Of a stretch of DNA of 64,000 nucleotides, positions 1-64,000 are shown one piece after another. Position 1 is the first letter of the stretch. Each line of letters starts with the position of its first letter. The notes beneath the pieces were generated by a model, which was not told the DNA's origin, searched no databases, and was given only the letters and a program-made list of their open reading frames with translations. The DNA is taken from contig CAZHOS010000001.1 of the NCBI GenBank assembly GCA_964534605.1, forward strand, positions 39,198-103,197. The letters run 5' to 3'. The translations under genes were made by a program, and so were the position numbers. The stretch comes from an uncultured Candidatus Saccharibacteria bacterium (GTDB taxonomy: Bacteria > Patescibacteriota > Saccharimonadia > Saccharimonadales > VXPC01).

Positions 1-147
1 CCATAGCTTCGTATACAATGCGCTCGGCTGTTTGCTTTTTGCCGTCTAGCATAATCTTGTTAATAAGGCGCGAGACTAGTACGGACTCGTATTTACGGTC
101 TGGTTTGATATCGCGGATTAGTGATTTGGTCTTTTTTCGTGGCATGT
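1..147 (-). CDS. rpsG: 30S ribosomal protein S7, N-terminal part (gene runs off the window start)
   Basis: Reverse-complement translation from the ATG at 147 reads [48 protein letters not shown], a typical S7 N-terminus. Lies downstream of rpsL as in the str operon. Confidence 0.85.
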
Positions 148-448
148 TGTTCCTTTTCTAATAGCACATCAGCTTTAGAGAGTGGTCACTCCGTCTAATC
201 GCGTGGCAATTTCCCCAGAGTACCATTATGTACGCCTAAGTAAATTGTCCTTGTATTATATGTAGTGACCCTTGGCTAAAAGTCGTTGTTTATCTATTGT
301 TAATTATATGTGGATCATAGATCCATTTAGCTGAGTGTTGGTTTTTCTAGTTTCTAGAAGACAATTCTGGAGAGCTTTAGACTCCCACTGAAGTATCTAG
401 ATTAGATCCTAGCTAAAAGACTGCTTATCACAGCCCAATAGTCAAGAA

Positions 449-856
449 CTAAGCTTTTTTCGCGCCGTATTTGCTGCGTGAGCTCTTGCGGTCTTCTACG
501 CCCTGGAGGTCTAGGCGACCACGAACGATATGGTAGCGTACACCTGGTAGGTCTGGAACACGTCCGCCGCGGATCATAACAACAGCGTGCTCTTGCAGGT
601 TGTGACCTTCGCCTGGAATATACGCCCATACTTCGTGACCATTAGTTAGGCGTACACGAGCCACTTTACGTAGGGCCGAGTTAGGCTTCTTTGGAGTCTT
701 GGTTGTTACCTTGACGCAGACGCCTCGCTTGAACGGGGCAGGCTTCTCGTAGATACGTGTCTTAAGGGTGTTGTTGACCTGCTGTAGTGCAGGAGACTTA
801 CTCTTGGACTTTGTGCTCTTGCGAGGTTTACGGATTAGTTGATTTATTGTTGGCAT
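449..856 (-). CDS. rpsL: 30S ribosomal protein S12
   Basis: ORF 449..952 contains [14 protein letters not shown]...[18 protein letters not shown], the canonical S12 sequence. The start is placed at the internal Met (ATG at 856) where the S12 consensus begins. Confidence 0.9.
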
Positions 857-1119
857 GTATTCCTTGTTACTTGCGGAACGGTTCGTTTGGCGTCTACCAA
901 GTGTTTTGACTGCGGGATTTGCTTCGACGTACTTAGGAGTACGTCTCCGCAACTGTCCTGCTCAAGAACACTTGATATGCATCCAAACACTCCCATTCCT
1001 TATCTTCTTCAGAAAGCTCTTCGAATTACAGCTTACCAAGTGAAGGTTTGATATTTGAATCTTACAAATTTTAACAGATGTCGAGTGGTCCGTCAACGGT
1101 GGTGGCGGGGTCGCTGGTT

Positions 1120-4100
1120 CTAGGCTGCTTCTGCAGCAAACTCTTCTTCTAGAGCTTCTTCTGGCTCTGGGTCCGGGATTGCCCCTGTACCTACTGGGAT
1201 CTTGCGACCCAGAATGACGTTTTCTTTTAGACCCTTGAGGTGGTCGACCTTGCCGCTGGTTGCCGCAGCAATTAGCACACGTGTCGTGTCCTGGAAACTG
1301 GCTGCAGACAAGAAGCTGTCAGACCAAGTACTCACCTTGGTTATGCCAAGTAGTAGCTGAGTGAACTCGCAAGGTGTCTTGCCTTGTTCGACCAGCTGCC
1401 TGTTGACCTCCGTCGCTGCAACCTTGCTAACTACGTCGCCGTTAACAAAGTCCGTATCACCGACGTCTTCGATCTGAACTCGGCTAAACATCTGGCGGAT
1501 TATCAGCTCGAAATGCTTGTCAGAAACGTGCTTACCCTGCATAGCAAAGATACGGCTTACTTCGTTAAGGATGTAGCGCTGGGCAGCCTCGACACCATTA
1601 AGCGCCATTACTTCGCGCAGGTCGAGTGAACCACCTGTTAGACGATCGCCCTTCTTGACCTTGTCGCCGTCAGCCACGAGCAGCTGCTTGAATCCTGGGA
1701 TTTCGTAACGAGCGCTCTCTTCTGACTCTGGCGTGATATGAATAGCCGTCTTGCTAACCTCTGCAACGCCGGATTCTGGAGCGATCAGTGGGTCCTCACC
1801 GCCTTTATTGTCAGCGATGACGTCGCCCTTAACGACAGTTGTACCAGTGGCCACCTGTGCCTTGCGGCCTTCTAGTGGCAATTCGATGACGTTTGCGTCC
1901 CCACCGGTTACCTGAACGATGTAGAAGTTCCCGTCTTCCCAGATACGGACGTTACCATCGATCTTTGATAGGAAGGCGATACCTTTTGGACTGCGTGCTT
2001 CGAACAACTCTTCTACACGGTTTAGACCGCTCGATGTCTCGTCGCTAACGCTAGCCTGACCACCGGTGTGCTTACTGTCTAGTGACAGCTGAGTACCAGG
2101 CTCACCAATACTCTGAGCTGCGATTACACCAACTGGGTGCTTCTCGGCTACAAGCTGGCCGCTAGCTGGGTCGATACCATAGCTACGCTTTGGTATACCG
2201 TCTAAGTTAGGCGCTGATAGTAAGCTTAGGATCTTGACTACTTCGATAGACTCGTCGGCCTCGATTTGCTCGGCTATTTCGCGGGTTATTAGATCGCCAC
2301 GCTTGAGTAGTTTACCGACCTTTTCGGCTGTGTAGCGTCCTTCTAGACGACTTGCGTAGGTGATACCTACATACTGTGCATCCTTGCGGTACAGCGGGAA
2401 GCCTTGGTCTAACTCGTCGTCCTCGACAGTAAACACATCCTGAGACACGTCCACAAGCCTTCTAGTCAGATAACCAGAGTCAGCTGTACGCAGAGCGATG
2501 TCCACGAGCGTCTTACGTGCACCACGAGTGGAGACGAAATACTCTAGGGTTGGCAGACCATTTAGGAAGTTACTGTTAACTGGTAGCTCGATTGCGTTAC
2601 CAGAAGTGTCAGCCAAAACACCGACAGATGCTGTAACTTGCTTGACCTGACCGACGTTACCACGCGCACCAGATGTGACAGCGACAGACATAGCTGTATC
2701 AGTGTCCTTGAACTGAGCAGACACGAGCTCTTGAATCTTGCTGTTAACCTCAAACCATGTCTCGACGGTTAGACGGTAGCGTTCGTCGTCGGTGATGAAG
2801 CCTTGCTCGTACTGATCAGAGATCTTGGCAGACTTTGATTCCCCTCCTTCTAGAAGCGTATCGACGCCTTCGATCTTAGGGAAGTCACCCATACCCATAC
2901 TTAGGCCAGACTGTGTTGCGTACTCGAACGATAGGTCTTTTAGGTCGTCGGCGATACGAGCAGTCTCGTCGGCGCCGTACTTTTCGTAGACAAGTGACAT
3001 GACTTTTTGGATCTGCTTCTTGGTCATAGCGTCGTTTTGGTACGGGAAGTCATCTGGGAACAGCTCGTTAAAGAGCATGCGTCCGATGGTTGTCTCGCGT
3101 AGCTCGCCGCGGAAACGTGCCTTAATCGGTGTTTGCAATTTGATAGCGTCCGACTCGTAAGCAAACATGGCTTCGTTAAGGCTACCGAAAGCTTTAAGCA
3201 CCTTGTCGGCCTCTAACTTGCTGTAAGTCATGTAGTAGGCACCGAGAACGATGTCTTGCTCGAGGTGGAGTATCGGCGTACCGTCTGCAGGTAGCAGTAG
3301 GTTACGGCTTGCGACCATCAGTTCGCGGGCTTCTTTTTGTGCCTTTTCTGACAGTGGAAGGTGAACAGCCATTTGGTCACCATCGAAGTCGGCGTTAAAG
3401 CCTTTACATACGAGTGGGTGCAACTGGATGGCTTTACCCTCGATAAGACGTGGTTTGAAGGCCTGCACTGAAAGCCTGTGAAGACTCGGTGCACGGTTTA
3501 GTAGGACGTACTTGCCCTCGATACTCTCGTCTAGTGCGTCCCAGACCTCTACCTCACCAGCTTCGATCATACGGGTTGCGCTGCGGATGTTGTGGGCTTG
3601 TTCTTTTTCGATCAAGCGGCCAATAACAAATGGCTTAAACAGCTCTAGAGCCATCATCTTTGGCAGGCCACATTCGTCCATACGAAGTGTTGGGCCAGAT
3701 ACAATTACCGAACGACCAGAGTAGTCAACACGCTTACCAAGTAGGTTCTGACGGAAACGCCCTTGCTTACCCTTGAGCATGTCGGCCAAGCTCTTTAGCT
3801 TACGTCGTTGTCCGTTGCTGCTAACAGCACGGCCACTACGCGAGGCATTGTTGTCGATCAGAGCATCTACGGCTTCTTGAAGCATGCGCTTCTCGTTGCG
3901 ACGGATAACTTCTGGGGCCTTGAGGTCGTTGAGCTTCTTGAGGCGGTTGTTACGGTTGATGACGCGGCGGTAAAGGTCGTTAAGGTCGCTGGTTGCAAAG
4001 CGTCCACCAGTTAGCTGTACCATCGGACGTAGGTCGGGTGGGATCACTGGCAAGATTGTTAAACACATGTCTTGTGGCTTGATGCCGGCTTTCTTCATGC

Positions 4101-4944
4101 CTTCTAGTGTACGTAGGCGCTTGAGGATCTTCTTTTTACGCTGACCCTTTGTTGTTTCGGCCTCTTTTTCGAGGTCCTTGATCAACTGGTCAGGATCGAT
4201 GCTCTCGAGCATAACTTTGATAGCGTCGCCACCCATGTCGACCTTGACAAGGTCTTGGTATTCGTCTGGTAAGTCTCGATATTCTGTCTCGCTGATGAGG
4301 GCGTGAAGACTAAGGCTCTTAAGCTGTATCTTTTTGGTGTCGTACTCTTCGGCTAGCTCGTCTAGCTCCTTCGTCTGTGACTCGGCGATCTCGGTTGCGT
4401 TAGCACCTTCTTCTTGGGCTAGCTTCTCGTGACGGACCTTGACGGCTGCCTGAGCAGCTTCGTGCTCGGCATCGTTGTCGGTCAGCATCTTATCGCGAGC
4501 TTCTTCGTCGACTTCCAGTATTAGGTAGCTTGCAAAGTAAACTACTCGCTCCAAGCTCTTGACAGTCATGTTGGTAATCTGACCGATAGTGCTTGGCACC
4601 CCACGTAGGAACCAGATGTGTGTTACTGGTGCCGCAAGTGTGATGTGGGCCATGCGTTCGCGGCGAACGATTGACTTGGTGACTATCTCGCCGTTCTTGT
4701 CGACAGCTGCTTCGCGGGAGCGAATACCCTTGAACTTAGCGTCGTGTGGGTTGAGGTCTTTGGTTGGGCCAAAGATACGCTCGCAGAAAAGACCGTCTTT
4801 TTCTGGCTTCTGGGTGCGGTAGTTGATTGTTTCTGGTTTTAGGACTTCTCCGTGTGACCATTCGGCTATGTCGGCATTGCTAGCAATGCTTAGTTTGACT
4901 GCGTCGAAGTCTGAAAAGTTTGTTCCGCCTTGTACGTTCTTCAT
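1120..4944 (-). CDS. rpoC: DNA-directed RNA polymerase subunit beta'
   Basis: 1274 aa with NADFDGDQMAVHLPLS catalytic motif and zinc-binding N-terminus. A strong GGAGG SD lies inside the rpoB 3' end, 2 bp after the rpoB stop. Confidence 0.97.
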   Translation of the reverse strand: MKNVQGGTNFSDFDAVKLSIASNADIAEWSHGEVLKPETINYRTQKPEKDGLFCERIFGPTKDLNPHDAKFKGIRSREAAVDKNGEIVTKSIVRRERMAHITLAAPVTHIWFLRGVPSTIGQITNMTVKSLERVVYFASYLILEVDEEARDKMLTDNDAEHEAAQAAVKVRHEKLAQEEGANATEIAESQTKELDELAEEYDTKKIQLKSLSLHALISETEYRDLPDEYQDLVKVDMGGDAIKVMLESIDPDQLIKDLEKEAETTKGQRKKKILKRLRTLEGMKKAGIKPQDMCLTILPVIPPDLRPMVQLTGGRFATSDLNDLYRRVINRNNRLKKLNDLKAPEVIRRNEKRMLQEAVDALIDNNASRSGRAVSSNGQRRKLKSLADMLKGKQGRFRQNLLGKRVDYSGRSVIVSGPTLRMDECGLPKMMALELFKPFVIGRLIEKEQAHNIRSATRMIEAGEVEVWDALDESIEGKYVLLNRAPSLHRLSVQAFKPRLIEGKAIQLHPLVCKGFNADFDGDQMAVHLPLSEKAQKEARELMVASRNLLLPADGTPILHLEQDIVLGAYYMTYSKLEADKVLKAFGSLNEAMFAYESDAIKLQTPIKARFRGELRETTIGRMLFNELFPDDFPYQNDAMTKKQIQKVMSLVYEKYGADETARIADDLKDLSFEYATQSGLSMGMGDFPKIEGVDTLLEGGESKSAKISDQYEQGFITDDERYRLTVETWFEVNSKIQELVSAQFKDTDTAMSVAVTSGARGNVGQVKQVTASVGVLADTSGNAIELPVNSNFLNGLPTLEYFVSTRGARKTLVDIALRTADSGYLTRRLVDVSQDVFTVEDDELDQGFPLYRKDAQYVGITYASRLEGRYTAEKVGKLLKRGDLITREIAEQIEADESIEVVKILSLLSAPNLDGIPKRSYGIDPASGQLVAEKHPVGVIAAQSIGEPGTQLSLDSKHTGGQASVSDETSSGLNRVEELFEARSPKGIAFLSKIDGNVRIWEDGNFYIVQVTGGDANVIELPLEGRKAQVATGTTVVKGDVIADNKGGEDPLIAPESGVAEVSKTAIHITPESEESARYEIPGFKQLLVADGDKVKKGDRLTGGSLDLREVMALNGVEAAQRYILNEVSRIFAMQGKHVSDKHFELIIRQMFSRVQIEDVGDTDFVNGDVVSKVAATEVNRQLVEQGKTPCEFTQLLLGITKVSTWSDSFLSAASFQDTTRVLIAAATSGKVDHLKGLKENVILGRKIPVGTGAIPDPEPEEALEEEFAAEAA

Positions 4945-4946
4945 GT

Positions 4947-7900
4947 TTAAGCCTCCCCTTCTTTCTCTACGGTGTCGTCAGCGTCTTCTGAGTTGTCCGC
5001 AATTAATTCTTCTTTCTCTACTGCATCGTCTGAGGTATCTTCTGCGAACTCGCTAGCAACGTCGTCTTCTGTTGGTGGTTGTCCGTTGTCGTCAGCAGGT
5101 ACCTGAACAGCTGGGTCTACAGTCGTCTTGCTTTTGACGGTTTCTTCGAGTAGTACTTCAGCGTCTACGGTTGTGTTCGTCTCGGCGTCAATCAAGTCTA
5201 CCTTAAGTGCAAGGCCTTGGAGTTCTTTCACTAGAACGTTAAAGCTCTCTGGTACCTTCGGACTAATGATGTCAGTCTGCTTAATGATCGACTCGTAGGC
5301 CTTAGCGCGTCCAAAGACGTCGTCGGACTTGAGCGTCAACATCTCTTGTAGTGTACTGGCAGCGCCGTAGGCTTCGAGTGCCCAGACTTCCATCTCTCCG
5401 AACCTTTGACCACCATTTTGCGCCTTACCACCAAGTGGTTGCTGGGTGACCATTGTGTATGGTCCTGTAGAACGGGCGTGGATCTTGTCGTTAGCCATGT
5501 GGTTAAGCTTGAAGACGTACATAAGCCCTAGTGTGGTGCGCTCCTTGAACGGTTCGCCTGTACGTCCGTCGAATAGCTGTTGCTTACCGTCATCTGGCAG
5601 ACCTGCTTCCTTAAGTAGCTCGGCTACCTTGTCGTTAGCAACACCGTCGAATGGCGCTGATGTAACCTTGAGGCCCAGTGCTTCTGCAGCCATACCAAGG
5701 TGAGCCTCGAAGAGCTGACCAATGTTCATACGCGATGGAACACCTAGCGGGTTAAGTAGCATGTCGACAGGACGGCCGTCTTCTGTATATGGCATGTCTT
5801 CTGCTGGTAACACACGGGCGATAACACCCTTGTTACCATGACGACCGGCTAGCTTGTCTCCAACCTGAATTTTACGTGTCTGGGCAACAAATACTTGGAT
5901 CTGCTTGAGAACACCGGCCTTCAATGTGTGGCCGTTCTCTTTACTAAAGACGCGTACACCAACAACCTTACCGTGCTTGGCGTTAGGCATACGGCGAGAG
6001 GTGTCACGAACGTCCTTGGCTTTTTCGCCAAAGATGGCGCGCAGCAGTCGCTCTTCGCTAGACAACTCTTGTTCACCCTTCGGGGTGATCTTACCAACCA
6101 AGATGTCACCAGGGTTCACCTCGGCACCGATCCTAACAACACCTTCGTCGTCTAGGTGGCGCAGGGCTTCCTCTGATACGTTAGGTATGTCGCGGGTGAT
6201 TAGCTCGGGACCAAGCTTGGTCTCGCGGACTTCGATCATGTAGTCGGTGATGTTGATGCTTGTAAAGGTATCTTCTTTAACGAGTCGGTCGCTAACAATG
6301 ATGGCATCTTCGAAGTTGTAACCGCTCCAAGGCATAAGTGCCACAAGAACGTCTTTACCGAGTGCTAGTTCGCCGTCGTCAATTGACGTACCCTCTAGAA
6401 TTACGTCGCCGGCCTTGAGTTTTTGACCGCTAGAAACCATGACACGCTGTGTCATTGCAGTACCGTTGTTACTTAGCTGGAATAGTGACGGCTTGTAGTG
6501 GGCGGTACGGCCTTTGTACTTGACGACTACTTCCTCGGCAGTTGCTTTGGTGACTTCACCATCTGCGTCTGCGTATACAATGCGTCCAGAGTTACGAGCG
6601 ATGACTTCCTCTAGTCCGGTGCCGACAACTGGTGCCTCTGGCTTGATTAGAGGGATGGCCTGCTTGGCCTGGTTAGAGCCTACAAGGCTACGAAGAACGT
6701 AGTCTTTTTCGATGAACGGGATAAGCCCGGCGCTCGAGCCAATAATCTGCTTCTTGCTGGAGTCCATGTGGGTGATTTCTTCGGCATCGTACTCACCAGC
6801 TACACCAGCTTTACGACCACGGATACGTGCATCAACAAGGAAACCGTCGTCATCAGTTTGCGTACCTGCACCTGCAATGGTAGCTGCTTGTTCTTCGTCA
6901 GAGTCTAGGTATACAGCCTTCTTGTTAAGGCGTGGCTTAACAGGCCAGGTAGCCTGATCCTTTGCCTTTTCTAGCTTCTTGGCGTCTGCTGCAGTAATAG
7001 TCTTGCCAGCCTTGACCACTACTTTACCGTCAACCTCTAGATCGACTGTAGCTATCTCGCCAATTGCATCTTTAGCGGTGACGTTGCTCTTGACTGGATA
7101 GTAAGGAGTCTCTAGGAAGCCGTACTCGTTAACACGGGCATGCATAGCCATGTTTAACACCAACCCGATGTTTGGACCCTCTGGGGTCTCGACAGGACAG
7201 ATACGTCCGTAGTGGGTTGTGTGGGCGTCACGTACTTCGAAGCCTGCGCGTTCGCGGCTAAGTCCACCTGGGCCCATAGAGCTAAGGCGTCGTTTGTGGG
7301 CAAGCTCGGATAGTGGGTTTACTTGGTCCATAAACTGACTAAGCTGCGAGCTAGCAAAGAACTCGCGAACCGCAGCTACAACTGGGCGGGCGTTGATAAG
7401 CTGGCCGGGTGTGACGGTCTCGATCTCACTCATGGACATGCGGTCTTTTGTGTTGCGCTCCATACGTAGCAAACCAACACGGAACTGGCGCTGTACAAGC
7501 TCGCCTACTAGCTTGACACGGCGGTTACTGAGGCTGTCGATGTCATCGGCGGCTTCTTGGGTGTTATTAAGACGGATAACCTCGGCAACGATGGCAACCA
7601 AGTCCTCGATACGGAGGACACGGTTCTCGGCAGTGTTAGGTACATCTAGGTCGAGACGCTTGTTGACCTTGTAGCGTCCCACACGTGAGAAGTCGAACTT
7701 CTTGTAGCTAAAGAACATGCTTTCTAGCAGTGTGCGTGCGTTATCGATAGTGGCTAAGTCGCCAGGGCGTAGTCGGCGGTAGACTTCGATAAGGGCTTCG
7801 TTAGCACCACGAGCAGTGTCTTTCTCTAGGGTGGCGTCAATATAGTTATGTTCGCCTTGGTCTACGTGCTTGAAGGCGTCTTTCATGGCAGCGTCTGTCA

Positions 7901-8501
7901 TGCCTAGGGAGCGGAGAAAGGTAGTGATGGCTACTTTTCGGCGTCTATCGATCTTGACGAAGATTGCACCGTTATTGGCGGTCTCGATCTCTAGCCACGC
8001 ACCTCGTCCAGGTATAACCTTGGCGCCGTAGTTATTCTTGCGACCTGCATTAGCGCTGGTGAAGTAAACGCCAGGGCTACGTACAAGCTGGCTAACAACG
8101 ACACGCTCGGCGCCGTTAACGACAAATGTACCGCGCGATGTCATCCATGGGTAATCGCCCATGTAGATCTCTTGGTCTTTGACCTCGCCTGTAACTTTGT
8201 TGGTAAGCTCTACAACTGCCTTAAGCGATACTTCGTAGCTGGTGTTGTTCTCTCTGGCGTCATGCTCTGTGAGCTTTGGCTCTTCGAAGAAATAGCTCTT
8301 GAAGCGAAGGCTTAGCTTCTCGCCAGTGTAATCGTCGATTTCTCCTAGTTCTGCAAACAGCTCGCCTAGACCCTCCTCGATAAACCACTGGAACGATACG
8401 TTCTGGTGGGCTATCAGGTTTTCTAGATCTATGTCTGTGTTGTCTGAGAACGACTTTCTTTTAATATTAGCTTTGGCTTTTACGACTTTTGTGTCGGGCA
8501 T
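4947..8501 (-). CDS. rpoB: DNA-directed RNA polymerase subunit beta, with an acidic C-terminal tail
   Basis: ORF 4947..8606 carries rpoB motifs throughout. Start placed at the ATG at 8501 (MPDTKVVKAKANIKRKSF...) preceded by GGGAG. The C-terminus ends in a D/E-rich tail of about 50 aa. Confidence 0.93.
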   Translation of the reverse strand: MPDTKVVKAKANIKRKSFSDNTDIDLENLIAHQNVSFQWFIEEGLGELFAELGEIDDYTGEKLSLRFKSYFFEEPKLTEHDARENNTSYEVSLKAVVELTNKVTGEVKDQEIYMGDYPWMTSRGTFVVNGAERVVVSQLVRSPGVYFTSANAGRKNNYGAKVIPGRGAWLEIETANNGAIFVKIDRRRKVAITTFLRSLGMTDAAMKDAFKHVDQGEHNYIDATLEKDTARGANEALIEVYRRLRPGDLATIDNARTLLESMFFSYKKFDFSRVGRYKVNKRLDLDVPNTAENRVLRIEDLVAIVAEVIRLNNTQEAADDIDSLSNRRVKLVGELVQRQFRVGLLRMERNTKDRMSMSEIETVTPGQLINARPVVAAVREFFASSQLSQFMDQVNPLSELAHKRRLSSMGPGGLSRERAGFEVRDAHTTHYGRICPVETPEGPNIGLVLNMAMHARVNEYGFLETPYYPVKSNVTAKDAIGEIATVDLEVDGKVVVKAGKTITAADAKKLEKAKDQATWPVKPRLNKKAVYLDSDEEQAATIAGAGTQTDDDGFLVDARIRGRKAGVAGEYDAEEITHMDSSKKQIIGSSAGLIPFIEKDYVLRSLVGSNQAKQAIPLIKPEAPVVGTGLEEVIARNSGRIVYADADGEVTKATAEEVVVKYKGRTAHYKPSLFQLSNNGTAMTQRVMVSSGQKLKAGDVILEGTSIDDGELALGKDVLVALMPWSGYNFEDAIIVSDRLVKEDTFTSINITDYMIEVRETKLGPELITRDIPNVSEEALRHLDDEGVVRIGAEVNPGDILVGKITPKGEQELSSEERLLRAIFGEKAKDVRDTSRRMPNAKHGKVVGVRVFSKENGHTLKAGVLKQIQVFVAQTRKIQVGDKLAGRHGNKGVIARVLPAEDMPYTEDGRPVDMLLNPLGVPSRMNIGQLFEAHLGMAAEALGLKVTSAPFDGVANDKVAELLKEAGLPDDGKQQLFDGRTGEPFKERTTLGLMYVFKLNHMANDKIHARSTGPYTMVTQQPLGGKAQNGGQRFGEMEVWALEAYGAASTLQEMLTLKSDDVFGRAKAYESIIKQTDIISPKVPESFNVLVKELQGLALKVDLIDAETNTTVDAEVLLEETVKSKTTVDPAVQVPADDNGQPPTEDDVASEFAEDTSDDAVEKEELIADNSEDADDTVEKEGEA

Positions 8502-8792
8502 AAACAAAGGACTCCCTACCTGATAAAGGCTTAAAAATGATGAATGTGAGCGACGAAGGCGGCTCGCTTTTTTATAAATGTTGTTGTTTTTGACGCCGAA
8601 GTTCACCTGGTAGGTTTGCTTCCAACTGTTTTAGGCACAGAGGGAAACAGCCCATGCAATACTACTTCTTAAACACTAGTCTGAGCGTAGACTACAAACT
8701 TGTCAAGAATATATGTTGTGTTATTTACAAACTAGCACTATACCTTTTTTTGTGTGAGAATGCATTATCGAAGCAAGAAAGGCTCTATTTAT

Positions 8793-9716
8793 ATGAACAA
8801 GAACCTATCAATCATCATCTTACTGGCGTCTGCAGTTATAGCCGGGATTGTATTCTCAGCAAATAGAGGCACTCTTAGCGACTCTGACCTACTGCAGGCA
8901 GCAGTCGAGAATAAGTTCTCTCTAACTACTCAGACCATCGAGTACGAAGGCGGCCTAGAAGTCGATGTCGACTACAGCGATGTGTCAAATGTCCTGGCCA
9001 TCGGTACGCTATCGACAAGTGACGGCCAAGCTTATGCAGAATATATAGATGCTAGCGATAACAGAATTTACGTGCGTCTATTGCCGGCTGCCGTAGGAGC
9101 CGACCTGACACAAGAGGTCGGGATAGACTTTACCGACTTGCCAGCAGACGTCATAGATAGATGGGTATACATAAATGATAGCGATCTAGAGCAAGAGTCA
9201 GGCAGTCTGCTGTTCGACACATTCTTTGACTCATCTGTCCCAATAGAGTCTATCGAAGAGTTAAGCGCTACGACACGCGGGGTGTTCCTAGCACTGGGTG
9301 CTAGTTTACAGGGTATATCTACCGTTCACGGCGAAGTACCAGAAGGTAACTTCACAGATGACCAGGCAGATGAACTACTAGATGCATACAACGACCTAGG
9401 CCTCTATACGGTACTTAGTGAAGGCGAGCAGCTAGAGCAAGACGGTCGCAATCTGCGTCGCCTAGAACTAGAGCTCAACACCCAAGCTGCGTCCGAGCTT
9501 AACGCGCTTGTCGAGGGATTCACCGGCCAAGAGTCTAGCTTTGCAAACTTCCTAGGGGCTAACTCTGACTTTACGATCACCATAGACGAAGATACACAAA
9601 GGTTCTTTGAATACTTTGGTGCAGATGGGGTAACCCAGTTGCGTACCGACACGGCCCACGGCTTTGACTACTCAGAAGAGCTGCCTACTGACGCAACCGA
9701 TATACGGGAGCTTTAG
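8793..9716 (+). CDS. hypothetical exported or membrane-anchored acidic protein
   Basis: ORF 8754..9716; the internal Met at 8793 starts MNKNLSIIILLASAVIAGIVFSANRG (signal peptide or TM anchor). The rest is D/E-rich with no recognisable domain. Confidence 0.5.
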   Translation: MNKNLSIIILLASAVIAGIVFSANRGTLSDSDLLQAAVENKFSLTTQTIEYEGGLEVDVDYSDVSNVLAIGTLSTSDGQAYAEYIDASDNRIYVRLLPAAVGADLTQEVGIDFTDLPADVIDRWVYINDSDLEQESGSLLFDTFFDSSVPIESIEELSATTRGVFLALGASLQGISTVHGEVPEGNFTDDQADELLDAYNDLGLYTVLSEGEQLEQDGRNLRRLELELNTQAASELNALVEGFTGQESSFANFLGANSDFTITIDEDTQRFFEYFGADGVTQLRTDTAHGFDYSEELPTDATDIREL

Positions 9717-9819
9717 GGGTTTATCAAAGAAGACACCTGCATGTAATTTTAGTAGCGGCCTATATTGTCAATAAAGGTAAAGGCCGCTTGTCTGGCTGCT
9801 ATCCCCGAAAAAGACTGGG

Positions 9820-10434
9820 TTAGCGCTTTGATATGACTTGGTCGACGATCCCGTAGTCTTTGGCTTCTTTGGCGTTCATGAAGTTGTCGCGGTCCCAGTC
9901 TTTTTGAATCTGGGCGACGGTCTTGCCGGTATGGTTTGCCATAATCTGCGCGAGCGCATGACGGTTCTTGACCATTTCTTCTAAACTGATCTCCATATCG
10001 GTAATTTTACCTTCGGTGCCTGCGCTAGGTTGGTGGATCATCACCTTGGCGCTAGGCAAAATGTGACGCTTGCCCTTGGCCCCTGCTGCTAGCAATACCG
10101 ATCCCATGCTCATTGCCATGCCCATGCCAAATGTCTGTACGTCGGGCTTGATAAACTGCATAGTGTCATAAATAGCCATACCGGCGTGCACAGAGCCTCC
10201 TGGGCTGTTGATATAAAAGTATATATCTTTGTCGGGGTCTGCTTGCTCTAGAAAGAGCATCTGAGCGACTATAGAGTTCGCGCTGTGCATATTAACATCT
10301 GTACCCAAGAATATAATGCGGTCTTTAAGTAGGCGCGAATAAATGTCGTAAGCACGCTCGAAGTTACCTTCTTTTTCTACCACTGTCGGTATAAGTATAG
10401 AGTTGTTTGGGGGTGTATGGTTGCTGTCTTTCAT
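9820..10434 (-). CDS. clpP: ATP-dependent Clp protease proteolytic subunit
   Basis: 204 aa; GMAMSMGS (active Ser), MIHQP (His) and the IFLG core of ClpP. Conserved tig-clpP adjacency. Confidence 0.9.
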
Positions 10435-10507
10435 ACCAAGATATTAGCACAAAAATTAGCACTCGACAATATAGAGTGCCAACCTTTGTTAATTGGATGT
10501 ATTTATC

Positions 10508-11791
10508 TTAGCTAGTTGCTGAATCTACGAGTTTGCGGAGAGATTTGTCTGTCAGGAGCCTAGCAGTTATGTCCTGTTTACCACGCGGAGTCTTAAGCTG
10601 CTCCTGCATCTTTGGGTCATTTGCGAATTGTTGGCGGTACTGGCTGGTTGCTGCCTCTATCTCTGCGTCTGAGGCCTTGATCCCCTCTGCACGAGCAAAC
10701 TCTGATAGTACGATGCCACCTTTTAGTCTATCGACTGCGCCGGGGCGTAGGTCTTTGACATGGTCGTCGGTGGTTTTGCCCTCGGCCTTAAGCCAATCTT
10801 CGTAAGTCTGGCCTCTCTGGGCAAGATTACGCTGGTGGTCGTGTTGCATGCGGTGGATCTGCTGGTTGATGAGCCCTTCTGGTAGCTCAATTTCGGATCC
10901 GTTAACGAGCTCTTCCATGATCGAGCTTTCGAGTTCCATACGAGCACGCTGCTCCTTCTCGCGGGTGATATTTTTGACTACATCGGCCTCTAGCTCTTTG
11001 ACTGTCTTGTACGGGCCGACTTTAGCTGCAAATGCATCGTCTACATCTGGGATGACAACTTCTTGGACTTTGTTAACCGTGACAGTAAAGGTAACTTTCT
11101 TGTTGGCCATAGCCGCAACGCCGTAGTCTTTGGGGAATGTCAGAGTAAACTCTTTGTTATCGCCCGCACTCATGCCGATCATTTCGTCCTCGAAGCCCGG
11201 TATAAATGTGTTCGTACCGATAGCGAGGGGGTAATCCTTGCCAGCAGCGCCCTGTATCGCTTCGCCTTTGGCATCTTTGCCGTCAAAATCTATCCAAACT
11301 TGGTCACCATCCTTGGCGGCACGCTTGACGTCTGACTTCTCGGACAAATCCATTTGTATGCGCTTGTAGACGGTATCTATGTCTTTTTTGTCTACTTTAA
11401 CGGCTGTATTCTTGCGCTTTACTTTGGTGTAGTCTGCTAGCTTTACCTCACCCAGATGATCGATAGTGACGTCCATCTCGACGGCACTAAATGGCACAAA
11501 CTTAGTTACTGCTACATTCGGTGCAATAGAAGGGCTAAGCTTGTGCTCGTTGACAGCTTTTTCGACAAGCGGAGGTACGGCGGCGTTCAAAAACGTATCG
11601 TTTAGCTTGGCTTGATCGGCATGTTTCTCTACTTCTGTAGCTGGTACGTTGCCTTCGCGGAATCCAGGTATCTTAAGGTCTTTACCGACTTCCTTAAGGG
11701 CGGCCTGTTTGTAGTCCGACAGATCTTTATCGTCGGCAACGATGGTTAGCTTGGTTTGCGTACTGGATAGTTTTTCGATGGATGTATTCAT
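10508..11791 (-). CDS. tig: trigger factor
   Basis: The N-terminus MNTSIEKLSSTQTKLTIVADDKDL...GFREGNVP matches the trigger factor ribosome-binding domain, with FKBP-like and C-terminal domains following. The start could instead be the GTG at 11809. Confidence 0.85.
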   Translation of the reverse strand: MNTSIEKLSSTQTKLTIVADDKDLSDYKQAALKEVGKDLKIPGFREGNVPATEVEKHADQAKLNDTFLNAAVPPLVEKAVNEHKLSPSIAPNVAVTKFVPFSAVEMDVTIDHLGEVKLADYTKVKRKNTAVKVDKKDIDTVYKRIQMDLSEKSDVKRAAKDGDQVWIDFDGKDAKGEAIQGAAGKDYPLAIGTNTFIPGFEDEMIGMSAGDNKEFTLTFPKDYGVAAMANKKVTFTVTVNKVQEVVIPDVDDAFAAKVGPYKTVKELEADVVKNITREKEQRARMELESSIMEELVNGSEIELPEGLINQQIHRMQHDHQRNLAQRGQTYEDWLKAEGKTTDDHVKDLRPGAVDRLKGGIVLSEFARAEGIKASDAEIEAATSQYRQQFANDPKMQEQLKTPRGKQDITARLLTDKSLRKLVDSATS

Positions 11792-11846
11792 AGACCAAGA
11801 CTTTACCACGGCTGGCTAAGTTTATCCATAGAAGATACTAGACGCG

Positions 11847-13148
11847 CTACGAGGAAACTGCGTCTAGGATGGCGTCTGGCGCTACCCTCTGTTTCTGCTG
11901 AGTATCAAGGTTTAGAAGCTCATAACTATCCTCGCGTAGCTCGTCCTCCCCGACAAACAGCACATGCCGTGCGCCTGCCTTTGCGGCAGCATCTATCTGC
12001 TTAGATATCTTACGTCCACTGGTATCTACAGCGACCTTTAGGCCATATATGCGTAGCTGCATGAATAGCTGCTGGGCTTGCTCGTAGACATCGCCCGCCA
12101 ACACAACGTATATATCCGTGGGGTTAGGAAGGTCAGACAGCAGATCATGAGTGCGCAGGAAGTCAACAATAGTCACGTCGCCCTTACCGAATCCTGCCGT
12201 CGGTACAGGATCAGCACCAAGTGCTCCAACGAGACCATCGTAGCGACCGCCACCAAATAGCGAGCGATTATTGTCTGGGCTCGTATCAAATACCTCAAAC
12301 ACAATCCCGGTGTAGTAAGCAAATCCTCTGACTATTGACGCGTCGAATCTAACGTTTTCTAGGCCGCTAGACTCAACCATCTGACTAAACTCCAAAAGAT
12401 CACGGTATCCTTTTGTCTGCAAGACATCTGCGTAAGCCTTTAAGTCGCTCGTATCCAGGAGTTGTATTAACTTTTGGTCTAGCCCGTTCTTTATGTTTTC
12501 TGTGCTTAGTATGTCTTTTAGCGCCTTAGCTGCGTCATCGGCAGATTTATACTTTTTGTATCTGTCTATGTACCCAAAAATATCATTAACTAGCGTCTCG
12601 TCTACACCCAAGTAGTCCAGGAGGTCTTCCATAAATGCCCGGCTGCCATAGCGCACTTCATACATATCTCTCGAAGCACCAAAACCCTCCATTATCTGCG
12701 AGGCAATCATCACCAGCTCGTGCTCAGCCTCCATACCCTCTACGCCAAATATGTCGACATTCAGCTGCCAGTGCTCTCGCAAGCGGCCCTTCTGAGGGCG
12801 CTCGTAACGCCATAGATTCGGTATGCTAAATAGACGTAGTGGGTAGGCTAATTCTTGGCGCTTGGCGGCAACCATGCGGCTCACGCTCGGGGTCATCTCG
12901 GGCCGTACGGCTACTTCCCTGCCTCCTCTGTCTGTAAAGCTGTAGACTTGCTCGTTAACTATCTCGCTAGATTCTTGGTTCTTTAAGCGGTAAAGATCTA
13001 GCGACTCAATCATCGGTGCATCGTATTCTTGGTAGCCAAAGCTTGCGCAAGCGCTGCGCCAAACTCCAAAGATATAATCCTGCAGTCGCTTGTCCTCGGG
13101 ATAGAAATCCCGAGTTCCTTTGTATGGTTGTATGCTTACTTTACCCAT
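11847..13148 (-). CDS. hisS: histidine--tRNA ligase
   Basis: MGKVSIQPYKGTRDFYPEDKR... class II aaRS motifs typical of HisRS; 433 aa. Confidence 0.9.
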   Translation of the reverse strand: MGKVSIQPYKGTRDFYPEDKRLQDYIFGVWRSACASFGYQEYDAPMIESLDLYRLKNQESSEIVNEQVYSFTDRGGREVAVRPEMTPSVSRMVAAKRQELAYPLRLFSIPNLWRYERPQKGRLREHWQLNVDIFGVEGMEAEHELVMIASQIMEGFGASRDMYEVRYGSRAFMEDLLDYLGVDETLVNDIFGYIDRYKKYKSADDAAKALKDILSTENIKNGLDQKLIQLLDTSDLKAYADVLQTKGYRDLLEFSQMVESSGLENVRFDASIVRGFAYYTGIVFEVFDTSPDNNRSLFGGGRYDGLVGALGADPVPTAGFGKGDVTIVDFLRTHDLLSDLPNPTDIYVVLAGDVYEQAQQLFMQLRIYGLKVAVDTSGRKISKQIDAAAKAGARHVLFVGEDELREDSYELLNLDTQQKQRVAPDAILDAVSS

Positions 13149-13235
13149 TTTGTAATCCCTTTTCTTTTAGTTTATCAGCTTTGGCCTTTTTATATTGTTC
13201 GTAAAACATTTTTTGCTCCGTATTCATTATCTATA

Positions 13236-13262
13236 AAAATCAAAAACGCCGAAGGGCCGGCG
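13236..13262 (-). terminator. rho-independent terminator downstream of the flavoprotein gene
   Basis: Minus strand reads AACGCCG-GCCCTT-CGGCGTT followed by TTTTTGATTTTTAT. Confidence 0.5.
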
Positions 13263-13365
13263 TTTTTAAAGGATAGTCACATCACAAAACTAACGCAGGC
13301 GGGCCTCCGGCGATATATGTAGATGCAAATTTGAATAATTCATAGGGTTAAGTATATCACGCTGT

Positions 13366-14586
13366 TTAGTTTCTTGCGGCATTGATACCGGCTATATAGC
13401 CTGTTGTCCAGCATAGCTGGAGCGAGTAGCCACCGGATGGTCTGTTGATATTAAGAAGGTCGCCTGTAACGTAAAGGTTGGTGATTTCCTTAGACCTCAT
13501 AGTTTTCGTGTCCAGATTCTCTAGGGCTAAGCCACCGTCTGCAACTACGGCTTTGTCAAACCCCATCAGGCTATCGACCTGAGCAGTTGCGCCACACAAC
13601 ACATCGACAATTTTGCTACGCAATACCTTACTGAGCTCGCTGCAGTTCTTAGCCTCGATCTCTTGTTTGCCAATAATCTGCGTAATGATTGGGCTTAGAC
13701 CGCCAGGCAAGAGCTCTTTGAGAACATTTTTGAGCATTTTTGCACGGTTAGATTCTAGCGCTTGGACTACTTTTTTGTCGACATCCTCCCTGTCTAGCTC
13801 AGGATAAAAATTAATTGCAACATGGACATCGCTAGACTCCAGTAGCTCCGCCACCCGGTAAGCATTATTGAGCACCAGTGGACCAGATACGCCGTAATGA
13901 GTAAAGAGCAGCCTCCCACGCTGTTTGAACTTCTTTTTGTTGCCTGCGCATAAAGACAGCTCCACCTCCGCAGATTTGCCCGCCACCGACGCAGGCCAGC
14001 TGTCTTTTAGCTTTAGTGGGGTAATACTGGGACTTGGCTCATCTACTGTATGCCCAAGCTCACGCAACCACTTAAATCCGTCACCCGTAGATCCGGTGTC
14101 CGGGCGGGATGTGCCACCGGTTGCCAGTATGTAGCTGTGGCCATGCACATCACCTTTCGATGTGCAGATACTGCTAATCGAACCCTGCTCTGTTTGAATG
14201 GACTCGACACGCACATCTGTAAGCACCTCTACTTTGCTGTGTGTCATGTCTTGTTCGAGCACCCTCAGAACATCCAAAGCTTTATTAGTAGTCGGAAATG
14301 CACGTTTACGATCCTCGATCTTTGTAGCTAGGCCACGAGAATTAAAATAATCTGCCGACTCTTGCATGCCAAACTGAGTGAATGCCGAGTAAAGGAACTT
14401 CTCTGACTTGCCGTAATTTTTGAGTAGCGTGCGCATGTCTTCCTCGGCATTGTAGACATTGCAACGGCCGCCGCCTGTTATGCGTAGCTTTTCGCCGAGG
14501 CGCTTGTTTTTTTCTAATAACAACACACTCGCCCCGCGGCTCGCAGCTGTAGCTGCGGCCATCATGCCACTCGCGCCACCACCCAC
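13366..14586 (-). CDS. HI0933/YhiN-family FAD-dependent oxidoreductase (aminoacetone-oxidase-like flavoprotein); N-terminus possibly frameshifted
   Basis: (M)GGGASGMMAAATAASRGASVLLLEKNKRLGEKLRITGGGRCNV is the HI0933 family signature. The ORF starts at a GTG directly on the GxGxxG motif, and an upstream ATG-ATG-TAG run in another frame reads DVVVV (see findings). Confidence 0.7.
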   Translation of the reverse strand: MGGGASGMMAAATAASRGASVLLLEKNKRLGEKLRITGGGRCNVYNAEEDMRTLLKNYGKSEKFLYSAFTQFGMQESADYFNSRGLATKIEDRKRAFPTTNKALDVLRVLEQDMTHSKVEVLTDVRVESIQTEQGSISSICTSKGDVHGHSYILATGGTSRPDTGSTGDGFKWLRELGHTVDEPSPSITPLKLKDSWPASVAGKSAEVELSLCAGNKKKFKQRGRLLFTHYGVSGPLVLNNAYRVAELLESSDVHVAINFYPELDREDVDKKVVQALESNRAKMLKNVLKELLPGGLSPIITQIIGKQEIEAKNCSELSKVLRSKIVDVLCGATAQVDSLMGFDKAVVADGGLALENLDTKTMRSKEITNLYVTGDLLNINRPSGGYSLQLCWTTGYIAGINAARN

Positions 14587-14673
14587 ACCACAACTACATC
14601 ATACTTATTCACCGCTATAGTCTACATCAATCAAATAGTACAATGTAGGAATATAGCGGAGCTATAATTTTTA

Positions 14674-15090
14674 CTAAAAATCATACTTTGAGTGGCATAC
14701 TGCGTGCCTCGGTATATCCTCACACTCTAAGCTAAAAGTTAATAGATATGAAGTTAAGGTGATTAACAGTAGGCTTGGTAAAAAATAGAGTCCTATCTTC
14801 CAAAATTTGTCTACCTTAAAACGCCCTAGATAAATTATTTTTGTAATAAGCAGACCAAGAAAGAATGGAATAAAATAAACCAGTGCAACTATAAAGTATT
14901 CAACCGTAAATATGTATGGGTCGCGTAGATACGTACTTACATCAGTCTCTATAATCGATGCACACTGCCTATCGAACTCAAAGCAGTAAGGTTCTGGAAG
15001 CAGCAACCAAAATGTTCCAGTAGCAAAGAATAGACAAAATATAAAAGCAATAACGTATTGCTTGAAAGTAAAGGTTTTGAATATCCCCAT
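14674..15090 (-). CDS. hypothetical small membrane protein encoded in an AT-rich segment
   Basis: 138 aa, very hydrophobic, with Phe/Ile/Tyr/Lys-rich codon usage and much lower GC than the flanking genes. Sits next to the tRNA-Leu locus. Confidence 0.45.
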   Translation of the reverse strand: MGIFKTFTFKQYVIAFIFCLFFATGTFWLLLPEPYCFEFDRQCASIIETDVSTYLRDPYIFTVEYFIVALVYFIPFFLGLLITKIIYLGRFKVDKFWKIGLYFLPSLLLITLTSYLLTFSLECEDIPRHAVCHSKYDF

Positions 15091-15131
15091 TAGCTGCTAA
15101 GTATAGCATCTGGACATACTTAACCGATAAA

Positions 15132-15163
15132 ACCAAAATAAAGAGTCCCAAATGGGACTCTTT
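15132..15163. terminator. palindromic hairpin flanked by A/T runs (bidirectional terminator-like)
   Basis: AAAATAAAGAGTCCC-AAAT-GGGACTCTTTATTTT: perfect 10-bp stem with A-run and T-run flanks, immediately 3' of the tRNA fragment. Confidence 0.5.
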
Positions 15164-15167
15164 ATTT

Positions 15168-15288
15168 TGGTGCCGTGGAAAGGACTTGCCCACGTCCCGC
15201 GGGCCCGAAACTTCGTCTTTGCAAACAAGTTTGCAAGAGAAGGTTTCCTTGCGATATGCCACTGGCATATCTCACCTTCACGCATTAT
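15168..15288 (-). other. partial duplicate of the tRNA-Leu 3' third (variable-arm end, T-arm, acceptor 3' strand, CCA) interrupted by an 85-nt structured insert
   Basis: Minus strand reads AATGCGTGAAGGT-[GAGATATGCCAGTGGCATATCGCAAGGAAACCTTCTCTTGCAAACTTGTTTGCAAAGACGAAGTTTCGGGCCCGCGGGACGTGGG]-CAAGTCCTTTCCACGGCACCA. Outside the insert it is identical to the 3' part of tRNA-Leu at 15348..15432. No 5' half (acceptor 5', D-arm, anticodon arm) is present. Confidence 0.6.
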
Positions 15289-15317
15289 GGCTCGGTTCAA
15301 CCCCTTTCCTAGTCAAA

Positions 15318-15347
15318 ATAAAAAGCCCCATATGGGGCTATTTATTT
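15318..15347 (-). terminator. rho-independent terminator immediately 3' of tRNA-Leu
   Basis: Minus strand AAATAAATAGCCCCATATGGGGCTTTTTATTTTG; GCCCCA-TAT-GGGGC stem followed by a T-run. Confidence 0.5.
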
Positions 15348-15432
15348 TGGTGCCGTGGAAAGGACTTGAACCTTCACGCATTGCTGCACTAGTTCCTAAG
15401 ACTAGCGTGTCTACCAATTCCACCACCACGGC
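15348..15432 (-). tRNA. tRNA-Leu (anticodon UAG), CCA encoded
   Basis: Minus strand GCCGTGGTGGTGGAATTGGTAGACACGCTAGTCTTAGGAACTAGTGCAGCAATGCGTGAAGGTTCAAGTCCTTTCCACGGCACCA (85 nt). Has 7-bp acceptor stem GCCGTGG/CCACGGC, D-stem GTG/CAC and anticodon stem CTAGT/ACTAG. Anticodon loop CUUAGGA gives anticodon UAG; long variable arm; T-loop TTCAAGT. Confidence 0.9.
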
Positions 15433-15453
15433 ATGTTAGTGTTGGACCGCACT

Positions 15454-15482
15454 ATTCTACTACCGTTTAACTTGTCTCGCAA
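15454..15482 (-). promoter_or_regulatory. sigma70-like promoter for tRNA-Leu
   Basis: Minus strand TTGCGA - 17 nt - TAGAAT, ending about 20 nt upstream of the tRNA 5' end. Confidence 0.5.
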
Positions 15483-15866
15483 CTATACTATGTAGGCAAT
15501 GTATGCCACAGCCGATGTTAGCACCACACCCCAGGCAGTATCGAGTGCCACCATCTGCCAGGGCCAACCTTTAATGACGGCTTTATTTGTAAATTCATAC
15601 GTTCCATAGGCGAATAGACCTAACAGTGCCCCGCGCCTAGCGACCTCCGACGCTTGGCCTTCGACGTCTAACCCTAGTTGGGACAAATATACGACCAAGG
15701 TAACGTAGCCAACGTAGAATATCAGTGCGGCCAGACCGTCTGGCTTTTTAGCAACAAGCTGAGGGGCATACTTGACCAAAGTTGGCTTGATAACAAACGC
15801 TATTACCGGCAGGTCGATCGCTGCCATCGCTACCCCTCCAATAATTACACTAATTATATAATCCAT
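15483..15866 (-). CDS. small integral membrane protein (about 4 TM), uncharacterised family
   Basis: 127 aa, hydrophobic segments throughout, WPWQ motif. No enzymatic motif recognised. Confidence 0.5.
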   Translation of the reverse strand: MDYIISVIIGGVAMAAIDLPVIAFVIKPTLVKYAPQLVAKKPDGLAALIFYVGYVTLVVYLSQLGLDVEGQASEVARRGALLGLFAYGTYEFTNKAVIKGWPWQMVALDTAWGVVLTSAVAYIAYIV

Positions 15867-15907
15867 ATGCTTTCTATCATACCATCATTCTTGTATAATT
15901 CGATGTA

Positions 15908-16585
15908 ATGAAATTGCTTAAAAGTACAATTCCTGAAGTTAAAGTACATAAAACTAGCGATCTATGTGAGCTAGATGGGTTCGCATCTTTGCACGCTTAT
16001 GGACATATCGGTCTTTCAGGTTTTATTGAAGCTACAGACATACCCCCGCTCAATTATTTCCAGGGCCTATACTGGCAAGACGTCTCCGGAATATTTACCG
16101 GAATATCTAGCGCAAGAGCTAGATCTATAAGCGTTCAGGAATCGAGAAACGCATCTAATGCACAGCTCCACGCTCTTGCGGCTAAGGTTCACGGCTTCGT
16201 TAGATCCATGCTTGAAGCTGCAGATTCGCCTTCTGCGAACTACATGGTAAATCGACCCTTACCTATACCCAACAAACTAGAGGCAGGCGGCTATGTCGAG
16301 CCTCATGCTGATGGAATAAGCTGTCATGTATATGTTGCTAGTCTTGCTCTTCATGGAATTGGATTACCTGCAATCAGGCTTGGTGTTGATCAAAATGCCG
16401 AAAACTGGGATGAATACGAAAACGAGATGACATACCAGCAGGATCCTGGAGATCTGATGATCTATGCTTGCGACATCAGAGACGCTTCAAATGTACAAGC
16501 AACTCTAAACCACCATGAGGTAAAATTGCCCGACAATAGCCTCGGTAGGCATACACTGGTAGTTGCTGGCGCTTGTACTAGCTAG
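15908..16585 (+). CDS. hypothetical protein with 2OG-Fe(II)-oxygenase-like HxD...H...RxT motif arrangement
   Basis: 225 aa. EPHADG, then about 70 aa later NHHEV, then RHT 11 residues after that, resembling the HxD/Hx10RxS facial triad of PhyH/2OG dioxygenases. The TATAAT box lies only 8 nt upstream of the ATG, so the mRNA may be leaderless. Confidence 0.4.
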   Translation: MKLLKSTIPEVKVHKTSDLCELDGFASLHAYGHIGLSGFIEATDIPPLNYFQGLYWQDVSGIFTGISSARARSISVQESRNASNAQLHALAAKVHGFVRSMLEAADSPSANYMVNRPLPIPNKLEAGGYVEPHADGISCHVYVASLALHGIGLPAIRLGVDQNAENWDEYENEMTYQQDPGDLMIYACDIRDASNVQATLNHHEVKLPDNSLGRHTLVVAGACTS

Positions 16586-17105
16586 CCTTGAGGATGCTAA
16601 TTGTCGCACGGGCGTAGGATCTTTGAGTGACAAGCCTGAGGCCATCTAGTTCTTCTGTGCGGTAATCCTTGGGGTGGCTAATCACCATCAGTCCACCAGG
16701 TGCAAGCATGCTGGCTAGTGCCCGCAGATGTAGGGGGTTCAGGTCCTGGTACGGCGGATCTGCAAAGATGAGATCAAAAGTGTAATCTACGTTCTTGGCC
16801 CAAGTAACAACGTTGGCTCGTGTGGCGCGGACGCTCTGTTTCAGACCTAGGTCCTCTATATTCTCGGTGATTGTTTTGTAGGCTTTTTTGTCCATATCGA
16901 CGGCATAGACGCTGGCGGCCCCACGACTAACTGCCTCAAAACCCAACGCTCCACTCCCGGCATAGGCATCCAGCACACTCAGGCCTTCTATGGGGCCCAG
17001 CATATTAAATAGGGCCCCCCTGGCACGCTCGCTCATTGGGTGCGTCCTATTGCCTGATGGGGCTTTAAAGATTCGGCCTTTGTGCTTTCCTGCAATCACT
17101 CTCAT
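16578..17105 (-). CDS. rsmD: 16S rRNA (guanine966-N2)-methyltransferase RsmD
   Basis: MRVIAGKHKGRIFKAPSGNRTHPMSERARGALFNML...DAYAGSGALGFEAVSRGA...FADPPY: RsmD signature including the DPPY motif. Start placed at the ATG at 17105. Confidence 0.8.
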   Translation of the reverse strand: MRVIAGKHKGRIFKAPSGNRTHPMSERARGALFNMLGPIEGLSVLDAYAGSGALGFEAVSRGAASVYAVDMDKKAYKTITENIEDLGLKQSVRATRANVVTWAKNVDYTFDLIFADPPYQDLNPLHLRALASMLAPGGLMVISHPKDYRTEELDGLRLVTQRSYARATISILKAS

Positions 17106-17194
17106 AGCTCTATTGTACCCCCTGCAGCGACACCGCACCATGTTTCTGTTCTTCTGCAGAACAAATAGTCTTAACGTTGTAAGATTTCCTGCTG

Positions 17195-19228
17195 CTAGTT
17201 AAGAGAGCTTACTTTTTGGGTTTTAATAACACTCTTTTGTAACTCGGGGTAGTCTTTTAGCTTTAATTTGCTACCAATAAACGCATCGGCCATCGCCCGA
17301 GCGACTGCAACCTGCTTTGCATCGGATATATTAGCCACGCGCAGATCCAGCGATCCGCTCTGACGCGTACCATAGATCGCACCAGGTCCACGCAGCTCTA
17401 AATCGAGCTCACTCAGCTTGAAGCCATCTTCCACTTGCTCTATATACCTCAGTCGTTTAGCCGGGGCTTGGTTATCTGCAAGCATCAACAAGCACGTACC
17501 CGCTGTGGTTCCACGTCCGACCCGGCCGCGCAACTGATGCAGTTGCGCTAACCCGAACCTATGCGGCGAGAGTATAGCTATTGTATGGGAGTTAACGACA
17601 TTCACACCGACCTCGATCACCGTTGTCGAGACCAATACATGGATCTTGCCGGACAGAAAGTCAGCCATAACTAACTCCTTCTGCTCGGCCTTAAGCTTAC
17701 CGTGCATTAGGCCTATAGAAGCGTCGGGATACTTGCGCTGCAAGTCACTATATATCTGCTCAGCGGGGTCCCCTACTTCTTCGCTATCAATACTGGGGCA
17801 CACAATATAGACCTGATTACTTTCGTCGGCATTGCTTATAAGACTTTTAAGTTTATTAGCTCTATGGGAAAGGCTGACAAGTTCTGTGCGGATAGATTTT
17901 TTGCCAGGTGGCTTCTCGCTAAGGATAGATATGTCTAGTTCGCCGTAGAGGATAAGCCCTAGTGTGCGGGGTATGGGTGTTGCAGTCATAGTAAGTATAT
18001 GGGGCATTAGCTTGGCTTTGCCTTGCAAGCTCTTGCGCTGCTCGACTCCAAAGCGGTGTTGCTCGTCGATTATAGCTAGTTGAACATTCTTGTAATCGAC
18101 CCCTTTCTGGAAGACAGCGTGCGTGCCTATTATTATCCGTGCATCGCCGCTAGCGACCCGCTGTAGTACGGCTTTTTTGTCAGGGGCTTTTTGTGATCCC
18201 GTCAGTACCGTTATTTGACTCGCTAAGCTGGTGCCGCCGAGTAGCTCCTGGAATGACTCGTAATGCTGCTTAGCTAACAAGTCTGTCGGTGCCATAACTA
18301 CTACCTGTCCGCCGTGACTAGCGACGTTCGCTGCCACCATCGCGGCGATAACTGTCTTGCCGGATCCTACATCTCCCTCTACCAGCCTGTTAAGAGGCCT
18401 GTCAGCTTCTTGCATATCCTTAAGTATTTGCCAGGCTATCGCCCGCTGTTGATCCGTAAGTGTGTAGGGCAGATCTTTAGATATAGACACCAGCAGGTCT
18501 TCGTTAACGGTGATTTTAGGCGAGCGCAGGACAGAATATTTCTGGCGCAATAACTGGCTAGACAGACTAAGTTCGAACAGCTCACGCACACCCAGCTCGA
18601 ACCGGGCCTCCTGAACATCTTCAGTTCTGGCTGGGAAGTGTAGCTTGTTAAGCGTCGTGCTAAGGCTAGGCAAGCCTACATCCGCCAATAACTGTGCTGG
18701 TAGCCTCTCTGGTATGTCGTCTATGCATGACTTTACACCGCTAATGGCTTTTCTGATCCGTAGGCTGCTAAGCCCCTTAGTTTCTGGATAAACTGGCAGT
18801 ACCCGTGCTGTATTAATCTGAAAGTCACTAACTAGCTCGATAGTTGGGTTAATAAGCGACAAATGCTTGCCACTAAAGTCGTATTGCCCTGACAAATAGT
18901 ACTCGGCGCCCTTTTTGATGCTCTGGGCTCGGTAAGGTTGGTTAAACCAGACGATGCCAATAGCCCCGCTATCGTCGGTCGCTTTACCTTGGGTGATGTG
19001 CATGCCGCGGGCTTTGCCGTAGCGTGGTGCGCTGGTAGATATCTTGGCCTTCAGCGTTACAGGACCTGGTTCAACGTCGGCTATCTGCTGCACTTTAGAA
19101 TAGTCCTCGTACCGACGAGGGTAATGATCCAGTAAGTCCCCGATCGTCTCTATGCCTAAACGATTAAACAGTAAGCTCACCTTAGGCCCAATGCCGGCCA
19201 CCATGTCTATTTTGTCTGACAAGCGCAT
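17195..19228 (-). CDS. recG: ATP-dependent DNA helicase RecG
   Basis: 677 aa with wedge domain, helicase motifs (DVGSGKT Walker A, DEQHRFG) and a C-terminal RecG domain. Confidence 0.9.
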   Translation of the reverse strand: MRLSDKIDMVAGIGPKVSLLFNRLGIETIGDLLDHYPRRYEDYSKVQQIADVEPGPVTLKAKISTSAPRYGKARGMHITQGKATDDSGAIGIVWFNQPYRAQSIKKGAEYYLSGQYDFSGKHLSLINPTIELVSDFQINTARVLPVYPETKGLSSLRIRKAISGVKSCIDDIPERLPAQLLADVGLPSLSTTLNKLHFPARTEDVQEARFELGVRELFELSLSSQLLRQKYSVLRSPKITVNEDLLVSISKDLPYTLTDQQRAIAWQILKDMQEADRPLNRLVEGDVGSGKTVIAAMVAANVASHGGQVVVMAPTDLLAKQHYESFQELLGGTSLASQITVLTGSQKAPDKKAVLQRVASGDARIIIGTHAVFQKGVDYKNVQLAIIDEQHRFGVEQRKSLQGKAKLMPHILTMTATPIPRTLGLILYGELDISILSEKPPGKKSIRTELVSLSHRANKLKSLISNADESNQVYIVCPSIDSEEVGDPAEQIYSDLQRKYPDASIGLMHGKLKAEQKELVMADFLSGKIHVLVSTTVIEVGVNVVNSHTIAILSPHRFGLAQLHQLRGRVGRGTTAGTCLLMLADNQAPAKRLRYIEQVEDGFKLSELDLELRGPGAIYGTRQSGSLDLRVANISDAKQVAVARAMADAFIGSKLKLKDYPELQKSVIKTQKVSSLN

Positions 19229-19285
19229 AGCTATAGTCTACATGAGTGGTTTACACTCTGCGCCCCTAGCCTGTATCATCTGTTT

Positions 19286-20251
19286 ATGGTTAATCCAAAA
19301 CTTCTGCACCCCCTCCAGAGCGAGGCCTGGCAACCTATCTACCCAAACACACACCGCCTGATCGCGGCCGGCACACCGACGAATATTCGTCTCGTCTCGC
19401 CCGCATACTCCAAAATGCCCTACGCTATTATCACCCGTCCCGGTAATAGGAGCTGGGACACAGATGGCTGGCTGCAAGACATAACCCTCGCAGTAAGCGA
19501 GCTAGGTGTCAGCCACCTTGTTATCGAGCCAGATGGGCGTTATTTGCCTGCAGGACGCACACTAGAAGGGTTCATAGTCTCTAGCGCGCCAGGCTTAACA
19601 AGTCGCTACAGCGCCGTTCTAGATCTAAGCCCAAGCGAAGAAGAGCTCCTAGCTAGCTGTAGTAAATCGCATCGACAAAATATCCGCAAAGCAATCAAAA
19701 ATGGATTACAGTTCGAAATCTTTACAGAAGGGACGGCTGGAATAGAACGTTTTGTGGCTATTGTCGAGTCTATGTCCACTAGCAAGAGCTTCGTGCAGTA
19801 CTCTAGTGCTCATATAGAGAATGTATGGCAAGCAATGTCCGATGCTAGTAGCGCCTATATCGTTATTGGTACATACGAAGGGCAAGACGTCGGAGGCTAC
19901 ATGGTGGTCCATAACGGCCAAGAGGCCTATCAACTCTATGGAGGTCGCACCCAGGCTGGACGCGACAACCGCCTGGCGCAAGCAATAGGTTTCGAGGCTC
20001 TACTGCAAGCAAAACGTCTGGGGATTAGACACTACGACATGTGGGGTATAGGTAGATTCGACAGCGGGGGCCCGGATAAAGACGACGAGAAGTACGGAAT
20101 AGGCAAGTTCAAGCTAGCATACGGGTCGATACCATACGACCATGGCCCCAATCTAGAGCATATCTTTGACCAAAAAGCATACGACCGCGCTAAACTAACT
20201 GCAAAATTATCGCAAAAGAAACTAACAATCAAGAAGAAGTTATCACGCTAA
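19286..20251 (+). CDS. FemAB-family peptidoglycan interpeptide-bridge aminoacyltransferase (GNAT fold)
   Basis: 321 aa. The C-terminal region YQLYGGRTQAGRDNRLAQAIGFEALLQAKRLGIRHYDMWGIG matches the FemAB/FemX core. Lies immediately upstream of a class A PBP. Confidence 0.6.
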   Translation: MVNPKLLHPLQSEAWQPIYPNTHRLIAAGTPTNIRLVSPAYSKMPYAIITRPGNRSWDTDGWLQDITLAVSELGVSHLVIEPDGRYLPAGRTLEGFIVSSAPGLTSRYSAVLDLSPSEEELLASCSKSHRQNIRKAIKNGLQFEIFTEGTAGIERFVAIVESMSTSKSFVQYSSAHIENVWQAMSDASSAYIVIGTYEGQDVGGYMVVHNGQEAYQLYGGRTQAGRDNRLAQAIGFEALLQAKRLGIRHYDMWGIGRFDSGGPDKDDEKYGIGKFKLAYGSIPYDHGPNLEHIFDQKAYDRAKLTAKLSQKKLTIKKKLSR

Positions 20252-20334
20252 TGCTTGGCAGCTATTTTTCAGATTAAGACCAGCTTTGTTATTGTGGTTA
20301 TTTTGATATAATAAGCTCTATATTTGGAGATCAA

Positions 20335-23256
20335 ATGAAGAAGACCAAGAAGAAAATTTCTCACACAGCGAAGAAAGTACGTAAGCCTGTAAAAAAGGCT
20401 CGTAAGGTTGCGTCCAATGCTAAGGTCAAGCGCAAAGTAAAAAAACAAGCGCGCACCCAAAAACAGGCCGAGTATCTGAGCACCCTACCGAAAGGTAGGT
20501 TTAAGCGAATGCTATGGCGCCTGCACCCCAAACGCGTAGCTCGTTACTGGTTTAGTCGCCGTGGTTTGATTATGGGCCTTAGGCTGGCTGGTGTAGGACT
20601 TTTTGTTGGATTAGCCTTCTTGTTCGGACTATTTGCCTTTTACCGCAAGGATCTACCTACAGATATTGCTCAGTTGCAAGCCTGTGTTCAAGGCCAAACA
20701 ACAGAATACTATGACAGTACTGGCGAGACTCTGCTGTGGGCCAGTCAAGGCGACGTTGATTGTACGCCAGTAGACCTTGCTCAGATTAACGATACGCTCG
20801 TACAAGCGGTTCTAGCCGTCGAGGATCAAAAATTTTTTGAACACAGTGGTTTTGACTGGCGTGGTGTTCTGCGAGCGGGGATTAACAACGTTACTGGAGG
20901 CCGCCAACAAGGTGGATCGACTATTACTCAGCAATACGTAAAAAACGCGATCTTGCAAAATAACGAAAAACTTTACTCTAGAAAGATTAAAGAATTAATA
21001 CTCTCTGTCGAGTTGTCGAGATCCTTCTCTAAAGAAGAAGTCCTAAACGCCTACTTAAATGTAGCCTCATTCGGCTCGGTCTACGACGGAATAGAGGCTG
21101 CCAGCCGAGGTTATTTCGAGAAGCCTGCAGCCGACCTAACACTAGACGAGTCAGCCTTACTAGCAGCAGCCATCCCTGCCCCAACCTTTTACTGGAATAG
21201 CCCAGAAGACCACGTAGTGCGCCAACAATTTGTATTGCGGTCTATGCTTGATCAAGGCCGTATAACGCAAGCAGAATTTGACGCAGCTATGGATGTAGAC
21301 ACATTGGCCAAGGTCGTAGATAGTCGCAACCAGTACGAAGGAATCATCGCCCCGCACTTTGTACTAGAAGCAGAGCAGCGTCTAGTAGATGAGTTTGGCG
21401 AGGGCATCCACCGGCTCGGGCTCCAAGTCATAACGACCATAGATCTAGAAGCCCAAGAACTAGCCGAGCAATCTATCGAGGACGCTATCCCAAGTATCGA
21501 GGCCCGTGGCTTTGACAACGGCGCAGCTGTGGCTGTCGACACCGAAACAGGCAAAGTGATCGCACTCGTAGGATCGCGCGACTTTGACTTCCCTGGCTAT
21601 GGCCAAAGCAATGTCGTTGCCCAGCAGCGAGACCCAGGCTCGGCATTCAAGATATTCGACTATGCGTCTGTTATCGAGAACACTACCGATTACGGTGCTG
21701 GTAGTATCTTCTATGACTACAAGACAGAGTTGGCGCGTGATTGGGAGCCAAAGAACTATAATGGCCTCCACAACGGTCCTGTCACTGCCCGGTTCTCTCT
21801 TGGTCAATCCTTTAACATCCCAGCCATTAAGGCTATGTACATAGCAGGTATAGAGGAAACCCACTTGTTAGCCCGCGAAGCTGGCCTACGCACACCGGTA
21901 GTTTGTGGACAAAGCGGAGTCTGTGGTCTTGCTACCGCCTTTGGATCAGGAGCCGAGCTTCGTCTAGACGAACTTACAAACTCCTACGCAACGTTTAGCC
22001 GCGAAGGTACATATCAACCCCTTACCTACATAGACCAGGTTATTGATGCGGACGGCGAAGTAATCAAAAAATGGGAGGCAGCACCCGAAGACGTTATTGA
22101 CCCTCAGACTGCCTACATCCTGACCAACATACTAACTGATGACTCTGTCCGCTTTGCACGCAACACGTTCACCGTGCCGGGTGTAACTACAGCTGTAAAG
22201 ACAGGTACAGATGACGGGTTCAAAAACAACACTGTATTAGGCTATAGCAAGTCTGTCGCCTTTGGAGCCTGGTTTGGTCACCACGACATTACTAGAAGCT
22301 TTAGTGAGTCCAATACTACACCTGTGCGTGCGGCTATATTCCGCTCGTTCATGAGCGCTTACCACAAGGACCTGCCAGAATCTGCCAAGAACAATTGGCA
22401 AGAGCCTGAGGGTATCAAGAGAGTCCAGATAGATCCTATCACCGGGTTCCAAGTAGCCTCTGGTGGGCGTGTAGACATTTACCCATCATGGTATGTCCCC
22501 AAGACCCAAGACACCCAGGAAGAAGTCGAGATCGACTCAGTCAGTGGAGGCCTAGCAACCGAATGTACGCCAGAGCGTGCCATCCAGATTGTTACCGGCG
22601 GCAACATCAATGCCGAACTGCCAGAGGATGACCCTTACTTTAACGAATGGAACGGCCCAGTCTTAGCAGCCCTCGGTAACGTGGCTGGCGGAGCTGTACC
22701 AACAGAAGATGACGACCTCCACGACTGCGGTGATAACCGACCGAGCGTAAGCTTTGTCAGCGTACCGGCTCTCTGTGATCAGACCTGTGCTATTACAGTT
22801 GACCTACAAAGAGGTACGCATGCTCTAGAGACAGTCAACTTTAGTGTCGACGGGCAAATACTACCCGGCGGATCTATTAGTACCGGAGATGGTGGTGGTC
22901 AGATAGTATTTAACTTCGAGCCAGACTTTAGCGGATCAAAGGCCCTAAATGTGGAGGTGGTTGACTCTGCCCTCTATGACGCAAGCATAAACAGGACTAT
23001 TGTGTTCGAGCAGACCGTACCAGTAGCGCTCGAGGACATAACAGTCGGTAGTGGATTTATAAATGTTAGCTGGAATCGTCCAGAGAACGGCCTCGAGCTC
23101 GACTTTGGCGGGGCATGCGACGGAGAAGCTAACGCAGTCCTACCAGGCGGCAGTGCAAGTACGATCATCGATACAGAGGATTTTCCGACTGGCAGCTGCA
23201 ATGCAACACTGATCAATAACGGCGCTGGTGTTAACACTATCAGTTTCGACCTATAA
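20335..23256 (+). CDS. class A penicillin-binding protein (transglycosylase plus transpeptidase) with Lys-rich N-terminal tail and long C-terminal extension
   Basis: GT51 motifs EDQKFFEHSGFDWRG, GGSTITQQYVKN and RKIKE are followed by a transpeptidase domain. A K/R-rich cytoplasmic tail of about 70 aa precedes the TM segment. About 250 extra C-terminal residues follow. GGAG SD 7 nt upstream. Confidence 0.9.
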   Translation: MKKTKKKISHTAKKVRKPVKKARKVASNAKVKRKVKKQARTQKQAEYLSTLPKGRFKRMLWRLHPKRVARYWFSRRGLIMGLRLAGVGLFVGLAFLFGLFAFYRKDLPTDIAQLQACVQGQTTEYYDSTGETLLWASQGDVDCTPVDLAQINDTLVQAVLAVEDQKFFEHSGFDWRGVLRAGINNVTGGRQQGGSTITQQYVKNAILQNNEKLYSRKIKELILSVELSRSFSKEEVLNAYLNVASFGSVYDGIEAASRGYFEKPAADLTLDESALLAAAIPAPTFYWNSPEDHVVRQQFVLRSMLDQGRITQAEFDAAMDVDTLAKVVDSRNQYEGIIAPHFVLEAEQRLVDEFGEGIHRLGLQVITTIDLEAQELAEQSIEDAIPSIEARGFDNGAAVAVDTETGKVIALVGSRDFDFPGYGQSNVVAQQRDPGSAFKIFDYASVIENTTDYGAGSIFYDYKTELARDWEPKNYNGLHNGPVTARFSLGQSFNIPAIKAMYIAGIEETHLLAREAGLRTPVVCGQSGVCGLATAFGSGAELRLDELTNSYATFSREGTYQPLTYIDQVIDADGEVIKKWEAAPEDVIDPQTAYILTNILTDDSVRFARNTFTVPGVTTAVKTGTDDGFKNNTVLGYSKSVAFGAWFGHHDITRSFSESNTTPVRAAIFRSFMSAYHKDLPESAKNNWQEPEGIKRVQIDPITGFQVASGGRVDIYPSWYVPKTQDTQEEVEIDSVSGGLATECTPERAIQIVTGGNINAELPEDDPYFNEWNGPVLAALGNVAGGAVPTEDDDLHDCGDNRPSVSFVSVPALCDQTCAITVDLQRGTHALETVNFSVDGQILPGGSISTGDGGGQIVFNFEPDFSGSKALNVEVVDSALYDASINRTIVFEQTVPVALEDITVGSGFINVSWNRPENGLELDFGGACDGEANAVLPGGSASTIIDTEDFPTGSCNATLINNGAGVNTISFDL

Positions 23257-23268
23257 GAGTAGTTAGTA

Positions 23269-24234
23269 GTGATAAGAAGACTATCCGGCGGCTTTGCAAT
23301 AGGGCTCGTTATGGGGCTGGCTATATTTGCCTTCCTTAACCCCTATTCGTTCCCGGACTGGTGGACACTACGGTCGTACACGCCGTCTGCAGAAATAGAG
23401 GCGTTAGCCAAAAACAGCTTCTTTACGAGCGAAGCCGAGCGCCTATTCTATGTGCACGATCCAAAGCTGCAATCATCCGAGGAATTTATGTCTAACTGCC
23501 CTGTCGAGGAGACTGTCGTGTTAGGTTGCTACGACGGTAGAGGCATCTATATATTCGAGGTAGAAGAAGAGCAGCTAGATGGCATAGAGGAAGTAACGGC
23601 AGCTCATGAAATGCTGCATGCAGCCTACGCCAGATTAAGCAACAGCGACCAACAAGAGGTTGTCGAGTGGTTAAATATCACATTCGACCAGGTATCTGAC
23701 CAGCGCATCAGAGACGTTGTGGCGACCTACGAGTCACAGGGACAAGACGTTATCGATAACGAACTCCACTCTATCCTTGCAACAGAGCTAGAAGAGTTGC
23801 CAGAATTCCTAGAAGACTACTATTCGCAGTATTTTACAGATAGATCGCAGGTCGTTGCCCTCAGCCAGCAATATGAGGCAGTGTTTACGGCCCTTAAAGA
23901 TCAGGTAGACAACCTAGATATGCAGTTATCAGATCTATCGGCCAGCATCCGCCTACTGGAAGCTTCACTAGAGACACAGGGCGATACTATCAATACCGAG
24001 CGTGAGCGTATCAGTACGCTGCTAGACAACGATGATATCCCAGCCTACAACCAGGCGATTCCAGGCTTTAACCAATCTATCGACGCCTACAACCAGGACT
24101 TCGCACAACTAGAAGTCTTGATCGCAGAGTTTAACGACCTCGTCAAACAGCGCAACAGTATTGCAACCGAGCAAAATAATCTTGTCGAGAGCATTGATAG
24201 TAACTTTAGCCAGCAAGAAGGCTCTGGTGGCTAA
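23269..24234 (+). CDS. membrane-anchored protein with HExxH zinc-metallopeptidase-like motif and C-terminal coiled coil
   Basis: N-terminal TM (FAIGLVMGLAIFAFL), then AAHEMLHAAY, then a Q/E/L-rich heptad-like C-terminal half. The 3' end overlaps the radA start region. Confidence 0.5.
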   Translation: MIRRLSGGFAIGLVMGLAIFAFLNPYSFPDWWTLRSYTPSAEIEALAKNSFFTSEAERLFYVHDPKLQSSEEFMSNCPVEETVVLGCYDGRGIYIFEVEEEQLDGIEEVTAAHEMLHAAYARLSNSDQQEVVEWLNITFDQVSDQRIRDVVATYESQGQDVIDNELHSILATELEELPEFLEDYYSQYFTDRSQVVALSQQYEAVFTALKDQVDNLDMQLSDLSASIRLLEASLETQGDTINTERERISTLLDNDDIPAYNQAIPGFNQSIDAYNQDFAQLEVLIAEFNDLVKQRNSIATEQNNLVESIDSNFSQQEGSGG

Positions 24235-25555
24235 ATCTACCGCCAGCTACCTATGCAGCTCGTGTGGGGCCAAGAGCAATCAATGGAGCGGTAAATGCTT
24301 CGAGTGTGGAGATTGGGGCAGCCTAGAGGCTGACCAAGCAGCAACGCTGAATGTTAGTGCCGGTTCCGGTAAACAAGTAAGCGGTAAAAAGATCCAAGCC
24401 TCCCCTATTAGCAAAAAGACAAAGGGTATCGATAGCCACCGCTTAAGCACTGGCACCAAAGAAGTTGACCAAGTACTAGGGGGAGGCGTTGTGCAGGGCT
24501 CTGTTGTACTGCTAGCAGGACAGCCAGGAGCAGGTAAAAGCACTTTGCTGCTGCAAGTAGCTGCATATCTGGGCAAAAGCAGCAAAACAATCTATATTAG
24601 CGGCGAGGAGTCAGAGCGCCAGGTAAGCTCCCGCGCCAATCGTCTCAAGCTAGGTGCCACAGACCTGCAGTTGGCTAGCAACAATTCAGCCGACGACATC
24701 GCCGCTACTATCGCCAGCGGTGATTATGACGCCGTTATTGTTGACTCTATACAAACCATCAATACTAGCAGCTCTAGCGGTGTACAGGGTGGTGTATCGC
24801 AGATAGTCAACTCCACCCATATGCTAATCAATGCTGCCAAGCAAAGTGACACGGCTCTAATCCTCGTTGGTCACGTCACCAAAGAAGGCAACATCGCCGG
24901 CCCCAAGCTGCTCGAGCACCTTGTCGATGTTGTGCTACAGCTAGAGGGTGATAAGTTTGTAGGGTTCAAGCTGCTGCGAGGGCGCAAGAACCGCTACGGC
25001 TCTGTCGACGAAGTAGCCGTTATGGAAATGGGAGAGCTAGGCATGCATCCTGTCGATAACCCTTCGGCCGCTTTGCTAGAGGAGCGTCAACTAACAGACG
25101 GCTCGGTAATATTTGCGGCCATGGAGGGTACCAAGCCACTACTTGTAGAGATCCAGGCGCTCACTAACAAATCAGCCTTCGGTTACCCCAAACGCACAGC
25201 TGTGGGCTTTAGCCAAAATCGACTCAACTTGATAATCGCAATACTCGAGAAACGCACCAAACTATCGCTAAGTGACATAGACATCTATATATCAGTTAGC
25301 GGCGGCCTAACTATTACAGAGCCTGCAGCAGACCTAGCCGTAGCCATGGCCATCGCTAGCAGCGCCAAAGGGCTGGCGCTACCCAAAGACGCCGCCGTCT
25401 ACGGCGAAGTTGGCCTGGGCGGCGAGATCCGCCGAGTAATTTTTGCCGACAAGCGGGCGAAAGAAGCTAAGAAGGTCGGCTTCAAGACCGTGATTGGCCC
25501 AGCTAGTACCAAAAAACTAGATTTAAAGTCACTCCTTAATACTTACCTAAAGTAG
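24227..25555 (+). CDS. radA: DNA repair protein RadA (Sms)
   Basis: C4 zinc finger CSSCGAKSNQWSGKCFECGDWGS, Walker A GQPGAGKSTLLLQ, KNRYG signature and a Lon-like C-terminal domain. Start placed at GTG 24227 (VAKSTASYLC...) with AAGAAGG SD 6 nt upstream. The ORF is also open from the ATG at 24161. Confidence 0.88.
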   Translation: MAKSTASYLCSSCGAKSNQWSGKCFECGDWGSLEADQAATLNVSAGSGKQVSGKKIQASPISKKTKGIDSHRLSTGTKEVDQVLGGGVVQGSVVLLAGQPGAGKSTLLLQVAAYLGKSSKTIYISGEESERQVSSRANRLKLGATDLQLASNNSADDIAATIASGDYDAVIVDSIQTINTSSSSGVQGGVSQIVNSTHMLINAAKQSDTALILVGHVTKEGNIAGPKLLEHLVDVVLQLEGDKFVGFKLLRGRKNRYGSVDEVAVMEMGELGMHPVDNPSAALLEERQLTDGSVIFAAMEGTKPLLVEIQALTNKSAFGYPKRTAVGFSQNRLNLIIAILEKRTKLSLSDIDIYISVSGGLTITEPAADLAVAMAIASSAKGLALPKDAAVYGEVGLGGEIRRVIFADKRAKEAKKVGFKTVIGPASTKKLDLKSLLNTYLK

Positions 25556-25603
25556 GTTCATGCCTCCTTTTTATGCGGTCAATGGCACAGCCTTTATATA
25601 ACC

Positions 25604-25860
25604 CTTCCAATACTTTTTCTCAAAAAGTATCACAAGAACACCCCAGCGGTAATCAGAAGACAGACTAGCAAAAACCTTTACCTACAATCAGCAGCCTGCG
25701 GGACTCCCTCTGGTCGGTCTGAGTTAGCTAAAAGCCAACAACCAGACTGATCCTCGCCTGAATGACTGCAGGCAAGAGTTTTAGGCTAATCTGTTCTGAT
25801 TAATGCTGGGAATAGAGGTAAAGCCAGCTCGCTGGCTTTAGAGTTAGTGATTGCGGCTAC
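25604..25860 (+). repeat. copy 1 of a roughly 260-nt conserved intergenic element (candidate structured RNA)
   Basis: Shares extended similarity with 37731..37990 (+) and 46320..46665 (-). Contains palindrome ATACTTTTT-CTC-AAAAAGTAT, block CACCCCAGCGGTAATCA, block CAATCAGCAGCCTGCGGGACTCCCTCTGGTCGGTCTGAG, and hairpin AAGCCAGC-TCG-GCTGGCTT. Begins 49 nt after the radA stop. Confidence 0.6.
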
Positions 25861-25902
25861 GCCGCTCTGCTCGTTACACACCTTTAGTCTGCTGATACAT
25901 TT

Positions 25903-25931
25903 TTGACATTATTTGTCTTTTCTGGTAAAAT
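25903..25931 (+). promoter_or_regulatory. sigma70-like promoter for ORF 26084
   Basis: TTGACA - 17 nt - TAAAAT, followed by a roughly 145-nt hairpin-rich leader. Confidence 0.5.
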
Positions 25932-26083
25932 AATTTTATCAACTTTAGGTTGAGTACATCACATTTTTGCTGATTTTAAGGCAGGATTAGAGCTCATTTT
26001 AAGTGGACTGTAATCCTGTCTTAAAAAGACAGTGGGCAAATCGCCCTTCTGATGTAAATCAGAGTTAGGGCAAGGAGCCCATT

Positions 26084-26479
26084 ATGAAGACTGAGATATA
26101 TGTATCTCGGAAATTGTCCGGTGACTTGAAGTCTAGGACCGGCCGAGAATTAGCGGCGCATATTGAGTTCATGCACTCCGTGTGTGCTGCACTCCCAAGT
26201 CTGCTTGAAAAAGCTGGCGTACCGTATGACACGGACGATGGCTACTCGGTAGAGTGGCCAGCATGGCCAGTGGTTCGTGTTGGTCCGATTATCGCTGGGA
26301 TTCACGTTGAAGACGGTGAACCCGTCATTGACGTGCAGCACAAAGATCTGGCCTTGCCTTTCAGCGATGAACAGCTCGCAGTCCATACGCTCGGAAGGTT
26401 AGAGCTAGGCAGTGCTCAGTTGAGCACTCTAGAGCTAGGAGTCAACGCTATGGTTGGTCGAGCCTCCTCTCTGCAATAG
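26084..26479 (+). CDS. hypothetical protein
   Basis: 131 aa, GGAG-type SD (CAAGGAGCCCATTATG). No recognisable motif. Confidence 0.45.
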   Translation: MKTEIYVSRKLSGDLKSRTGRELAAHIEFMHSVCAALPSLLEKAGVPYDTDDGYSVEWPAWPVVRVGPIIAGIHVEDGEPVIDVQHKDLALPFSDEQLAVHTLGRLELGSAQLSTLELGVNAMVGRASSLQ

Positions 26480-26620
26480 CGAACGTGATGTAGGGGCCCC
26501 TTCGGGGGTCTCTTTGTCTTTTGGGCTACCAAAAAACTAGCGACTTCGCTACCGGCCTTCTTAACGCCGATAATTTATCTCATGATGCCTAAGCTCTACT
26601 AGCCTACTAAATGGACTGAA

Positions 26621-29095
26621 CTACTCGACAATAGATTCCACTGTGGGGGTTTTGTCTTTTAGGCTCAGATCTACGACGCTGCCCTCTTCTATTTCACCTG
26701 ATAGTAAGCTCTCAGCAATGCGATCCTCTAGCTCTTCTTGGATGAGGCGGCGGAGTGGGCGGACGCCGTTCTTGGCGTCGTAACCGGTACTCACGAGCCA
26801 TTTTTTAAGCTGCGTACTGGTCTTCATGCCCAGCTTGCGGTTAAGCAGTCTGCGCGCCAGATCGTCTAGTTGAATGTTAACAATCTTGCCGACATCTTTG
26901 CGCGACAGCGCACGGAAGACAATCGTTTTGTCCAACCTGTTTAACAGCTCTGGCTTCATGAAGGATTTTAGCTCGTCGCGAACTTTGCGCTCGTTCTCGC
27001 GGTGTAATTTGTCAACTTGCTTTTGATCTGTGTCGCTCTTGGCAGAAAAGCCCAAGGAGACTTCTTTTTGTAGCTCTTTAGCGCCTAGGTTACTAGTTAG
27101 GATAACTATCGTATTGCTAAAGTTAACAGTGCGACCCTTGGCGTCAGTTAGCACTCCGTCCTCTAACAGCTGCAGCAGCATATTAAATACATCTGGGTGA
27201 GCCTTCTCGACCTCGTCAAACAGTACCAGGCTGTAGGGTTGGCGCCGGATCTTTTCGGTCAACTGGCCACTCTCGTCGTAGCCTACGTAGCCGGCTGGGG
27301 CGCCCAGCAGACGCGAAACAGTGTGCCTCTCGCCAAACTCTGACATATCTATCTTTATTAAAGCGTCGTCGTTGCCGTAAAACTCTTTGGCTAGCGAGCG
27401 GGCAAGCTCTGTCTTACCAACGCCTGTTGGCCCCAAAAAGAGGAAGCTGCCTATCGGGCGCTTGGCATCGGATATGCCGCTGCGGCTACGTCTAATAGCA
27501 CGCGACACAGCCTCGACAGCTTCTTGTTGCCCAATAATATGCTTGCCCAGACGCTTTTCGAGGCTTAGCAGAGCCTTGGCCTCGGACTTGACGACCTGCA
27601 TAACTGGCACGCCTGTCCAAATAGATATAACCTTGGCAACCTCCTCGGAATCTAGCTTTAGCTTTTGTTTGACACCGCCTTGTTTGCGGAGGTCTGCCTG
27701 AGTACTTTCTAACTGGGCGATCTTCTGTTTGTAGGCAGCAGCTTTCTCGTAGTCTTCGTCCTCGACAGCGTCGTCCATACGCACTTTTAGCATCTGAATA
27801 TCCTTTAGCACAGCTCGCGCCTTGGGGTCTACTTTACCCTTGCTAACTCGCAGATGGGCACAAGCTTCGTCTAGTAGGTCTATGGCCTTGTCAGGCATAA
27901 ATCGGTCATTAATGTAGCGATCGGCTAGATTTACGGTGTCCTGTAATACTTCGTCATCAATACTTAGGCCATGGAAATCCTCGTATTTGTGCTTTAGTCC
28001 GCGCAGTACTGCTAGCGTCTCTTGCTTGGTTGTCTCTGGCACTATTATCGGCTGGAAACGGCGCTCGAGTGCCGCGTCTTTCTCGATATGTTTGCCGTAC
28101 TCGTCGGTGGTGGTGGCGCCGATAACCTGGATCTTACCACGCGCCAATGCAGGCTTGAGGATATTACCAGCATCTATTGCTCCCTCAGCAGCACCAGCGC
28201 CCACTATCAGGTGTAGCTCGTCTATAAATACTATGGTGTCTTTGCTATCACTAAGCTCGCTCATGACTTTCTTGAGGCGATCCTCGAACTCACCACGGTA
28301 TTTGGTGCCAGCAATCATGCCAGGTAGGTCTAACATAACAATCCGCTTCTCCAGCAAGCTGTCAGGCACATCGTCGTTGACAATACGCTGGGCAAGTCCC
28401 TCGACTATAGCTGTTTTACCTACACCAGGTTCACCGATGAGGACTGGGTTGTTCTTGCTACGGCGATTAAGGATGGTCACCATGCGCTTGACCTGTACGT
28501 CACGCCCAACAACTGGGTCTAGCTTACCCTGCTTGGCCATATCGGTCAGATCGGTGCCAAAGTAATCTAGGGCAGACTTGCCTTTCTTGGACGTCTTGGA
28601 CTTCCCAATACGGGCAGACGAACCGTCGAGACCTTGTTTGCCGAGCAAGCTCTCCATAGCGAGATGCAGCTTGTGCAGGTCGACATTCATGTCGCGTAAC
28701 AACACCGTTGCTCGGGCGTTCTTTTGGGCCAGGATACTATAGAGAATGTGCTCGGTGCCACACATGTCTTGGTTAAATTCCTGGGCAACGTCCCAGCTCA
28801 TACGCAAGGTCAGCTTGGCTGTTTCGGACAGACCTTTACTCTGGGCATTGAGCACCATTGTCTTAGGGGCTAAATTAAGGGCTAGCCGGGCGCGGTCATA
28901 ACTAATCCCAGCATCGCTAAGCATCTTGGCACCAAGGGAAGGCTGCTGGCGTAGTACACCCAATAAAATATGCTCGGTACCTACGTATGCTGCGCCTAGC
29001 TCTGCAGATATAACGTCTGCATGCTTGAGACTCTTGAGCGCATTGTCGCTAAAGTTGGTTAAGAATTCTTCGAATCCGGAGTTATCTGATGCCAT
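26621..29095 (-). CDS. clpC: ATP-dependent Clp protease ATP-binding subunit ClpC (class III AAA+ chaperone)
   Basis: 824 aa: Clp-N repeats, two AAA+ modules (GEPGVGKT and GPTGVGKT Walker A) and a UVR-like linker ([19 protein letters not shown]). Length fits ClpC rather than ClpB. Confidence 0.9.
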
Positions 29096-29237
29096 ATGTA
29101 CTGATATACCCTATATTAAGTACCTTAATATTACCTGAATCTGGCACTCTATGCAAGCGAGTGCCAAACAGCGAAGTTTTTAAGTTAAAAGTAGTGAAGT
29201 AGCACTTTTATTTTTTTACAAAATAATGTTCGCTAGA

Positions 29238-29405
29238 CTAGTCTTGCGGTGGATTGTTCTTCAGTGTCTCTAAAAGGCTGTTTTCAAGGTCTTCTTTTTT
29301 CTTGAGCTTTACAGGCTGCACCTTTTTGTATGGTTTGCTGGGGCGTCTTTTACGATCGTTAAAATTACGGCGGGATCGTCCGTTGTTATTCCTTTGCTGG
29401 TTCAT
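29238..29405 (-). CDS. small Arg/Lys-rich protein whose C-terminus duplicates the NusA tail (low confidence)
   Basis: ATG at 29405 with AAGGAGG SD 6 nt upstream, located inside the last codons of nusA. Product MNQQRNNNGRSRRNFNDRKRRPSKPYKKVQPVKLKKKEDLENSLLETLKNNPPQD. The stretch KLKKKEDLENSLLETL parallels the NusA C-terminus KLKKKEELESSLLDTL, and the DNA is about 75% identical by eye. Confidence 0.35.
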   Translation of the reverse strand: MNQQRNNNGRSRRNFNDRKRRPSKPYKKVQPVKLKKKEDLENSLLETLKNNPPQD

Positions 29406-30558
29406 CGGCGGCCTCCTTGGCTTCCTTTGGTGCATCTGCGGCTTCTTCTAGAGTATCTAATAGGCTGCTCTCGAGTTCTTCTTTCTTTTTGAGCTTGGTT
29501 GGCTTGGCTTTGGGTACTTCGGCCTCGTCTACGATGTCTATCTCGTAGCCTGTTAGACGGCCAGCAAGACGAACATTCTGTCCGGCTCTACCGATAGCGA
29601 TACTTAGCTGGTCATTGGCAACTACTACGCGGGCACGCTTTTCTTTCTCGTCTAGGGTTACGCTAAGAATCTCTGTTGGGCTAAGAGCGTTGGTGATGTA
29701 CTCTTTGGTATCTTCTGCCCAAACAATGATGTCGATCTTTTCTTGTTCGCCGATCTCGGAGTTTACGGACTGGACACGGACACCGTGACCACCAACAAAT
29801 GTGCCAACGGGGTCTACGTTAGGAACGTTGCTAGCAACAGCTAGCTTGGTGCGCACACCGGGTTCGCGGGCCATCTCTTTAATCTCCACTGCGCCGCTCT
29901 CCATCTCTGGAACTTCTGATGCAAATAGTAGACTCATAAACTCTGTGCTACCTCGACTAAGGATAAGCTGTGGACCACGGAAGCCTTTCTCGACATCCTT
30001 AAGCAGGACCTTAAGGCGCTGGCCAGGATGGTAGCGCTCGCCTTGGATCTGTTCGCTGGCGGGCATAATGCCTTGTGCACGACCTAGCTCGAACCGGACG
30101 ATACGAGCCTCGACGCGGGTCACGATGGCGTTAACAATACTGCCTATCTTGCCCTCGTACTCTTCCATAACGATCTCTCGCTCGGCCTCGCGTAGACGCT
30201 GCAGTATTACTTGCTTAGCTGTCTGGGCCGCGACACGACCAAAAGTTTCGGCCTTGTGATGCGCCTCTAGAACATCGCCGACTACGGCGTCTTTTTTGCG
30301 CTTCTGGGCTTGCTCGACGGTTAGCTGACTGGCCTCTTCTTCGACTTCTTCGACGACTTCGTGCATAACGTAGACATCTACTTCGCCGGTGTTTATGTTA
30401 ATTGTACTGCGGACATTCTGGTCGCGCTCGCCGTAGTCGCGGCGCCAGGCAGCGGCCAAAGCCTGCTCAACTGCCTCTTGAACGATCTCTTCTGGGAGGT
30501 TTTTTTCCTCGGCTAGCGTCTTGAGCGCTAGAACCATCTGTTTTACATCTAAGTTCAT
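29386..30558 (-). CDS. nusA: transcription termination/antitermination factor NusA
   Basis: 390 aa with N-terminal domain, S1 and KH domains, and a K/E-rich C-terminal tail. Confidence 0.9.
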   Translation of the reverse strand: MNLDVKQMVLALKTLAEEKNLPEEIVQEAVEQALAAAWRRDYGERDQNVRSTININTGEVDVYVMHEVVEEVEEEASQLTVEQAQKRKKDAVVGDVLEAHHKAETFGRVAAQTAKQVILQRLREAEREIVMEEYEGKIGSIVNAIVTRVEARIVRFELGRAQGIMPASEQIQGERYHPGQRLKVLLKDVEKGFRGPQLILSRGSTEFMSLLFASEVPEMESGAVEIKEMAREPGVRTKLAVASNVPNVDPVGTFVGGHGVRVQSVNSEIGEQEKIDIIVWAEDTKEYITNALSPTEILSVTLDEKEKRARVVVANDQLSIAIGRAGQNVRLAGRLTGYEIDIVDEAEVPKAKPTKLKKKEELESSLLDTLEEAADAPKEAKEAADEPAKE

Positions 30559-30584
30559 GTATTACTCCTGTTGTCTTAGGTCAC

Positions 30585-30612
30585 CTATAAAAAATTCCGA
30601 CCTGCAGGCCGG
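30585..30612 (-). terminator. rho-independent terminator after the M3 peptidase gene
   Basis: Minus strand CCGGCC-TGCA-GGTCGG followed by AATTTTTTAT. Confidence 0.55.
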
Positions 30613-30650
30613 ATGTGATGGATACATAATAGCACTAAACTATATGACTA

Positions 30651-32684
30651 TCAAGTCTTCAGAGCAAGGCCATCACGCAAAAGTAATGCGTTTTGGTTAG
30701 AGTCGCGCCCCAAGAAATCACGCACAAGTACATCTGGATCGTACTCGTCGCCACGTGCCAAAACCTTGTCTCTGTACTGGGCACCGATGCTTGGGTCAAG
30801 CACTTCAGGTGCATTGGCGAATCTAGTATACATATCTGCTTCTATTGATTCTGCCCACTTGTAAGAGTAGTAGCCAGCTGCATACCCCCCAGCAAATATG
30901 TGACCAAATACATGTATTAACTGTGAGTCGGAAGGTTCTTTGGCCGGGCTAATGTCTGTACTTACTTTTTGATAAAAGTCTGTGACTGTGATGTCTGTAG
31001 TGTGGAGCTCTCGATGTAGTCGTAGGTCTGCCTCACTTAGAATAGATTGCCTTATAGTGCCGCTACATACTCTAAAATTACGCGCCTGCTTTAGCTTAGC
31101 AATAAGGTCTTTAGGTATTGGGTCGCCTGTGGCATGATGCTTGCCCATCATCGCTAGGACTTCGTCCTCCCAAACAAAATTCTCCATAATCTGTGATGGA
31201 GCCTCTACAAAGTCCCACTTGGTGGCCATCATGCTTTGCTCTTTTAGCTCTGTAGAGCTGAATGCTAGATGCATAAAATGACCAAACTCGTGCCAGATCG
31301 TCTCAACGTCGCGCATATTAAGTAGCGCCGGGCTAGACTTCGTAGGCTTGGGCATATTGCCGCAGACTAATCCCTGGTGGGGCTGGTCATAATTCCCACC
31401 TGCACGGTTAGCAACATAGAGCTGATTCATCCAGGCGCCTGGCTTTTTGCCCGGGCGTGCAAACCAGTCACACCATACGACAGCAATATGTCGCTCTTTA
31501 ACGTCAAAGATGTCGTAAACTTTGACATCATGATGCCATTTTTGCTGAACTTTATTCTCTTTAAAGCTGACCCCGTATAGCTTGCTAAGCGCCTCAAACA
31601 TGCCTGAGAGCACCTGGTTGATAGGTAGGTAGGGCTTTACATCGTCTTCTTCTACATCAAAAAGGCTTTTTTTGAACAAGTTTGCATAGTAAGCACCACT
31701 TGAGAAGACCTCGTAGCTAGGTACCGTCGCCTGATCATCCTGCTCATACTCCTGGATGAACCGTTCAAGGTCTGCGTATTCTTTGGCAGCCCCCTCCTGA
31801 TAAAGCTTGCGCATATCCTGTATGAATTGCAAGGCAATATCACCAGTTTTGGCCATTTTATTGGCAGTATTTAGATCGGCATAGTCCTTGAACCCAAGCT
31901 TTATAGCTAGCTGATGGCGTAGTTTGAGGATCTCTGATGCTATAGGCTCATTCACGCCATCGTTCCGCTCATTTACCATTTTTGAGTATGCGTCACGTGT
32001 TGTTTTTATATTAGCCTTAGACAGTACTTCAATCGATAAAGGCTGATTAAAGACAAGTGCATAACCCTTACGTCCGTCATCTTTTGCCTGTTTAGCAGCA
32101 TCCTTGATGATGTCTTTTGTAAGTCCGTCTAGGTCTTCAACGTTCTCAAGATACAGCCTTGCATCATCGTTCTTTTTGGTAACATTCTGTGAGTAAATTG
32201 TACTGAGTTCCGACAAACGTTGATTAATCTTTTTTATCTCATCTCGATCTACCTGAGGCAAAAGTATGCCACCTCGTTCGTAACTTTCTAATAAATCTTT
32301 TAGGTACCTTTTTTGGGCTGCAGTGTGATTTTCTTTATTTTGGGTGGCAACAGCCTGCAACATGTCGTAGATTCTCTTATCCGCACTCAGTTCGGTGTAA
32401 AATTCGGATATTAACTTAGTACACTCGAGGTCTACACTACTCCATGGCTCGCCCAACACACTCTCTAGGTGCGAAACTACACCGTACACGTACCCTGCTT
32501 CGTCCGACATGTCACTATGAGCTTGCACTGTATTTGCGTAATCTCTGTCTTGCTTAGCAATACTTAATATCGCTTCTAGGCGCTCCTTGGCCTCTGCGAT
32601 ATGTGCTTTTAGGGCTGGTACGGCGTCTTCTGGCTTATACTCGTCGAAGCAAAACTGGTTAATCGGTCGCTGAAAACTATTCAT
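30651..32684 (-). CDS. M3A-family zinc metallo-oligopeptidase (oligopeptidase A / peptidyl-dipeptidase Dcp-like)
   Basis: HEFGHFMH zinc site and about 680 aa of M3 fold. Start placed at the ATG at 32684 (MNSFQRPINQ...). The longer ORF to 32831 adds an unlikely N-terminus. Confidence 0.8.
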   Translation of the reverse strand: MNSFQRPINQFCFDEYKPEDAVPALKAHIAEAKERLEAILSIAKQDRDYANTVQAHSDMSDEAGYVYGVVSHLESVLGEPWSSVDLECTKLISEFYTELSADKRIYDMLQAVATQNKENHTAAQKRYLKDLLESYERGGILLPQVDRDEIKKINQRLSELSTIYSQNVTKKNDDARLYLENVEDLDGLTKDIIKDAAKQAKDDGRKGYALVFNQPLSIEVLSKANIKTTRDAYSKMVNERNDGVNEPIASEILKLRHQLAIKLGFKDYADLNTANKMAKTGDIALQFIQDMRKLYQEGAAKEYADLERFIQEYEQDDQATVPSYEVFSSGAYYANLFKKSLFDVEEDDVKPYLPINQVLSGMFEALSKLYGVSFKENKVQQKWHHDVKVYDIFDVKERHIAVVWCDWFARPGKKPGAWMNQLYVANRAGGNYDQPHQGLVCGNMPKPTKSSPALLNMRDVETIWHEFGHFMHLAFSSTELKEQSMMATKWDFVEAPSQIMENFVWEDEVLAMMGKHHATGDPIPKDLIAKLKQARNFRVCSGTIRQSILSEADLRLHRELHTTDITVTDFYQKVSTDISPAKEPSDSQLIHVFGHIFAGGYAAGYYSYKWAESIEADMYTRFANAPEVLDPSIGAQYRDKVLARGDEYDPDVLVRDFLGRDSNQNALLLRDGLALKT

Positions 32685-32824
32685 AAATATCAAACCAGTA
32701 TACAGGATAGATACACGCAATAACATTTTTTGATTGTGGACAAATTCTAGACACCAGACAGGACTTAATCCGTGCCTAAAAACAGGTAACCAATAATCAT
32801 ATAGCCCTACGCTACAAAGGTGGA

Positions 32825-32848
32825 AACCCACCGATTTCTCGGTGGGTT
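32825..32848 (-). terminator. hairpin 3' of membrane-protein paralog 1 (conserved between the paralog units)
   Basis: AACCCACCG-ATTTCTC-GGTGGGTT. The same CCGATTTCTCGG core occurs after the paralog at 41184..41205. Confidence 0.4.
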
Positions 32849-32870
32849 CTTCTCACATTTCCCTGGGTGC

Positions 32871-33293
32871 TCAAAGTCTTTGGTACAAATTTCCTTCAGA
32901 AACATGAAACTCATAAAGGCTGTCGACGTCTGAAGACTTCACTAAAAACCTAGAGACTACCCCTTCAATAGTGAACTCTGCACTAGAACTCTTTGCACTT
33001 GCAGTTGTCTGGGCATACAGCAATATTGCTGGTTGTACGTAGGACTTGTAGTACCAAGTCTGTAAACCCCAGAAAAAGATAGAAAGACTTACAGCTCCTG
33101 TAATCCCAAAGCCGAAGAAGTTGTAGCTTAGTTCTTGGCTCTTGATAACAAGCTCCAAGAGCACCATTAACAAAAACGCAGGAATGGAAGCAGTCGCAAA
33201 GAACATTGCAACCCAAAAGAAAGAGTGAGTCTTGTTCTTGCTCAGATAGCTTGCTCGAGCCTGTTGTGGTGTGAGGTGCTTCGTGTTATTCAT
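32871..33293 (-). CDS. small 2-TM membrane protein, paralog 1 (MNNTKHLTPQQ...)
   Basis: 140 aa, AGGAGGTC SD 5 nt upstream. N-terminus, RBS, 5'UTR and -10 box resemble those of ORF 41230..41646. Confidence 0.55.
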   Translation of the reverse strand: MNNTKHLTPQQARASYLSKNKTHSFFWVAMFFATASIPAFLLMVLLELVIKSQELSYNFFGFGITGAVSLSIFFWGLQTWYYKSYVQPAILLYAQTTASAKSSSAEFTIEGVVSRFLVKSSDVDSLYEFHVSEGNLYQRL

Positions 33294-33372
33294 TGCTTGG
33301 ACCTCCTGGGTCGTAGACGTATAGAACTAACGAATCAATATATATTATAGAAGATTTTTACACAAATTACAA

Positions 33373-33705
33373 CTAGATTTCTAGGATTTGTATTTGGGCC
33401 TTGCTGTCGACGCTGGCGGCCATGAGGCGATAGTCGCCAGCCCATTTTTGCTCGGACACCCAAATTTCTGCTGCGTAGGCCATTTGCTTGAGCTTGCGTG
33501 GGCCAATGCAGTCAAACCCATCTCCAAAGTTGCGTGATCCTCGATATTTTACTTCTGTCATGTAAGCACAGCCGTCCTTTGTGCTGACTATATCTATTTC
33601 GCACCGTCTGGTGCGCCAGTTTTTAGCGATAACTTTATGCCCTCTTGACTGTAGTTCGCGGACGACTAAGCCTTCTGCCTCTTGACCTACCGACGTAGTG
33701 CTCAT
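33373..33705 (-). CDS. yraN: YraN/UPF0102-family endonuclease (PD-(D/E)xK fold)
   Basis: 110 aa; GQEAEGLVVRELQSRGHKVIAKNWR...EIDIVSTKDG...EVKYR is typical of YraN. ATGA-overlapped with rnhB, the conserved pairing. Confidence 0.8.
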   Translation of the reverse strand: MSTTSVGQEAEGLVVRELQSRGHKVIAKNWRTRRCEIDIVSTKDGCAYMTEVKYRGSRNFGDGFDCIGPRKLKQMAYAAEIWVSEQKWAGDYRLMAASVDSKAQIQILEI

Positions 33706-34274
33706 ACCTTTAGCCTCTTTGCGCCGTCTGCTACCGGCTTGTAGCTATACCTATGGATATTCTTAAGCGGACCATACAACCGCAAAGCTTCCCGGTGTGC
33801 GGCTGTACCGTAGCCTTTGTGCGACCCCAGCTGATAGTCAGGATAGTCAGTGTCTAAGCCATGCATATACCTATCGCGCGTCACCTTAGCAACGATGCTC
33901 GCAGCCATGACTCCTTGATACCTGGCATCTGCCTTGACTACTGCCACTGCACGCGGGTCATCAATATACAGCAGTGAGCCGTCGATAATAATACTGTCCA
34001 CATCCTGGCTATTCACCTCATCTAAGGCAGTCTGCATTGTGTGTTTCTGGGCCCATGTAAGACCATGCTCATCAATTTGCTGGGCAGACGCCGTCCCCAC
34101 GCCGACTTCTGCAAAGTCCATAATCTGATCGTATAGTTCGTCTCGCTTAGCCGGTGTGAGCTGTTTAGAATCGTTGAGCGCTGGTATAGGACGCTTGAGG
34201 ATAACTGCGGCAGAAATCAGAGGACCTGCCCAGGCACCCCGCCCTGCCTCATCAATACCTACGATTCTTTTCAT
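33702..34274 (-). CDS. rnhB: ribonuclease HII
   Basis: MKRIVGIDEAGRGAWAGPLISAAVIL... DEAGRG active-site motif; 190 aa. Confidence 0.9.
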   Translation of the reverse strand: MKRIVGIDEAGRGAWAGPLISAAVILKRPIPALNDSKQLTPAKRDELYDQIMDFAEVGVGTASAQQIDEHGLTWAQKHTMQTALDEVNSQDVDSIIIDGSLLYIDDPRAVAVVKADARYQGVMAASIVAKVTRDRYMHGLDTDYPDYQLGSHKGYGTAAHREALRLYGPLKNIHRYSYKPVADGAKRLKV

Positions 34275-34331
34275 GCTTCAAGTATATAGAAAACACCCCG
34301 ACATTGCGGGGTGTTTTCTATATACTGGCTA

Positions 34332-34859
34332 CTACTTGTCTTCTTTTTTGGCTTCTGGTTTTGGTACTTCGGCGGGTTTTTCTTCAGCTTTAGGTGTCTC
34401 TTTTGCTGGAGCTTCTGACTTCTCCTCTGTAGGTTTGTCGGATTCTTCTTTTGGAGCTTCTGGCTCTTCTGCAGGAGCTTCCTCGACAGTGTTTACTTCG
34501 TCGCGGTCAAAGTCGACGGCGGCTAGACGAGTTGCCTTACCAGTAAGCTCACGGATGTAGCTAAGGTAGTTACGGCGGACATTGCTACGCTTAACGATCT
34601 CTACCTTGACAATGCTCGGACTGTGCATCATGTAGCCGCGCTCGACAGCTACACCGCTGGCGATCTTGCGCACAGTAATGCGGTAAGTAAGGGAGTTCTT
34701 GCGATCTACGCGGATAACAAGGCCTTCAAAGACTTGGACACGCTCTTTGTTGCCCTCTTTGATCTTTTGGTGCACACGAACTGTGTCACCACTCTGTACA
34801 CGCACCACTGAGTGCTTAGCGTACTTGGCCTCGACTTGCTTAATTAGATCTAAACTCAT
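34332..34859 (-). CDS. rplS: 50S ribosomal protein L19 with K/E/P-rich C-terminal extension
   Basis: The core region GDTVRVHQKIKEGNKERVQVFEGLVI...RKIASGVAVERGYMMHSPSIVKVEIVKR matches L19. About 55 extra C-terminal residues are rich in E, K, P and A. Confidence 0.9.
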   Translation of the reverse strand: MSLDLIKQVEAKYAKHSVVRVQSGDTVRVHQKIKEGNKERVQVFEGLVIRVDRKNSLTYRITVRKIASGVAVERGYMMHSPSIVKVEIVKRSNVRRNYLSYIRELTGKATRLAAVDFDRDEVNTVEEAPAEEPEAPKEESDKPTEEKSEAPAKETPKAEEKPAEVPKPEAKKEDK

Positions 34860-34929
34860 AACCAAAAAACTTTAACAGATACGGACCGAAGTTGCAATAC
34901 TTTTAGGGCAAGAGGGCTTCGAACTAGTG

Positions 34930-35547
34930 TTAGGGTCTGTGTATATATTCTGAATGCAGAGACAGGCTGCTTAAAATATCGTCTACCCTTCCGCTGTCGT
35001 CAAGAACTGCCTGCAGGACCGGGCGGGCACCTGCAGATTCGCTGCTGTGCACCCTATCGAGGCCCTCTTCGTATAATTCTGCGAGCCGATCGTTATCTAA
35101 ACCAGGCTCGCCAATAGTTATACGAGCAAGAGGTACCGAGCAATGATGACCCTTTTTGCCCTTGAATACTTTAGATTCACATATGCCATCTACGACCCTG
35201 TGTCTTGTTGCATCTGGATACGTATCTGCATATATCGTCGATACATCGTTTTGGTCCTTCCGAGAAAAGCCCATCACATAGCAAGCGAGCACGCCTGGAC
35301 CATGTCCTCTTGTGTAGCTTGGCGACAGGCCATCAGGGAGATCTATGACGTGTCCACTACGCCAAAAGCTATTTAGGAAAAGTTTGCTGAAGTTATGGCT
35401 ATTTTGATTGGCACTCCGGATCACCTGTAGTGCTTCTTGCCATCTGCCTAATTCGAAATCAGAACGTTGAATAATATCCATACAAATCATTGTAGCTCTT
35501 GTGTAAAACATAAGAAAGCATGAGCATGCCCTCCCAGCTATTGTCAT
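34930..35547 (-). CDS. hypothetical protein translationally coupled to the PilB-like ATPase
   Basis: 205 aa, ATG 4 nt after the PilB stop. No domain recognised and no TM segments. Confidence 0.4.
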   Translation of the reverse strand: MTIAGRACSCFLMFYTRATMICMDIIQRSDFELGRWQEALQVIRSANQNSHNFSKLFLNSFWRSGHVIDLPDGLSPSYTRGHGPGVLACYVMGFSRKDQNDVSTIYADTYPDATRHRVVDGICESKVFKGKKGHHCSVPLARITIGEPGLDNDRLAELYEEGLDRVHSSESAGARPVLQAVLDDSGRVDDILSSLSLHSEYIHRP

Positions 35548-35550
35548 CTG

Positions 35551-37146
35551 CTAGCGAACTACTCTATATATCTCTTCGATAGTCGTCTCGCCAGCTAGGG
35601 CGCGCAAGATGCCGTCTTGCAGCATAGTCGTCATACTAGACTTAACTACTTCGTCTATGCGGTCCGACGATACTTTTTTGCCTTTTTGTTGCAGCAGTTC
35701 TTTGAGCTCGCTGGTCATGACCATTAGCTCTCGTATGGCTACTTGACCACTAAAGCCAAAGGGATTCTCCTCCGACGCCCCCGGACTGTAGAGGGTGATA
35801 TTACTGAGGTCTGGCCGCTGGACATACTCTGGCAGCGAATCTACGACGTCGATTATCTGTTGCCGTAGCATATTGTCAGGCTGATAAGGCTGTTTGGTAG
35901 AGTCATCTAGCTTGCGGATAAGGCGTTGAGCTTGCACGAGCCTAATTGCACTTATAAACAACGGGTTCTCGTCCGTCGCGTCTAGTATGCGCGTCATAGC
36001 CGCACTGGCCGAGCTGGCATGATAAGTACTAAGAACCAGATGGCCAGTCAGCGCTGCCTGCAGTGCGGTGCGAGCTGTCTCGGTGTCGCGGATCTCGCCG
36101 ATCATTATGGTGTCTGGGTCCAGTCGTAGTACCGCACGAAGGTTCTCGTCAAAAGACGAGCCTTCCTGAGTATTAACCGGTATCTGCGTGATGCCTTCTA
36201 CCTGGTACTCTACTGGATCCTCGAGCGTAATAATCTTGTTGGTTGGGCTGCGCAGCTCGTTAATAATGCTGTACAGTGTGGTGCTTTTGCCAGACCCTGT
36301 TGGCCCAACTATTAGTACCAAGCCAGATGGATGCTGGACGATATCGCCTATGATCCCCTGCTGATAATCGCTAAGACCTAGTTTGTCCAGGTGTAGCATG
36401 TCCGGGTCAAAGTTAAATAGCCTCAGCACTGCATCCATACCGTGTACGGTAGGTACGGTCTCGACGCGTAAGTTTACCTCTATTTCTGAGCTGTCTTCTA
36501 GCTGGAAGGACCTGTTGATCTGTCCCGTTTGGGGGTCGGCCGAGCTAGTCGACACATTGGCTGCACTAGCCAGTGCGCCTGTTAGCATGCGGTAGCGCTC
36601 TTTGCTAAGCCGGGCGATTGGGTGCAGTACACCATGCACGCGCAGGCGGATGCCGACGTCGTCATCTGCGTTTTCTAGATGTATATCACTGGCTTTTAGG
36701 CGGAAGGCCTGTTTGACAATATATGCCAGCATATCGTCGGCCTTCACCTTGTCCAGAGTCTCGCTGATATGCTCTATCCCATGCTCGCTGGAAGCGTCAT
36801 TAAGCTCGATATCGGAATACACAACCTTTTCTGGTGGGTCGTATAGCAGCATGTACTCTTTGTAAGACACGTCGGATATCAGGACAAACTGCACACGTCG
36901 GTCGTTAAACTTTGTCCGCAGACTGTCCCGAATCTTGGGCGAGGTATTGGTTGTGATGCCAAATGTAATACCGTCTTCGCTAGATACGATTGGGATGACC
37001 CGCTGATCATACATCTCTTGCTTACCTAGCAGGTCTGGATAAAGCGGTTTTTGCTGTAAGGTGCGGGTGTCTAGGTAGCGCAAACCGAGTAGCTGCGAGC
37101 GCTGCAACGTATTCGCCTCCTCTATTGCCCTTTGGTCTTGTGCCAC
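35551..37146 (-). CDS. type IV pilus / type II secretion assembly ATPase (PilB/GspE family)
   Basis: GSPII_E N-terminal domain, Walker A LIVGPTGSGKSTTL, Asp/His boxes, about 530 aa. Start placed at GTG 37146 (VAQDQRAIEE...) with AGGTGGG SD. The longer ORF to 37305 overlaps the divergent SpoU gene. Confidence 0.85.
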   Translation of the reverse strand: MAQDQRAIEEANTLQRSQLLGLRYLDTRTLQQKPLYPDLLGKQEMYDQRVIPIVSSEDGITFGITTNTSPKIRDSLRTKFNDRRVQFVLISDVSYKEYMLLYDPPEKVVYSDIELNDASSEHGIEHISETLDKVKADDMLAYIVKQAFRLKASDIHLENADDDVGIRLRVHGVLHPIARLSKERYRMLTGALASAANVSTSSADPQTGQINRSFQLEDSSEIEVNLRVETVPTVHGMDAVLRLFNFDPDMLHLDKLGLSDYQQGIIGDIVQHPSGLVLIVGPTGSGKSTTLYSIINELRSPTNKIITLEDPVEYQVEGITQIPVNTQEGSSFDENLRAVLRLDPDTIMIGEIRDTETARTALQAALTGHLVLSTYHASSASAAMTRILDATDENPLFISAIRLVQAQRLIRKLDDSTKQPYQPDNMLRQQIIDVVDSLPEYVQRPDLSNITLYSPGASEENPFGFSGQVAIRELMVMTSELKELLQQKGKKVSSDRIDEVVKSSMTTMLQDGILRALAGETTIEEIYRVVR

Positions 37147-37195
37147 CTGCCCACCTATTTTTTTATATATTCTTGTGTAATAGTATAGCCTAAAT

Positions 37196-37681
37196 ATGTC
37201 AAAAATTACATTGGTTCTGGACAATCTACGTAGCTGCCAAAACGTTGGCTCTATTCTGCGCACATGCGATGGGCTGGGTGTAAGCAGCGTGGTATGTATT
37301 GGCACCAGCCCTTACCCTAGAGTAAAAGACGACGAGCGTCTGCCGCACATGGCAGACCGCCAGACTAAGCAAATCGCCAAATCATCTTTGGGTGCAGAAA
37401 CGACCGTTAAGGTTCTTTACTACCCAAGCATAGATGATTATCTAGCTGCCTACCATAACGTAAACCGAGTAGCCCTAGAGCAGACCGATAGCAGCGTGGG
37501 GTTAAGCAGCTACAAGCTAACCGCAGATATACATTTAGTCGTAGGCAACGAAGTAAATGGCGTAAGCAAAAAGCTATTAGATGAATCCGCTCATTACGTA
37601 GAGATATCCATGCAGGGCAAAAAAGAATCACTCAACGTTGCTGTCGCTACAGGTATCGCTTTACATCAATTGTTGCTTTAA
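37196..37681 (+). CDS. SpoU/TrmH-family RNA 2'-O-methyltransferase
   Basis: 161 aa; LDNLRSCQNVGSILRTCDGLGV ... GNEVNGVS ... ESLNVAVATGIALHQL are the SPOUT methyltransferase motifs. Confidence 0.8.
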   Translation: MSKITLVLDNLRSCQNVGSILRTCDGLGVSSVVCIGTSPYPRVKDDERLPHMADRQTKQIAKSSLGAETTVKVLYYPSIDDYLAAYHNVNRVALEQTDSSVGLSSYKLTADIHLVVGNEVNGVSKKLLDESAHYVEISMQGKKESLNVAVATGIALHQLLL

Positions 37682-37730
37682 TTTTTTATTTATAATAGCA
37701 GACATTAATCAAAGGCTTCCGAAGTACCCT

Positions 37731-37990
37731 CCTTCAATACTTTTTCTCAAAAAGTATTCCAAAAACACCCCAGCGGTAATCAAAAAACAAACTAGCAAAA
37801 ACCCTACAGAAACAATCAGCAGCCTGCGGGACTCCCTCTGGTCGGTCTGAGAGGCAGCTAGAGCATGCCTCAACCAGACTAATCCTCACCTGTCTGACTG
37901 TTCTGCAGGTTTTTAGACTAATCTGTTTTGATTAATGCTGGGAGGGGCAGAAAAGCCAGCAAGCTGGCTTTAAACTTAGTGATGGCGGCT
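37731..37990 (+). repeat. copy 2 of the roughly 260-nt conserved intergenic element
   Basis: Co-linear with 25604..25860 with the same blocks. Hairpin AAGCCAGC-AAG-GCTGGCTT has the same stem and a different loop. The hairpin after GGTCGGTCTGAG is replaced by GAGGCA-GCTAGAGCA-TGCCTC. Starts 50 nt after the SpoU stop. Confidence 0.6.
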
Positions 37991-38049
37991 TGGCCACTCC
38001 TATTGCTTCTTTCGTCTTTATTCTTACCTCTTTCTCTGGCGCAACGAGC

Positions 38050-38078
38050 TTGCCTTAGATGTATATTTGTTGTATAAT
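38050..38078 (+). promoter_or_regulatory. sigma70-like promoter for ORF 38126
   Basis: TTGCCT - 17 nt - TATAAT. Confidence 0.5.
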
Positions 38079-38125
38079 AATTATTGATCGCAAAAATTTT
38101 GTGATTGAACTACCGAAGGGACATC

Positions 38126-38479
38126 ATGAGCTTCACGATTGAAATTCTTGAGCAAAGCTATCTGATCGACGACGATGGGAATGTTAGTCAAACGCTTGAG
38201 GGGGACGATCTAGTCCGTAATCTTGCCAATGGCAGAGGGCATGATTACCTCCATAAAGAGAAGCAGTGCACTGGGCGGGCGCTGAACCAAAGATCAAACA
38301 TCGTTGGAGGCAGCAAAACACTCAGAAATGGCCAAGTAGAGGTCTACTCGATCGTCCATATTAGGGACAAGGTTATCTCGATGTCTGTGACCATACCGGC
38401 AGAGAGCACCCTTTCAGATATCGAGAGCATGCTTTTGCTGATTAAGCAGAGAAGCAGGGCAGCCATCGAAATGTGGTAG
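38126..38479 (+). CDS. hypothetical protein
   Basis: 117 aa from the ATG at 38126 (GAAGGGA SD). The table ORF begins at a TTG at 38105. No recognisable domain. Confidence 0.45.
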   Translation: MSFTIEILEQSYLIDDDGNVSQTLEGDDLVRNLANGRGHDYLHKEKQCTGRALNQRSNIVGGSKTLRNGQVEVYSIVHIRDKVISMSVTIPAESTLSDIESMLLLIKQRSRAAIEMW

Positions 38480-38490
38480 ATTGCAATGAA

Positions 38491-38514
38491 GGCCCGGCGC
38501 GAAAGCGCCGGGTC
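38491..38514 (+). terminator. GC-rich hairpin terminator after ORF 38126
   Basis: GGCCCGGCGC-GAAA-GCGCCGGGTC followed by an A/T-rich tract. Confidence 0.5.
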
Positions 38515-38769
38515 AATAATTTATAAGCTGGATTCAGCTATGCCATTAGACTTCGGGATTTTAGAGCGAACACAAATCATATTATGGTTAGACCGCTTGG
38601 CTTTGAGCTAGAATCGAATTTTGGTGCGGAAGCTTGGCGGTGGCTGTGCAAGTGGCACTGCCCCGACAAGAACCGTAAACCGAAATATCGTATTCTAGCC
38701 AAAGACAGAAAACCGGCCAGTGCAACTAGCTATGCTAGTTGGCAGGGCCGGCTTTCTGGGCCAAGTGGT

Positions 38770-39486
38770 TTAGCTGCGCTTTTTGGCTTTGCGCACATTA
38801 CCCTTATTACGTGAAGCAATCACTTCGTTACCACCAAGTACGTACCACATTGCACCAACTGCACCACCACCGATTATCCACCAGTACCATGGAGCTGTAT
38901 CGTCATCGACCTCTGCGTCTTCTATCTCTGTTTGGATAGAATCTATAACGGATAGTTCGTCGGAGTTGTCATCGGGCTGACTATCTGTATCGTCTCCGCC
39001 TACTAGCTCGGAGCTATCTACAAACTCTGGGGCCGTTACTGGACGTACATCGGCTAGATCTTCGTCGATAGGAGCAAATGCTTCCCAGCGAGCAAGAGCA
39101 TCTGCCGATAAGTCACCTGTCCCCGCAATTGCGTCGCTAAGAACACTAGTTGGGATTATAACTTCGTCACCTATGTCTAGCATAAATGCACCTAGCTCCT
39201 GAACTGCGCAGGTTTCGGCAGCAATGGTAGTAGCTGTGTCTAGCTGCACACCTTGTTCCTCAGCGACAAGCTGTAAGCTTCGGCGAACAAGTATGGTTAG
39301 GTTATCGCCAGCTTGAGCTTCGTAGACAAAGTCTTCGCTAGATACACCTGACACCTCCGTCGTTACTTCTGCTTCTTCGGCCTCCTGTGCGGCAACGTTG
39401 CCAGAATTAACTAAGCCAAAGGCAAAGATTGCAGTTAATAATATCCCGACCCTGAATATGTAGTTGTAACGAGCTGTTGCGCTCAT
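38770..39486 (-). CDS. hypothetical acidic exported protein with N-terminal signal/TM, C-terminal TM anchor and a possible LysM-like segment
   Basis: Start at ATG 39486 with GGAGGG SD. N-terminus MSATARYNYIFRVGILLTAIFAFGLVN; C-terminus WYWWIIGGGAVGAMWYVLGG plus a basic tail. The stretch VYEAQAGDNLTILVRRSL...DEVIIP is weakly LysM-like. Confidence 0.5.
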   Translation of the reverse strand: MSATARYNYIFRVGILLTAIFAFGLVNSGNVAAQEAEEAEVTTEVSGVSSEDFVYEAQAGDNLTILVRRSLQLVAEEQGVQLDTATTIAAETCAVQELGAFMLDIGDEVIIPTSVLSDAIAGTGDLSADALARWEAFAPIDEDLADVRPVTAPEFVDSSELVGGDDTDSQPDDNSDELSVIDSIQTEIEDAEVDDDTAPWYWWIIGGGAVGAMWYVLGGNEVIASRNKGNVRKAKKRS

Positions 39487-39674
39487 AGATAACCCTCCAG
39501 TTTTTTTCTCAACTGTTACTTTACTGTAATCGTGCCCTATCCTCAAGTTTATGTTATTTAAGCATAAGCGTTTTGACCACTGTTTATGTATGTTGCTGCT
39601 GCGTTGTGCAATTATCAACTTAGGTTGCTTAAGGCTTTAGGCCACTTATGTTTTTTGGTACAATCTAAGTAATC

Positions 39675-40628
39675 ATGAGCACAAACAAAACGCCTGCTGG
39701 GCACACCAAACATCGCTTTGGACACCTAATGATCACATTCGGTATGTTTATGTGGATAGCGCTATCCGTCGCAGTTAACTGGGCGCCAGGATCTGCACAA
39801 GCAGTCTCGATAGGGTCTGTACTAAGTCTGAGCAACTCCCAGCGAACAGCAAACGGCGTTGCAGCCCTAACAGCCAACAGTACGTTGAACGCTGCGGCAC
39901 AAGCAAAAGCCCAACATATGCTGAATAACGATTACTGGGCACACAATGCACCGGATGGGACAACATGGTTTAGCTTTATTGTTGCCCAAGGCTACAGCTA
40001 CCAGACAGCAGGCGAGAATCTAGCGCTAACATCGTCCCCCGGCGGCTCCGCATCCGACGTTGTTACCGGATGGATGAATAGTCCTGGCCATAGAGCAAAT
40101 TTGTTAAATAGCGCCTTCACAGAGGTTGGACACGGCGTAGTGTTTGCTCCAACAGGTGTGGGCGAGCACGAGTTCGCAAGCTACTTGGTAGTTGCTATGT
40201 ATGCCCTGCCTAACACCCCAACACCACCTCCGCCGCCACCAGAACCAGATCCGCCTGCACCCGATACCAATCCCGAACCAGAACCGGAGCCGGAGACAGA
40301 GCCTACCACCGCTCCTGCACCACCAACCTCTACCCCCATAGTCGAAGAACCCGAGGAACCAGAAGCAGAAGCAGAAGAGCCAGAGCAAATTGCCCAGAGC
40401 GAACCCATCCCAGAGAATCAGTCAGTCCCAGCAGATGATGAGATACCTACCACGCCAGTTGTACCTGTCGCCAGCGTCAACCCAACCACAGACAGACTGA
40501 TAGCACCAGAGTTGGCGATACTGCTTGCCACTGTTGCTGCGGGTATCATTGTTGCGGGTATTTACTTGGAGGTTCGGTGGGTTAAGAAGCATGGACACAT
40601 ACAACACATTCACTTCCCCCACCTCTAA
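39675..40628 (+). CDS. CAP/SCP/PR1-like (YkwD-type) extracellular domain protein with Pro/Glu-rich linker and C-terminal membrane anchor
   Basis: N-terminal signal/TM, then YWAHNAPDGTTWF...GENLAL...GWMNSPGHRANLLNSAFTEVGHGV (CAP domain motifs), a PPPPPEPDPPAPDTNPEPEPEPETEP linker and a C-terminal TM. Confidence 0.8.
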   Translation: MSTNKTPAGHTKHRFGHLMITFGMFMWIALSVAVNWAPGSAQAVSIGSVLSLSNSQRTANGVAALTANSTLNAAAQAKAQHMLNNDYWAHNAPDGTTWFSFIVAQGYSYQTAGENLALTSSPGGSASDVVTGWMNSPGHRANLLNSAFTEVGHGVVFAPTGVGEHEFASYLVVAMYALPNTPTPPPPPPEPDPPAPDTNPEPEPEPETEPTTAPAPPTSTPIVEEPEEPEAEAEEPEQIAQSEPIPENQSVPADDEIPTTPVVPVASVNPTTDRLIAPELAILLATVAAGIIVAGIYLEVRWVKKHGHIQHIHFPHL

Positions 40629-40741
40629 AACTCCCTGGCCCAGAGTCAGCACCTGCCAAAGAGTCAAACTCTTTGTACCGTGCTGACTCCGTCTTGGCAC
40701 ATCTTGGATATTTTTACTGTGGGGATTAAGGGAGGAGTAGC

Positions 40742-40936
40742 ATGTCTACACCAACCCTTAATTGTCCTCGTAAAAATTCCAAGCTGCACTCAAGCCAGGC
40801 AGTTTTAGCGCCTCAGTACCGTCGATTGAATAGAGGAGATGTATGCCCTGAAGTTTGCTTCAGGCTCAAAGCCAAGCACACTACAGGCAACGACTCGATA
40901 AAGCTGGTTGGATATTTTTATCTTTATGGCACGTAG
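40742..40936 (+). CDS. possible small Cys-containing basic protein (low confidence)
   Basis: 64-aa ORF preceded by a strong AAGGGAGGAG SD 4 nt upstream. Lies in a 550-bp intergenic region; no homology recognised. Confidence 0.2.
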   Translation: MSTPTLNCPRKNSKLHSSQAVLAPQYRRLNRGDVCPEVCFRLKAKHTTGNDSIKLVGYFYLYGT

Positions 40937-41171
40937 GACGCTTGGTGGTGAGTCGTACCACCTTCACTCTTCCGGTCAAGCCAGAGGCTTGACTCTTACG
41001 GAGTGCCATATGCACACCTTCCTTGCAGAACCGCCGGATAAAATTCAATTCTAACGCCTTGTCTGAAGTGTTTAGATAACCGACAGAATCTTCCACACTA
41101 GCACTCTTTGGCTGTTGCTCGAGCTGGTACTTAGAGGGTAGTTTTGGTCTTTGCTACCCCTGATACGTCTT

Positions 41172-41205
41172 CATAAAAGTAAAGACCGCCGATTTCTCGG
41201 CGGTC
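41172..41205 (-). terminator. rho-independent terminator after membrane-protein paralog 2
   Basis: Minus strand GACCGCCG-AGAAATC-GGCGGTC followed by TTTACTTTTAT. Shares the CCGATTTCTCGG core with the hairpin at 32825..32848. Confidence 0.45.
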
Positions 41206-41229
41206 TCATCACATGATCCCATTAGCCTG

Positions 41230-41646
41230 TCAAAGCTTAGTTGCGAAAAGGCCGCTCCTCAGAGAGCATTCGACTCTTCCATCCTCAGAAACAATCTTCT
41301 GCTGAGACATTATGGCTCTTTGCCAATGCCCCTTACCTGGCAGTGTGTACTCGGTCATTGCGTATTCATAGGCCAGACCGCAGTATTTCTCTTCTAGCCG
41401 TTTAAAGCTAGAGTAGAACAACCATATAGCCATGGAAAAGAGCAGTACCAACGTCCCCTTGAGGCTCAGGTCAAAGCTTGCCAGACCTAACTCAAAGGCA
41501 AATAGGACCTTTGATGAGGGCAAGAATAGGACGCTAGAGGCTAAGCAGGTAGCCCCAAAAATACCCAGGACAGTGAGATAGTTTGCCTTCTGCCGGTAGT
41601 CCCTGAGGCAGATCAATTCTGGTGTGATGTTCTTCGTGTTTTCCAT
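41230..41646 (-). CDS. small 2-TM membrane protein, paralog 2 (MENTKNITPEL...)
   Basis: Start at ATG 41646 with AAGGAGGT SD 5 nt upstream; 138 aa. The first 30 nt of CDS, the RBS, 5'UTR and -10 box resemble ORF 32871..33293. Confidence 0.55.
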   Translation of the reverse strand: MENTKNITPELICLRDYRQKANYLTVLGIFGATCLASSVLFLPSSKVLFAFELGLASFDLSLKGTLVLLFSMAIWLFYSSFKRLEEKYCGLAYEYAMTEYTLPGKGHWQRAIMSQQKIVSEDGRVECSLRSGLFATKL

Positions 41647-41753
41647 GGTGACCTCCTTGGGGTCTCGACAATAAGAAACGAACGAATAATATATTATATC
41701 ATTTTTCTGCAATAAAGATATACTTTCAGCTATTTTTAGTGTATAAAATAGGC

Positions 41754-42494
41754 ATGAGAGAGATAAAAGCACTCTATCGGAATACGCGCCTAGATAACTA
41801 TTTGGACACTAAAAACGCCATACGCTTAGGGCAACGATTCTTAGAGCTAACTAGACACGAGCCAGACATAATCTGTCTATAAGAAGTCGTAAGAGCAGAT
41901 GGAGAGATAGACCCCATTACAAAGATATCTGGCGACCTAGGCTACGATACATGCTACCAACTACAAACAGAAATGAGACAACGACCAGATGCACACCTAG
42001 GAATGCTAATGTTATCTAGGATCCCCTTTATAGATATGAATGTCTATAAGCTAGCTCATGCTGATGCTGATGAGGTAGGTGTATCTACGTACTTACAGGA
42101 AATGCACCTCGCAATAGATGGAGATAAGCTGACGGTTTCAAACAACCACTGGTGTCATATGTGGCCAGGGACAAAAGCTACCAGAACTGAGAACAAAACA
42201 AACTTTCGTAGACACCTTCTCAAAGGGCACACACCAGTTAGCTATGTTTTAGGAGGTGATCTAAATACGTGGCAAGGAGAACAGATAATTAGAAACCTGG
42301 GCAAAGTATACGACATGATAACAGGCAGCTTCATAAATCCAACCTACCGCTATAACGGAAAGCTACTGGCACCATTTCTGAATGTTGACTATGTTGGAGT
42401 GCCAAAAGCTGCGGACATAAGCATCACTGATTTTGTGCAGCTAGACAGAACCCCGTCAGACCACTGCCCTCTTCTAGCAACCATCGGCCTCTAA
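41754..42494 (+). pseudogene. endonuclease/exonuclease/phosphatase (EEP, DNase I-like) family gene interrupted by an in-frame TAA
   Basis: ATG 41754 encodes MREIKALYRNTRLDNYLDTKNAIRLGQRFLELTRHEPDIICL, then TAA at 41880-41882 exactly where the conserved Q of the EEP motif PDIICLQE belongs. The same frame then continues EVVRADGEID... into ORF 41973..42494, which carries GGDLNTW and SDHCPLLATI. Confidence 0.6.
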
Positions 42495-42553
42495 GCGATT
42501 GGGCCTAGTTCGACTTAATGCACTCTTTACAGCAGTTTAAAAATATATGAATA

Positions 42554-45500
42554 TCAATTCAGCTTGATAGATTCTTTACCCAGCAGCTCTGCCAAAGAGG
42601 CAATAAGATCTTGTTTGGGCTCAACCTTTTGTGGCAGGCGTAGGATTTGTTTGTCGGTATTGCCGCCCAGCACTAGGACTACCTCTGTGCCCCCGTGCGC
42701 TTCGTCTAGGATATTCTTGATACTAGCGAGTTTGGTAGAGTCGCTGGTATCCTGCATACGTATGTAGAGCCTCTCTGGCTTGGGCTCTTGGGGCTTTGGT
42801 TGCGGCTGAGCTGCAGGGGCTTTGCTATAGCGTGATCTACCGCCAGCCTTGCCCGGCTGTATGGTCTGCCTAGCACCGGACGGGGCAAAACTAGCTAGAT
42901 CGTCGTCCTCGATTATCTTGACCTTATTAACAATAATCTTTGGCTCGTCCATAAGCGTACCTAGCTGATCGCGGGCATTTACTTTGCCTTCTACTAGGAC
43001 CACCTTGTCCTGCTCCCAACAGTCGCTAGATTGCTTCATTGCACTTGGAAAGACTACGAGCTCGATGTCCTTGTCGACATCCTCGATACGCACAAATGCC
43101 ATAGGATCACCCTTTTTCGTTATAATTTGGCGCACTTCTTGTACAACTCCGCCAATAATTACGCTGGACTCGTCGTGGGCTGGCTCTATCGATTTAATAG
43201 GCACGGCCTTCTCTTCTAGGTAGTCCTTGTAGTCGCCTAGTGGATGGTCGGATAAGTAAAGCCCTAGTAGCTCTCTCTCCCATAGTAGCCTCTCTTTCTT
43301 ACTGGGCTCCTCCCCTTTTGTTAACGTTACCTGTAGCTTAACGGCGCTATCCTCTGTAGCGTTACCAAAGAGGTCTGTCTGCCCGCTGGCAGCTTCTTTA
43401 GCGATCTTTTGACCAACATGCAGAATATCGTCTAGCGAGTTAAGCAGTGTACCGCGGGTATCAAAAGCGTCAAAAGCTCCGGCGCGGATCAGACTCTCCC
43501 ATGCCTTGCGGTTAACGACACGGGCATTTACTCTCTCGACGAAGTCGTTGATGTCTTTAAACTCACCACCCTCGTCGCGGGCACGGATAATCTCGGCAAC
43601 AGGACCATGACCAACATTCTTGACGGCATCCATGCCGAACCTAATCTGCTCTTTCTTTTTGACAACGGCAAATTCGTGGAAAGACTCGTTAACATCTGGC
43701 GGCAACACCTTGATGTCACGCTGGTTGCACTCGGCAATCTCGATGGCTAGGCGATCGGTATTGCCTTGGTCACTGGTCATCAGGGCCGCCATAAAGGCAG
43801 CTGGGTAATGCGCTTTTAGATAGGCGGTTTGGTAGGCAATAAGTCCGTAGCAAACGGAGTGAGACTTGTTGAATGCGTAGTCGGCAAATCCCAGTAGATC
43901 TTGCCAGAACTTTTCCATGATTTCTTTGGGCACACCGGAATGCTCGACACCGCCCTCTATAAAGCGCTTTTCCATCTTTAACATCACTTCGCGAATCTTT
44001 TTACCAATAGCTTTACGTAGGGTGTCAGCCTCGCCACCGCTAAAGCCGCATACCTCTGTGCTAATAAGCATCACTTGCTCTTGGTAAACCAGTGTACCGT
44101 AGGTAGAGCTAAGGGCGCTTTCGAAGGCTGGATGCGGTACCTCTACTTTTGCTTTGCCGTTTTTGCGGTCAATAAATAGATCTACAAGACCAGCCGTTAG
44201 CGGACCTGGGCGATACAGAGCAGTCATGGCAGCTATGTCATCGAACTCAGTCGGTTTGAGCTTGCGTAGGTATTGCTTCATGCCGCCAGATTCTAGCTGG
44301 AAGATACCAGTTGTATCGCCGCGCTGCAGTAGTTCGTAAGTTTTCTTGTCATCCAAAGGCAAGGTATCGATATCTACCTCTTCGCCATAAACCTTCTTGA
44401 TAATACGCATAGTATTTTTGATAATCGTTAAGTTGGATAGGCCTAGAAAGTCCATCTTTAGCAGGCCTAGTTCCTCCACCGGATTCATCGAATACTGAGT
44501 AGCAACAACGCCCTTTTGAGCCATTTCAAGCGGCGTATACTTAACAATGTCATCAGGTGCTATCACTACACCAGCAGCATGAACACCGTGGCTACGTATG
44601 GTGCCCTCTAAACGCACCGCCATATCAAAGACACGTTTAGAATTAGCGTTGTTCTCGTATTCTTCGCGAAGCTCGTTGTTGTCCTCTAGGCTGACTTTAA
44701 GCGGGATGTGTCGCCCCTGTACAGGCGGTGGTATCATCTTGGCTAAACGATCTGCCTCGGCGTAGGGCACCTCTAGCACGCGTGATACATCGCGTACGGC
44801 ATTGCGGGCAGCCATTTTGCCGAAGGTCACAATGTTGGCTACGCGGTCAGCGCCGTATTTGTCGGTAACATATTGGATGACCTCATCGCGGCGGGTATCC
44901 TGAATATCCACGTCTATATCTGGCATGCTGATACGGTCTGGGTTCAGGAACCTTTCGAAGAGTAGATCGTACTTCATCGGATCTACTTCTGTAATGCGCA
45001 GAGAGTACGACACGATCGATCCGGCAGCCGATCCACGCCCTGGACCATAAACAATGCCCTGCTCTTTACCCCAAACGATAAAGTCCCAGACTATTAGGAA
45101 GTAGCCGTTAAAGCCCATCGAGTCTAGTACGCCTAGCTCGTACTCACACCTCTCTAGCAGATCCTTATCCACCAGCTTTTTGGCAGCGGCTACGTCGAGT
45201 TTCGTAGAGTCTTCTAGTGATATGTCTGTGTAGCGCCAGGCGAGACCTTGGTAAACTAACTCGTGCAAATAGGACTTTTCGTTGTAGCCTTTAGGGACCG
45301 GGAACTTCGGGATGAGTATCTTGCCCAGCTCTATGTCTACGTTGCATTTATCGGCGATTGCTCTGGTATTGGTGATTACCTCTGGTCTATCTTTCCAGCG
45401 CTCTATAACATCAAGAGGGTCAGATACATACAAATGCCAGCCCTTAAGGCTCATGCGCTTTTCTTCGCTAAGGAATGATCCTGTCTGTACACACAGCAAG

Positions 45501-46183
45501 ATCTCGTGAGCTTCTTCGTCCTCTTCGTTTAAGTAGTGCGCATCGGCTGTGACTACCATTGGGATATCGAGTTTATCGGCGATTTTTATGAGCTTATCGT
45601 TAAGGGCTTTCTGCCTGGGTTGGACATGACCGTGGTCTTGCAGTTCTATGTAGTAACGATCGCCAAACACTTTCTTGTACCAAGCAGCGACTTCCTCCGC
45701 CTTCTTGTCTTGCTCTTGCATTAACCATTCGCTAACCTCGCCACCCATACAGGCAGACAGAGCAATAATCCCCTCGTTGTACTTCTCGAGCAGGTCATGG
45801 TCTACCCTAGGTTTGTGGTAAAAACCGTCTAGGATAGCTGTAGTGCTAAGACGCATAAGGTTTTGGTAGCCTTTATTGTTCATGGCTAGCAGGATCAGGT
45901 GGAAGCGTCCGCGGTCTTTCTGAGGGTCCTTGTCTGTATGCTTGCGGCTAGCGACATATGTTTCCATGCCAATAATCGGCTTGATACCCTTATCTTTGGC
46001 GTCCTTATAGAACTCTATAGCGCCGCTGAGCGTACCGTGGTCGGTAATAGCCATGGCATCCATGCCTAGTGTTTTGGCACGGTCAACCATTTCTGGAATC
46101 TTTTGCAGGCCATCCAGCAAACTATAGTGCGTGTGGTTGTGCAGGTGCACAAAATCAGAAGCTTTAAGCTTTTTAGCGCCCAT
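42554..46183 (-). CDS. dnaE: DNA polymerase III subunit alpha
   Basis: 1209 aa: PHP domain HLHNHTHYSLLDG, polymerase core and an OB-fold C-terminus. A TATAAT box lies about 30 nt upstream. Confidence 0.95.
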   Translation of the reverse strand: MGAKKLKASDFVHLHNHTHYSLLDGLQKIPEMVDRAKTLGMDAMAITDHGTLSGAIEFYKDAKDKGIKPIIGMETYVASRKHTDKDPQKDRGRFHLILLAMNNKGYQNLMRLSTTAILDGFYHKPRVDHDLLEKYNEGIIALSACMGGEVSEWLMQEQDKKAEEVAAWYKKVFGDRYYIELQDHGHVQPRQKALNDKLIKIADKLDIPMVVTADAHYLNEEDEEAHEILLCVQTGSFLSEEKRMSLKGWHLYVSDPLDVIERWKDRPEVITNTRAIADKCNVDIELGKILIPKFPVPKGYNEKSYLHELVYQGLAWRYTDISLEDSTKLDVAAAKKLVDKDLLERCEYELGVLDSMGFNGYFLIVWDFIVWGKEQGIVYGPGRGSAAGSIVSYSLRITEVDPMKYDLLFERFLNPDRISMPDIDVDIQDTRRDEVIQYVTDKYGADRVANIVTFGKMAARNAVRDVSRVLEVPYAEADRLAKMIPPPVQGRHIPLKVSLEDNNELREEYENNANSKRVFDMAVRLEGTIRSHGVHAAGVVIAPDDIVKYTPLEMAQKGVVATQYSMNPVEELGLLKMDFLGLSNLTIIKNTMRIIKKVYGEEVDIDTLPLDDKKTYELLQRGDTTGIFQLESGGMKQYLRKLKPTEFDDIAAMTALYRPGPLTAGLVDLFIDRKNGKAKVEVPHPAFESALSSTYGTLVYQEQVMLISTEVCGFSGGEADTLRKAIGKKIREVMLKMEKRFIEGGVEHSGVPKEIMEKFWQDLLGFADYAFNKSHSVCYGLIAYQTAYLKAHYPAAFMAALMTSDQGNTDRLAIEIAECNQRDIKVLPPDVNESFHEFAVVKKKEQIRFGMDAVKNVGHGPVAEIIRARDEGGEFKDINDFVERVNARVVNRKAWESLIRAGAFDAFDTRGTLLNSLDDILHVGQKIAKEAASGQTDLFGNATEDSAVKLQVTLTKGEEPSKKERLLWERELLGLYLSDHPLGDYKDYLEEKAVPIKSIEPAHDESSVIIGGVVQEVRQIITKKGDPMAFVRIEDVDKDIELVVFPSAMKQSSDCWEQDKVVLVEGKVNARDQLGTLMDEPKIIVNKVKIIEDDDLASFAPSGARQTIQPGKAGGRSRYSKAPAAQPQPKPQEPKPERLYIRMQDTSDSTKLASIKNILDEAHGGTEVVLVLGGNTDKQILRLPQKVEPKQDLIASLAELLGKESIKLN

Positions 46184-46319
46184 TAATACGTTTTTTCCCT
46201 CAAATTACTATGCTTAATTATACGCTAGAAAGTAATGCTTCTGGTTGTAAAAACTACCCACCAGGGTGGTTTTTCTGTATACCTCAAACTCAAACAAAAC
46301 TTATTATCTTCAGTGGGGC

Positions 46320-46665
46320 TAGGATTAGTCTGTTTTCTGAGGACTAGTCTGGTAGATAGCTTTTAGCTATCTCAGACCGAACAACCACAGTGTTGGCTCC
46401 CTGACTTTAGGCTCAGAGTAGAAATAGCTAGGCAAGATGAGTGCTTGTCTGGCTTGTGTCTGAGTCCATGACATCAGACCAAGACAGCAAGTACTCACTG
46501 TTATCAGCTTATTTCTGGTCTGAGATCAAAGAGAGGGTGTTAATGCTGTGGTACTAGGAGTCCCTCAGGCTGCTGATTGTAGGCGAGAGTTTTTGCTAGT
46601 CTGTCTTTTGGTTACCGCTGGGGTGTTTTTGAGATACTTTTTGGGAAAAAGTATTGGAGGAGGTT
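46320..46665 (-). repeat. copy 3 (reverse orientation, with a roughly 150-170-nt internal insertion) of the conserved intergenic element
   Basis: Reverse complement reads CCTCCAATACTTTTTCCCAAAAAGTATCTCAAAAACACCCCAGCGGTAACCAAAAGACAGACTAGCAAAAAC...CAATCAGCAGCCTGAGGGACTCC-[insert]-GGTTGTTCGGTCTGAG-ATAGC-TAAAA-GCTAT-CTACCAGACTAGTCC. It lacks the 3' AAGCCAGC hairpin. Starts 46 nt after the stop of ORF 46711..47004 and ends about 80 nt before the dnaE ATG. Confidence 0.55.
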
Positions 46666-46710
46666 TATAAAGGCGAAGCCTTTGTTTCATGAAAATTACT
46701 TAAAGAAACA

Positions 46711-47004
46711 CTACCTGTTGGCGTCTATGGTGTTTTGGATTGTCTCTACTATACCCCCAAATATAGGCAGCTCACCAAATAATGATAATACCCATAGAAC
46801 TGCACCTAGAACGAAAGTTGCTCCTAGGGCAGATCCTAAACCAAAGAAGATTCCGCGCACAAAATTAACGCGGTATATGCGGTGGTGCGAGCTGTAGCCG
46901 CTCTCTATAATGGTCGTTATAGCTTTGGCGGCGTCTTCTTGCTGTTTTTTACGGATTTGGCGCGTGCTTTTTTTGTCTTCTTGCTTCCAGAAAGTCAGGC
47001 CCAT
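46711..47004 (-). CDS. small membrane protein (C-terminal TM pair), hypothetical
   Basis: Start at ATG 47004 (MGLTFWKQEDKK...), 97 aa, hydrophobic C-terminal half. Separated by 1 nt from the upstream small ORF. Confidence 0.45.
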   Translation of the reverse strand: MGLTFWKQEDKKSTRQIRKKQQEDAAKAITTIIESGYSSHHRIYRVNFVRGIFFGLGSALGATFVLGAVLWVLSLFGELPIFGGIVETIQNTIDANR

Positions 47005-47005
47005 A

Positions 47006-47248
47006 CTAACCCTTTTTACCAAATTGCTCTGCCGTTGCCTTGATAATCTTGGCGATGGCAGCGGTAGTAGTAAAGTTCTTGGCAAATTTACCCGCATTGG
47101 CAGCGTTATGGGCAATATGTTCTGCTTGCTCGGCAGCTGCTTTGACGCGCTTTAGTATCTGCCAAATAGTTATAGCAATAATGATGTCGAGTATGAGCAG
47201 CGTCGCCACTATAACTAGTAAGACTGTAACTAAAAGTGAATCATCCAT
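47006..47248 (-). CDS. small single-TM protein, hypothetical
   Basis: 80 aa, N-terminal TM (LLVTVLLVIVATLLILDIIIAITIW) then an amphipathic Ala/Lys-rich helix. Confidence 0.45.
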   Translation of the reverse strand: MDDSLLVTVLLVIVATLLILDIIIAITIWQILKRVKAAAEQAEHIAHNAANAGKFAKNFTTTAAIAKIIKATAEQFGKKG

Positions 47249-47274
47249 AAGAGTTATTATATAGCACCTGTCGT

Positions 47275-47817
47275 CTAGTCGCCAGTAAAGGCCTTGATTA
47301 ATTTTCTTTGTTTTCGCTTTTTATAAAAGGGTATTCTGTCGACATTACGCTCAAGTAAAGCGTAGCGAGCCATGAGTTTTTTGCGCGGAATATCTGTCGG
47401 GCTAAAACGCTCTAAGGGTGAGTAGCTGCCGATTGTACCTATGCCTTCTCCGTACACACCTATATCTACTAGAGCGCCGTTAGTTGATTGATATTGGTCA
47501 CTCGTTATATCAACAACTAAAGGTTTGCCGTCTTGCCTAGCATCCTGCACCTCTACCCAAACATGTTCTTCGTCTAAGTTATCTAGGCCTATGATTCCTT
47601 CTGTAAAATACGCATTGAAGCCATGGCTGCTCAACACCCTAGATAAGAAAACACTCGATACACCACACTGGCCCCTAGAAGGAGCGTCGTTAGGCTGCAG
47701 CTCGATGCCTTGGTAGGCAGTTTCACTGTTCCAAGCTAGCTCTAATACCTGTCGCACTGCGTAAGAGAGGGCATATAAGTTAGGTTCTACTCCTGGTAAA
47801 GACTCTTTATACGACAT
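47275..47817 (-). CDS. transglutaminase-like (papain-fold) cysteine-protease-domain protein
   Basis: 180 aa. RGQCGVSSVFLSRVLSSHGFNAY (Cys), EHVWVEV (His) and VVDIT (Asp) sit in the order and spacing of the TGase-like Cys-His-Asp core. Confidence 0.5.
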   Translation of the reverse strand: MSYKESLPGVEPNLYALSYAVRQVLELAWNSETAYQGIELQPNDAPSRGQCGVSSVFLSRVLSSHGFNAYFTEGIIGLDNLDEEHVWVEVQDARQDGKPLVVDITSDQYQSTNGALVDIGVYGEGIGTIGSYSPLERFSPTDIPRKKLMARYALLERNVDRIPFYKKRKQRKLIKAFTGD

Positions 47818-47866
47818 AATCTAACAATACAATCTTGTCTGCCATTTTGTAAATAGATAGAAAAAC

Positions 47867-47892
47867 AAAAAGAGCCCAAAAGGACTCTTTTC
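47867..47892 (-). terminator. rho-independent terminator after gatB
   Basis: Minus strand AAAGAGTCC-TTTT-GGGCTCTTT followed by TTGTTTTTCTATC. Confidence 0.5.
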
Positions 47893-47968
47893 TATCCGAA
47901 ATATCTAACAAAAGTTATCCAAGACGGGTCTACTTTTTGGACTTCTGAGTTCGTTCCTAGCTGTTCTC

Positions 47969-49423
47969 TTATGAGAGTTCTTTTTGGATGAGCTGATTAA
48001 CGACTTTAGGGTTAGCTTTGCCCCGTGAAGCCTTCATGATCTGTCCTACTAAGAAACCGGCGGCTTTGGGGTCTGCCTTGGCATCCTCGACTGCTTTGGG
48101 GTTATCGCTCATAACTTTTTGCACTAGTATAACCAGGTCGGCTTCATCTGACATTTGTAGCAGGTCTGCTTCTTCGGCTAGCTTTAGCGGGTCGGCATTG
48201 TTTTTGATGACTGGCTTTAGAATCTCTTTAGCGTTCGTGGAGCTTAATTGGTTGCCGTCCACCATTGCAGCTAGCTTGGTGAGGCCTGTTTCTGCAGCCT
48301 CTACATCTGTCCAATCTACTTCTTGCTCCCCTACCATGCGTAGTATCTCGCCAGTACACCAGTTGGCAATTGTCTTGGCAGTTGCTGCGTCGTGTTCGTC
48401 TACTATTCTGGCCATCATACGTGCGGCAAGTGGGTTGTCTATCAGAGTCTCTAGCCCAGAGCCTTTCAGGTCTATCTTGGACAATATGGTGCGCAGATGC
48501 GCTGGCGTATGTGGGGCTAACTTGGCGATATCATTAACTTGTTGACGGCTAATGCTAAGCGGCGGAATATCCGGATCGGGCATGTAGCGGTAGTCATGCG
48601 CATCTTCTTTACTGCGCTGCGAAAAGGTCTGGCCCTTGGCGTCATCCCAGCCACGGGTCTCTTGAGCTATTGTGTTGCCGGCCTCCAGCTCTTCTATCTG
48701 CCTAGAAATCTCGAATTCGACGGCGCGCTCGACGTTCTTGAAGCTATTGAGATTCTTGGTCTCTGTGCGCGTACCAAGCTTTGAAGAATCCTTGCTAACG
48801 CTGACATTGACGTCAAAGCGTATATTCCCATGGAAAAGATCACAGTCGCTGACACCGGCATAGAGCATGGCCAGATAAAGCTCGCGGCAGTAGGCTTTGG
48901 CTTCGATAGCGCTGTGCATGTCCGGCATACTAACAATCTCTAGCAGCGGGGTACCAGCGCGGTTGAGGTCTACAAGGCTATAGTCTGCCCCGTCCGGATG
49001 GCTGAGCTTACCTGCGTCTGCTTCTAGGTGTGCCCGTTCGATATTAATTCTAAGCGGTCCATCATCAGTTGGTATGTTTAACCAACCTTCGCCTACTATT
49101 GGTTGGTCGAACTGCGATATCTGATACCCTAGCGGTAAATCTGGGTAAAAGTAGTGCTTACGATCAAATCGAGTGATTTCTGCAATCTCGGCATTAATAG
49201 CCAGGCCAGCCAAGATTGCTTTATGCACAGCCTGCTCGTTTAGGACCGGCAATGTGCCCGGTAAGCCTACGCATAGTGGACCTATGAGAGTATTGGCTGC
49301 AGCATCTTTGGCATCGTTACCGATCGCTGTGAACAGCTTAGAGACGGTATTAAACTGTACGTGGCATTCAATCCCAATGGTGGGCGTGTAGCCGTCGACT
49401 TGGTATTTGGAGAGGCTAGACAC
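47969..49423 (-). CDS. gatB: Asp-tRNA(Asn)/Glu-tRNA(Gln) amidotransferase subunit B
   Basis: 484 aa, GatB fold with C-terminal YqeY-like domain. GTG start overlaps the upstream ORF stop (TAGTG). AGGAG SD. Confidence 0.9.
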   Translation of the reverse strand: MSSLSKYQVDGYTPTIGIECHVQFNTVSKLFTAIGNDAKDAAANTLIGPLCVGLPGTLPVLNEQAVHKAILAGLAINAEIAEITRFDRKHYFYPDLPLGYQISQFDQPIVGEGWLNIPTDDGPLRINIERAHLEADAGKLSHPDGADYSLVDLNRAGTPLLEIVSMPDMHSAIEAKAYCRELYLAMLYAGVSDCDLFHGNIRFDVNVSVSKDSSKLGTRTETKNLNSFKNVERAVEFEISRQIEELEAGNTIAQETRGWDDAKGQTFSQRSKEDAHDYRYMPDPDIPPLSISRQQVNDIAKLAPHTPAHLRTILSKIDLKGSGLETLIDNPLAARMMARIVDEHDAATAKTIANWCTGEILRMVGEQEVDWTDVEAAETGLTKLAAMVDGNQLSSTNAKEILKPVIKNNADPLKLAEEADLLQMSDEADLVILVQKVMSDNPKAVEDAKADPKAAGFLVGQIMKASRGKANPKVVNQLIQKELS

Positions 49424-49827
49424 TACAAGGCTCCTAAGTCTTTTAGGGCACGGTGGAAGGCACTGAGGGCTGCTTTGGCCTGCCTTTTGCTAACCTTTAC
49501 GTCAGATTCATGGGCGATCTTGTTGCGCAGCTTATGGGCCATCCAAACATGGTCTCGCTTGCTAAACACTTTTTTGGCGCTCACCATGCGCTCGCCCATA
49601 GTCGCCCCTTTGAACTTTGATTCTTTAAGGGCTTTGTCTACTAGTTTGTCAGCCTCTAGCACAGCTAAGCTAAGGGTATCGTCAGAATTTAGATAGGTTT
49701 GGACTTTGCGCCATCGCTCGCGGTAGACCTCTACCTTTAATTTACTGCTCTTGCGGCTAAATAGCGACACAAAGCTCAGTACAGCTATACCAAAAACTGC
49801 CACAGCGATAAGTAAGGTTATTGACAT
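49423..49827 (-). CDS. membrane-anchored protein with RNxxxHE (HEPN-like) motif, inserted in the gatCAB operon
   Basis: 134 aa with N-terminal TM MSITLLIAVAVFGIAVLSFVSLF, then a helical domain ending ...WMAHKLRNKIAHESD... GAGGAGG SD inside the gatA 3' end. The start overlaps gatA by 10 nt and the stop overlaps the gatB GTG. Confidence 0.5.
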   Translation of the reverse strand: MSITLLIAVAVFGIAVLSFVSLFSRKSSKLKVEVYRERWRKVQTYLNSDDTLSLAVLEADKLVDKALKESKFKGATMGERMVSAKKVFSKRDHVWMAHKLRNKIAHESDVKVSKRQAKAALSAFHRALKDLGAL

Positions 49828-51224
49828 AAATCCTCCTCTATTTGAGCGGCGGCCGACAGAACCAGGCCGTCCTTACGCTGCTCGCTAATAATCTGTAGGC
49901 CTACTGGCATCGTTTTAGATTTAAGTGGAATACTAATTGCCGGCATGCCTGTTAAGTTAGCACCAACTGTCATGATGTCTGTCTGATACATTTTGACCGG
50001 ATCGTCTACCCTGCCGCCTATGTCAAAAGCACTAGTTGGACTTGTTGGCCCGATCAAAATATCGACACCCTCTAGTGCTGTTTCGTACTCACGGATCAAG
50101 CGAGTACGTAGGCGCTGGGCTTTTTTGTAGTATGCATCGAAGTAACCAGAGCTCAACACGTATGTACCAATCATCAACCGTCGCTGGTTCTCGGGCATAA
50201 AACCTTTGCTGCGTGTGCCAAGATACGCTTGCTCTAAACTCCCGGCGGTTTCGTCAAGATTGCCGTAGCGGATTCCATCGTAACGGCTAAGGTTACTGCT
50301 AACTTCTGCCGGCACCAGCACGTAGTAGCACGGTAGCGACAAAGCACTACTAGGGATAGAAATCTCTGTAATCGTGTGGCCCGCGGCCTTTAGGACCTTA
50401 ATAGATGCGTCGAAAGCGTCCGCGACGTCTTTGTCTAGCCCCTGTGTGTATTCCTTTATAACGCCGATTTTGAGGTTTTTAGCATCAGTAATCTGGCAAA
50501 TTATCTGGGAAGAATCCAGCGTTGTACCGTCGAGTGGGTCTCTCCCCCTTAGAATCTCCATTAGATAGCTGGCATCAGTTGCGCTGCTACTGATTGGACC
50601 TATACAGTCGGTGCTGCTAGCCATGGCTACTACACCGTAACGAGATACTAATCCATATGTAGGCTTGTAGCCTACGACACCGCAAAAGCTGGCCGGCTGA
50701 CGAATAGACCCGCCTGTGTCCGAGCCTAGAGCAAAGGGTACGATACCAGCCGCCACTGCAGCCGCAGAGCCACCGCTACTCCCGCCGGGCACCTTGGTAG
50801 TGTTGTGAGGGTTCTTGGTAGGTCCATAAAAGCTGTTCTCGGTACTGCCGCCGTGAGCAAAGGCGTCCAAATTAACCTTGCCTATAAGGATGGCATCTTC
50901 ATCAAGAACCTTCTGTAGACTTGTGGCCGTAATTGGCGAGGAGAAGTTGCTGAGGATATCGGCTGCAGCTGTTGTCTTGCCATATGCATAGAGGAAGTTG
51001 TCCTTAGCCGCAAAAGGTACACCAGCCAACTTACCTAACTTGTCACCTTTAGCAACACGAGCATCAATGTTTTTGGCCTGTTCTAACGCCTGCTCTTTGA
51101 ATATTTCTAGAAAAATATTGAGCTCTATTGACTTTGCAGCCTTGTCTAACGCGTCTTGCACCAGAGCCACACTGCTAGTGTGACCTCCACGAACGTCGTC
51201 TGCTAGTTGCTTGATAGACTTCAT
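49818..51224 (-). CDS. gatA: Glu-tRNA(Gln) amidotransferase subunit A
   Basis: 468 aa; amidase signature GGSSGGSAAAVAAG. Start overlaps the gatC stop (TAATG). Confidence 0.9.
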   Translation of the reverse strand: MKSIKQLADDVRGGHTSSVALVQDALDKAAKSIELNIFLEIFKEQALEQAKNIDARVAKGDKLGKLAGVPFAAKDNFLYAYGKTTAAADILSNFSSPITATSLQKVLDEDAILIGKVNLDAFAHGGSTENSFYGPTKNPHNTTKVPGGSSGGSAAAVAAGIVPFALGSDTGGSIRQPASFCGVVGYKPTYGLVSRYGVVAMASSTDCIGPISSSATDASYLMEILRGRDPLDGTTLDSSQIICQITDAKNLKIGVIKEYTQGLDKDVADAFDASIKVLKAAGHTITEISIPSSALSLPCYYVLVPAEVSSNLSRYDGIRYGNLDETAGSLEQAYLGTRSKGFMPENQRRLMIGTYVLSSGYFDAYYKKAQRLRTRLIREYETALEGVDILIGPTSPTSAFDIGGRVDDPVKMYQTDIMTVGANLTGMPAISIPLKSKTMPVGLQIISEQRKDGLVLSAAAQIEEDLCQ

Positions 51225-51517
51225 TACCCCAAGACCCTCTTTACCTTGTACTGGTTGTTCTGGGAATCTTTGGCTAGCGCTACAAGATCTGCAGCTTCGG
51301 CAGCTTGCTGTGTAACTTCGTCTGGGCGCGCAACGTTAGTCAGGCCTGTTACTTGCTCTGTTGGTTCGTACTCGTCGACATCCGCTGCCTGCAGCTGGTC
51401 TATTAGCCCCATAATGGACTCCATCTCGCTGCGGAACGCATCGATCTGGTCATTGGTCAGTTGCAGTTTAGCAAGCGATGCTAGCTTTTTTACTTCTTCT
51501 GCTGTTATTTTTGTCAT
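51224..51517 (-). CDS. gatC: Glu-tRNA(Gln) amidotransferase subunit C
   Basis: 97 aa, MTKITAEEVKKLASLAKLQLTNDQIDAF... typical GatC. Confidence 0.85.
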   Translation of the reverse strand: MTKITAEEVKKLASLAKLQLTNDQIDAFRSEMESIMGLIDQLQAADVDEYEPTEQVTGLTNVARPDEVTQQAAEAADLVALAKDSQNNQYKVKRVLG

Positions 51518-51552
51518 ACTTATGTGTAATTATACACGTAACTGAGACTCTG

Positions 51553-53526
51553 CTAGTCAATTTTTGATCTTAATTGATCTATTTGGTCGCGAAGGTCGGC
51601 AGCTTTCTCGAACTCTAGGTTGGCAGCATGTAAGTGCATTTGGCTCTCTAGCTGCTTAATAAGCTTGGGTATCTCGTCTTCTGGAATGCTTTTAATGTCT
51701 TTTTGGAAAGCCTTGCGGGCTTTGTCGTCTTTGCTCTCGCCCTTTGGCATGGCACTCTCGATTGCGCGCTTAATGCTCTCTGGCGTTATACCGTTATCTT
51801 TGTTGTGTTGCTCCTGGATAGTGCGGCGGCGCTCGGTTTCGCCTATTGCGCGCTCCATGCTGCCGGTTATCTTGTCCGCATACATCAGCACACGGCCTTC
51901 CTGGTGACGGGCTGCACGGCCAATAGTTTGCACTAGCGCCTGTTCGCTACGCAGGAAACCCTCTTTGTCGGCGTCCAGGATAGCAACCAGACTTACCTCC
52001 GGCAGATCGAGACCCTCGCGGAGCAAGTTAATGCCAATAAGTACGTCGTACACACCTAGTCGCAGATCACGTAGGATATCACTACGCTCTAGCGTGTCGA
52101 CATCGCTGTGCAGATATTGGACTTTTATATCTAGCTCTTGCAGGTATTCGCTAAGATCCTCTGACATACGCTTGGTAAGTGTCGTAACCAATACGCGCTG
52201 GCCATTATCTATAGTGGTGCGGATCTCGGCAATCAGATCGTCTATCTGGCCGTCTATTGGACGAACCTCGATCTTGGGATCCAGCAGTCCAGTTGGGCGG
52301 ATAATCTGCTGGGCCGGTTCGGGACTGCGCTGGAGCTCGTAGTCAGCTGGCGTAGCCGAGACGTATACAACCTGGTTTACGTGCTTTTGAAATTCGTCAA
52401 AATTAAGCGGACGGTTATCCAAGGCGCTTGGCAAGCGGAAGCCATGGTCGACAAGCACCTGTTTACGTGCTCTGTCGCCGTTATACATACCGCGCAGCTG
52501 CGGTATGGTCATGTGGCTCTCGTCGATAAACATTAAGAAGTCGTCTGGGAAGTAATCTATCAGCGTGGCAGGCTGCTCGCCCTCCTCGCGGTTGGTAAGG
52601 TAGCGCGAGTAATTCTCGATGCCCTTCACGAAGCCTGTCTCTTGCAGCATTTCTAGGTCGAAGTTTGTGCGCTGCGTAAGGCGCTGCGACTCCAGGATCA
52701 TATTCTGGGCTTCGAACCACTGAGATCTGTGGGCTAGCTCGTTTTCTATCATGGGGATAGCCGCCTTGAGCTTGTCGTAAGGCGTTACGTAGTGTGATCC
52801 TGGAAAAATAGTTAGATCATCTAGCTTGGCCTCGATCTCGCCGGTAAGTGGATTGATGCGCACAATACGCTCGATCTCGTAGCCGAAGAACTCTATACGG
52901 TAGGCGACCTCCTCACTGGCCGGGTAAACATCGACGACGTCGCCCTTTACGCGGAAGACTCCACGGGCAAAGTCAATGTCGTTACGTTGATACTGAATAT
53001 CTGTTAGGTGGCGGATAAATTTGTCGCGTATTTTGCGCTCGCCTACCTTTAGCTTAATGCTAAGCCCTTCGTAGTCCTCGACCGAACCTATACCGTAAAT
53101 ACAACTTACGCTGGCAACTATCAGCACGTCTTTGCGGGATAACAATGCGTCGGTGGCAGCGTGGCGTAGGCGCTGGATCTCTTCGTTAATGTCGCTGTCT
53201 TTTTCGATATATGTATCCGACCTGGCGACATAGGCCTCTGGTTGGTAATAGTCAAAGTAGCTAACAAAGTAGTGCACAGCGTTGTTTGGGAAGAAAGCTT
53301 TAAACTCGTTATACAGTTGGGCCGCCAATGTCTTGTTATGTACCAGCACCAGCGTGGGTTTCTGCACCTGTTGCACGACGTTGGCGATCGAAAATGTCTT
53401 ACCTGTGCCAGTTGCACCTAACAGTACCTGCTCTTTTAGGCCGTTATTGATACCATGCACCATCTGCTTAATGGCCGATGGCTGATCACCTGCAGGCTTA
53501 TAGCCACTTGTTAACTCGAACTTCAT
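51553..53526 (-). CDS. uvrB: excinuclease ABC subunit B
   Basis: 657 aa with helicase motifs, beta-hairpin region and the C-terminal UvrC-interaction coiled coil ([22 protein letters not shown]). Confidence 0.95.
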
Positions 53527-53562
53527 AAGACTATTCTAACAGCCTTTGTATGCTCGGAGGTG

Positions 53563-54192
53563 TTAACCAGATCTCTTGGTAGTTTGTTGGGCGCCGCAGA
53601 CGAGGCTCTGGAAGGCTTCGTCGTGCTTGCGTAGTTCTTCGTCGCTGACATCCTTGTACTCTTCATCGCAGAGTGCGATAACTTTACGGACCAGCTCTAC
53701 TGGGTCGTTGTCGAATACGACGCGCGTGCCGCTAGGCTCGTCCAGCTTTTCTAGGAGTTCTGGCACTAAGTCGGCTGTACCGCCAGAGCCCAGGAGGATA
53801 CCGCAAGGTTTGCGGGCCTCTAGCGCCGTCGTGAACTCGTGCAAGCTACCGAAGCGTCCGCCGATAGTAATAACCGCGTCACTGCTTTGCACCAGGTACA
53901 CATCGCGGCCAACGTAAGCCATGCCGGTGTAGTTAATATAATCAAACACGTCAGTCGGCAAGCGGTACTTGCGCACATGTTCGCGCAAGCTAGATGCAGG
54001 GCTAAAGCCAATACTCTGCCCACCAGCATCTACTGCACCTCGTGCACCAAAGAACGGTAGGCCGACGGTTGCGCCGGTAGTAGTTACATGCCCTGCCTTA
54101 GCGATCTCCTGCCCGATTATATAGGCTTCTGAGCAAGATCGATCAACGCTCGCGCCGCTAGCTGCACCGCTAATACAAATACTATATTTCAT
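53563..54192 (-). CDS. LOG/TIGR00725-like Rossmann-fold protein (SLOG superfamily)
   Basis: 209 aa; ISGAASGAS...TTGATVGLPFFGARGA...ITIGGRFGSLHEF resembles the LOG-family PGGxGTxxE core. Start overlaps the stop of the pilin-like gene (TAATG). Confidence 0.55.
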   Translation of the reverse strand: MKYSICISGAASGASVDRSCSEAYIIGQEIAKAGHVTTTGATVGLPFFGARGAVDAGGQSIGFSPASSLREHVRKYRLPTDVFDYINYTGMAYVGRDVYLVQSSDAVITIGGRFGSLHEFTTALEARKPCGILLGSGGTADLVPELLEKLDEPSGTRVVFDNDPVELVRKVIALCDEEYKDVSDEELRKHDEAFQSLVCGAQQTTKRSG

Positions 54193-54896
54193 TAAATCAA
54201 CTCCATCGTAAACAACATTTCTTCTGCAAGCATCCTCCTACTTTCGTCCACAACAGTTCCGTCGGGAAGTTGTTTTGACAAAAATGCTCGTGACTCCTGG
54301 CCACTATCGTGGCTAACGATAAATAGGAAATGAGGGTAATCAAAGCCTTCAGGAGGTTGATCTAGGTCATCTCCTGTAGTGCTAAAGACTCTTACGTTAG
54401 TTCCGTTGGCTCCAGCGCTAATCAAGTCGACCTCTACATAACCTTCTAGCTCTTCTATCGTAGGTCGAAGCCCTTCATCCTTACCGGGCTCATGCATAAT
54501 AAACTCAAAGAACCCCCCTATACCCCCAGGACCTTCAACCACCTGAGCTGCAACACCTTCTTCATACACCAAAGGCGTGTCATCACCACATAGACTGGAT
54601 GCCAGAGTTCCCGTACTTTCTGTGTGGCATAAAGTCCACCCATCTGGGATTCTTACACTATAAAAATCATTCTCATGCAAAAGCCACGTATCAGTTATTC
54701 TTGCTAATGCAGCCTCTCCCTCCTGGTTTGATGAACTTTCGCCTACTTGACTAGATGCTGCTGTAGGATTTTGCTCTGTCTGACTATCGTCTGATCGATT
54801 TATTGCCAAAAAACCTAAAATAGAAATGATAGCAATCAGGCCAACTACAAATACCAGTTCAACCGTACTGAAGCCTTTTTTGTTTATTGATACCAT
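54192..54896 (-). CDS. type IV pilin-like / pseudopilin protein (class III signal peptide)
   Basis: N-terminus MVSINKKG-FSTVELVFVVGLIAIISILGF is a prepilin leader followed by a hydrophobic helix. About 190-aa C-terminal domain with a Cys pair. Confidence 0.65.
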   Translation of the reverse strand: MVSINKKGFSTVELVFVVGLIAIISILGFLAINRSDDSQTEQNPTAASSQVGESSSNQEGEAALARITDTWLLHENDFYSVRIPDGWTLCHTESTGTLASSLCGDDTPLVYEEGVAAQVVEGPGGIGGFFEFIMHEPGKDEGLRPTIEELEGYVEVDLISAGANGTNVRVFSTTGDDLDQPPEGFDYPHFLFIVSHDSGQESRAFLSKQLPDGTVVDESRRMLAEEMLFTMELI

Positions 54897-54911
54897 TTAC
54901 TGTGTTTTCCT

Positions 54912-56150
54912 TTAATCCTTAGTCAGTTTTTCTGGAGCTATGAGGTCGTTATCTAATTGCTTGAGGATCTGGTCCTCTAGAATATCTTGGCCCATGTAGC
55001 GCATAAAGACTTCGTTCCAGAGTGCCTCGCGGAAATGGTAGATCTCGCGCTTGGAATACGGCGTTTTATTCGTAAAGCTAGCAGCAACGTCCATCATATT
55101 AAGTACAACTGGGCGCTTGCCATGCATTACTCCGACATAATCCATGTCTTCCCAAAATTTTAGCTCTGGAGCTATTTGGTAAAGCACGCTTTCGGCGTGG
55201 CGCCAATGCAGGTCCTCTGGTTGGACGTGTGGCTGGAAGACTTCAGGATGATACTCATTCTCTAGCTTGCCGAAATAGCGCTGTATAACTCGCCAGTGGA
55301 CTTTATTGCCAGCCATAATTGCAGCGTCTGAGGGATCGGCAAGCAGTGTGTTTACAAATATCTCGCCAAAGTTTGGCTTGACCTGCTGCATTTTAAAGAA
55401 TGTGCTGTAGAGGCGTACTTCGTTAAGGTAATGGAAGAGGAGTGATAGCGCCCACAGCGTAATGCCTGGCAGGTGGTCTTTCTTGACTGGCAGCATAATA
55501 ATGCAGCCCATCTCTTTGCTATGGGTGATGTTGTGCTTCTTTTTCTTGACGAAACCTTCGGCCATGTCTGCCCAACGATCGGGCATAACAACAATTTCGA
55601 TCTTACGCGTTTCGAAGTCCGAGGGCTTAAGAGTCTTGTACTTCTCATTAAAAGCGTCTAGCCAGTCGCCGCCTTCGGAAAAGCGTAATGCACCAAATAG
55701 CTCAAAGATGTTCTCTTTCTTAAGCATACTGTCAACACTGCGGTAACCAAGCAACTTCATCATGCTCGGTGGTGGAGTATCGCGCAGGAACTTCTTGGCA
55801 ACGCTCTTCTTCATAACCCAACAGTCACGCGGTACGTCGACGGCCTCTTCTGCGGCCTTGATCTTTGGTATTAGCTGGCTTACGGTGTCCTTGTGTGTGC
55901 CGCCGATGGTCTTAAGCAATATATCGTTATGCTCGCTAATCTTGGCAATTAGAGCCTCGTAGAGCTCCTTGCCAGTCGTGTCGTCTGGATCGAGGCCCAG
56001 CTCTTCGAGCTTCATGCGCACTTTGCCCATTATCTCAGCTGTTAGTCGTACATCTACACTGGGGTTACCACTCGTTTTTTCTAGCTGCCTAAGGCTGATA
56101 GAAAATAGTGGTTCTTCTGCAGCCAGCAGATCTGATATAAGTTTACTCAT
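54912..56150 (-). CDS. hypothetical cytoplasmic protein (412 aa), first gene of the pilin-like/LOG-like operon
   Basis: No TM segments and no motif recognised. Lies 15 nt upstream of the pilin-like gene and 38 nt downstream of pfkB. Confidence 0.45.
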   Translation of the reverse strand: MSKLISDLLAAEEPLFSISLRQLEKTSGNPSVDVRLTAEIMGKVRMKLEELGLDPDDTTGKELYEALIAKISEHNDILLKTIGGTHKDTVSQLIPKIKAAEEAVDVPRDCWVMKKSVAKKFLRDTPPPSMMKLLGYRSVDSMLKKENIFELFGALRFSEGGDWLDAFNEKYKTLKPSDFETRKIEIVVMPDRWADMAEGFVKKKKHNITHSKEMGCIIMLPVKKDHLPGITLWALSLLFHYLNEVRLYSTFFKMQQVKPNFGEIFVNTLLADPSDAAIMAGNKVHWRVIQRYFGKLENEYHPEVFQPHVQPEDLHWRHAESVLYQIAPELKFWEDMDYVGVMHGKRPVVLNMMDVAASFTNKTPYSKREIYHFREALWNEVFMRYMGQDILEDQILKQLDNDLIAPEKLTKD

Positions 56151-56187
56151 TAAATAAAGTTTACCATAAGCGCTTAGAAATTTTGGC

Positions 56188-57153
56188 TTAAATATCGGAT
56201 ATTTCTATCGGCATGTCATGGAGCTCGGCATCTGCTTGCAGAATACCTGGCTTGGCGCCAATATGACCAACGACGCTCGTACTATTTGCACTAGCAAATG
56301 TTATGCACTCGGGGATAGATTTGCCTTGGGCGAACATAGCCGTAAATCCGCTACCAAAGGCATCGCCAGCGCCGGTTCTGTCCACTACTGGAACGTCTTC
56401 GTACATGCCTGCTACATATAGTTTTTGCCCGTCGCACACCGCCACACCGTTGGGGCCGTCACTAACTATAGCTACAACGTTGGCGTCCTTAGCGGCATTT
56501 ATTGCTAGTTCTTCCTTAGTCTTGCCGTCGAACAACAAGGCCGTCTCTTCCTTATTAAGCGCTAGCAGGTCTACCTTGTCGATTAGCGGCCGCAGCTTTT
56601 TGGTGTCCTGCAAGTCTAGTGTGCCTGGGTTGAAGGCCATGCAGATCTCTTGCTGGGCAGCATGCTCGATGACCTTGCTGGTTAGATCGAACGTGCCGAT
56701 GGATGACAGGTAAAGCCAGTCGCAGTCTAGGTGCGTGAAGAAATCTGGATGGCCCATATCTGCCTCTGTCTCGCCCTTTACTCGCAAGATCGTTCGCTCT
56801 CCGTTCGGTGCTAGCAGGATGACAGAGTAGCCAGTGCGCAGGCTCTTCATTACGGATGTATAAGTCGTGTCGATGTGCTCGCGCGCGAAAAGATCCATAA
56901 CGGCCAAGCCGACTGGATCATCACCAACAGCACCTACAAAGCTGCTATGCAGCCCTTGCCGGGCAAAAGTTACAGAAGCGTTACTGGCGTTACCGCCCGT
57001 GCTGAAGGTTGCGCCCTCTAGATAAAGCTTGTCGCCTAGGTGCAGCTCTATAAAATGATCACCATGCTCGTTAACTGGGGTTAGGATGTCGCCCTCAAGA
57101 AACACGTCTTGTGTAGCGGCACCTACTGATAGGATATGTATGTCTTTGTTCAT
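56188..57153 (-). CDS. PfkB-family carbohydrate/nucleoside kinase (ribokinase-like)
   Basis: 321 aa; GG motif region, GATFSTGGNASNAS, and C-terminal DRTGAGDAFGSGF anion-hole/catalytic Asp motif. Confidence 0.85.
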   Translation of the reverse strand: MNKDIHILSVGAATQDVFLEGDILTPVNEHGDHFIELHLGDKLYLEGATFSTGGNASNASVTFARQGLHSSFVGAVGDDPVGLAVMDLFAREHIDTTYTSVMKSLRTGYSVILLAPNGERTILRVKGETEADMGHPDFFTHLDCDWLYLSSIGTFDLTSKVIEHAAQQEICMAFNPGTLDLQDTKKLRPLIDKVDLLALNKEETALLFDGKTKEELAINAAKDANVVAIVSDGPNGVAVCDGQKLYVAGMYEDVPVVDRTGAGDAFGSGFTAMFAQGKSIPECITFASANSTSVVGHIGAKPGILQADAELHDMPIEISDI

Positions 57154-57197
57154 GCCTAAATAATAAAGCTTATGGCATGTCTGTACAAACTAAATCC

Positions 57198-57233
57198 ACC
57201 AGTCAAATTTCACGATCGTGAAATTTGACTGGT
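57198..57233. promoter_or_regulatory. 36-bp perfect palindrome overlapping the 3' end of the regulator gene, 45 bp upstream of the pfkB start
   Basis: ACCAGTCAAATTTCACGATCGTGAAATTTGACTGGT; its 32-bp core is identical to the palindrome at 57751..57782. Confidence 0.6.
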
Positions 57234-57746
57234 ATTGAATCCTTCTATCTCTTCGGCTCTGACGTATACAATGTCACCCTTCCCGCCGTAAGCATCAACC
57301 AGAGATCTAAATTGCTGCAGGCACTCGTACTTATGTGCCCACACACTTTTTTGCAGCTGGATCATGCCTAGTAGTTTTATTTGCCGTCGAACTGCATCAC
57401 GCAGAGGTCTATTATCTTCCGGTATATCGAACATCATGATTCTCCATTTACCGTCCCATACGTCCGGCTTGGTGATGGCCTGCAGTTTAAGCTTGGCGAG
57501 TTTACGGAGTCCTTTTTTTGTTATTTCATACGACTCGTCATTTTTCTTACTTATATACCCAGACCTGTACGCACTGTCGAACTTACTATTAAGTTTAGAT
57601 CTGCTGTAGCCAACACTTGCATTTGAGTTAAACAGCCCGTCTATTAAGCTGCGACGCTTCGACTTGTCATCACTTAATTTTGATCTGACATTATCTAGTA
57701 GCTGGAGTAAGACTAACTCTCCTGTTCGTGAACTCATGAGATTCAT
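57210..57746 (-). CDS. putative transcriptional regulator with PaaX-C-like C-terminal domain
   Basis: 178 aa from ATG 57746 (MNLMSSRTGELVLLQLLDN...). C-terminal WDGKWRIMMFDIPEDNRPLRDAVRRQIKLLGMIQLQKSVW resembles the PaaX C-terminal domain pattern. N-terminal region is wHTH-like. Its last 6 codons and stop lie inside the 3' palindrome, and the 5' palindrome abuts the start codon. Confidence 0.45.
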   Translation of the reverse strand: MNLMSSRTGELVLLQLLDNVRSKLSDDKSKRRSLIDGLFNSNASVGYSRSKLNSKFDSAYRSGYISKKNDESYEITKKGLRKLAKLKLQAITKPDVWDGKWRIMMFDIPEDNRPLRDAVRRQIKLLGMIQLQKSVWAHKYECLQQFRSLVDAYGGKGDIVYVRAEEIEGFNTSQISRS

Positions 57747-57786
57747 TTTACAGTCAAATTTCACGATCGTGAAATTTGACTGTAAA
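57747..57786. promoter_or_regulatory. 40-bp perfect palindrome abutting the regulator start codon
   Basis: TTTACAGTCAAATTTCACGATCGTGAAATTTGACTGTAAA; shares the 32-bp core with 57198..57233 but has different palindromic extensions. Confidence 0.6.
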
Positions 57787-57888
57787 TATTGGTTTTGAAG
57801 ATTTTTTTGTTCTGTTTCTGATGCATATTATGTCTGAATAGTTGTATTTTTTGCAAAATTCTTGGCATAAGCTTTATCGTTTGTTACA

Positions 57889-58395
57889 GTGAGATTAATG
57901 TCACAAAAATATAAAAATAAAGAATACCCACCTTTCAAGGCAACTATTATTGGTGCACCCGGCCAAGAACCCTTTAAAGGAAGTGAGCTGTTAGCCGCGG
58001 CAATGACCGTAGAGGGTCTAGGCATTACTCTGAGTAAACGCATGGCTAAAGTAGCCAAAGACATCGGAGGGGTTTCTTTGAGTGACGAGAGAGCATTTTT
58101 TACGATAGGACTTGGCGAAGGTGTCTCTGTTGGGGTGTTTGACGATGACTACATGGGATTAGGATGGACCGAGGTGAGCACTATGCCAGCAAGATTAAAT
58201 ATTATGTGTGAGAGATCCTATGCACATCTTTGCTGCGTGCCTACTGGCGACAACAACAGGATTACTCCTGGCAATAATGTCGGGACCCTAAAATTAATCA
58301 CTAGCGCAGTCAGGCTGCTGAGGAATAACCCAGACTACGAAGACAGGATAGATCCTAAAGAACTACTCCCATCTGTTGCTGATCGTATAGGTTAA
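57889..58395 (+). CDS. hypothetical protein
   Basis: 168 aa, no recognisable motif. Plus-strand gene between the regulator and the aldolase. Confidence 0.4.
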   Translation: MRLMSQKYKNKEYPPFKATIIGAPGQEPFKGSELLAAAMTVEGLGITLSKRMAKVAKDIGGVSLSDERAFFTIGLGEGVSVGVFDDDYMGLGWTEVSTMPARLNIMCERSYAHLCCVPTGDNNRITPGNNVGTLKLITSAVRLLRNNPDYEDRIDPKELLPSVADRIG

Positions 58396-58403
58396 AATAA
58401 ATA

Positions 58404-59342
58404 TTAGACGTTTGCTTTGCCAGTTGAGTTGTAGCTCTTTAGCTTGTCCTCTACGACTGCCTGCACAGCATCCATAACTTCACCCATTAGTTTCATAACA
58501 GCAAATTGATCTGGGTTCTCTTTTAGTTGACGCTCGAGAGTAGTACGGAATGCCTTCCGCATATCGCTATTAATATTAATTTTTGTTACGCCTATCTGAA
58601 TTGCGTCCTCAAAAAAGTGTCCGGGCGTACCAGATCCGCCGTGCAGACTAATGTTAACGTCCTTGGGCAATGCTCTGCGCACTTGTTCTAGCAACTTTAG
58701 GTCCAAGACCTTGGGTACTGGGTAGCTGCCGTGTAGGTTGCCGACTGCAGCCGCGAACGTATCAATGCCTGTGGCTTTCGTAAAGTCCTTGCTACCCTTT
58801 GGTGTGCTGAATGTCTTTTTTATTTCGTCGTAGTCAAAAGCTTCTTTGTGGACATTGCTGGATCCACCAAAATAGTGTGGCTCGCTCTCGACAAGCGCAC
58901 CGGATATGACGGTAGCATAGTCTACCACCTCTTTAGTTGCAGCGACTATCTCTTTGTCGGTAATAGAGCCTGGATCGTCTTTGTGGGCCTGGGATATATC
59001 TATATGGATAAATTCATAGCCATGGTCGATAGCGGTCTTCGCAGCCTCGACAGTCGGACTGTGATCGAGATTGATATACACCTCGATCCCGTATTCTTTT
59101 TTGTAATTATCGACCATGTCACGGACATTCTCGAGGCCCAAGGCTTGAGCTTCGCCGTTGCTGATCTCTACCATGACAGGCGCTTGGAACTTCTGGGCTG
59201 CCTTACAAATTGCAATTAAGGTTTCCTGGTTGTCTATATTAAATGCCCCAACGGCGAACTTCTCGCCGCGTGCGCGCTCCATTAATTTACGGGCTGCTTG
59301 GCAGTTTTCTCGAATTTGCGTAAGTGTTAACGACATGCTCAC
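58404..59342 (-). CDS. fba: class II fructose-bisphosphate (or tagatose-bisphosphate) aldolase
   Basis: 312 aa; ...NLDHS..., LHGGSGTPGHFFEDAIQIGVTKININSD - zinc-dependent class II aldolase signatures. Confidence 0.85.
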   Translation of the reverse strand: MSMSLTLTQIRENCQAARKLMERARGEKFAVGAFNIDNQETLIAICKAAQKFQAPVMVEISNGEAQALGLENVRDMVDNYKKEYGIEVYINLDHSPTVEAAKTAIDHGYEFIHIDISQAHKDDPGSITDKEIVAATKEVVDYATVISGALVESEPHYFGGSSNVHKEAFDYDEIKKTFSTPKGSKDFTKATGIDTFAAAVGNLHGSYPVPKVLDLKLLEQVRRALPKDVNISLHGGSGTPGHFFEDAIQIGVTKININSDMRKAFRTTLERQLKENPDQFAVMKLMGEVMDAVQAVVEDKLKSYNSTGKANV

Positions 59343-59398
59343 ATTATCTCATATAAACCCTGTAGGCAACAAACTTCTTACAGTTTTTACTATGCGCA

Positions 59399-59926
59399 GT
59401 GCATGGTATATTGATCGGTAATATGCCAGGTGTAACTAGCGGAGTAATCGATAAAATACCAGACAACTGGGATCTTGCGGCTTTTAGCGCGGAGGAGCCC
59501 TTTAGATACAGCGCTCTCTTTAGCGGGTTCAGTCTAGGCCTAGAGCTATCACATGAGTATACCTACAACACCCATCTAACAGTACCAACTTACTTGCAAA
59601 CAGATAGCTTAAAAAATAGATCAAACGGCCTTCTAGGTAAAGGTAAGGGTTTCTTCCCTGTCATAACACAAGAGTTCGATCCGGCGGTATTTCCACCTAC
59701 ATACATGAGATTCATGATACTTAATCACTCCTACAACCCTTACGTGGGTATGCATGGGCAGATGCCGCCTACCGACAATGTTCTACCCGGTACAGGCACC
59801 AAAGGCTTTACTATTGTACCGTACACAGACATAGGGAAGTTCCAGGCTGAACTAGTCGATACCTACCGTCATGCGGCTAGAGGTATACTGGATGTTCTTC
59901 TGGAGTTCTACGCCGAGGGTAACTAA
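59399..59926 (+). CDS. hypothetical protein
   Basis: 175 aa, Pro/Tyr-rich, no motif recognised. Overlaps the transketolase stop by 4 nt on the opposite strand. Confidence 0.35.
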   Translation: MHGILIGNMPGVTSGVIDKIPDNWDLAAFSAEEPFRYSALFSGFSLGLELSHEYTYNTHLTVPTYLQTDSLKNRSNGLLGKGKGFFPVITQEFDPAVFPPTYMRFMILNHSYNPYVGMHGQMPPTDNVLPGTGTKGFTIVPYTDIGKFQAELVDTYRHAARGILDVLLEFYAEGN

Positions 59927-60909
59927 GCCTTATTGGCTTGGATTAGGACTTCGTGGATAGCTGCCTTGATATGGGTACTCGTTAATCCATAACACTTCAT
60001 GAGCTCGTCAGGGGTTCCACTCTGGCCAAACTTATCTCGTACCCCAACACGCTTTAGTGGCACGGGGTGATGCTCGCTGACCAACTCGGCAATCGCTCCG
60101 CCCAGCCCTCCTGTTATCTGATGTTCCTCGGCCGTTACAACACAGCCTGTCTTCTGGATGCTCGTCAAGATAGTCGCTGCATCTAGCGGCTTGATAGTTG
60201 GGCAGTGGATAACCTCGACATCAACACCGTCTACAAATAGTTCGTGCGCTGCCTTAAGGGCGTGATAGGTCATGGTGCCAGTAGATACAATTGTGACGTC
60301 TGCGCCGCTAGCATAAACGTAAGCCTTGCCAATTTGAAAGGGTGTCTTGGTGGTTGTCACTGTCGGCACAGATTCGCGCGCCAAGCGGATATAGGCCGGG
60401 TTGACCTTGTCCTCGGCCAGCGCCAACGTTGCTTTGCGGGCTTCTTCGTAATCTGCCGGAGCAATAACCAGCATATGGGGGATAGCACGCATGATTGCAA
60501 TGTCCTCGAGCATCTGGTGTGTAGCACCGTCTGGGCCAACGCTAATGCCAGCGTGTGCACCGACGACTCGGACCGGTACTTCGTTAAGGGCGGCTGTTGT
60601 CCTGATCTGCTCCCAGTTACGACCCGGATTAAAGGCGGCGTAACTAGCTGCAAAAGGTATCAGACCCTGGCTAGCCATACCCGAAGCAACTGTCACGAGG
60701 TTTTGCTCGGCTATACCGACCTCAAAGAACCTGTCTGGGAAGGCGTCCGCGAAGAAGTTCATATTGGTCGATTCTGTTAAATCAGCACAGAGCCCAACAA
60801 CACAGTCGTCACGCTCGCCGGCCTCGCGCAGACCGATGCCAAAACCTTCGCGGATCTTTTTGTTCTCTACATCTTTATCTATATCTACTAAATAATAAGG
60901 CTTGGACAT
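59923..60909 (-). CDS. transketolase, C-terminal (pyrimidine-binding plus C-terminal domain) subunit
   Basis: 328 aa; matches the C-terminal half of transketolase (...GPDGATHQMLEDIAIMRAIPHMLV...). Split-gene arrangement with the adjacent N-terminal subunit. Confidence 0.9.
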   Translation of the reverse strand: MSKPYYLVDIDKDVENKKIREGFGIGLREAGERDDCVVGLCADLTESTNMNFFADAFPDRFFEVGIAEQNLVTVASGMASQGLIPFAASYAAFNPGRNWEQIRTTAALNEVPVRVVGAHAGISVGPDGATHQMLEDIAIMRAIPHMLVIAPADYEEARKATLALAEDKVNPAYIRLARESVPTVTTTKTPFQIGKAYVYASGADVTIVSTGTMTYHALKAAHELFVDGVDVEVIHCPTIKPLDAATILTSIQKTGCVVTAEEHQITGGLGGAIAELVSEHHPVPLKRVGVRDKFGQSGTPDELMKCYGLTSTHIKAAIHEVLIQANKA

Positions 60910-61787
60910 TACTGATGCTCCCCTGTTATCTTGCCGCCAAGTGTGCGCAGCTGATGCAAAGCCTCTTTGGCTTCTTTGTGATTAGGCGGTTTACCGTGCC
61001 AATGGAAGTCGTATTCCATAAAGTCTACACCCTTGCCTGCAACAGTATGGGCGATGATCATAACCGGTTTTTCTAGTATGGCTCTGCCTTGAGCACAAGC
61101 ATCGATGACAGATTCGATATTATTGCCATCAATCTCGATCACATGCCAGCCGAAGGCCTCCCATTTAGCGCTAAGATCCTCTAGCGGCATGACATCCTCG
61201 GTGGCGCCGTCGATCTGGATGTTGTTGCGGTCGATTATGCCTATAACATTATTGAGGCGATAGCGGTTGGCGTACATTGCCGCTTCCCAAATATTTCCTT
61301 CGTTAAGCTCGCCGTCACCCATAACGACATAGATCCAACGATGTTTGATGCTCTGCATCTTCCAGGCATTTGCGATACCACATGCCTGGCTAAGTCCGCA
61401 GCCAAGCGGACCGCTGGTGCTCTCCATGCCGGGTAGCTTTGTGCGCTCTGGGTGTCCCTGCAGCCTTGTGCCGAACTTGCGTAGAGTCTTTAGCTCCTTC
61501 TTGCTAAAATAACCGGCTTCCGCCATGGTGGCGTAGCGTACTGGCACGGTATGGCCGGCACTGAGGATTAAAACGTCGCGCTTGTCCCAGTCTGGATCGT
61601 CTGGGTCGTGCTTCATGACATCGAAGTATAGCGCTGTAAATATATCGGCCAATCCCAGCGGGCCAGCACTGTGACCACTACCGGCCTCTTCCAGCATACT
61701 AACGATGTCTTTACGAATATTATTTGCTGTACGCTGCAACTGCGTTATGCTGCGCTTCTTTTGTGTATAGTTCTTAACTTTTCCCAT
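60909..61787 (-). CDS. transketolase, N-terminal (thiamine-diphosphate-binding) subunit
   Basis: 292 aa; SAGHTVPVRYATMAEAG..., GDGELNEGNIWEA TPP-binding motif. Start/stop overlap with the C-terminal subunit gene. Confidence 0.9.
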   Translation of the reverse strand: MGKVKNYTQKKRSITQLQRTANNIRKDIVSMLEEAGSGHSAGPLGLADIFTALYFDVMKHDPDDPDWDKRDVLILSAGHTVPVRYATMAEAGYFSKKELKTLRKFGTRLQGHPERTKLPGMESTSGPLGCGLSQACGIANAWKMQSIKHRWIYVVMGDGELNEGNIWEAAMYANRYRLNNVIGIIDRNNIQIDGATEDVMPLEDLSAKWEAFGWHVIEIDGNNIESVIDACAQGRAILEKPVMIIAHTVAGKGVDFMEYDFHWHGKPPNHKEAKEALHQLRTLGGKITGEHQ

Positions 61788-61798
61788 CTTGCTTGTGA

Positions 61799-62425
61799 TT
61801 ATAGCAAAGAGCTGAGGTATTCATAAGCTTTTTGTGGATCATCTGCCCCGCGTATAGCACTACCTGCAAATATTACGTCTATCCCAGCCTCTGCTAGTTG
61901 ACTCACGTTATCTGCGTTGGCCCCGCCGTCCCAGCCAATCTCGACATTAGGGTGTTGCTGGCGCAGCTGATTAGCCTTTGCTAGCTGAGTGAGGTCTGCC
62001 ACGCCACCGTCATGGCCAAGGTGGCCCCCAAATACGAGTACATGCAGGGCCTTATCCAACAAGTACTCTACGTCTGGCACCTGGGTGTCTGGCAGCAATG
62101 CAATACCCGGTCTTATGCCTGCCGCGCCTATTGCAGACAGCATGGCACGTATATTTCCCTGCGCCTCGGCATGCAGAACAATGGTATTCGGGCGTAGGGC
62201 TATTAAGGAATCCAAATACTCAGCAGGATTACCGTACATGGCATGTATGTCTGCTTCCAACCCCTCTGGCCACCAGACTTGATCTGGGGCAATAGACGAT
62301 ACGCCGGCAAAATCTTCTTCCATAAGGTCTATATGCACACGGCTAGTGAATCCCTTTATGCTGTCCATGCCTTGATCGTAGCTCTCTCGGTTGCGTGCTA
62401 AAACTGTTGGTACGATAATACTCAT
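61799..62425 (-). CDS. rpe: ribulose-phosphate 3-epimerase family protein
   Basis: 208 aa TIM-barrel with HIDLMEEDF(A) and FGGHLGHDGG...GWDGGANADNV...AGSAI patterns matching Rpe and the allulose-6-P epimerase family. Confidence 0.7.
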   Translation of the reverse strand: MSIIVPTVLARNRESYDQGMDSIKGFTSRVHIDLMEEDFAGVSSIAPDQVWWPEGLEADIHAMYGNPAEYLDSLIALRPNTIVLHAEAQGNIRAMLSAIGAAGIRPGIALLPDTQVPDVEYLLDKALHVLVFGGHLGHDGGVADLTQLAKANQLRQQHPNVEIGWDGGANADNVSQLAEAGIDVIFAGSAIRGADDPQKAYEYLSSLL

Positions 62426-62474
62426 GCAACAATAGTACCAAGAACGTTCGTCTTATAGTAGAATAAACACAAGC

Positions 62475-62993
62475 ATGGACAGAAAAGAAATAAAACCAAT
62501 AGAGCCAGACTCACCAGCAGCAGAAACTGGAGCCAAAGATGCTGCCCAGAAAACACCAAAAAAAGAAACCCCCAATACAAGCAACCACGCCTTTAAGAGC
62601 GACGACGAGCGTAGTGAATTTGTAAAGCAGCTAATCGCCAGCAAGCAGTACTTCGTGAACATCCGCCAAAAGAAGTACAAACGCAGCGCCCTTGCCTCCA
62701 AGAAGCCACATAAAAAGAAAGCAGTAAAGCCTAAAGAGAGCAATGATCCAAATGCTGCTTCAAGATCAAAAATCGACTCCAGTACTCAAACTACGGGCGA
62801 TCTAGAAAAAGATGCTCAGCGACAAAAAATAATGCTTATCGCGGCTACAGTTATTTTTGCAGCAACTTATTTATTGATCGACGCCGGCGTACTGGATGTC
62901 GGCTTTGATGTGCCAATAGATATTATCCCCAATAGTGAGCCTGAAATTCCACTACTTGATGCAGAAGACGCACTAGAACCAGAGGCAATATAG
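62475..62993 (+). CDS. hypothetical Lys-rich protein with C-terminal TM segment, coupled to a pilin gene
   Basis: 172 aa; K/E/P-rich N-terminal 110 aa, TM IMLIAATVIFAATYLLI. Stop 1 nt before the pilin ATG. Confidence 0.45.
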   Translation: MDRKEIKPIEPDSPAAETGAKDAAQKTPKKETPNTSNHAFKSDDERSEFVKQLIASKQYFVNIRQKKYKRSALASKKPHKKKAVKPKESNDPNAASRSKIDSSTQTTGDLEKDAQRQKIMLIAATVIFAATYLLIDAGVLDVGFDVPIDIIPNSEPEIPLLDAEDALEPEAI

Positions 62994-62994
62994 T

Positions 62995-63573
62995 ATGTTA
63001 AGACTCAAGAATAATAACCAAGCCTTTACTCTTATCGAAATGCTCATAGTTATAGCAATCATAGGCCTCCTATCGAGTATTGTGCTATCTACAGCACGAG
63101 GAGCGCAAAATAAGGCAGCAGCCTCACGCATACTATCTGCTTTTCAGATTGTAGAAAAAGGACTACTGGCCTATGCTATAGAAACAGGCCAGAATGAGTG
63201 GTGGCAAGATGAGTATTTTAGGTCTTTTGGCCACTCTACAAACGTTAATATCAAAATTGAAGAAATACTAGAGAACCTTCCTGAAGTTGAGGCCTTCATC
63301 CCAGAGCCACCCACAAAACCACTGGACAATAGGCCAATCTACTATGATGCAGACATTGCATCTGCGACTGGCGATTGCGGCAGTGTTGGGTTAGGCGTTA
63401 ACTTAATCTACTACACATCCAAGATAGATCTTGTTCAAGAAGTTGATAAAACTCACGATAACGAAGACGGTCCGAACTGCGGCACTATACGTTATTGGCT
63501 GCAGTCTAATGGCACAGACTACGGCGTATTATTCAGAATTGCTAACGATACTGAAGAGCTCAGTCCGATATAG
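62995..63573 (+). CDS. type IV pilin (prepilin with class III leader)
   Basis: MLRLKNNNQA-FTLIEMLIVIAIIGLLSSIVL is a canonical N-terminal methylation/helix segment. 192 aa. Confidence 0.7.
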   Translation: MLRLKNNNQAFTLIEMLIVIAIIGLLSSIVLSTARGAQNKAAASRILSAFQIVEKGLLAYAIETGQNEWWQDEYFRSFGHSTNVNIKIEEILENLPEVEAFIPEPPTKPLDNRPIYYDADIASATGDCGSVGLGVNLIYYTSKIDLVQEVDKTHDNEDGPNCGTIRYWLQSNGTDYGVLFRIANDTEELSPI

Positions 63574-63709
63574 CATAGGCGGCTTTTTGACTATATGTAA
63601 AGATTGTATATAGTCTGCATGAAATTACGGGATATCTTAAGGTGAATTTATCGTTTAAATTACTGAAATAGATTGGCAATGGAATTATATCTAGTAAAAA
63701 TGTAATCAA

Positions 63710-64000
63710 TTACGATAATTCATCTAGCTGCCGTAGCCTCCGAAGTCTTCTTGGGGCACGCTCGAACGGTGTGTTAAGCCAAGTCTCTACGATGTCGTAG
63801 ACTTTGACGGGATCGTCTTCTAGCTCGAAGGCCGGCAGCGCCAAAATGTTAGCATCGTCGTCGTTGCGGGCCAACCGGGCCTGTTCTTTGTCCTGCAACA
63901 CTACCGCCCGCATACCTTTATATCTATTGGCGGCAATCGCCATACCCTGTCCACTACCGCAGATAAGGATGCCCCGGGACTCATCGCCGTGCTCTATCAT
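63710..64000 (-). CDS. rpiB: ribose-5-phosphate isomerase B, C-terminal part (gene runs off the window end)
   Basis: GILICGSGQGMAIAANRYKGMRAVV...ANILALPAFEL... matches the RpiB/LacAB core. The N-terminus lies beyond position 64000. Confidence 0.8.
   Translation of the reverse strand: MIEHGDESRGILICGSGQGMAIAANRYKGMRAVVLQDKEQARLARNDDDANILALPAFELEDDPVKVYDIVETWLNTPFERAPRRLRRLRQLDELS

Follow-up and report, generated by a model that had tools for sequence, protein, structure and literature searches.

The window, that is, the whole 64-kb stretch of DNA analysed here, contains exactly one tRNA gene, tRNA-Leu(UAG), according to both ARAGORN and Rfam, and one copy of an 85-nt insert, which we call INS. 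The resident functional tRNA-Leu(UAG) copy lies at 15348..15432, where an intact 85-nt gene on the minus strand had been predicted, and its coordinates and sequence were verified. Downstream of it lie an antisense piece of the same gene and a partial second copy that is split by INS. The features of the locus, in the direction of transcription of the tRNA, are as follows.

15454..15482, minus strand: sigma-70-like tRNA promoter (TTGCGA, 17-nt spacer, TAGAAT), from the consensus scan only
15348..15432, minus strand: intact tRNA-Leu(UAG) gene with encoded CCA (ARAGORN; Rfam RF00005, 58.2 bits)
15314..15347, minus strand: terminator 1, consisting of an A-run, an AGCCCC/GGGGCT stem and a T-run (inverted repeat I4; consensus scan)
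15294..15309, minus strand: rcT, the T arm copied in antisense (reverse-complement) orientation, GGAAAGGGGTTGAACC (inverted repeat I2; minimum-free-energy fold)
15274..15286, minus strand: 5' stub of 13 nt, which repeats exactly the end of the variable arm, the 5' strand of the T-stem and T54 (repeat D4, 100%)
15189..15273, minus strand: INS, the conserved and structured insert of 85 nt (matched over 15177-15280 by covariance model R1 with 117.8 bits and E = 3.9e-36)
15271..15253, minus strand: helix H1 of INS
15252..15248, minus strand: GCAAG junction of INS
15247..15207, minus strand: helices H2/H3 of INS with a CUUG loop
15206..15204, minus strand: GGG of INS
15203..15189, minus strand: helix H4 of INS
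15168..15188, minus strand: 3' fragment, from C56 through the T-stem 3' strand and the acceptor 3' strand to ACCA (repeat D1)
15132..15167, minus strand: terminator 2, which copies terminator 1 apart from compensatory changes in the stem (repeats D1, I1 and I3)

The relative L082 shares the 50 nt upstream of the tRNA without a single difference, and terminator 1 stands directly 3' of the gene. The partial copy begins 61 nt downstream of the intact tRNA; its 5' stub (AATGCGTGAAGGT, 15286..15274) matches the tRNA at 13/13 positions, and its 3' fragment (CAAGTCCTTTCCACGGCACCA, 15188..15168) is identical to it. At the junction, the single T-loop base T55 is missing and 85 nt stand in its place, exactly as the original prediction had described in coordinates and sequence. 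The 3' repeat extends through the terminator (55 nt, 91% identity, repeat D1), with its mismatches lying in the terminator stem and being compensatory (AGCCCC/GGGGCT versus GAGTCCCA/TGGGACTC). Terminator 2, which is absent from the consensus-scan list, was recognized by its perfect 19-nt inverted repeat between an A-run and a T-run. In the minimum-free-energy fold of the window unit, the 12 nt at the 5' end of rcT pair with CAAGTCCTTTCC (helix P1), and its ACC pairs with the GGT immediately 5' of the insert (helix P2). The inverted repeat I2 and our own pairing count showed rcT to be complementary to 15/16 positions of the intact T arm as well. The identical tRNA-spacer-copy-insert junction was found in Logan contig L001 (run SRR7595306), which possibly derives from the same sample as the window assembly; an assembly artefact is disfavoured because homologous arrangements occur in the relatives L002 and L082.

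The 5' half of a second tRNA was not found, and in silico removal of INS gave no tRNA with ARAGORN. The sole call in the region, by ARAGORN and Rfam alike, is tRNA-Leu(UAG), which agrees with the earlier view that the fragment is not a functional tRNA; neither a continuous intron-containing tRNA nor an intact second tRNA is present. INS itself has three helices of its own (H1, H2/H3 and H4), and the three hairpins named in the original prediction are real and belong to this conserved fold. In the INS alignment 96.4% of cells are paired, compared with 24-47% in slid controls, and compensatory changes occur at 23/32 pairs; the observed values were matched by 0/500 shuffles. RNAalifold independently recovered the same INS helices together with the T stem. 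The alignment holds 113 G-U/U-G against 28 A-C/C-A, and one G-U pair in H4 is retained in 56/63 sequences; therefore, INS folds on the tRNA-sense strand. The junction nucleotides UGA, GCAAG and GGG are invariant. By its fold with compensatory changes on a single strand, INS has the structural signature of a new conserved structured RNA family, whose transcription is putative, and the proposal that the insert is a genuine structured element is borne out by covariation. With its CUUG-type tetraloop, conserved bulges and junction purines, the multi-helix junction is in our judgement closer to the tertiary fold of an RNA than to a folded DNA site.

Within the 64-kb window the insert sequence is found a single time, with 0 matches expected by chance, and it has many relatives elsewhere. 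A scan of metagenome contigs with one exact pattern gave 116 stretches, most of them spaced by 70-72 nt, as true copies should be; with model R1, a first set of loci yielded 88 strong matches and a second set 41, and an nhmmer/ARAGORN census counted 126 INS copies in 107 loci. The window INS is one member of this family of small structured elements, which no catalogue lists and whose hosts are Saccharibacteria-like bacteria from the Candidate Phyla Radiation (CPR). At the gathering score of Rfam 15, the tRNA model alone matched the window and 12 family loci, and relaxing the threshold to E up to 10 over 14900-15600, or to E up to 1 on locus L118, added chance-level matches only, so that the search for relatives foreseen in the original prediction returned no Rfam family for INS. 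A blastn search of phage and plasmid collections returned no INS match, and a full-text literature search gave no description of an INS-like element. In a viral scan, a 20-base pattern hit four loci, which we read as chance matches, and a specific pattern hit two, neither of which was recognized by model R1.

The position of INS is strikingly uniform. It lies after G53-T54 of a tRNA gene fragment and before T55/C56, and the 126 copies follow G-G-T (rarely G-G-C or T-G-T), all of them in tRNA-sense orientation; the borders carry no target duplication, and the position after U54 is precise and constant. An intact tRNA stands within 160 nt of 84 copies and is co-oriented with INS in 84/84, representing 23 tRNA gene types (distinct anticodons). 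Seven tRNAs have INS on both sides, and 38/117 have none within 160 nt, in loci that were chosen for containing INS. Several copies may share a locus, as in the tandem and nested units of L095 (tandem B units, defined below) and L165, and some pseudo-tRNA fragments have INS-like variants after GG(T) in their D arm or D loop. The flanking tRNA pieces decay, and INS itself is mostly intact. Dispersed similar copies, a defined short target and a fixed orientation are what one looks for in a miniature insertion element, and INS has all three.

Two mirror-image arrangements account for the 84 copies, 58 of which are A units and 26 B units. In the A unit, which is the window type, INS lies downstream of the tRNA, and the order is tRNA, terminator, rcT, short 5' stub, INS, 3' fragment and terminator; in the B unit the order is 5' fragment, INS, short 3' stub, rcT with a new -10 box, and tRNA. 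The uninterrupted antisense T-arm copy is found in many A and B units of other tRNAs, where it often pairs with both flanks of INS, and through this pairing A and B units form the same three-way junction, circularly permuted in two ways; in L094, L148, L149 and L155, rcT is weak or missing. B units lie between the tRNA promoter and the tRNA, and hence within the tRNA primary transcript. A units lie behind a terminator and carry a -10-like hexamer in 7/32 cases. For the window unit, the search for a dedicated promoter gave only TTGACT and CATAAT with a 21-nt spacer, which is outside the normal spacing. Because A units are mostly promoterless and stand behind a terminator, transcription of the window INS copy is putative, and the fold could act as single-stranded DNA.

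Comparison between loci revealed both exchange and long retention. INS copies do not cluster by tRNA type, and a Leu(UAG) copy is 94% identical to a Ser(UGA) copy; L139 and L152 carry identical INS with different 3' fragments. It seems that this likeness across tRNAs could come partly from strong purifying selection around one consensus, and not from recent movement. The window carries an A unit; in L082, a relative that is 87% identical, the same tRNA is accompanied by a B unit and the A unit is missing. In L002, the tRNA and its A unit are conserved as an inverted block with 77% identity and compensatory changes, next to a DUF2177 protein that is only 60% identical, and INS has thus been long retained at the tRNA-Leu(UAG) locus. 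These two relatives provide the comparison of the locus across genomes that had been suggested earlier. Neither a free or excised INS nor a clean pair of loci that are alike except for the presence of INS was seen. L002 was the one useful locus from a genome-collection scan with a DUF2177 alignment, which yielded mostly Alphaproteobacteria; most DUF2177 and RecG neighbourhoods examined had other gene orders, with no tRNA or INS. In L101 and L133, whole A units form direct repeats of about 200 nt around 1.7-kb cassettes, whose ORFs in L101 look like a phosphotransferase and a P-loop kinase, and further L101 cassettes end at copies of the tRNA-Lys acceptor 3' strand.

No protein family recurs beside INS. 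All-against-all clustering of the ORFs of 117 loci gave only spurious ORFs across INS and the tRNA, plus housekeeping genes, and no recombinase or transposase, including TnpA, TnpB and IscB, was found among these ORFs. In the window, the flavoprotein gene has a frameshifted 5' end and an AT-rich orphan ORF lies adjacent. Both had been noticed before and are real; no repeat or att-like sequence was found that connects them to the tRNA, and a search for a third copy of the tRNA-Leu 3' end, with which the orphan ORF would lie bracketed like an island, found none.

We propose, at about even chances of being right, that INS is a non-autonomous mobile structured element that colonizes tRNA genes by insertion-duplication. 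It is considered non-autonomous because no recurrent protein family adjoins it. The element sits between T54 and T55/C56 of a T arm, and its arrival or survival would depend on a piece of the same tRNA gene being duplicated along with it, which would always leave an intact tRNA gene at its side. A and B units may then be products of single-crossover recombination within the tRNA homology, with incoming DNA that carries an INS-interrupted tRNA piece. On the tRNA-sense strand, INS folds into its multi-helix junction, with H1, H2/H3 and H4 closed by the T stem or by rcT pairing with both flanks, and selection would keep this fold and not the flanking tRNA debris. The RNA would be carried as a leader in B units and as a read-through trailer in A units. 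We infer that the folded molecule is probably such an RNA on the tRNA transcript rather than single-stranded DNA, and we likewise infer the mobility of INS, its recombination route and whom it benefits.

Among known elements, the PATEs (miniature elements derived from IS200/IS605) and their guide-RNA scaffolds come close to INS. Like INS, they are small and present in many copies, sometimes several at one tRNA locus; PATEs also insert in an oriented manner 3' of a short motif (GGT for INS) without target duplication at the borders, and both have hairpins near the two ends and a constant scaffold with locus-specific flanks. Unlike in PATEs, the end hairpins of INS are mutually unrelated, the central irregular helix and the junctions are also under selection, and duplicated tRNA pieces with an antisense T arm always surround the element; no TnpA, TnpB or IscB gene was found nearby.

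A reading that we regard as unlikely, and yet as a serious competitor, is that INS is a host-beneficial small RNA or cis-regulatory RNA domain transcribed with individual tRNA genes. Here, rcT would switch partners, pairing either with the T-arm halves around INS or with the T arm of the adjoining tRNA precursor, and the RNA would regulate or chaperone tRNA maturation, or INS would be a binding site for a tRNA-processing protein; duplication would simply have been the way in which such genes came about. Compensatory evolution, the mostly intact state of INS between decaying flanks and the strict co-orientation with the tRNA are all consistent with this, as are the complementarity of the window rcT to nearly the whole intact T arm and the position of B units, which are necessarily inside the tRNA primary transcript. 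The A unit was also kept at tRNA-Leu(UAG) despite the low identity of the DUF2177 protein, and the fact that it has persisted since the window and L002 diverged agrees with a gene useful to the host no less than with a selfish element. However, about a third of the tRNAs have no INS nearby even in loci selected for INS, the copies are not grouped by tRNA type, A units mostly lack promoters, and no ligand or protein partner is known. Moreover, the tandem or nested units of L095 and L165 and the cassette-separated units of L101 and L133 look like repeated insertions.

It is rather improbable that INS serves as the invariable scaffold in a nucleic acid of the guide type, be it as the RNA part of a new RNA-guided recombination or nuclease system that acts in trans or as a new small ribozyme directed at tRNA T-loops. 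Under this idea, the T-arm halves, which are identical to one strand, and rcT, which is complementary, would address both T-arm strands of the cognate tRNA gene or tRNA.

We place slightly less belief still in the possibility that INS works as a recombination site made of folded single-stranded DNA, in the manner of integron attC or of the folded attP of CTX-phi. In this case, rcT, the interrupted T arm and INS would together fold into a hairpin, in the lagging-strand template or in incoming single-stranded DNA, mimicking the duplex T-arm region of a tRNA gene, and a recombinase supplied in trans would join the hairpin with tRNA genes, thereby inserting minimal units or gene cassettes. The strand-specific fold, the usual lack of promoters in A units, the single three-way junction in two permutations and the direct repeats around the L101 and L133 cassettes, together with the further L101 cassettes ending at tRNA-Lys copies, are all in its favour, and a study of CTX-phi and XerCD (PMC3442271) provides a precedent for a folded single-stranded att site. 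Integron attC and the attP(+) of CTX-phi resemble INS in having a strand-specific conserved fold, which in INS would mimic a duplex target, and in two INS loci whole units flank gene cassettes; INS differs in being conserved in sequence too and in forming a multi-helix junction, not a simple bulged hairpin. Such a junction looks more like the tertiary fold of an RNA. Furthermore, no recombinase was linked to INS among the ORFs of the 117 loci, INS lies inside the presumed crossover region and not beside it, most units have no cargo, and the direct repeats around cassettes are equally explained by plain homologous recombination.

We consider it very unlikely that INS is a catalytic or intron-like RNA, that is, a small self-cleaving or self-splicing ribozyme or a protein-spliced intervening sequence that enters T-loops and is removed from transcripts, with rcT as an external guide aligning the two "exons". 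The precise position after U54 without target duplication would suit such an element, as would the compact multi-helix junction with its invariant UGA, GCAAG and GGG, and rcT spans both flanks in a way that may be likened to an internal guide sequence on both exons. However, removal of INS followed by ARAGORN gave a tRNA spanning the splice in only about 3/70 family members, which are decayed B units, and none for the window; as the hosts are tRNA fragments, splicing would have no substrate. No ribozyme or intron model in Rfam 15 (including group I and II introns, hammerhead, twister, pistol, hatchet and HDV-like), nor that of tmRNA, matched INS above chance level, even at E up to 10. A hammerhead reading by eye of UGAGA...GCAAG...UUC was rejected, with the invariant C3 and N7 missing and helix I not adjacent to the would-be cleavage site; the sole Hammerhead_1 match (E = 5.9) lies in terminator 2 on the other strand. 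Group I introns of bacterial tRNAs sit in the anticodon loop, and their catalytic core takes up some 200 nt or more; INS, an 85-nt element in the T-loop with no tRNA on removal and no Intron_gpI match, is far smaller. To our knowledge, bacteria lack the archaeal splicing endonuclease. The intervening sequences of rRNA helices and the split or permuted tRNA genes of archaea share with INS a structured sequence at a hairpin loop and tRNA genes in pieces, respectively; in contrast, the pieces that host INS are redundant and have an intact gene next to them, taking INS out brings back no full tRNA, and the context is bacterial, with encoded CCA and intrinsic-terminator-like hairpins after the tRNA.

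The original prediction had favoured a classical integrase att scar, and past DNA rearrangement at the tRNA gene is indeed supported by the direct repeat of its 3' segment beside the intact gene (the 13-nt and 55-nt blocks). Crossovers by integrases in the T-loop are also described, for example for phage Ms6 in a tRNA-Ala gene (PMC1762012). But the repeats are separated by 61 nt without an ORF, no integrase or island lies between them, and the repeated block is itself split inside the T-loop by 85 nt, which speaks against the scar. That the locus is an isolated att scar, or a tandem duplication in decay, with a filler structured by chance is hardly credible: INS recurs with covariation in >100 independent loci and in the T-loops of 23 tRNA gene types, and this family-level evidence refutes such a scar as a complete explanation. 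Of the options raised earlier, the inserted structured RNA and the small RNA borrowing a tRNA 3' end pointed in the right direction, and the remnant att site and the decayed duplication did not. With the att duplications that integrative elements such as mycobacteriophage Ms6 (PMC1762012) leave at tRNA genes, INS loci share a partial 3' repeat beside an intact regenerated tRNA, the T-loop as the site of the event and fragment arrays that accumulate at one tRNA. They differ in that their repeats bracket only about 60 nt or the unit itself, with no integrase; that B units are mirror images, which replace the 5' part and bring a new -10 box; and that INS splits the repeated block in the T-loop, with an antisense T-arm copy present.

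The mobile structured element that we propose for INS would, if confirmed, add a new and abundant structured nucleic-acid family from the CPR, a group whose non-coding RNA content is largely unexplored. Its lifestyle is unusual, since it occupies the T-loop of duplicated tRNA pieces beside an intact copy and does so in two mirror architectures with the same junction. As the covariance model R1 now exists, complete genomes and transcriptomes can be queried for INS. The family explains "pseudo-tRNA" fragments and contig breaks beside tRNA genes in Saccharibacteria assemblies, and it points to tRNA genes as hotspots for the accumulation of small cassettes in these reduced genomes. If the guide-RNA or ribozyme reading were true, INS would represent a new RNA-based mechanism of possible biotechnological value, and tRNA genes would be dedicated landing pads for a new kind of mobile RNA element in ultra-small bacteria.

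The insert that splits the partial tRNA-Leu(UAG) copy of the window (here INS) belongs to a large and hitherto uncatalogued family of structured elements, which are dedicated to the T-loops of tRNA genes in bacteria of the Candidate Phyla Radiation (CPR). The local arrangement is as follows.

15432..15348, minus strand: intact tRNA-Leu(UAG), called by ARAGORN and Rfam
15314-15347, minus strand: terminator 1 (A-run, stem, T-run), directly after the tRNA
between terminator 1 and AATGCGTGAAGGT, minus strand: 28-nt spacer
15286..15274, minus strand: 5' piece of the partial copy, AATGCGTGAAGGT
15273..15189, minus strand: insert of 85 nt
15188..15168, minus strand: 3' piece of the partial copy, CAAGTCCTTTCCACGGCACCA
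15132-15167, minus strand: terminator 2

The original prediction had described an intact tRNA-Leu followed by a 3' copy split at the T-loop, with a single tRNA in the region, and this layout proved accurate: ARAGORN and Rfam call only this tRNA in the whole 64 kb, the identical Logan contig L001 has the same junctions, and a repeat finder recovers direct repeats of 13 nt (exact) and 55 nt (91% identity), the mismatches of the latter being compensatory and confined to the terminator stem. Exactly one T-loop base, T55, is swapped for the 85 nt. Between terminators 1 and 2 there are five differences, with the stem fully paired in each; the 42 tRNA-derived nt adjoining them are identical. This implies that either both hairpins are under selection or gene conversion was restricted to the tRNA part.

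The unit is flanked by genes for RecG, RsmD, a DUF2177 membrane protein and an HI0933-like flavoprotein. The best named relatives of RecG are Candidatus Saccharibacteria and Saccharimonadales at 47-53% identity, and L002, the closest genome locus, carries a Patescibacteria MAG label, so the window comes from a deep-branching member of the Saccharibacteria, within the CPR. The flavoprotein gene (aminoacetone-oxidase family, 13366-14586) indeed has the damaged 5' end originally proposed: at 14560-14625 (minus) about nine first codons (VNKYDVVVV) are out of frame with the rest, one base apparently missing ahead of the GGGASG dinucleotide-binding motif, either by a real frameshift or by sequencing error. 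The AT-rich membrane ORF taken as a further sign of integration is present immediately 3' of the unit (14674-15090, minus, 138 aa, orphan predicted membrane protein in a region of 39% G+C, no Pfam or NCBIfam match), but no repeat joining it to the tRNA was found. Another ORF without family match (15908-16585, plus, 225 aa) lies between DUF2177 and RsmD; these genes are direct neighbours in the relatives L082 and L083, so that the interval 15871-16593 looks like a lineage-specific insertion of ~720 bp.

Two relatives carry INS at the same tRNA gene. In L002 (60% identity in the DUF2177 protein), tRNA-Leu(UAG), terminator, stub (the short tRNA piece beside INS), 85-nt insert and 3' fragment follow in the same order; the 3' fragment fits the L002 acceptor stem, the insert hairpins show compensatory changes, and the entire block is inverted with respect to DUF2177. 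L082 (87% DNA identity) has the mirror layout, a B unit: first a complete tRNA 5' part through T54, next the insert and CAAGTCCTTTC, then a TATAAT-containing spacer of 37 nt, and last the intact tRNA, which has no unit 3' of it. Many other loci support this arrangement. Together the two relatives show that the insert is no accident. The ~190 nt following the L082 tRNA have no match in the window, and the contig end (1125-1155) is a Nextera adapter (CTGTCTCTTATACACATCTCCGAGCCCACGA), its final bases being unreliable. Other relatives' assemblies (L086, L216-L218) stop ~60-125 nt past DUF2177 or RsmD, roughly at the expected tRNA/INS repeats, which fits repeat-caused fragmentation of short-read assemblies.

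A degenerate pattern derived from the window, L002 and L082 sequences matched 116 stretches in metagenome contigs, the majority with the expected 70-72-nt span. In the filtered alignment of 63 distinct copies, which defines helices H1, long irregular H2/H3 and H4, 96.4% of cells are paired (24-47% with partners shifted by 1-3 columns), both sides are changed in 23 of the 32 pairs, and the observed values were not reached in any of 500 shuffles. RNAalifold independently found the same helices plus the T stem, and added two invariant pairs that lengthen H1 and involve T54 itself. The excess of G-U/U-G over A-C/C-A pairs (113 vs 28), together with one H4 G-U pair retained in 56 of 63 sequences, places the fold on the tRNA-sense strand, whether of RNA or of DNA. 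Conserved unpaired junction nucleotides are U54-GA ahead of H1, GCAAG between H1 and H2, and GGG ahead of H4. The H3 loop is mostly CUUG, the apparent invariance of which in the alignment is an artefact of the search pattern; copies found later have CUCG, CUAG or UAU. A covariance model scored the window INS at 117.8 bits, with no second copy in the window and ~129 strong copies across the fetched loci.

A census with nhmmer for INS and ARAGORN for tRNAs gave 126 copies at 107 loci. An intact tRNA lies within 160 nt of 84 copies, on the same strand in 84/84, upstream in 58 (A units, as in the window) and downstream in 26 (B units). The carriers comprise 23 tRNA gene types (Leu, Lys, Gln, Arg, Pro, Val, Ser, Tyr, Met, Thr, Ala); seven tRNAs have INS on both sides, and tandem B units occur. 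The flanks derived from tRNA fit the tRNA of their locus and have often decayed in part, INS itself being mostly intact. Its left border always follows G53-T54, and at the right border T55 is retained or lost. Variants share H1, GCAAG, GGG and H4 and have a different, longer central domain (GGCCGGAAGC...):

L118, 922-994: INS variant
L165, 13343-13431: INS variant
L153, 5203-5318: INS variant
L125, 2849-2956: INS variant

Some variants are inserted not in the T loop but in the D arm or D loop of a pseudo-tRNA fragment, following GG(T), and INS thus seems to belong to a modular superfamily. A further A-like unit 3' of tRNA-Gln (L165, ~12910-13110, minus) has a different ~50-nt insert at another T-loop position, after GGTTCG, which suggests that other insert families occupy the same niche. 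The T-stem/acceptor junction is a second recurrent insertion point in pseudo-tRNA pieces: exactly there, 3' fragments of L092/L145 (~25 nt past INS) and L100 have gained short palindromes (23 nt and 15 nt).

Many A units carry, just 5' of the stub, an uninterrupted reverse complement of the local T arm (rcT). It forms two helices, P1 with the T-loop and the 3' side of the T-stem and P2 with the stub, in some cases using G-U pairs. In the window, rcT GGAAAGGGGTTG (15309..15298) pairs with CAAGTCCTTTCC, and P1 is predicted to close a five-way junction in the minimum-free-energy fold of 15316..15168. Cognate pairing scored 10.7 on average vs 9.3 +/- 0.27 for permuted partners. The excess is modest, T loops being alike across all tRNAs, and some units have a weak rcT. 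B units carry rcT 3' of the 3' stub, and there P1 and P2 form with permuted connectivity. Of 16 B units, 13 have a -10-like box between INS and the intact tRNA (14-27 nt ahead of the tRNA in 10 of these), and only 7 of 32 A units have one at all; no acceptable promoter was found for the window's A unit.

Copies of INS show no grouping by tRNA type, and pairs 92-96% identical occur at different tRNAs; L139 and L152 have identical INS with different 3' fragments. The window and L082 differ in architecture at one locus, which is most simply explained by a B-tRNA-A ancestor from which units were lost differentially via direct-repeat recombination, or by two independent insertions. Incoming DNA bearing an INS-interrupted tRNA piece would, by a single crossover within tRNA homology, produce exactly the A or the B architecture. 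In L101 and L133 (7900-9900), whole A units are direct repeats around 1.7-kb intervals; that of L101 contains two ORFs resembling a phosphotransferase and a P-loop kinase, and further cassettes follow. Along the reverse strand of L101, copies of the tRNA-Lys acceptor 3' strand (TGGCCCTCCA), all with a conserved ~20-nt motif, AGTTGCAATAGCGTCYACGA, before them, enclose ORFs that resemble a phosphotransferase, a P-loop kinase, a RelB/RelE pair and a kinase. Gene cassettes pile up at tRNA 3' ends in these loci, two being enclosed by complete INS units, in what looks like an integration hotspot or cassette array.

The favoured reading, at about even odds, is that INS is a non-autonomous mobile element spreading by insertion-duplication, and that selection acts on its fold, most probably in RNA form within the tRNA transcript. 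At tRNA-Leu(UAG) the A unit has been kept since the split from L002, with compensatory changes, which counts against a purely selfish reading. Three main rivals are an RNA of the host that regulates or partners tRNA genes, a single-stranded DNA that folds into a recombination site, and a new ribozyme or intron-like RNA. No INS family exists in Rfam 15, INS was not found in phage, plasmid and viral collections, no recurrent protein accompanies it, and the searchable literature holds no description of it. A group I intron was rejected, as was a split or intron-containing tRNA, since in-silico removal of INS restores almost no tRNAs. The att-scar interpretation originally raised is likewise rejected in its classical form, the insert belonging to a large recurring family. 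The INS finding is real, and exceeds in interest what was first supposed.

What the first reader, a model, noticed from the sequence alone, without database searches (positions are those of the whole stretch)
25604..25860. Three-copy family of a roughly 260-nt conserved intergenic element with covarying hairpins (candidate novel structured RNA)
Three intergenic regions share a co-linear non-coding sequence: 25604-25860 (+), 37731-37990 (+) and 46320-46665 (-, reverse orientation).

(a) Conserved features present in all or most copies:
- a 5' perfect palindrome ATACTTTTT-CTC/CCC-AAAAAGTAT
- block CAAAAACACCCCAGCGGTAA(T/C)CA...AGACTAGCAAAAAC
- block ACAATCAGCAGCCTG(C/A)GGGACTCC...GGTCGGTCTGAG
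- a direct repeat CAGACT(G/A)ATCCT
- in copies 1 and 2, hairpin AAGCCAGC-NNN-GCTGGCTT with identical stem but different loops (TCG vs AAG)

(b) Covariation at the hairpin immediately after GGTCGGTCTGAG:
- copy 1: TTAGC-TAAAA-GCCAA
- copy 3: ATAGC-TAAAA-GCTAT
- copy 2: GAGGCA-GCTAGAGCA-TGCCTC
The three stem sequences differ but pairing is retained, the classic signature of selection on RNA structure rather than on sequence.

(c) Positional regularity: every copy begins 46-50 nt after the stop codon of a co-oriented upstream gene, just past that gene's terminator-like hairpin. Every copy ends 80-220 nt before an independent sigma70-like promoter of the next gene (TTGACA-17-TAAAAT, TTGCCT-17-TATAAT, and a TATAAT before dnaE).

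(d) Copies 1 and 3 have a TTTATA(T)AACC box, 17 nt after a TT(A/T)(T/C)(G/A)(C/T) hexamer, right at their 5' edge. The elements could therefore be independently transcribed sRNA genes.

(e) There are no ORFs, no terminal inverted repeats and no target-site duplications, so this is not a MITE, IS element or CRISPR array. No T-box, RNase P, SRP, tmRNA or 6S signatures are present.

Nucleotide identity between copies 1 and 2 is roughly 75-85% by eye, not computed. I do not recognise this as any described RNA family.
Basis: seen in the sequence. Interest (0 to 1): 0.75.

Follow-up and report, generated by a model that had tools for sequence, protein, structure and literature searches.

The report
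Dispersed long-hairpin intergenic repeat in Saccharibacteria
Three spacers between housekeeping genes of an uncultured Saccharibacteria (TM7) genome carry copies of a 300-430-nt non-coding element that folds into one long imperfect hairpin, is missing from those sites in the nearest relatives, and looks more like a new small dispersed palindromic repeat than a proven new RNA gene.

Summary
The repeat family is real. Three copies lie at about 25580-25875 (+), 37709-38007 (+) and 46684-46249 (-). Copies 1 and 2 are 81% identical; copy 3 matches copy 1 at 88% over its 5' half. No Rfam family matches, no ORF is conserved, and nothing similar turned up in the public collections scanned.

The core is a roughly 170-nt imperfect inverted repeat with 34-nt arms, closed by pairing of the element's ends and flanked by small hairpins. 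Copy 3 carries a 166-nt extra hairpin and a degraded 3' arm.

All three sites are empty in the closest relatives (65-73% protein identity). Breakpoints in public short-read assemblies imply at least one more copy-3-like copy elsewhere.

Differences between copies 1 and 2 break fewer base pairs than random placement would. However, three-way RNAalifold gives no net covariation support.

Best reading: a lineage-specific, non-autonomous palindromic repeat of the MITE/ERIC/bcr1 kind, wedged between a stop codon and the next promoter and probably co-transcribed. A true structured RNA is not excluded (about 0.2-0.25).

The parts
25580..25875 (+). Copy 1, full extent of homology (296 nt), between the radA stop (25555) and the promoter of ORF 26084-26479
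   Evidence: blastn, nhmmer and MAFFT. Promoter TTGACA-17-TAAAAT at 25903-25931.
25610..25630 (+). Copy 1 hairpin 2: perfect 9-bp palindrome ATACTTTTT-CTC-AAAAAGTAT. The stem is invariant in all three copies; the same feature lies at 37737-37757 and 46634-46654(-).
25642..25675 (+). Copy 1, 5' arm of the long hairpin (CCCAGCGGTAATCAGAAGACAGACTAGCAAAAAC)
   Evidence: RNA folds, self-inverted blastn hit, palindrome alignment
25684..25723 (+). 40-nt block identical in copies 1 and 2 (ACAATCAGCAGCCTGCGGGACTCCCTCTGGTCGGTCTGAG). Public short-read contigs break exactly here.
25723..25739 (+). Copy 1 apex hairpin (G-TTAGC-TAAAA-GCCAA-C, with one A.C mismatch). This is the variable tip of the long hairpin.
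25778..25810 (+). Copy 1, 3' arm of the long hairpin (GTTTTAGGCTAATCTGTTCTGATTAATGCTGGG)
25820..25839 (+). Copy 1 hairpin 4, a terminator-like hairpin AAAGCCAG-CTCG-CTGGCTTT followed by TTT. A small GC hairpin follows at 25853-25865.
37709..38007 (+). Copy 2, full extent (299 nt), between the SpoU-methylase stop (37681) and promoter TTGCCT-17-TATAAT (38050-38078)
37769..37942 (+). Copy 2 long hairpin: arms 37769-37802 and 37909-37942, apex hairpin GAGGCA-GCTAGAGCA-TGCCTC at 37851-37871
37952..37971 (+). Copy 2 hairpin 4 (AAAGCCAG-CAAG-CTGGCTTT)
46249..46684 (-). Copy 3, full extent (436 nt), between the DUF5665-gene stop (46711) and the conserved dnaE upstream region (TTTTTACA...CGTATAAT...GAGGG)
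46391..46556 (-). 166-nt insert specific to the copy-3 type. It is itself a long imperfect hairpin (MFE -69 kcal/mol for 46384-46552) and branches off between GGGACTCC and CTGTGGT...CGGTCTGAG.
46355..46371 (-). Copy 3 apex hairpin (G-ATAGC-TAAAA-GCTAT-C). Relative to copy 1 it has one T-A to A-U swap and one repaired A.C mismatch.
46282..46311 (-). Copy 3 diverged 3' arm (about 60% identical to copies 1 and 2); the outer stem is largely lost
46249..46274 (-). Copy 3 positional equivalent of hairpin 4 (AAAAACCACCC-TGG-TGGGTAGTTTTT). It has a different stem sequence and is a good bidirectional intrinsic-terminator shape.

Best explanation
This is a lineage-specific family of small, non-coding, dispersed palindromic repeats. 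It belongs to the same broad class as bacterial MITE-like elements such as ERIC, bcr1, RUP and Correia.

Each copy is a closed, self-complementary unit. The parts, in order, are:
- a small GC hairpin;
- an invariant 9-bp A/T hairpin;
- a roughly 170-nt imperfect hairpin with 34-nt arms and a variable tip;
- a terminator-like hairpin.

Shown: copies sit in the only tolerated slot of a compact genome, 25-28 nt after a stop codon and 28-45 nt before the next gene's promoter. The same slots are empty in the nearest relatives.

Inferred:
- The copies were inserted (mechanism unknown). They diverged to 80-90% identity, exchanged or re-copied segments, and acquired insertion and deletion variants such as copy 3.
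- Because no terminator separates them from the upstream gene, they are probably transcribed as its 3' UTR. The transcript would end at the element's own terminal hairpin.
- The long hairpin could then affect termination or mRNA stability, as described for ERIC and REP. Alternatively it could be a neutral passenger.
- The structure-preserving bias of substitutions may reflect selection on a single-stranded form (RNA or DNA) or template-switch 'quasipalindrome correction'.
For: - Three dispersed copies lie between unrelated housekeeping genes: radA/ORF131, spoU/ORF124 and DUF5665/dnaE.
- The core is a long inverted repeat, with z-scores of -4 to -8 on both strands.
- All three sites are empty in relatives. 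DUF5665-dnaE is separated by 74 nt, with the conserved dnaE upstream motif directly after the stop. The SpoU stop overlaps a convergent CAP gene. The RadA stop overlaps a convergent PBP gene.
- There is no element and no comparable palindrome in about 137 kb of loci from relatives.
- There is a size variant with an internal 166-nt insertion and a degraded arm.
- Short-read contigs from two samples break at 30-mers inside copy 3 that copies 1 and 2 do not share. This implies a further near-identical copy-3-type segment elsewhere.
- No Rfam family matches and no ORF is conserved.
- The window genome shows local inversions and ORFan genes next to copies 1 and 2.
- Published repeats of this class sit at 3' ends of genes, are co-transcribed, reach about 400 bp and can show compensatory changes (PMC3184786).
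Against: - No target-site duplication was found.
- The inverted-repeat arms are about 60 nt inside the conserved ends, not terminal.
- No transposase, integrase, RT or TnpB was found among the window ORFs scanned.
- Only 3 copies were seen, plus at least 1 inferred. Exact-block scans of genome, metagenome and viral collections found no other member, so mobility is inferred and not shown.
- Substitutions between copies 1 and 2 break only 9-10 predicted pairs on the antisense strand, against 21.5-22.1 +/- 2.7 expected. A functional RNA would also produce this.
- All three copies have the same orientation relative to the flanking genes.
Confidence: 0.55

Rival explanations
1. It is a true multi-copy structured non-coding RNA, acting in cis or in trans. 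Its fold would comprise a closing helix, a three-way junction with the invariant A/T hairpin, and a long helix with a variable apical domain, all maintained by selection. The coding strand might be the one antisense to the flanking genes.
For: - Folding is far more stable than for shuffled sequence.
- Substitutions between copies 1 and 2 avoid breaking pairs. On the core antisense strand 9-10 pairs are broken against 21.5-22.1 +/- 2.7 expected, with 10 one-sided changes kept as G.U. On the sense strand 14-16 are broken against 21-24 expected.
- The apex hairpin, the terminal hairpin 4 and the closing helix keep their pairing with different sequences.
- Transition mismatches are G.U on the antisense strand 9:3 in copy 1 and 9:3 in the independent insert (binomial p about 0.01 for these two independent stems combined); copy 2, which shares ancestry with copy 1, gives 8:2. 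A control 5'-UTR hairpin shows 7:1 for its own sense strand.
- A 40-nt block is invariant between copies that are 19% diverged overall.
- No known family matches.
Against: - The three-way RNAalifold covariation term is unfavourable on both strands.
- About a quarter of the consensus pairs are broken in copy 3, yet its unpaired 5' arm is as conserved as in the other copies.
- The strand with the better structure is antisense to every neighbouring gene and would start at a terminator-like hairpin.
- The element is absent from the same loci in all relatives sampled and from every collection scanned.
- Three sequences give no statistical power.
- Quasipalindrome template switching gives the same 'compensatory' pattern without selection (established knowledge).
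Confidence: 0.25
2. It is a derivative of a single-strand-DNA transposon (an IS200/IS605-type 'PATE', possibly retaining an omega-RNA-like scaffold) or another element recombined as folded ssDNA. That would explain a strand-specific fold, small similar GC hairpins near both ends, and the absence of terminal inverted repeats and target duplications.
For: - There is no TSD.
- Small GC hairpins in direct orientation lie near both ends: GGC-ACA-GCC at 25584-25592 and GCGGC-TAC-GCCGC at 25853-25865.
- The wobble bias is strand-specific.
- The point where copies diverge is always right after GGTCTGAG, which could be a cleavage or recombination point.
Against: - No Y1 transposase, TnpB or IscB was found in the window.
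- No conserved tetranucleotide lies next to the left end.
- There is no Rfam hit to HEARO or other guide-RNA scaffolds.
- Orientation follows local transcription, not a single replication direction.
- The integron attC core sites (RYYYAAC/GTTRRRY) are absent by inspection, and the element is 2-3 times larger than an attC.
Confidence: 0.08
3. It is a repeated small-protein or type I toxin-antitoxin locus, with a short hydrophobic ORF on the antisense strand plus an overlapping regulatory RNA.
For: The antisense frame of copies 2 and 3 reads ...LLVCFLITAGVFLEYFL..., which resembles a transmembrane segment. Type I TA loci are known as repeated structured intergenic units (established knowledge).
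Against: - That frame is interrupted by a frameshift and a stop in copy 1.
- No frame has a start codon and stays open in all three copies.
- None of the small ORFs is a called gene in the protein collection.
- A search with the concatenated frames found nothing.
Confidence: 0.02

Closest known systems
ERIC / IRU (enterobacterial repetitive intergenic consensus) and Bacillus bcr1 repeats
   Same: Non-coding imperfect palindromes that fold into a long or cruciform hairpin. They sit in intergenic spacers, often just 3' of a gene, and are co-transcribed. Size variants arise by internal insertion or deletion, and bcr1 shows compensatory changes that keep the stem (PMC3184786).
   Different: There is no sequence relationship. 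This element is 2-3 times longer (296-436 nt against 127-155 nt), has extra side hairpins and has no flanking direct repeats. The host is a Saccharibacteria genome with very few copies seen. Transcription is not shown.
Classical bacterial MITEs (Correia/CREE, RUP, Nezha, MaeMITE)
   Same: Small non-autonomous repeats with inverted-repeat arms. They are dispersed, show presence/absence between related genomes, are associated with rearranged regions, and can carry terminators, promoters or protein-binding sites (PMC3184786, PMC11602168).
   Different: The defining TSD is absent. The inverted repeat is internal rather than terminal. No parent IS or transposase has been identified.
REP/BIME elements and their 3'-UTR stem-loop function
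   Same: The position directly downstream of stop codons and the potential to end or stabilise the upstream transcript.
   Different: REPs are 20-40-nt GC-rich palindromes mobilised by RAYT transposases. Here the unit is about 300 nt with A/T-rich arms, and no RAYT was seen.
Rfam structured RNAs shaped as long hairpins (6S RNA, HEARO/omega RNAs, others)
   Same: A long imperfect helix with internal loops, a size of about 200-300 nt and a variable apical region.
   Different: No Rfam model matches, even at E <= 10. The element is multi-copy, lineage-restricted and inserted at non-orthologous sites, with no associated protein gene.

Membership tests
MITE | Small (50-800 bp) element without a transposase gene or conserved ORF | tested here: met
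   Element size is 296-436 nt. No frame is open with a start codon in all copies.
MITE | Several dispersed copies in one genome | tested here: met
   Three copies lie at unrelated loci. At least one more is inferred from contig breakpoints. The total number is unknown.
MITE | Terminal inverted repeats of at least 10-15 bp | tested here: inconclusive
   The 34-nt inverted arms are real but lie about 60 nt inside the conserved ends. The ends themselves pair only through a short closing helix.
MITE | Target-site duplication of 2-10 bp flanking each copy | tested here: not met
   The best exact direct repeat near both ends is 4-5 nt at shifted offsets, which is chance level. A possible TA(A/G)TTTT pair at copy 3 exists only by eye.
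MITE | A related autonomous IS whose transposase recognises the same ends | not testable with these tools
   None was found in the 64-kb window. The plasmid and phage collections gave no hit.
MITE | Filled versus empty sites between related genomes | tested here: met
   All three sites are empty in relatives with 65-73% protein identity. No closer relatives exist in the databases.
ERIC/bcr1-type transcribed palindromic repeat | Imperfect palindrome folding into a long hairpin, with internal insertion or deletion variants | tested here: met
ERIC/bcr1-type transcribed palindromic repeat | Co-transcription with the neighbouring gene | not testable with these tools
   No expression data were available. 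The position, 25-28 nt after the stop with no intervening terminator, makes read-through likely.
ERIC/bcr1-type transcribed palindromic repeat | Sequence homology to the ERIC or bcr1 consensus | not tested
   No direct comparison with those consensus sequences was run. Homology is not expected across phyla.
Any Rfam RNA family (including 6S, HEARO, riboswitches, group I/II introns) | Covariance-model match at or near the gathering score | tested here: not met
   At gathering threshold only tRNA-Leu matched in the window. At E <= 10 there was nothing credible on any copy on either strand.
Structured RNA under selection (generic) | Statistically supported covariation | tested here: inconclusive
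   The pair-breaking deficit between copies 1 and 2 is significant against random relocation. The RNAalifold covariation term is only -2 to -4 kcal/mol with two copies and positive with three. Three to four sequences give no power.
Type I toxin-antitoxin repeat | Conserved short ORF for a hydrophobic peptide | tested here: not met
   The frame is broken in copy 1 and there are no matching proteins.
IS200/IS605 PATE / omega-RNA | Y1 transposase or TnpB/IscB partner, and a conserved target tetranucleotide at the left end | tested here: not met
   No such Pfam domains were found in the window and there is no common flank motif. The rest of the genome was not seen.
Integron attC site | R''/R' core sites (RYYYAAC ... 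GTTRRRY), 57-141 bp, in cassette arrays near intI | tested here: not met
   By inspection the core sites are absent. The element is 296-436 nt, lies between housekeeping genes, and no integrase was found in the window.

The most novel reading that the evidence does not exclude
The element is a previously undescribed, lineage-restricted structured RNA of Saccharibacteria, encoded on the strand antisense to the flanking genes. Its fold (closing helix, invariant A/T hairpin, roughly 170-nt helix with an exchangeable apical domain that can hold a 166-nt branch) would be kept by selection. It would act on neighbouring transcripts or as a scaffold for an unknown protein.
Probability: 0.2. Interest if true: 0.6.

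Novelty: new member of a known kind. Interest (0 to 1): 0.38.

Why it matters
Saccharibacteria have very small, gene-dense genomes in which spacers are usually under 100 nt. Elements of 300-430 nt that fill three of the four longest spacers in this window are therefore conspicuous. My literature searches found no description of a dispersed palindromic repeat in this group.

If the element is mobile or recombinogenic, it marks a source of the local inversions and ORFan insertions seen here. It also explains why short-read assemblies of this organism fragment at these points.

If the structure-preserving substitutions reflect selection, it would be a new RNA (or folded-ssDNA) element in an episymbiont lineage whose regulation is almost unknown.

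In either case it gives a concrete sequence and model with which to screen further TM7 genomes.

Tried and rejected
- Rfam at gathering and at E <= 10 on all three copies: nothing.
- Exact-block scans of public collections. Genome contigs gave only a chance hit inside a coding region. Two different blocks against metagenome contigs gave zero hits. Viral contigs gave one chance hit in a CDS. blastn in 'distant' mode against plasmids and phages gave nothing.
- Recovering further copies through spurious ORF calls. A 492-aa concatenate of all open frames found no protein. None of ten small ORFs is in the protein collection.
- Extending beyond the window through public contigs. The source contig (105,768 nt) is not shown, and the Logan contigs are only 1-6 kb. 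Their breakpoints proved informative instead.
- Coding or type I toxin hypothesis: rejected by the frame analysis.
- Homology between the two downstream ORFs (131 aa and 124 aa), which would have indicated a duplicated cassette: none. They also have no Pfam, PHROG or NCBIfam hits.
- Target-site duplications: none.
- Promoter inside or next to the element on either strand: only the downstream genes' promoters were found.
- Replication-strand explanation for orientation: copies 1 and 2 are opposite to copy 3 relative to the backbone gene direction, so it does not fit.
- A covariance model was not built. The element exceeds the practical model size, and nhmmer with --max already found only the known copies in the window plus 170 kb of loci.

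Full report
OBSERVATION. The three regions were read directly and compared. By blastn, copy 1 vs copy 2 is 80.7% identical over 270 nt (E 5e-66). Copy 1 vs copy 3 is 88% over 118 nt plus 84% over 45 nt. The 23-mer CAATCAGCAGCCTGCGGGACTCC occurs three times against 0 expected from shuffles. No further copy is in the window by word-7 blastn or by nhmmer --max profiles.

The real extents are larger than reported: 25580-25875 (+), 37709-38007 (+) and 46684-46249 (-). Each copy starts 25-28 nt after the stop codon of radA, a SpoU methylase gene or a DUF5665 gene. Each ends 28-45 nt before the next gene's promoter region. Those promoters are TTGACA-17-TAAAAT at 25903 and TTGCCT-17-TATAAT at 38050. 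For dnaE it is a TTTTTACA...CGTATAAT...GGAGGG motif conserved in relatives.

ANATOMY. Folding shows that the core of copies 1 and 2 is one long imperfect hairpin of about 170 nt. CCCAGCGGTAATCAGAAGACAGACTAGCAAAAAC pairs with GTTTTAGGCTAATCTGTTCTGATTAATGCTGGG, and blastn sees each copy match its own reverse complement.

Around this core are:
- a short closing helix between the CCTCC-like 5' segment and a GGAGG-like 3' segment;
- an invariant 9-bp A/T hairpin;
- a small GC hairpin at the 5' edge;
- a terminator-like hairpin at the 3' edge (hairpin 4).

Copy 3 keeps the 5' half at 87-88% identity. It carries a 166-nt insert (46391-46556) between GGGACTCC and CGGTCTGAG, and this insert is itself a long hairpin. 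Its 3' arm is homologous to copies 1 and 2 but only about 60% identical (nhmmer E 1e-6), so the outer stem is largely lost. Its hairpin 4 has a different stem sequence. The pentamer CAGAC/GTCTG occurs at 13.7 per kb in the elements against 2.6 per kb in the rest of the window.

WHAT IT IS NOT.
- Rfam finds only a tRNA-Leu in the window at gathering scores. It finds nothing credible on any copy at E <= 10.
- No reading frame is open with a start codon in all three copies. The transmembrane-looking antisense frame of copies 2 and 3 is frameshifted in copy 1. This excludes a small protein or type I toxin.
- The two ORFs downstream of copies 1 and 2 are unrelated to each other and match no family.
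- No transposase, integrase, reverse transcriptase, TnpB or Cas domain was found in any window ORF scanned.
- There are no target-site duplications.

COMPARATIVE EVIDENCE. The genome is a Saccharibacteria MAG contig of 105,768 nt with no close relatives in the databases. The best DnaE hit is 73% identical and the best RadA hit 69%. Gene order in those relatives is conserved enough to inspect all three sites.
- In L007, DUF5665 and dnaE are 74 nt apart. The conserved dnaE upstream motif starts 9 nt after the stop codon.
- The SpoU gene's end overlaps a convergent CAP-domain gene.
- RadA's end overlaps a convergent penicillin-binding-protein gene.

All three sites are therefore empty. The window genome also shows local inversions relative to the relatives: the 321-aa/RadA pair, the CAP gene and the M13 peptidase gene. 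It has ORFan genes next to copies 1 and 2.

Neither the element nor any comparable long palindrome occurs in about 137 kb of loci from relatives. Exact-block scans of one genome per GTDB species, of JGI metagenomes (two blocks) and of IMG/VR gave no true hit. blastn against plasmids and phages also gave none. The family appears confined to this lineage.

HIDDEN COPIES. Public short-read (Logan, k = 31) contigs of the same organism, from two samples, break inside the elements.
- L002 ends exactly at the first 30-mer of the 40-nt block that copies 1 and 2 share. L009 and L010 start inside that block. This is what a repeat produces in a de Bruijn graph.
- L017 and L018 both end at GCCTTTATAAACCTCCTCCAATACTTTTTC inside copy 3.
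- L019 starts with GGAGCCAACACTGTGGTTGTTCGGTCTGAG, which is the end of the insert plus GGTCTGAG.

Copies 1 and 2 contain neither of the last two 30-mers. The simplest inference is at least one more copy outside the window. That copy would share about 300 nt with copy 3, including the insert, and would diverge exactly where all copies diverge, at the apex hairpin. This is an inference; strain variation could mimic it.

STRUCTURE CONSERVATION. I took the MFE structure of copy 1 (or copy 2) and asked how many of its pairs the other copy's substitutions break. The null model relocated the same substitutions to random positions holding the same base.
- On the 246-251-nt core, the sense strand has 14-16 broken pairs against 21-24 expected.
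- The antisense strand has 9-10 broken against 21.5-22.1 +/- 2.7 expected. Ten one-sided changes are kept as G.U there, against one on the sense strand.

In a strand-neutral palindrome alignment, transition mismatches are G.U on the antisense strand 9:3 in copy 1, 8:2 in copy 2 and 9:3 in the unrelated copy-3 insert. A control hairpin in the 5' UTR of ORF 26084-26479 shows 7:1 for its own sense strand. The antisense strand also folds better in all copies: -124 vs -105, -115 vs -95 and -178 vs -131 kcal/mol, with z-scores of -7.6, -5.9 and -7.9 against -5.9, -4.1 and -5.3.

Against this:
- RNAalifold's covariation term is only -2 and -4.25 kcal/mol with two copies.
- It is unfavourable (+2.56 and +3.35) once copy 3 is included. 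About a quarter of the pairs are then broken in copy 3.
- Three sequences give no statistical power.
- Compensatory-looking changes are known in mobile repeats such as bcr1 (PMC3184786). They can also arise from template switching in quasipalindromes (established knowledge).

TRANSCRIPTION CONTEXT (inferred). No terminator lies between the upstream stop codons and the elements. Each element ends with a terminator-shaped hairpin just before the next promoter. The sense strand is therefore most likely transcribed as a 3' UTR. No promoter was found for an independent sense or antisense RNA. Context thus favours the sense strand while wobble statistics favour the antisense strand. The strand question is open.

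CONCLUSION. The best-supported reading (about 0.55) is a new, lineage-specific family of non-autonomous palindromic intergenic repeats of the MITE/ERIC/bcr1 kind. Such repeats are known to sit at 3' ends of genes, to be co-transcribed, to reach about 400 bp, to occur in reduced genomes and to accompany rearrangements (PMC3184786, PMC11602168).

It fails two classical MITE criteria: there is no TSD and the inverted repeats are not terminal. No mobilising enzyme is known. I therefore file it as 'works like' rather than as a proven member. A true structured RNA, possibly on the antisense strand, remains possible (about 0.2-0.25). An ssDNA-transposon derivative is a minor alternative (about 0.08). 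Interest is moderate: the feature is real, undescribed and unusually large for a TM7 genome, but its kind is familiar and its function is unproven.

Noticed in passing
window 57200-57231 and 57751-57782: A perfect 32-nt palindrome, CAGTCAAATTTCACGATCGTGAAATTTGACTG, occurs twice, 551 nt apart. The two copies bracket ORF 57210-57764 (-), which carries a PaaX_M (Cas2-like) domain typical of PaaX-type repressors. They may be operator sites or bidirectional terminators flanking a regulator gene.
   Followed up: partly
window 15134-15188 and 15314-15368, next to tRNA-Leu 15348-15432 (-): A 55-nt direct repeat (91% identical) contains a terminator hairpin plus the last 21 nt of tRNA-Leu, including CCA. 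The first copy is followed by about 140 nt that no tool calls as a tRNA. It could be an att-like duplication left by an integrative element, or a degraded or intron-containing second tRNA gene.
   Followed up: partly
window 25966-26036: A strong 70-nt hairpin lies in the 5' UTR of ORF 26084-26479, downstream of the TTGACA-17-TAAAAT promoter. It gives weak miRNA-like Rfam hits only because of its shape. Its G.U pairs lie on the sense strand 7:1.
   Followed up: partly
window 23269-26621, 30651-32831 and 38100-42500, compared with L007, L013 and L015: Relative to the nearest relatives, the 321-aa/RadA pair, the M13 peptidase gene and the CAP-domain gene are each locally inverted. Several ORFan genes (131, 124, 282, 173 and 180 aa) are present only here.
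   Followed up: partly
window 38595-38621 and 40851-40877: A 27-nt inverted repeat (81% complementary) brackets the segment holding the 282-aa ORF and the CAP gene. That CAP gene is inverted relative to relatives. This may be chance.
   Followed up: no
window 38105-38479: The ORF downstream of copy 2 (124 aa from TTG, 117 aa from ATG) is not on record as a called gene in the public collection and matches no family. The spacer between the SpoU gene and the next gene may therefore be about 1.1 kb of non-coding DNA.
   Followed up: partly
window 40743-40930: A possible unannotated small gene of about 60 aa, with several cysteines, lies behind a GGGAGGAG ribosome-binding site in the 600-nt spacer 40629-41229.
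   Followed up: no

Follow-up and report, generated by a model that had tools for sequence, protein, structure and literature searches.

A membrane-anchored protein with a predicted HEPN-fold domain encoded directly after gatA across Patescibacteria

To our knowledge, HEPN nucleases are known in bacteria almost only from conflict systems, i.e. toxin-antitoxin (TA) systems, abortive infection, CRISPR effectors and retrons. The GatCAB amidotransferase, in turn, is the enzyme correcting mischarged Gln/Asn tRNAs and it is essential for Gln-tRNA and Asn-tRNA. Patescibacteria (CPR) represent a large share of bacterial diversity. Active HEPN RNases are metal-independent endoribonucleases whose composite site is formed by a dimer. 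HEPN domains are defined by an Rx4-6H motif placed where helix 3 ends or where the loop towards helix 4 begins; its Arg is followed by a polar residue (N/D/H), and helix 2 contributes a conserved acidic residue near the motif. The KEN domain of the eukaryotic Ire1 is itself a HEPN domain with a core cellular role (PMC3710099). In the type VII TA toxin HepT the motif reads RX4HXY and its Tyr is AMPylated by MNT (PMC11586414). Two groups of membrane HEPN proteins were described by Anantharaman et al. 2013, one combining a transmembrane (TM) helix with a DUF4145-like domain and a WP signature and one combining a TM helix with an Abi2/Swt1-like domain; the section on membrane-associated HEPN proteins contains no group like the one described here, and the word amidotransferase is never used in that work (PMC3710099). 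Our literature search found no paper connecting HEPN or DUF4145 with gatCAB or with Patescibacteria.

Among the closest known systems is SEML1_0535 of Southlakia epibionticum, a 139-aa hypothetical protein encoded between GatA (SEML1_0536) and GatB (SEML1_0534) (PMC10633639). Its residues 26-135 were assigned by DPAM to ECOD e1wtyA1, a HEPN-type fold, it was flagged as belonging to a core, Patescibacteria-enriched family, and transposon insertions in it were depleted (Tn-seq GD/GD/ES) (Wang et al. 2023, Cell; PMC10633639 Tables S1/S2), which may be a polar effect on gatB. ProtNLM named it 'DUF4145', a language-model label (PMC10633639 Table S2). SEML1_0535 is found only in the supplementary tables, the text being silent on its function, its linkage to gatA and a catalytic motif (PMC10633639).

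Gene X and the gatC-gatA-X-gatB operon

The window analysed here is a stretch of 64,000 nucleotides from an uncultured Candidatus Saccharibacteria bacterium. Its ORF listing places a 134-aa ORF with an ATG start, termed X in the following, on the minus strand between gatA and gatB (Table 1). A preliminary description of this DNA had reported this ORF with its GAGGAGG Shine-Dalgarno sequence and overlaps with both neighbours and had proposed its translational coupling, and all of this is borne out by the sequence. On the minus strand the junction from gatA to X reads ...CAAATAGAGGAGGATTTATGTCAATAA..., the GAGGAGG lying within the final gatA codons 4 nt 5' of the X ATG (49825-49827) and both genes overlapping by 10 nt. 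The junction from X to gatB reads ...AGGAGCCTTGTAGTG..., in which the X stop codon TAG (49423-49425) and the gatB start codon GTG (49421-49423) have one G in common (TAGTG), preceded by AGGAG 7 nt upstream of the GTG. No terminator-like hairpin was found on the minus strand within gatC to gatB; the one present follows gatB. As read from the overlaps, the Shine-Dalgarno sequences and the terminator position, X shares one mRNA with GatC and GatA, and in Saccharibacteria also with GatB, and is produced from it via translational coupling. The Southlakia locus has the same gene overlaps, and SEML1_0535 is a positional counterpart of X, its orthology being based on position, size and annotation rather than on sequence; no exact-length match to the Southlakia locus was present among the loci we fetched.

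Table 1. Features of the gatC-gatA-X-gatB unit and of the X protein (positions in the window)
Feature	Position	Strand	Basis
gatC, 97 aa	51224..51517	-	PF02686 3.4e-13; TIGR00135 4.8e-17
gatA, 468 aa	49818..51224	-	Pfam Amidase 1.5e-128; TIGR00132 gatA 3e-159
Shine-Dalgarno sequence of X, GAGGAGG, inside gatA 3' end	49832..49838	-	sequence
X, predicted single-pass membrane protein with C-terminal HEPN-like domain	49423..49827	-	ORF, homologue clusters, AF2 model
N-terminal TM helix, residues ~3-23, predicted N-out/C-in	49759..49821	-	DSSP helix 3-23
Predicted cytoplasmic HEPN-like helical bundle, residues 30-134	49426..49740	-	AF2, Foldseek, PADLOC, Pfam consensus
D60, invariant acidic residue in helix 2 (xADKLLDxALK)	49648..49650	-	275/275
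H98, invariant second His one helical turn before R101	49534..49536	-	275/275
R101-N-K-I-A-H106-E107, Rx4H HEPN signature, C-terminal end of helix 3	49507..49527	-	
Shine-Dalgarno sequence of gatB, AGGAG, inside X 3' end	49431..49435	-	sequence
gatB, 484 aa	47969..49423	-	GatB_N 5.8e-107; GatB_Yqey 3.4e-36; NF004012 1.7e-163
Terminator-like hairpin, 11 bp and T-run, 3' of gatB, closing the unit	47867..47892	-	

Predicted fold, signature residues and membrane topology

Structure prediction supports the soluble part of X being a HEPN-fold domain. AF2 modelled the full-length protein with a pLDDT of 91.3 and the soluble domain (residues 30-134) with a pLDDT of 96.3 and a pTM of 0.88, predicting an all-alpha up-down helical bundle of the HEPN type. 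When this domain was compared to the PDB with Foldseek, 11 of the 12 best matches were HEPN domains (TMq 0.62-0.67, prob 0.9-1.0), the top structures being 7ae6, 8xeh, 8xdj, 8yuf, 5yep, 1wty and 4nqf (HepT/HEPN), compared to TM scores of 0.2-0.45 for unrelated helical bundles. The HEPN matches have weak Foldseek E-values (0.03-0.2), which small helical bundles usually have.

Comparison to HEPN family profiles gave a divided result. The PADLOC model CARF2--CARF_HEPN matches X residues 34-115 with its HEPN part (model positions 279-359 of 382; E 6.5e-6), this being the sole statistically significant profile match of X, whereas the Pfam HEPN families all score below their gathering thresholds (Swt1 18.7 bits vs 27.5, RiboL-PSP 16.1 vs 28.4, Ymh 15.2 vs 25). 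The sub-threshold Pfam matches among 38 aligned members nevertheless fall on three HEPN families, i.e. RiboL-PSP (14/38), Swt1 (10/38) and Ymh (5/38), and the family consensus matches HEPN_Swt1 over the entire domain (E 0.0022). Sequence searches of the PDB with the X protein and with the family profile returned noise only (S20, RanGAP, FadB at E>0.05), and the NCBIfam search with X gave no usable match.

The HEPN signature is located in the segment AHKLRNKIAHES (residues 97-108). R101-N102-K-I-A-H106 ends helix 3 of the model (residues 91-106), which is followed by the loop 107-113 leading to helix 4, in agreement with the HEPN motif definition, and D60 matches the acidic residue described for helix 2 of HEPN domains (PMC3710099). 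Among 275 family members R101 is present in 268, N102 in 265, H106 in 262 and an acidic residue (E/D) at position 107 in 266, and members bearing R/N/H otherwise share only ~30% identity. D60, G74 and H98 are found in every one of the 275 and are thus more strictly kept than the Rx4H residues; D64, like D60 situated within helix 49-69, is found in 94%. X hence retains every signature element of active HEPN ribonucleases, and RNase activity is predicted from them. The RX4H residues of the L. pneumophila HepT were reported to be dispensable for RNase activity (PMC11586414); therefore, the motif is no guarantee of a classical mechanism.

Predicted structure, fold search, profile matches and the place of the motif together support the earlier proposal of an RNxxxH motif within a HEPN fold. 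One R[ND]xxxH may arise by chance in 134 aa, and no Pfam family reaches its threshold; however, the motif is near-invariant over thousands of clusters, and fold and profile evidence converge on HEPN, so that the view of X as an unrelated small membrane protein with a fortuitous RNxxxH is refuted and barely credible.

The motif is lost in a small clade (P0201, P0203, P0207, P0209, P0235) and also in P0170. The three motif-lost members that we examined all still occupy the gatC-gatA-X-gatB slot with overlapping junctions, so retention of X there does not strictly need the Rx4H residues. This would fit X being a non-catalytic accessory subunit or tether, whose HEPN-like bundle anchors GatCA(B) or its tRNA substrate complex at the inner membrane face, as would the stricter conservation of D60, G74 and H98. 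A deeply conserved gene order, as observed for X, is typical of physically interacting products, a general principle of comparative genomics. Non-catalytic HEPN domains are moreover well known, e.g. as substrate-binding domains of nucleotidyltransferases (PMC3710099). In such a tether the Rx4H residues would serve binding, not catalysis. Yet the presence of R101, N102 and H106 in 95-97% of members that are only ~30% identical is the pattern expected of catalytic residues, the motif is placed exactly as in active HEPN RNases, and no GatA-binding surface is evident, and we consider a non-catalytic role possible but doubtful.

Hydropathy and the AF2 model also agree with the proposed layout, i.e. 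a single TM helix at the N-terminus and a helical domain of ~100 aa behind it. The best 19-mer of the N-terminal helix has a mean Kyte-Doolittle value of 2.78, and the TM helix sequence is poorly conserved in the family alignment. Across 255 family members the mean number of K+R is 0.15 before the TM helix vs 3.31 after it, and 98.8% obey the positive-inside rule with a cytoplasmic C-terminus, suggesting that the HEPN domain faces the cytoplasm.

The gatA-X linkage and its inheritance

A word-indexed search yielded 154 homologues of X and an exhaustive profile search 3,154 50%-identity clusters, 2,387 of them at E<=1e-10, with members in Saccharibacteria, Portnoy-, Falkow- and Uhrbacteria. The many homologues and several invariant columns show that X is a real gene, more than a chance ORF, and this spread across Patescibacteria refutes the earlier fallback of an unrelated lineage-specific small membrane protein.

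The suggested survey of gatCAB loci in related genomes revealed a conserved ORF X after gatA in both Saccharimonadia and Parcubacteria-type loci. The order gatC-gatA-X-gatB is present in 84/84 Saccharimonadia loci, counting the fetched loci whose contig reaches both neighbours of X. In Parcubacteria-type loci gatA is located directly upstream of X in 70-71/80 (~90%) in the order gatC-gatA-X, gatB is missing downstream, and the downstream genes vary; the linkage is likewise present in named Portnoy-, Falkow- and Uhrbacteria and in one complete 1.17-Mb genome. Junction gaps range from -16 to +4 nt for gatA to X in 75/76 loci and for X to gatB in 67/76. X is found away from gatA in ~5% of distant loci (L085, L100, L153, L158). 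No shared downstream partner was found outside Saccharibacteria, where 65 downstream ORFs split up into numerous small clusters unrelated to each other. GatA and X distances covary (Mantel r 0.79, p 0.001; 111 loci). The placement of X next to gatA is an ancestral trait that has been conserved throughout the Patescibacteria (CPR) radiation, and X is inherited vertically, co-diverging with GatA. The earlier picture of an insertion into an otherwise contiguous gatCAB operon is therefore abandoned. A recent insertion or horizontal acquisition of X was considered and rejected as well: the GC content of the ORF (0.477) is like that of its neighbours (0.495-0.503), and the adjacency is phylum-wide.

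These data also bear on the view of X as a toxin or defence effector of the HEPN kind (type VII TA-like or abortive infection) that the operon has captured. Its nearest solved structures are HepT toxins and its best profile match is a CRISPR-associated CARF-HEPN model, but no MNT or antitoxin gene was found beside X in ~170 loci, the neighbours being gatA, gatB or variable genes, and the X alignments lack the conserved Tyr at H+2 of the HepT motif, the sequence being R-NKIA-H-E-S, and thereby the AMPylation acceptor. X furthermore has no CARF domain, it is near-universal and single-copy in position, it is inherited together with GatA, and tblastn searches of plasmids and of phages (E<=0.01) returned no match in either. 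We judge capture of a toxin to be highly improbable, contrary to the suggestion of a toxin co-opted into the operon; judged by sequence and context, X is neither a toxin nor a defence gene.

Alternatively, X might be a general Patescibacteria housekeeping RNase for membrane-anchored RNA decay or processing that merely rides on the gatCA transcript, as other RNA-processing genes do in translation-related operons. It would then be a functional analogue of RNase Y or of the Ire1 KEN domain. The core, Patescibacteria-enriched family with Tn-seq depletion of the counterpart SEML1_0535, the few loci with X apart from gatA and the combination of an anchor with a cytoplasmic HEPN domain, an architecture proposed for membrane RNA processing (PMC3710099 section 15), are consistent with this. 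However, the adjacency is specific to gatA and outlasts the loss of gatB nearby and a full turnover of the downstream genes, the overlapping stop and start codons are kept, and hitchhiking by itself rarely holds a gene pair together at ~45-50% GatA identity, making this explanation unlikely.

A candidate GatCAB partner and its comparison with known systems

The linkage to gatA suggests that X is an unstudied partner of GatCAB. Because of the shared mRNA and the lasting place directly after gatA, we read X as a partner dedicated to the tRNA-dependent amidotransferase, and we consider it somewhat probable that X, tethered to the membrane, is either a metal-independent endoribonuclease or a module for RNA binding, acting as a dimer on tRNA or other Gln/Asn-tRNA-related RNA. 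According to this model, X would be tethered at the membrane with its HEPN domain facing the cytoplasm, would as a dimer cleave or bind tRNA or other RNA tied to Gln/Asn-tRNA formation in a metal-independent manner, and would work physically or functionally with GatCAB; dimerisation, RNase activity, GatCAB interaction and substrate are what we infer here. A more specific version, in which the transamidosome has X as a fourth component specific to Patescibacteria, i.e. a membrane-anchored HEPN RNase binding GatA and exerting quality control of the indirect pathway, appears rather unlikely. X might, for example, cut Glu-tRNAGln or Asp-tRNAAsn escaping amidation, either at the acceptor end or in the anticodon loop, or it might gate tRNA supply by the availability of the amide donor at the membrane. 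Pfam and NCBIfam profiles revealed no homology of X to GatC, GatF, GatB or YqeY, and it is gene order that would point to a role as an extra AdT subunit.

The HEPN domain of X behaves as a core gene, being vertically inherited, present radiation-wide and tied to an essential amidotransferase by gene order and coupling. If X is an active RNase working with GatCAB, ultrasmall bacteria that depend on a host would turn out to control the quality of their tRNA, or to regulate it, at a new level, and this would give a function to a 'Patescibacteria-enriched, essential, unknown' family. As a fourth component, X would be the first HEPN nuclease with an essential housekeeping role in bacterial aminoacyl-tRNA synthesis, and even a mere tether would be without precedent as a membrane-associated accessory factor of such an amidotransferase in bacteria. 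Genetic manipulation of Saccharibacteria has become feasible, which makes these hypotheses directly testable.

Among known systems, the RNase Y and Ire1 KEN RNases serve as a working analogy for a membrane-held RNase with a cytoplasmic active site. X is far smaller than either, shows no homology to RNase Y (KH/HD) and, unlike Ire1, has neither a kinase nor a sensor domain. CARF-HEPN effectors of the Csx1/Csm6 class resemble X in the HEPN part of the CARF2--CARF_HEPN model, whereas X has no CARF sensor domain and no CRISPR context and is about one third of their size. With the membrane HEPN groups X shares the single TM helix and the cytoplasmic, predicted-active HEPN domain, and it is weakly akin to the Swt1-like HEPN domains, its best Pfam match. 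Its TM helix has no WP signature like that of the DUF4145-like group, and X carries no extracellular or extra domain; PF13643 (DUF4145) is neither among the matches listed at E<=1 for the sequences scanned singly nor among the 25 families most often matched by the 38 aligned members. The context differs as well, being gatCA(B) for X and restriction-modification (R-M) or signalling for these groups. The best structural matches are the HepT/DUF86 type VII toxins (7ae6, 8xdj, 8xeh, 8yuf, 5yep, 7bxo; TMq 0.62-0.67, rmsd 3.4-3.9 A), which have in common with X a small all-helical HEPN bundle of similar size and the Rx4H at the helix-3/loop position. X differs from HepT in having RNKIAHES in place of RX4HXY, in which no Tyr follows the His and hence no AMPylation site is present, in lacking an MNT neighbour and a Pfam DUF86 or HEPN match at threshold, and in its N-terminal TM anchor. 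HepT belongs to a mobile TA pair, whereas X, a core gene of a translation operon, is passed on vertically.

Operon context and linkage to gatA

In the window, the gene encoding X, a membrane-anchored HEPN-like protein, is co-transcribed and translationally coupled with gatCA(B). The ORF listing, neighbour profiles and junction sequences bear out the preliminary description of an ORF with its own SD sequence overlapping gatA and gatB. As read from the sequence, the X start overlaps gatA by 10 nt (CAAATAGAGGAGGATTTATGTCAATAA, minus strand), with GAGGAGG located 4 nt 5' of the ATG within the last gatA codons, and the gatB GTG, preceded by AGGAG 7 nt upstream, has one base in common with the X TAG (AGGAGCCTTGTAGTG, minus strand). 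No terminator-like hairpin was found on the coding strand within gatC-gatA-X-gatB, a strong one (11 bp plus T-run) being located 3' of gatB; the GC content of the X ORF (0.477) is similar to that of neighbouring genes.

Downstream of gatB, three further ORFs span 46711-47817. Several other Saccharibacteria loci have an NTP_transferase gene first after gatB, followed by YtxH, DUF5665 and dnaE; this small-membrane-protein cluster is conserved, its first gene being swapped in the window. The 64-kb window contains one tRNA, a tRNA-Leu, which is also its sole match to an Rfam family.

Features of the window and of fetched loci carrying an X homologue (L-numbers)
Feature	Sequence	Position	Strand	Match or location
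X ORF, 134 aa	window	49423..49827	minus	ORF listing
gatA	window	49818..51224	minus	Amidase 1.5e-128; TIGR00132 3e-159
gatB	window	47969..49423	minus	GatB_N 5.8e-107; NF004012 1.7e-163
gatC	window	51224..51517		upstream of gatA
uvrB	window	51553..53526		upstream of gatC
Hairpin	window	47867-47892		3' of gatB
YunG/transglutaminase-like ORF, 180 aa	window	47275-47817	minus	downstream of gatB
TM protein, 80 aa	window	47006-47248	minus	downstream of gatB
DUF5665 protein	window	46711-47115	minus	downstream of gatB
tRNA-Leu	window	15348-15432	minus
ORF, 197 aa	L175	2892-3485		between gatA and X
Envelope gene	L089	632-1381		after X
Envelope gene	L089	2323-3018		after X
Envelope gene	L175	3959-4771		after X
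Envelope gene	L176	4031-4924		after X

Among 84 loci of Saccharimonadia, drawn from GTDB species representatives and from metagenome contigs, every contig spanning both neighbours has the order gatC-gatA-X-gatB, the gatA stop lying -16 to +4 nt from the X start in 75/76 loci and the X stop -17 to +4 nt from the gatB start in 67/76. Divergent members, the first from Candidatus Portnoybacteria, served as seeds for a second scan, which covered 80 Parcubacteria-type metagenome loci selected solely by X similarity: gatA lies directly upstream in 70-71 of these, five contigs being too short to judge, and gatB follows X on the same strand in none of the 80. Something other than gatA stands upstream of X in four loci in all: the second scan contributed L100, L153 and L158, and an earlier look-up contributed L085. 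The longest ORFs of L153 and L158, if translated from their first start codon, would extend X by about 75 residues N-terminal to the TM helix. The gene downstream of X varies in Parcubacteria-type loci (radical SAM, lgt, DsbA-like, PKD, others). Several carry envelope genes there, either lgt, which overlaps the X stop, or genes of DsbA/thioredoxin type; this may reflect chance or hint at a membrane-related neighbourhood. Falkowbacteria, Uhrbacteria and a complete 1.17-Mb Patescibacteria chromosome show gatC-gatA-X, often preceded by ligA. The complete Patescibacteria genome CP129476.1 (L175) has an ORF lacking a Pfam match between gatA and X.

Pairwise distances of X and GatA correlate strongly across 111 non-redundant loci (Mantel r 0.79, p 0.001; 0.75 and 0.71 inside two locus groups), X evolving faster (mean p-distance 0.63 vs 0.46 for GatA). 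Linkage and co-divergence together define gatA followed by X as the conserved unit. This linkage is phylum-wide, and the pair has been inherited vertically from before Saccharimonadia and Parcubacteria-type lineages diverged. The survey of gatCAB loci in relatives revealed a conserved ORF after gatA, and the idea of an insertion into a contiguous gatCAB operon does not hold, as the adjacency is ancient and present in both groups.

HEPN fold, membrane anchor and conserved residues

The AlphaFold2 model of full-length X (pLDDT 91.3; 38-sequence alignment) shows an N-terminal helix (3-23) joined by a short linker to a helical domain (32-47, 49-69, 77-83, 91-106, 114-131), as anticipated by the preliminary description. 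X carries a membrane anchor; the N-terminal helix is hydrophobic and so little conserved that it looks like a plain anchor. Among 255 members, K+R averages 0.15 over the 12 residues preceding the helix and 3.31 over the 12 following it, and the positive-inside rule places the C-terminal domain in the cytoplasm in 98.8%, suggesting a cytoplasm-facing HEPN domain.

Modelled alone, the soluble domain reached pLDDT 96.3 and pTM 0.88. Foldseek against 350,542 PDB chains returned HEPN domains as 11 of the 12 best matches (probabilities 0.9-1.0), with query-normalised TM of 0.62-0.67 for HepT toxins (7ae6, 8xeh, 8xdj, 8yuf, 5yep, 7bxo) and 0.45-0.58 for 2hsb, 1wty and 4nqf, generic four-helix bundles scoring 0.2-0.45; E-values were modest (0.03-0.2), in line with the small size (105 residues) of the helical bundle. 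In the profile searches, PADLOC CARF2--CARF_HEPN matched X of the window by its HEPN part only (E 6.5e-6; model 279-359 of 382). Pfam matches among 38 members were sub-threshold and converged on HEPN families (RiboL-PSP 14, Swt1-like 10, Ymh 5), the family consensus matching HEPN_Swt1 over nearly the entire domain (E 0.0022; 18.7 bits vs gathering score 27.5). Fold, profiles and motif leave us highly confident that this is a HEPN domain, and the initial HEPN reading of RNxxxH is upheld by structure prediction, Foldseek, profile matches and motif position. X is a separate HEPN family outside every Pfam or NCBIfam model.

HEPN active sites are defined by an Rx4-6H motif where helix 3 gives way to the loop before helix 4, a polar residue following the Arg and, in helix 2, a conserved acidic residue (Anantharaman et al. 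2013, PMC3710099). X contains the complete catalytic HEPN signature, with R101-N102-K-I-A-H106-E107 at the end of helix 91-106 and D60 in helix 49-69. Across 275 members with identity down to about 30%, D60, G74 and H98 are kept in all, W95 in 271, R101 in 268, N102 in 265, H106 in 262 and R80 in 260. Another strictly conserved histidine besides H106, H98 precedes R101 by one turn and H106 by two, which places it on the same helix face.

In one clade (P0201, P0203, P0207, P0209, P0235, P0170; loci L170-L173) R/N/H are replaced, e.g. HNLAKKLKNT (P0209), HNLAKKILED (P0235) and HKLRSKLDD (P0203), D60, G74, W95 and H98 being retained; all three members checked occupy the overlapping gatC-gatA-X-gatB slot. 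These are possibly pseudo-enzyme versions. Retention of the slot and of D60/G74/H98 implies that what is selected depends only partly on the classical Rx4H residues, fitting L. pneumophila HepT, whose RX4H residues were reported to be dispensable for activity (PMC11586414). It also keeps alive the alternative of X being chiefly a binding or tethering subunit.

Family distribution and published counterpart

X is a real, widespread gene. A word-indexed search gave 154 homologues of 131-149 aa, the named ones being Candidatus Saccharibacteria; when 1.84 billion cluster representatives were searched exhaustively with a profile, 3,154 clusters matched at E<=0.001, 2,387 of them at E<=1e-10, named members belonging to Portnoybacteria, Falkowbacteria, Uhrbacteria, Parcubacteria, Saccharibacteria and 'Patescibacteria group'. 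None of the named records carries a Pfam domain or a name beyond 'hypothetical protein'. The fallback of an unrelated, lineage-specific small membrane protein is abandoned, the family being phylum-wide and of HEPN fold. Two records bear non-CPR labels, i.e. P0369 ('Verrucomicrobiae bacterium') and L043 (DDSI01000195.1, 'Bacteriovoracaceae bacterium UBA2394'); as its matches to the window genes agree in coordinates and identities with those of Saccharibacteria contig L077, L043 is probably a mis-binned CPR-like contig, not X outside Patescibacteria. No tblastn match was found among 72,556 plasmids and 50,697 phage records.

Position and annotation make SEML1_0535 of Southlakia epibionticum the probable counterpart of X. 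Wang et al. 2023 (PMC10633639), in tables of Tn-seq data and structure annotation, list it as a 420-nt 'hypothetical protein' between GatA SEML1_0536 (4-nt overlap) and GatB SEML1_0534, with 'is core family' = 1, 'is Patescibacteria enriched' = 1, no Pfam match and the ProtNLM name 'DUF4145 domain-containing protein' (score 0.98); 1wty is common to its structure annotation and our Foldseek matches. Tn-seq HMM calls are GD, GD and ES, and insertion numbers drop from 8 (input) to 5, 3 and 1; insertions at this site could be polar on essential gatB. These tables thus already record a HEPN-type fold, by automated pipeline, and a measured fitness importance; the main text mentions neither HEPN nor gatA or gatB. 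Another tRNA-amidation-related orphan of Southlakia is SEML1_0171, a stand-alone, Patescibacteria-enriched, Tn-seq essential GatB/YqeY-domain protein (PMC10633639 Table S1). Our literature search found no paper tying HEPN or DUF4145 to gatCAB or Patescibacteria, and the 2013 HEPN survey describes three membrane-associated groups, none in gatCA(B) context (PMC3710099).

Proposed function and comparison with known systems

We propose a model according to which X would dimerise like other HEPN RNases, cleave or bind RNA metal-free and work with GatCAB, its predicted activity being that of a membrane-tethered HEPN RNase. GatCAB acts on the aminoacylated end of tRNAGln/tRNAAsn. As many HEPN enzymes target tRNA as well, the most economical, albeit speculative, guess would be that X acts on tRNA in connection with the indirect pathway. 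PrrC and RloC are tRNA-targeting HEPN enzymes (PMC3710099), type VII HEPN toxins are implicated in tRNA digestion (PMC11586414), and Cas13 is likewise described as tRNA-targeting. A toxin or defence gene, including the formerly suggested toxin co-opted into the operon, is disfavoured: X has no MNT neighbour, RX4HXY Tyr, CARF domain or mobile (plasmid/phage) copies, and its inheritance is vertical. Candidates for housekeeping HEPN proteins in bacteria are rare; X is one and can be tested directly in the genetically tractable Saccharibacteria.

By their membership tests, X falls outside HepT/DUF86, DUF4145 and CARF-HEPN. HEPN domains, TM-HEPN architectures and, in a supplement, the HEPN-type fold label of one putative ortholog were already known. 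Against the literature found, what is new is the recognition that X forms a distinct and very large family in Patescibacteria, that it sits near-universally just downstream of gatA whether or not gatB follows, and that it co-diverges with GatA; also new are the conserved D60/H98 added to the Rx4H site and the motif-lost clade.
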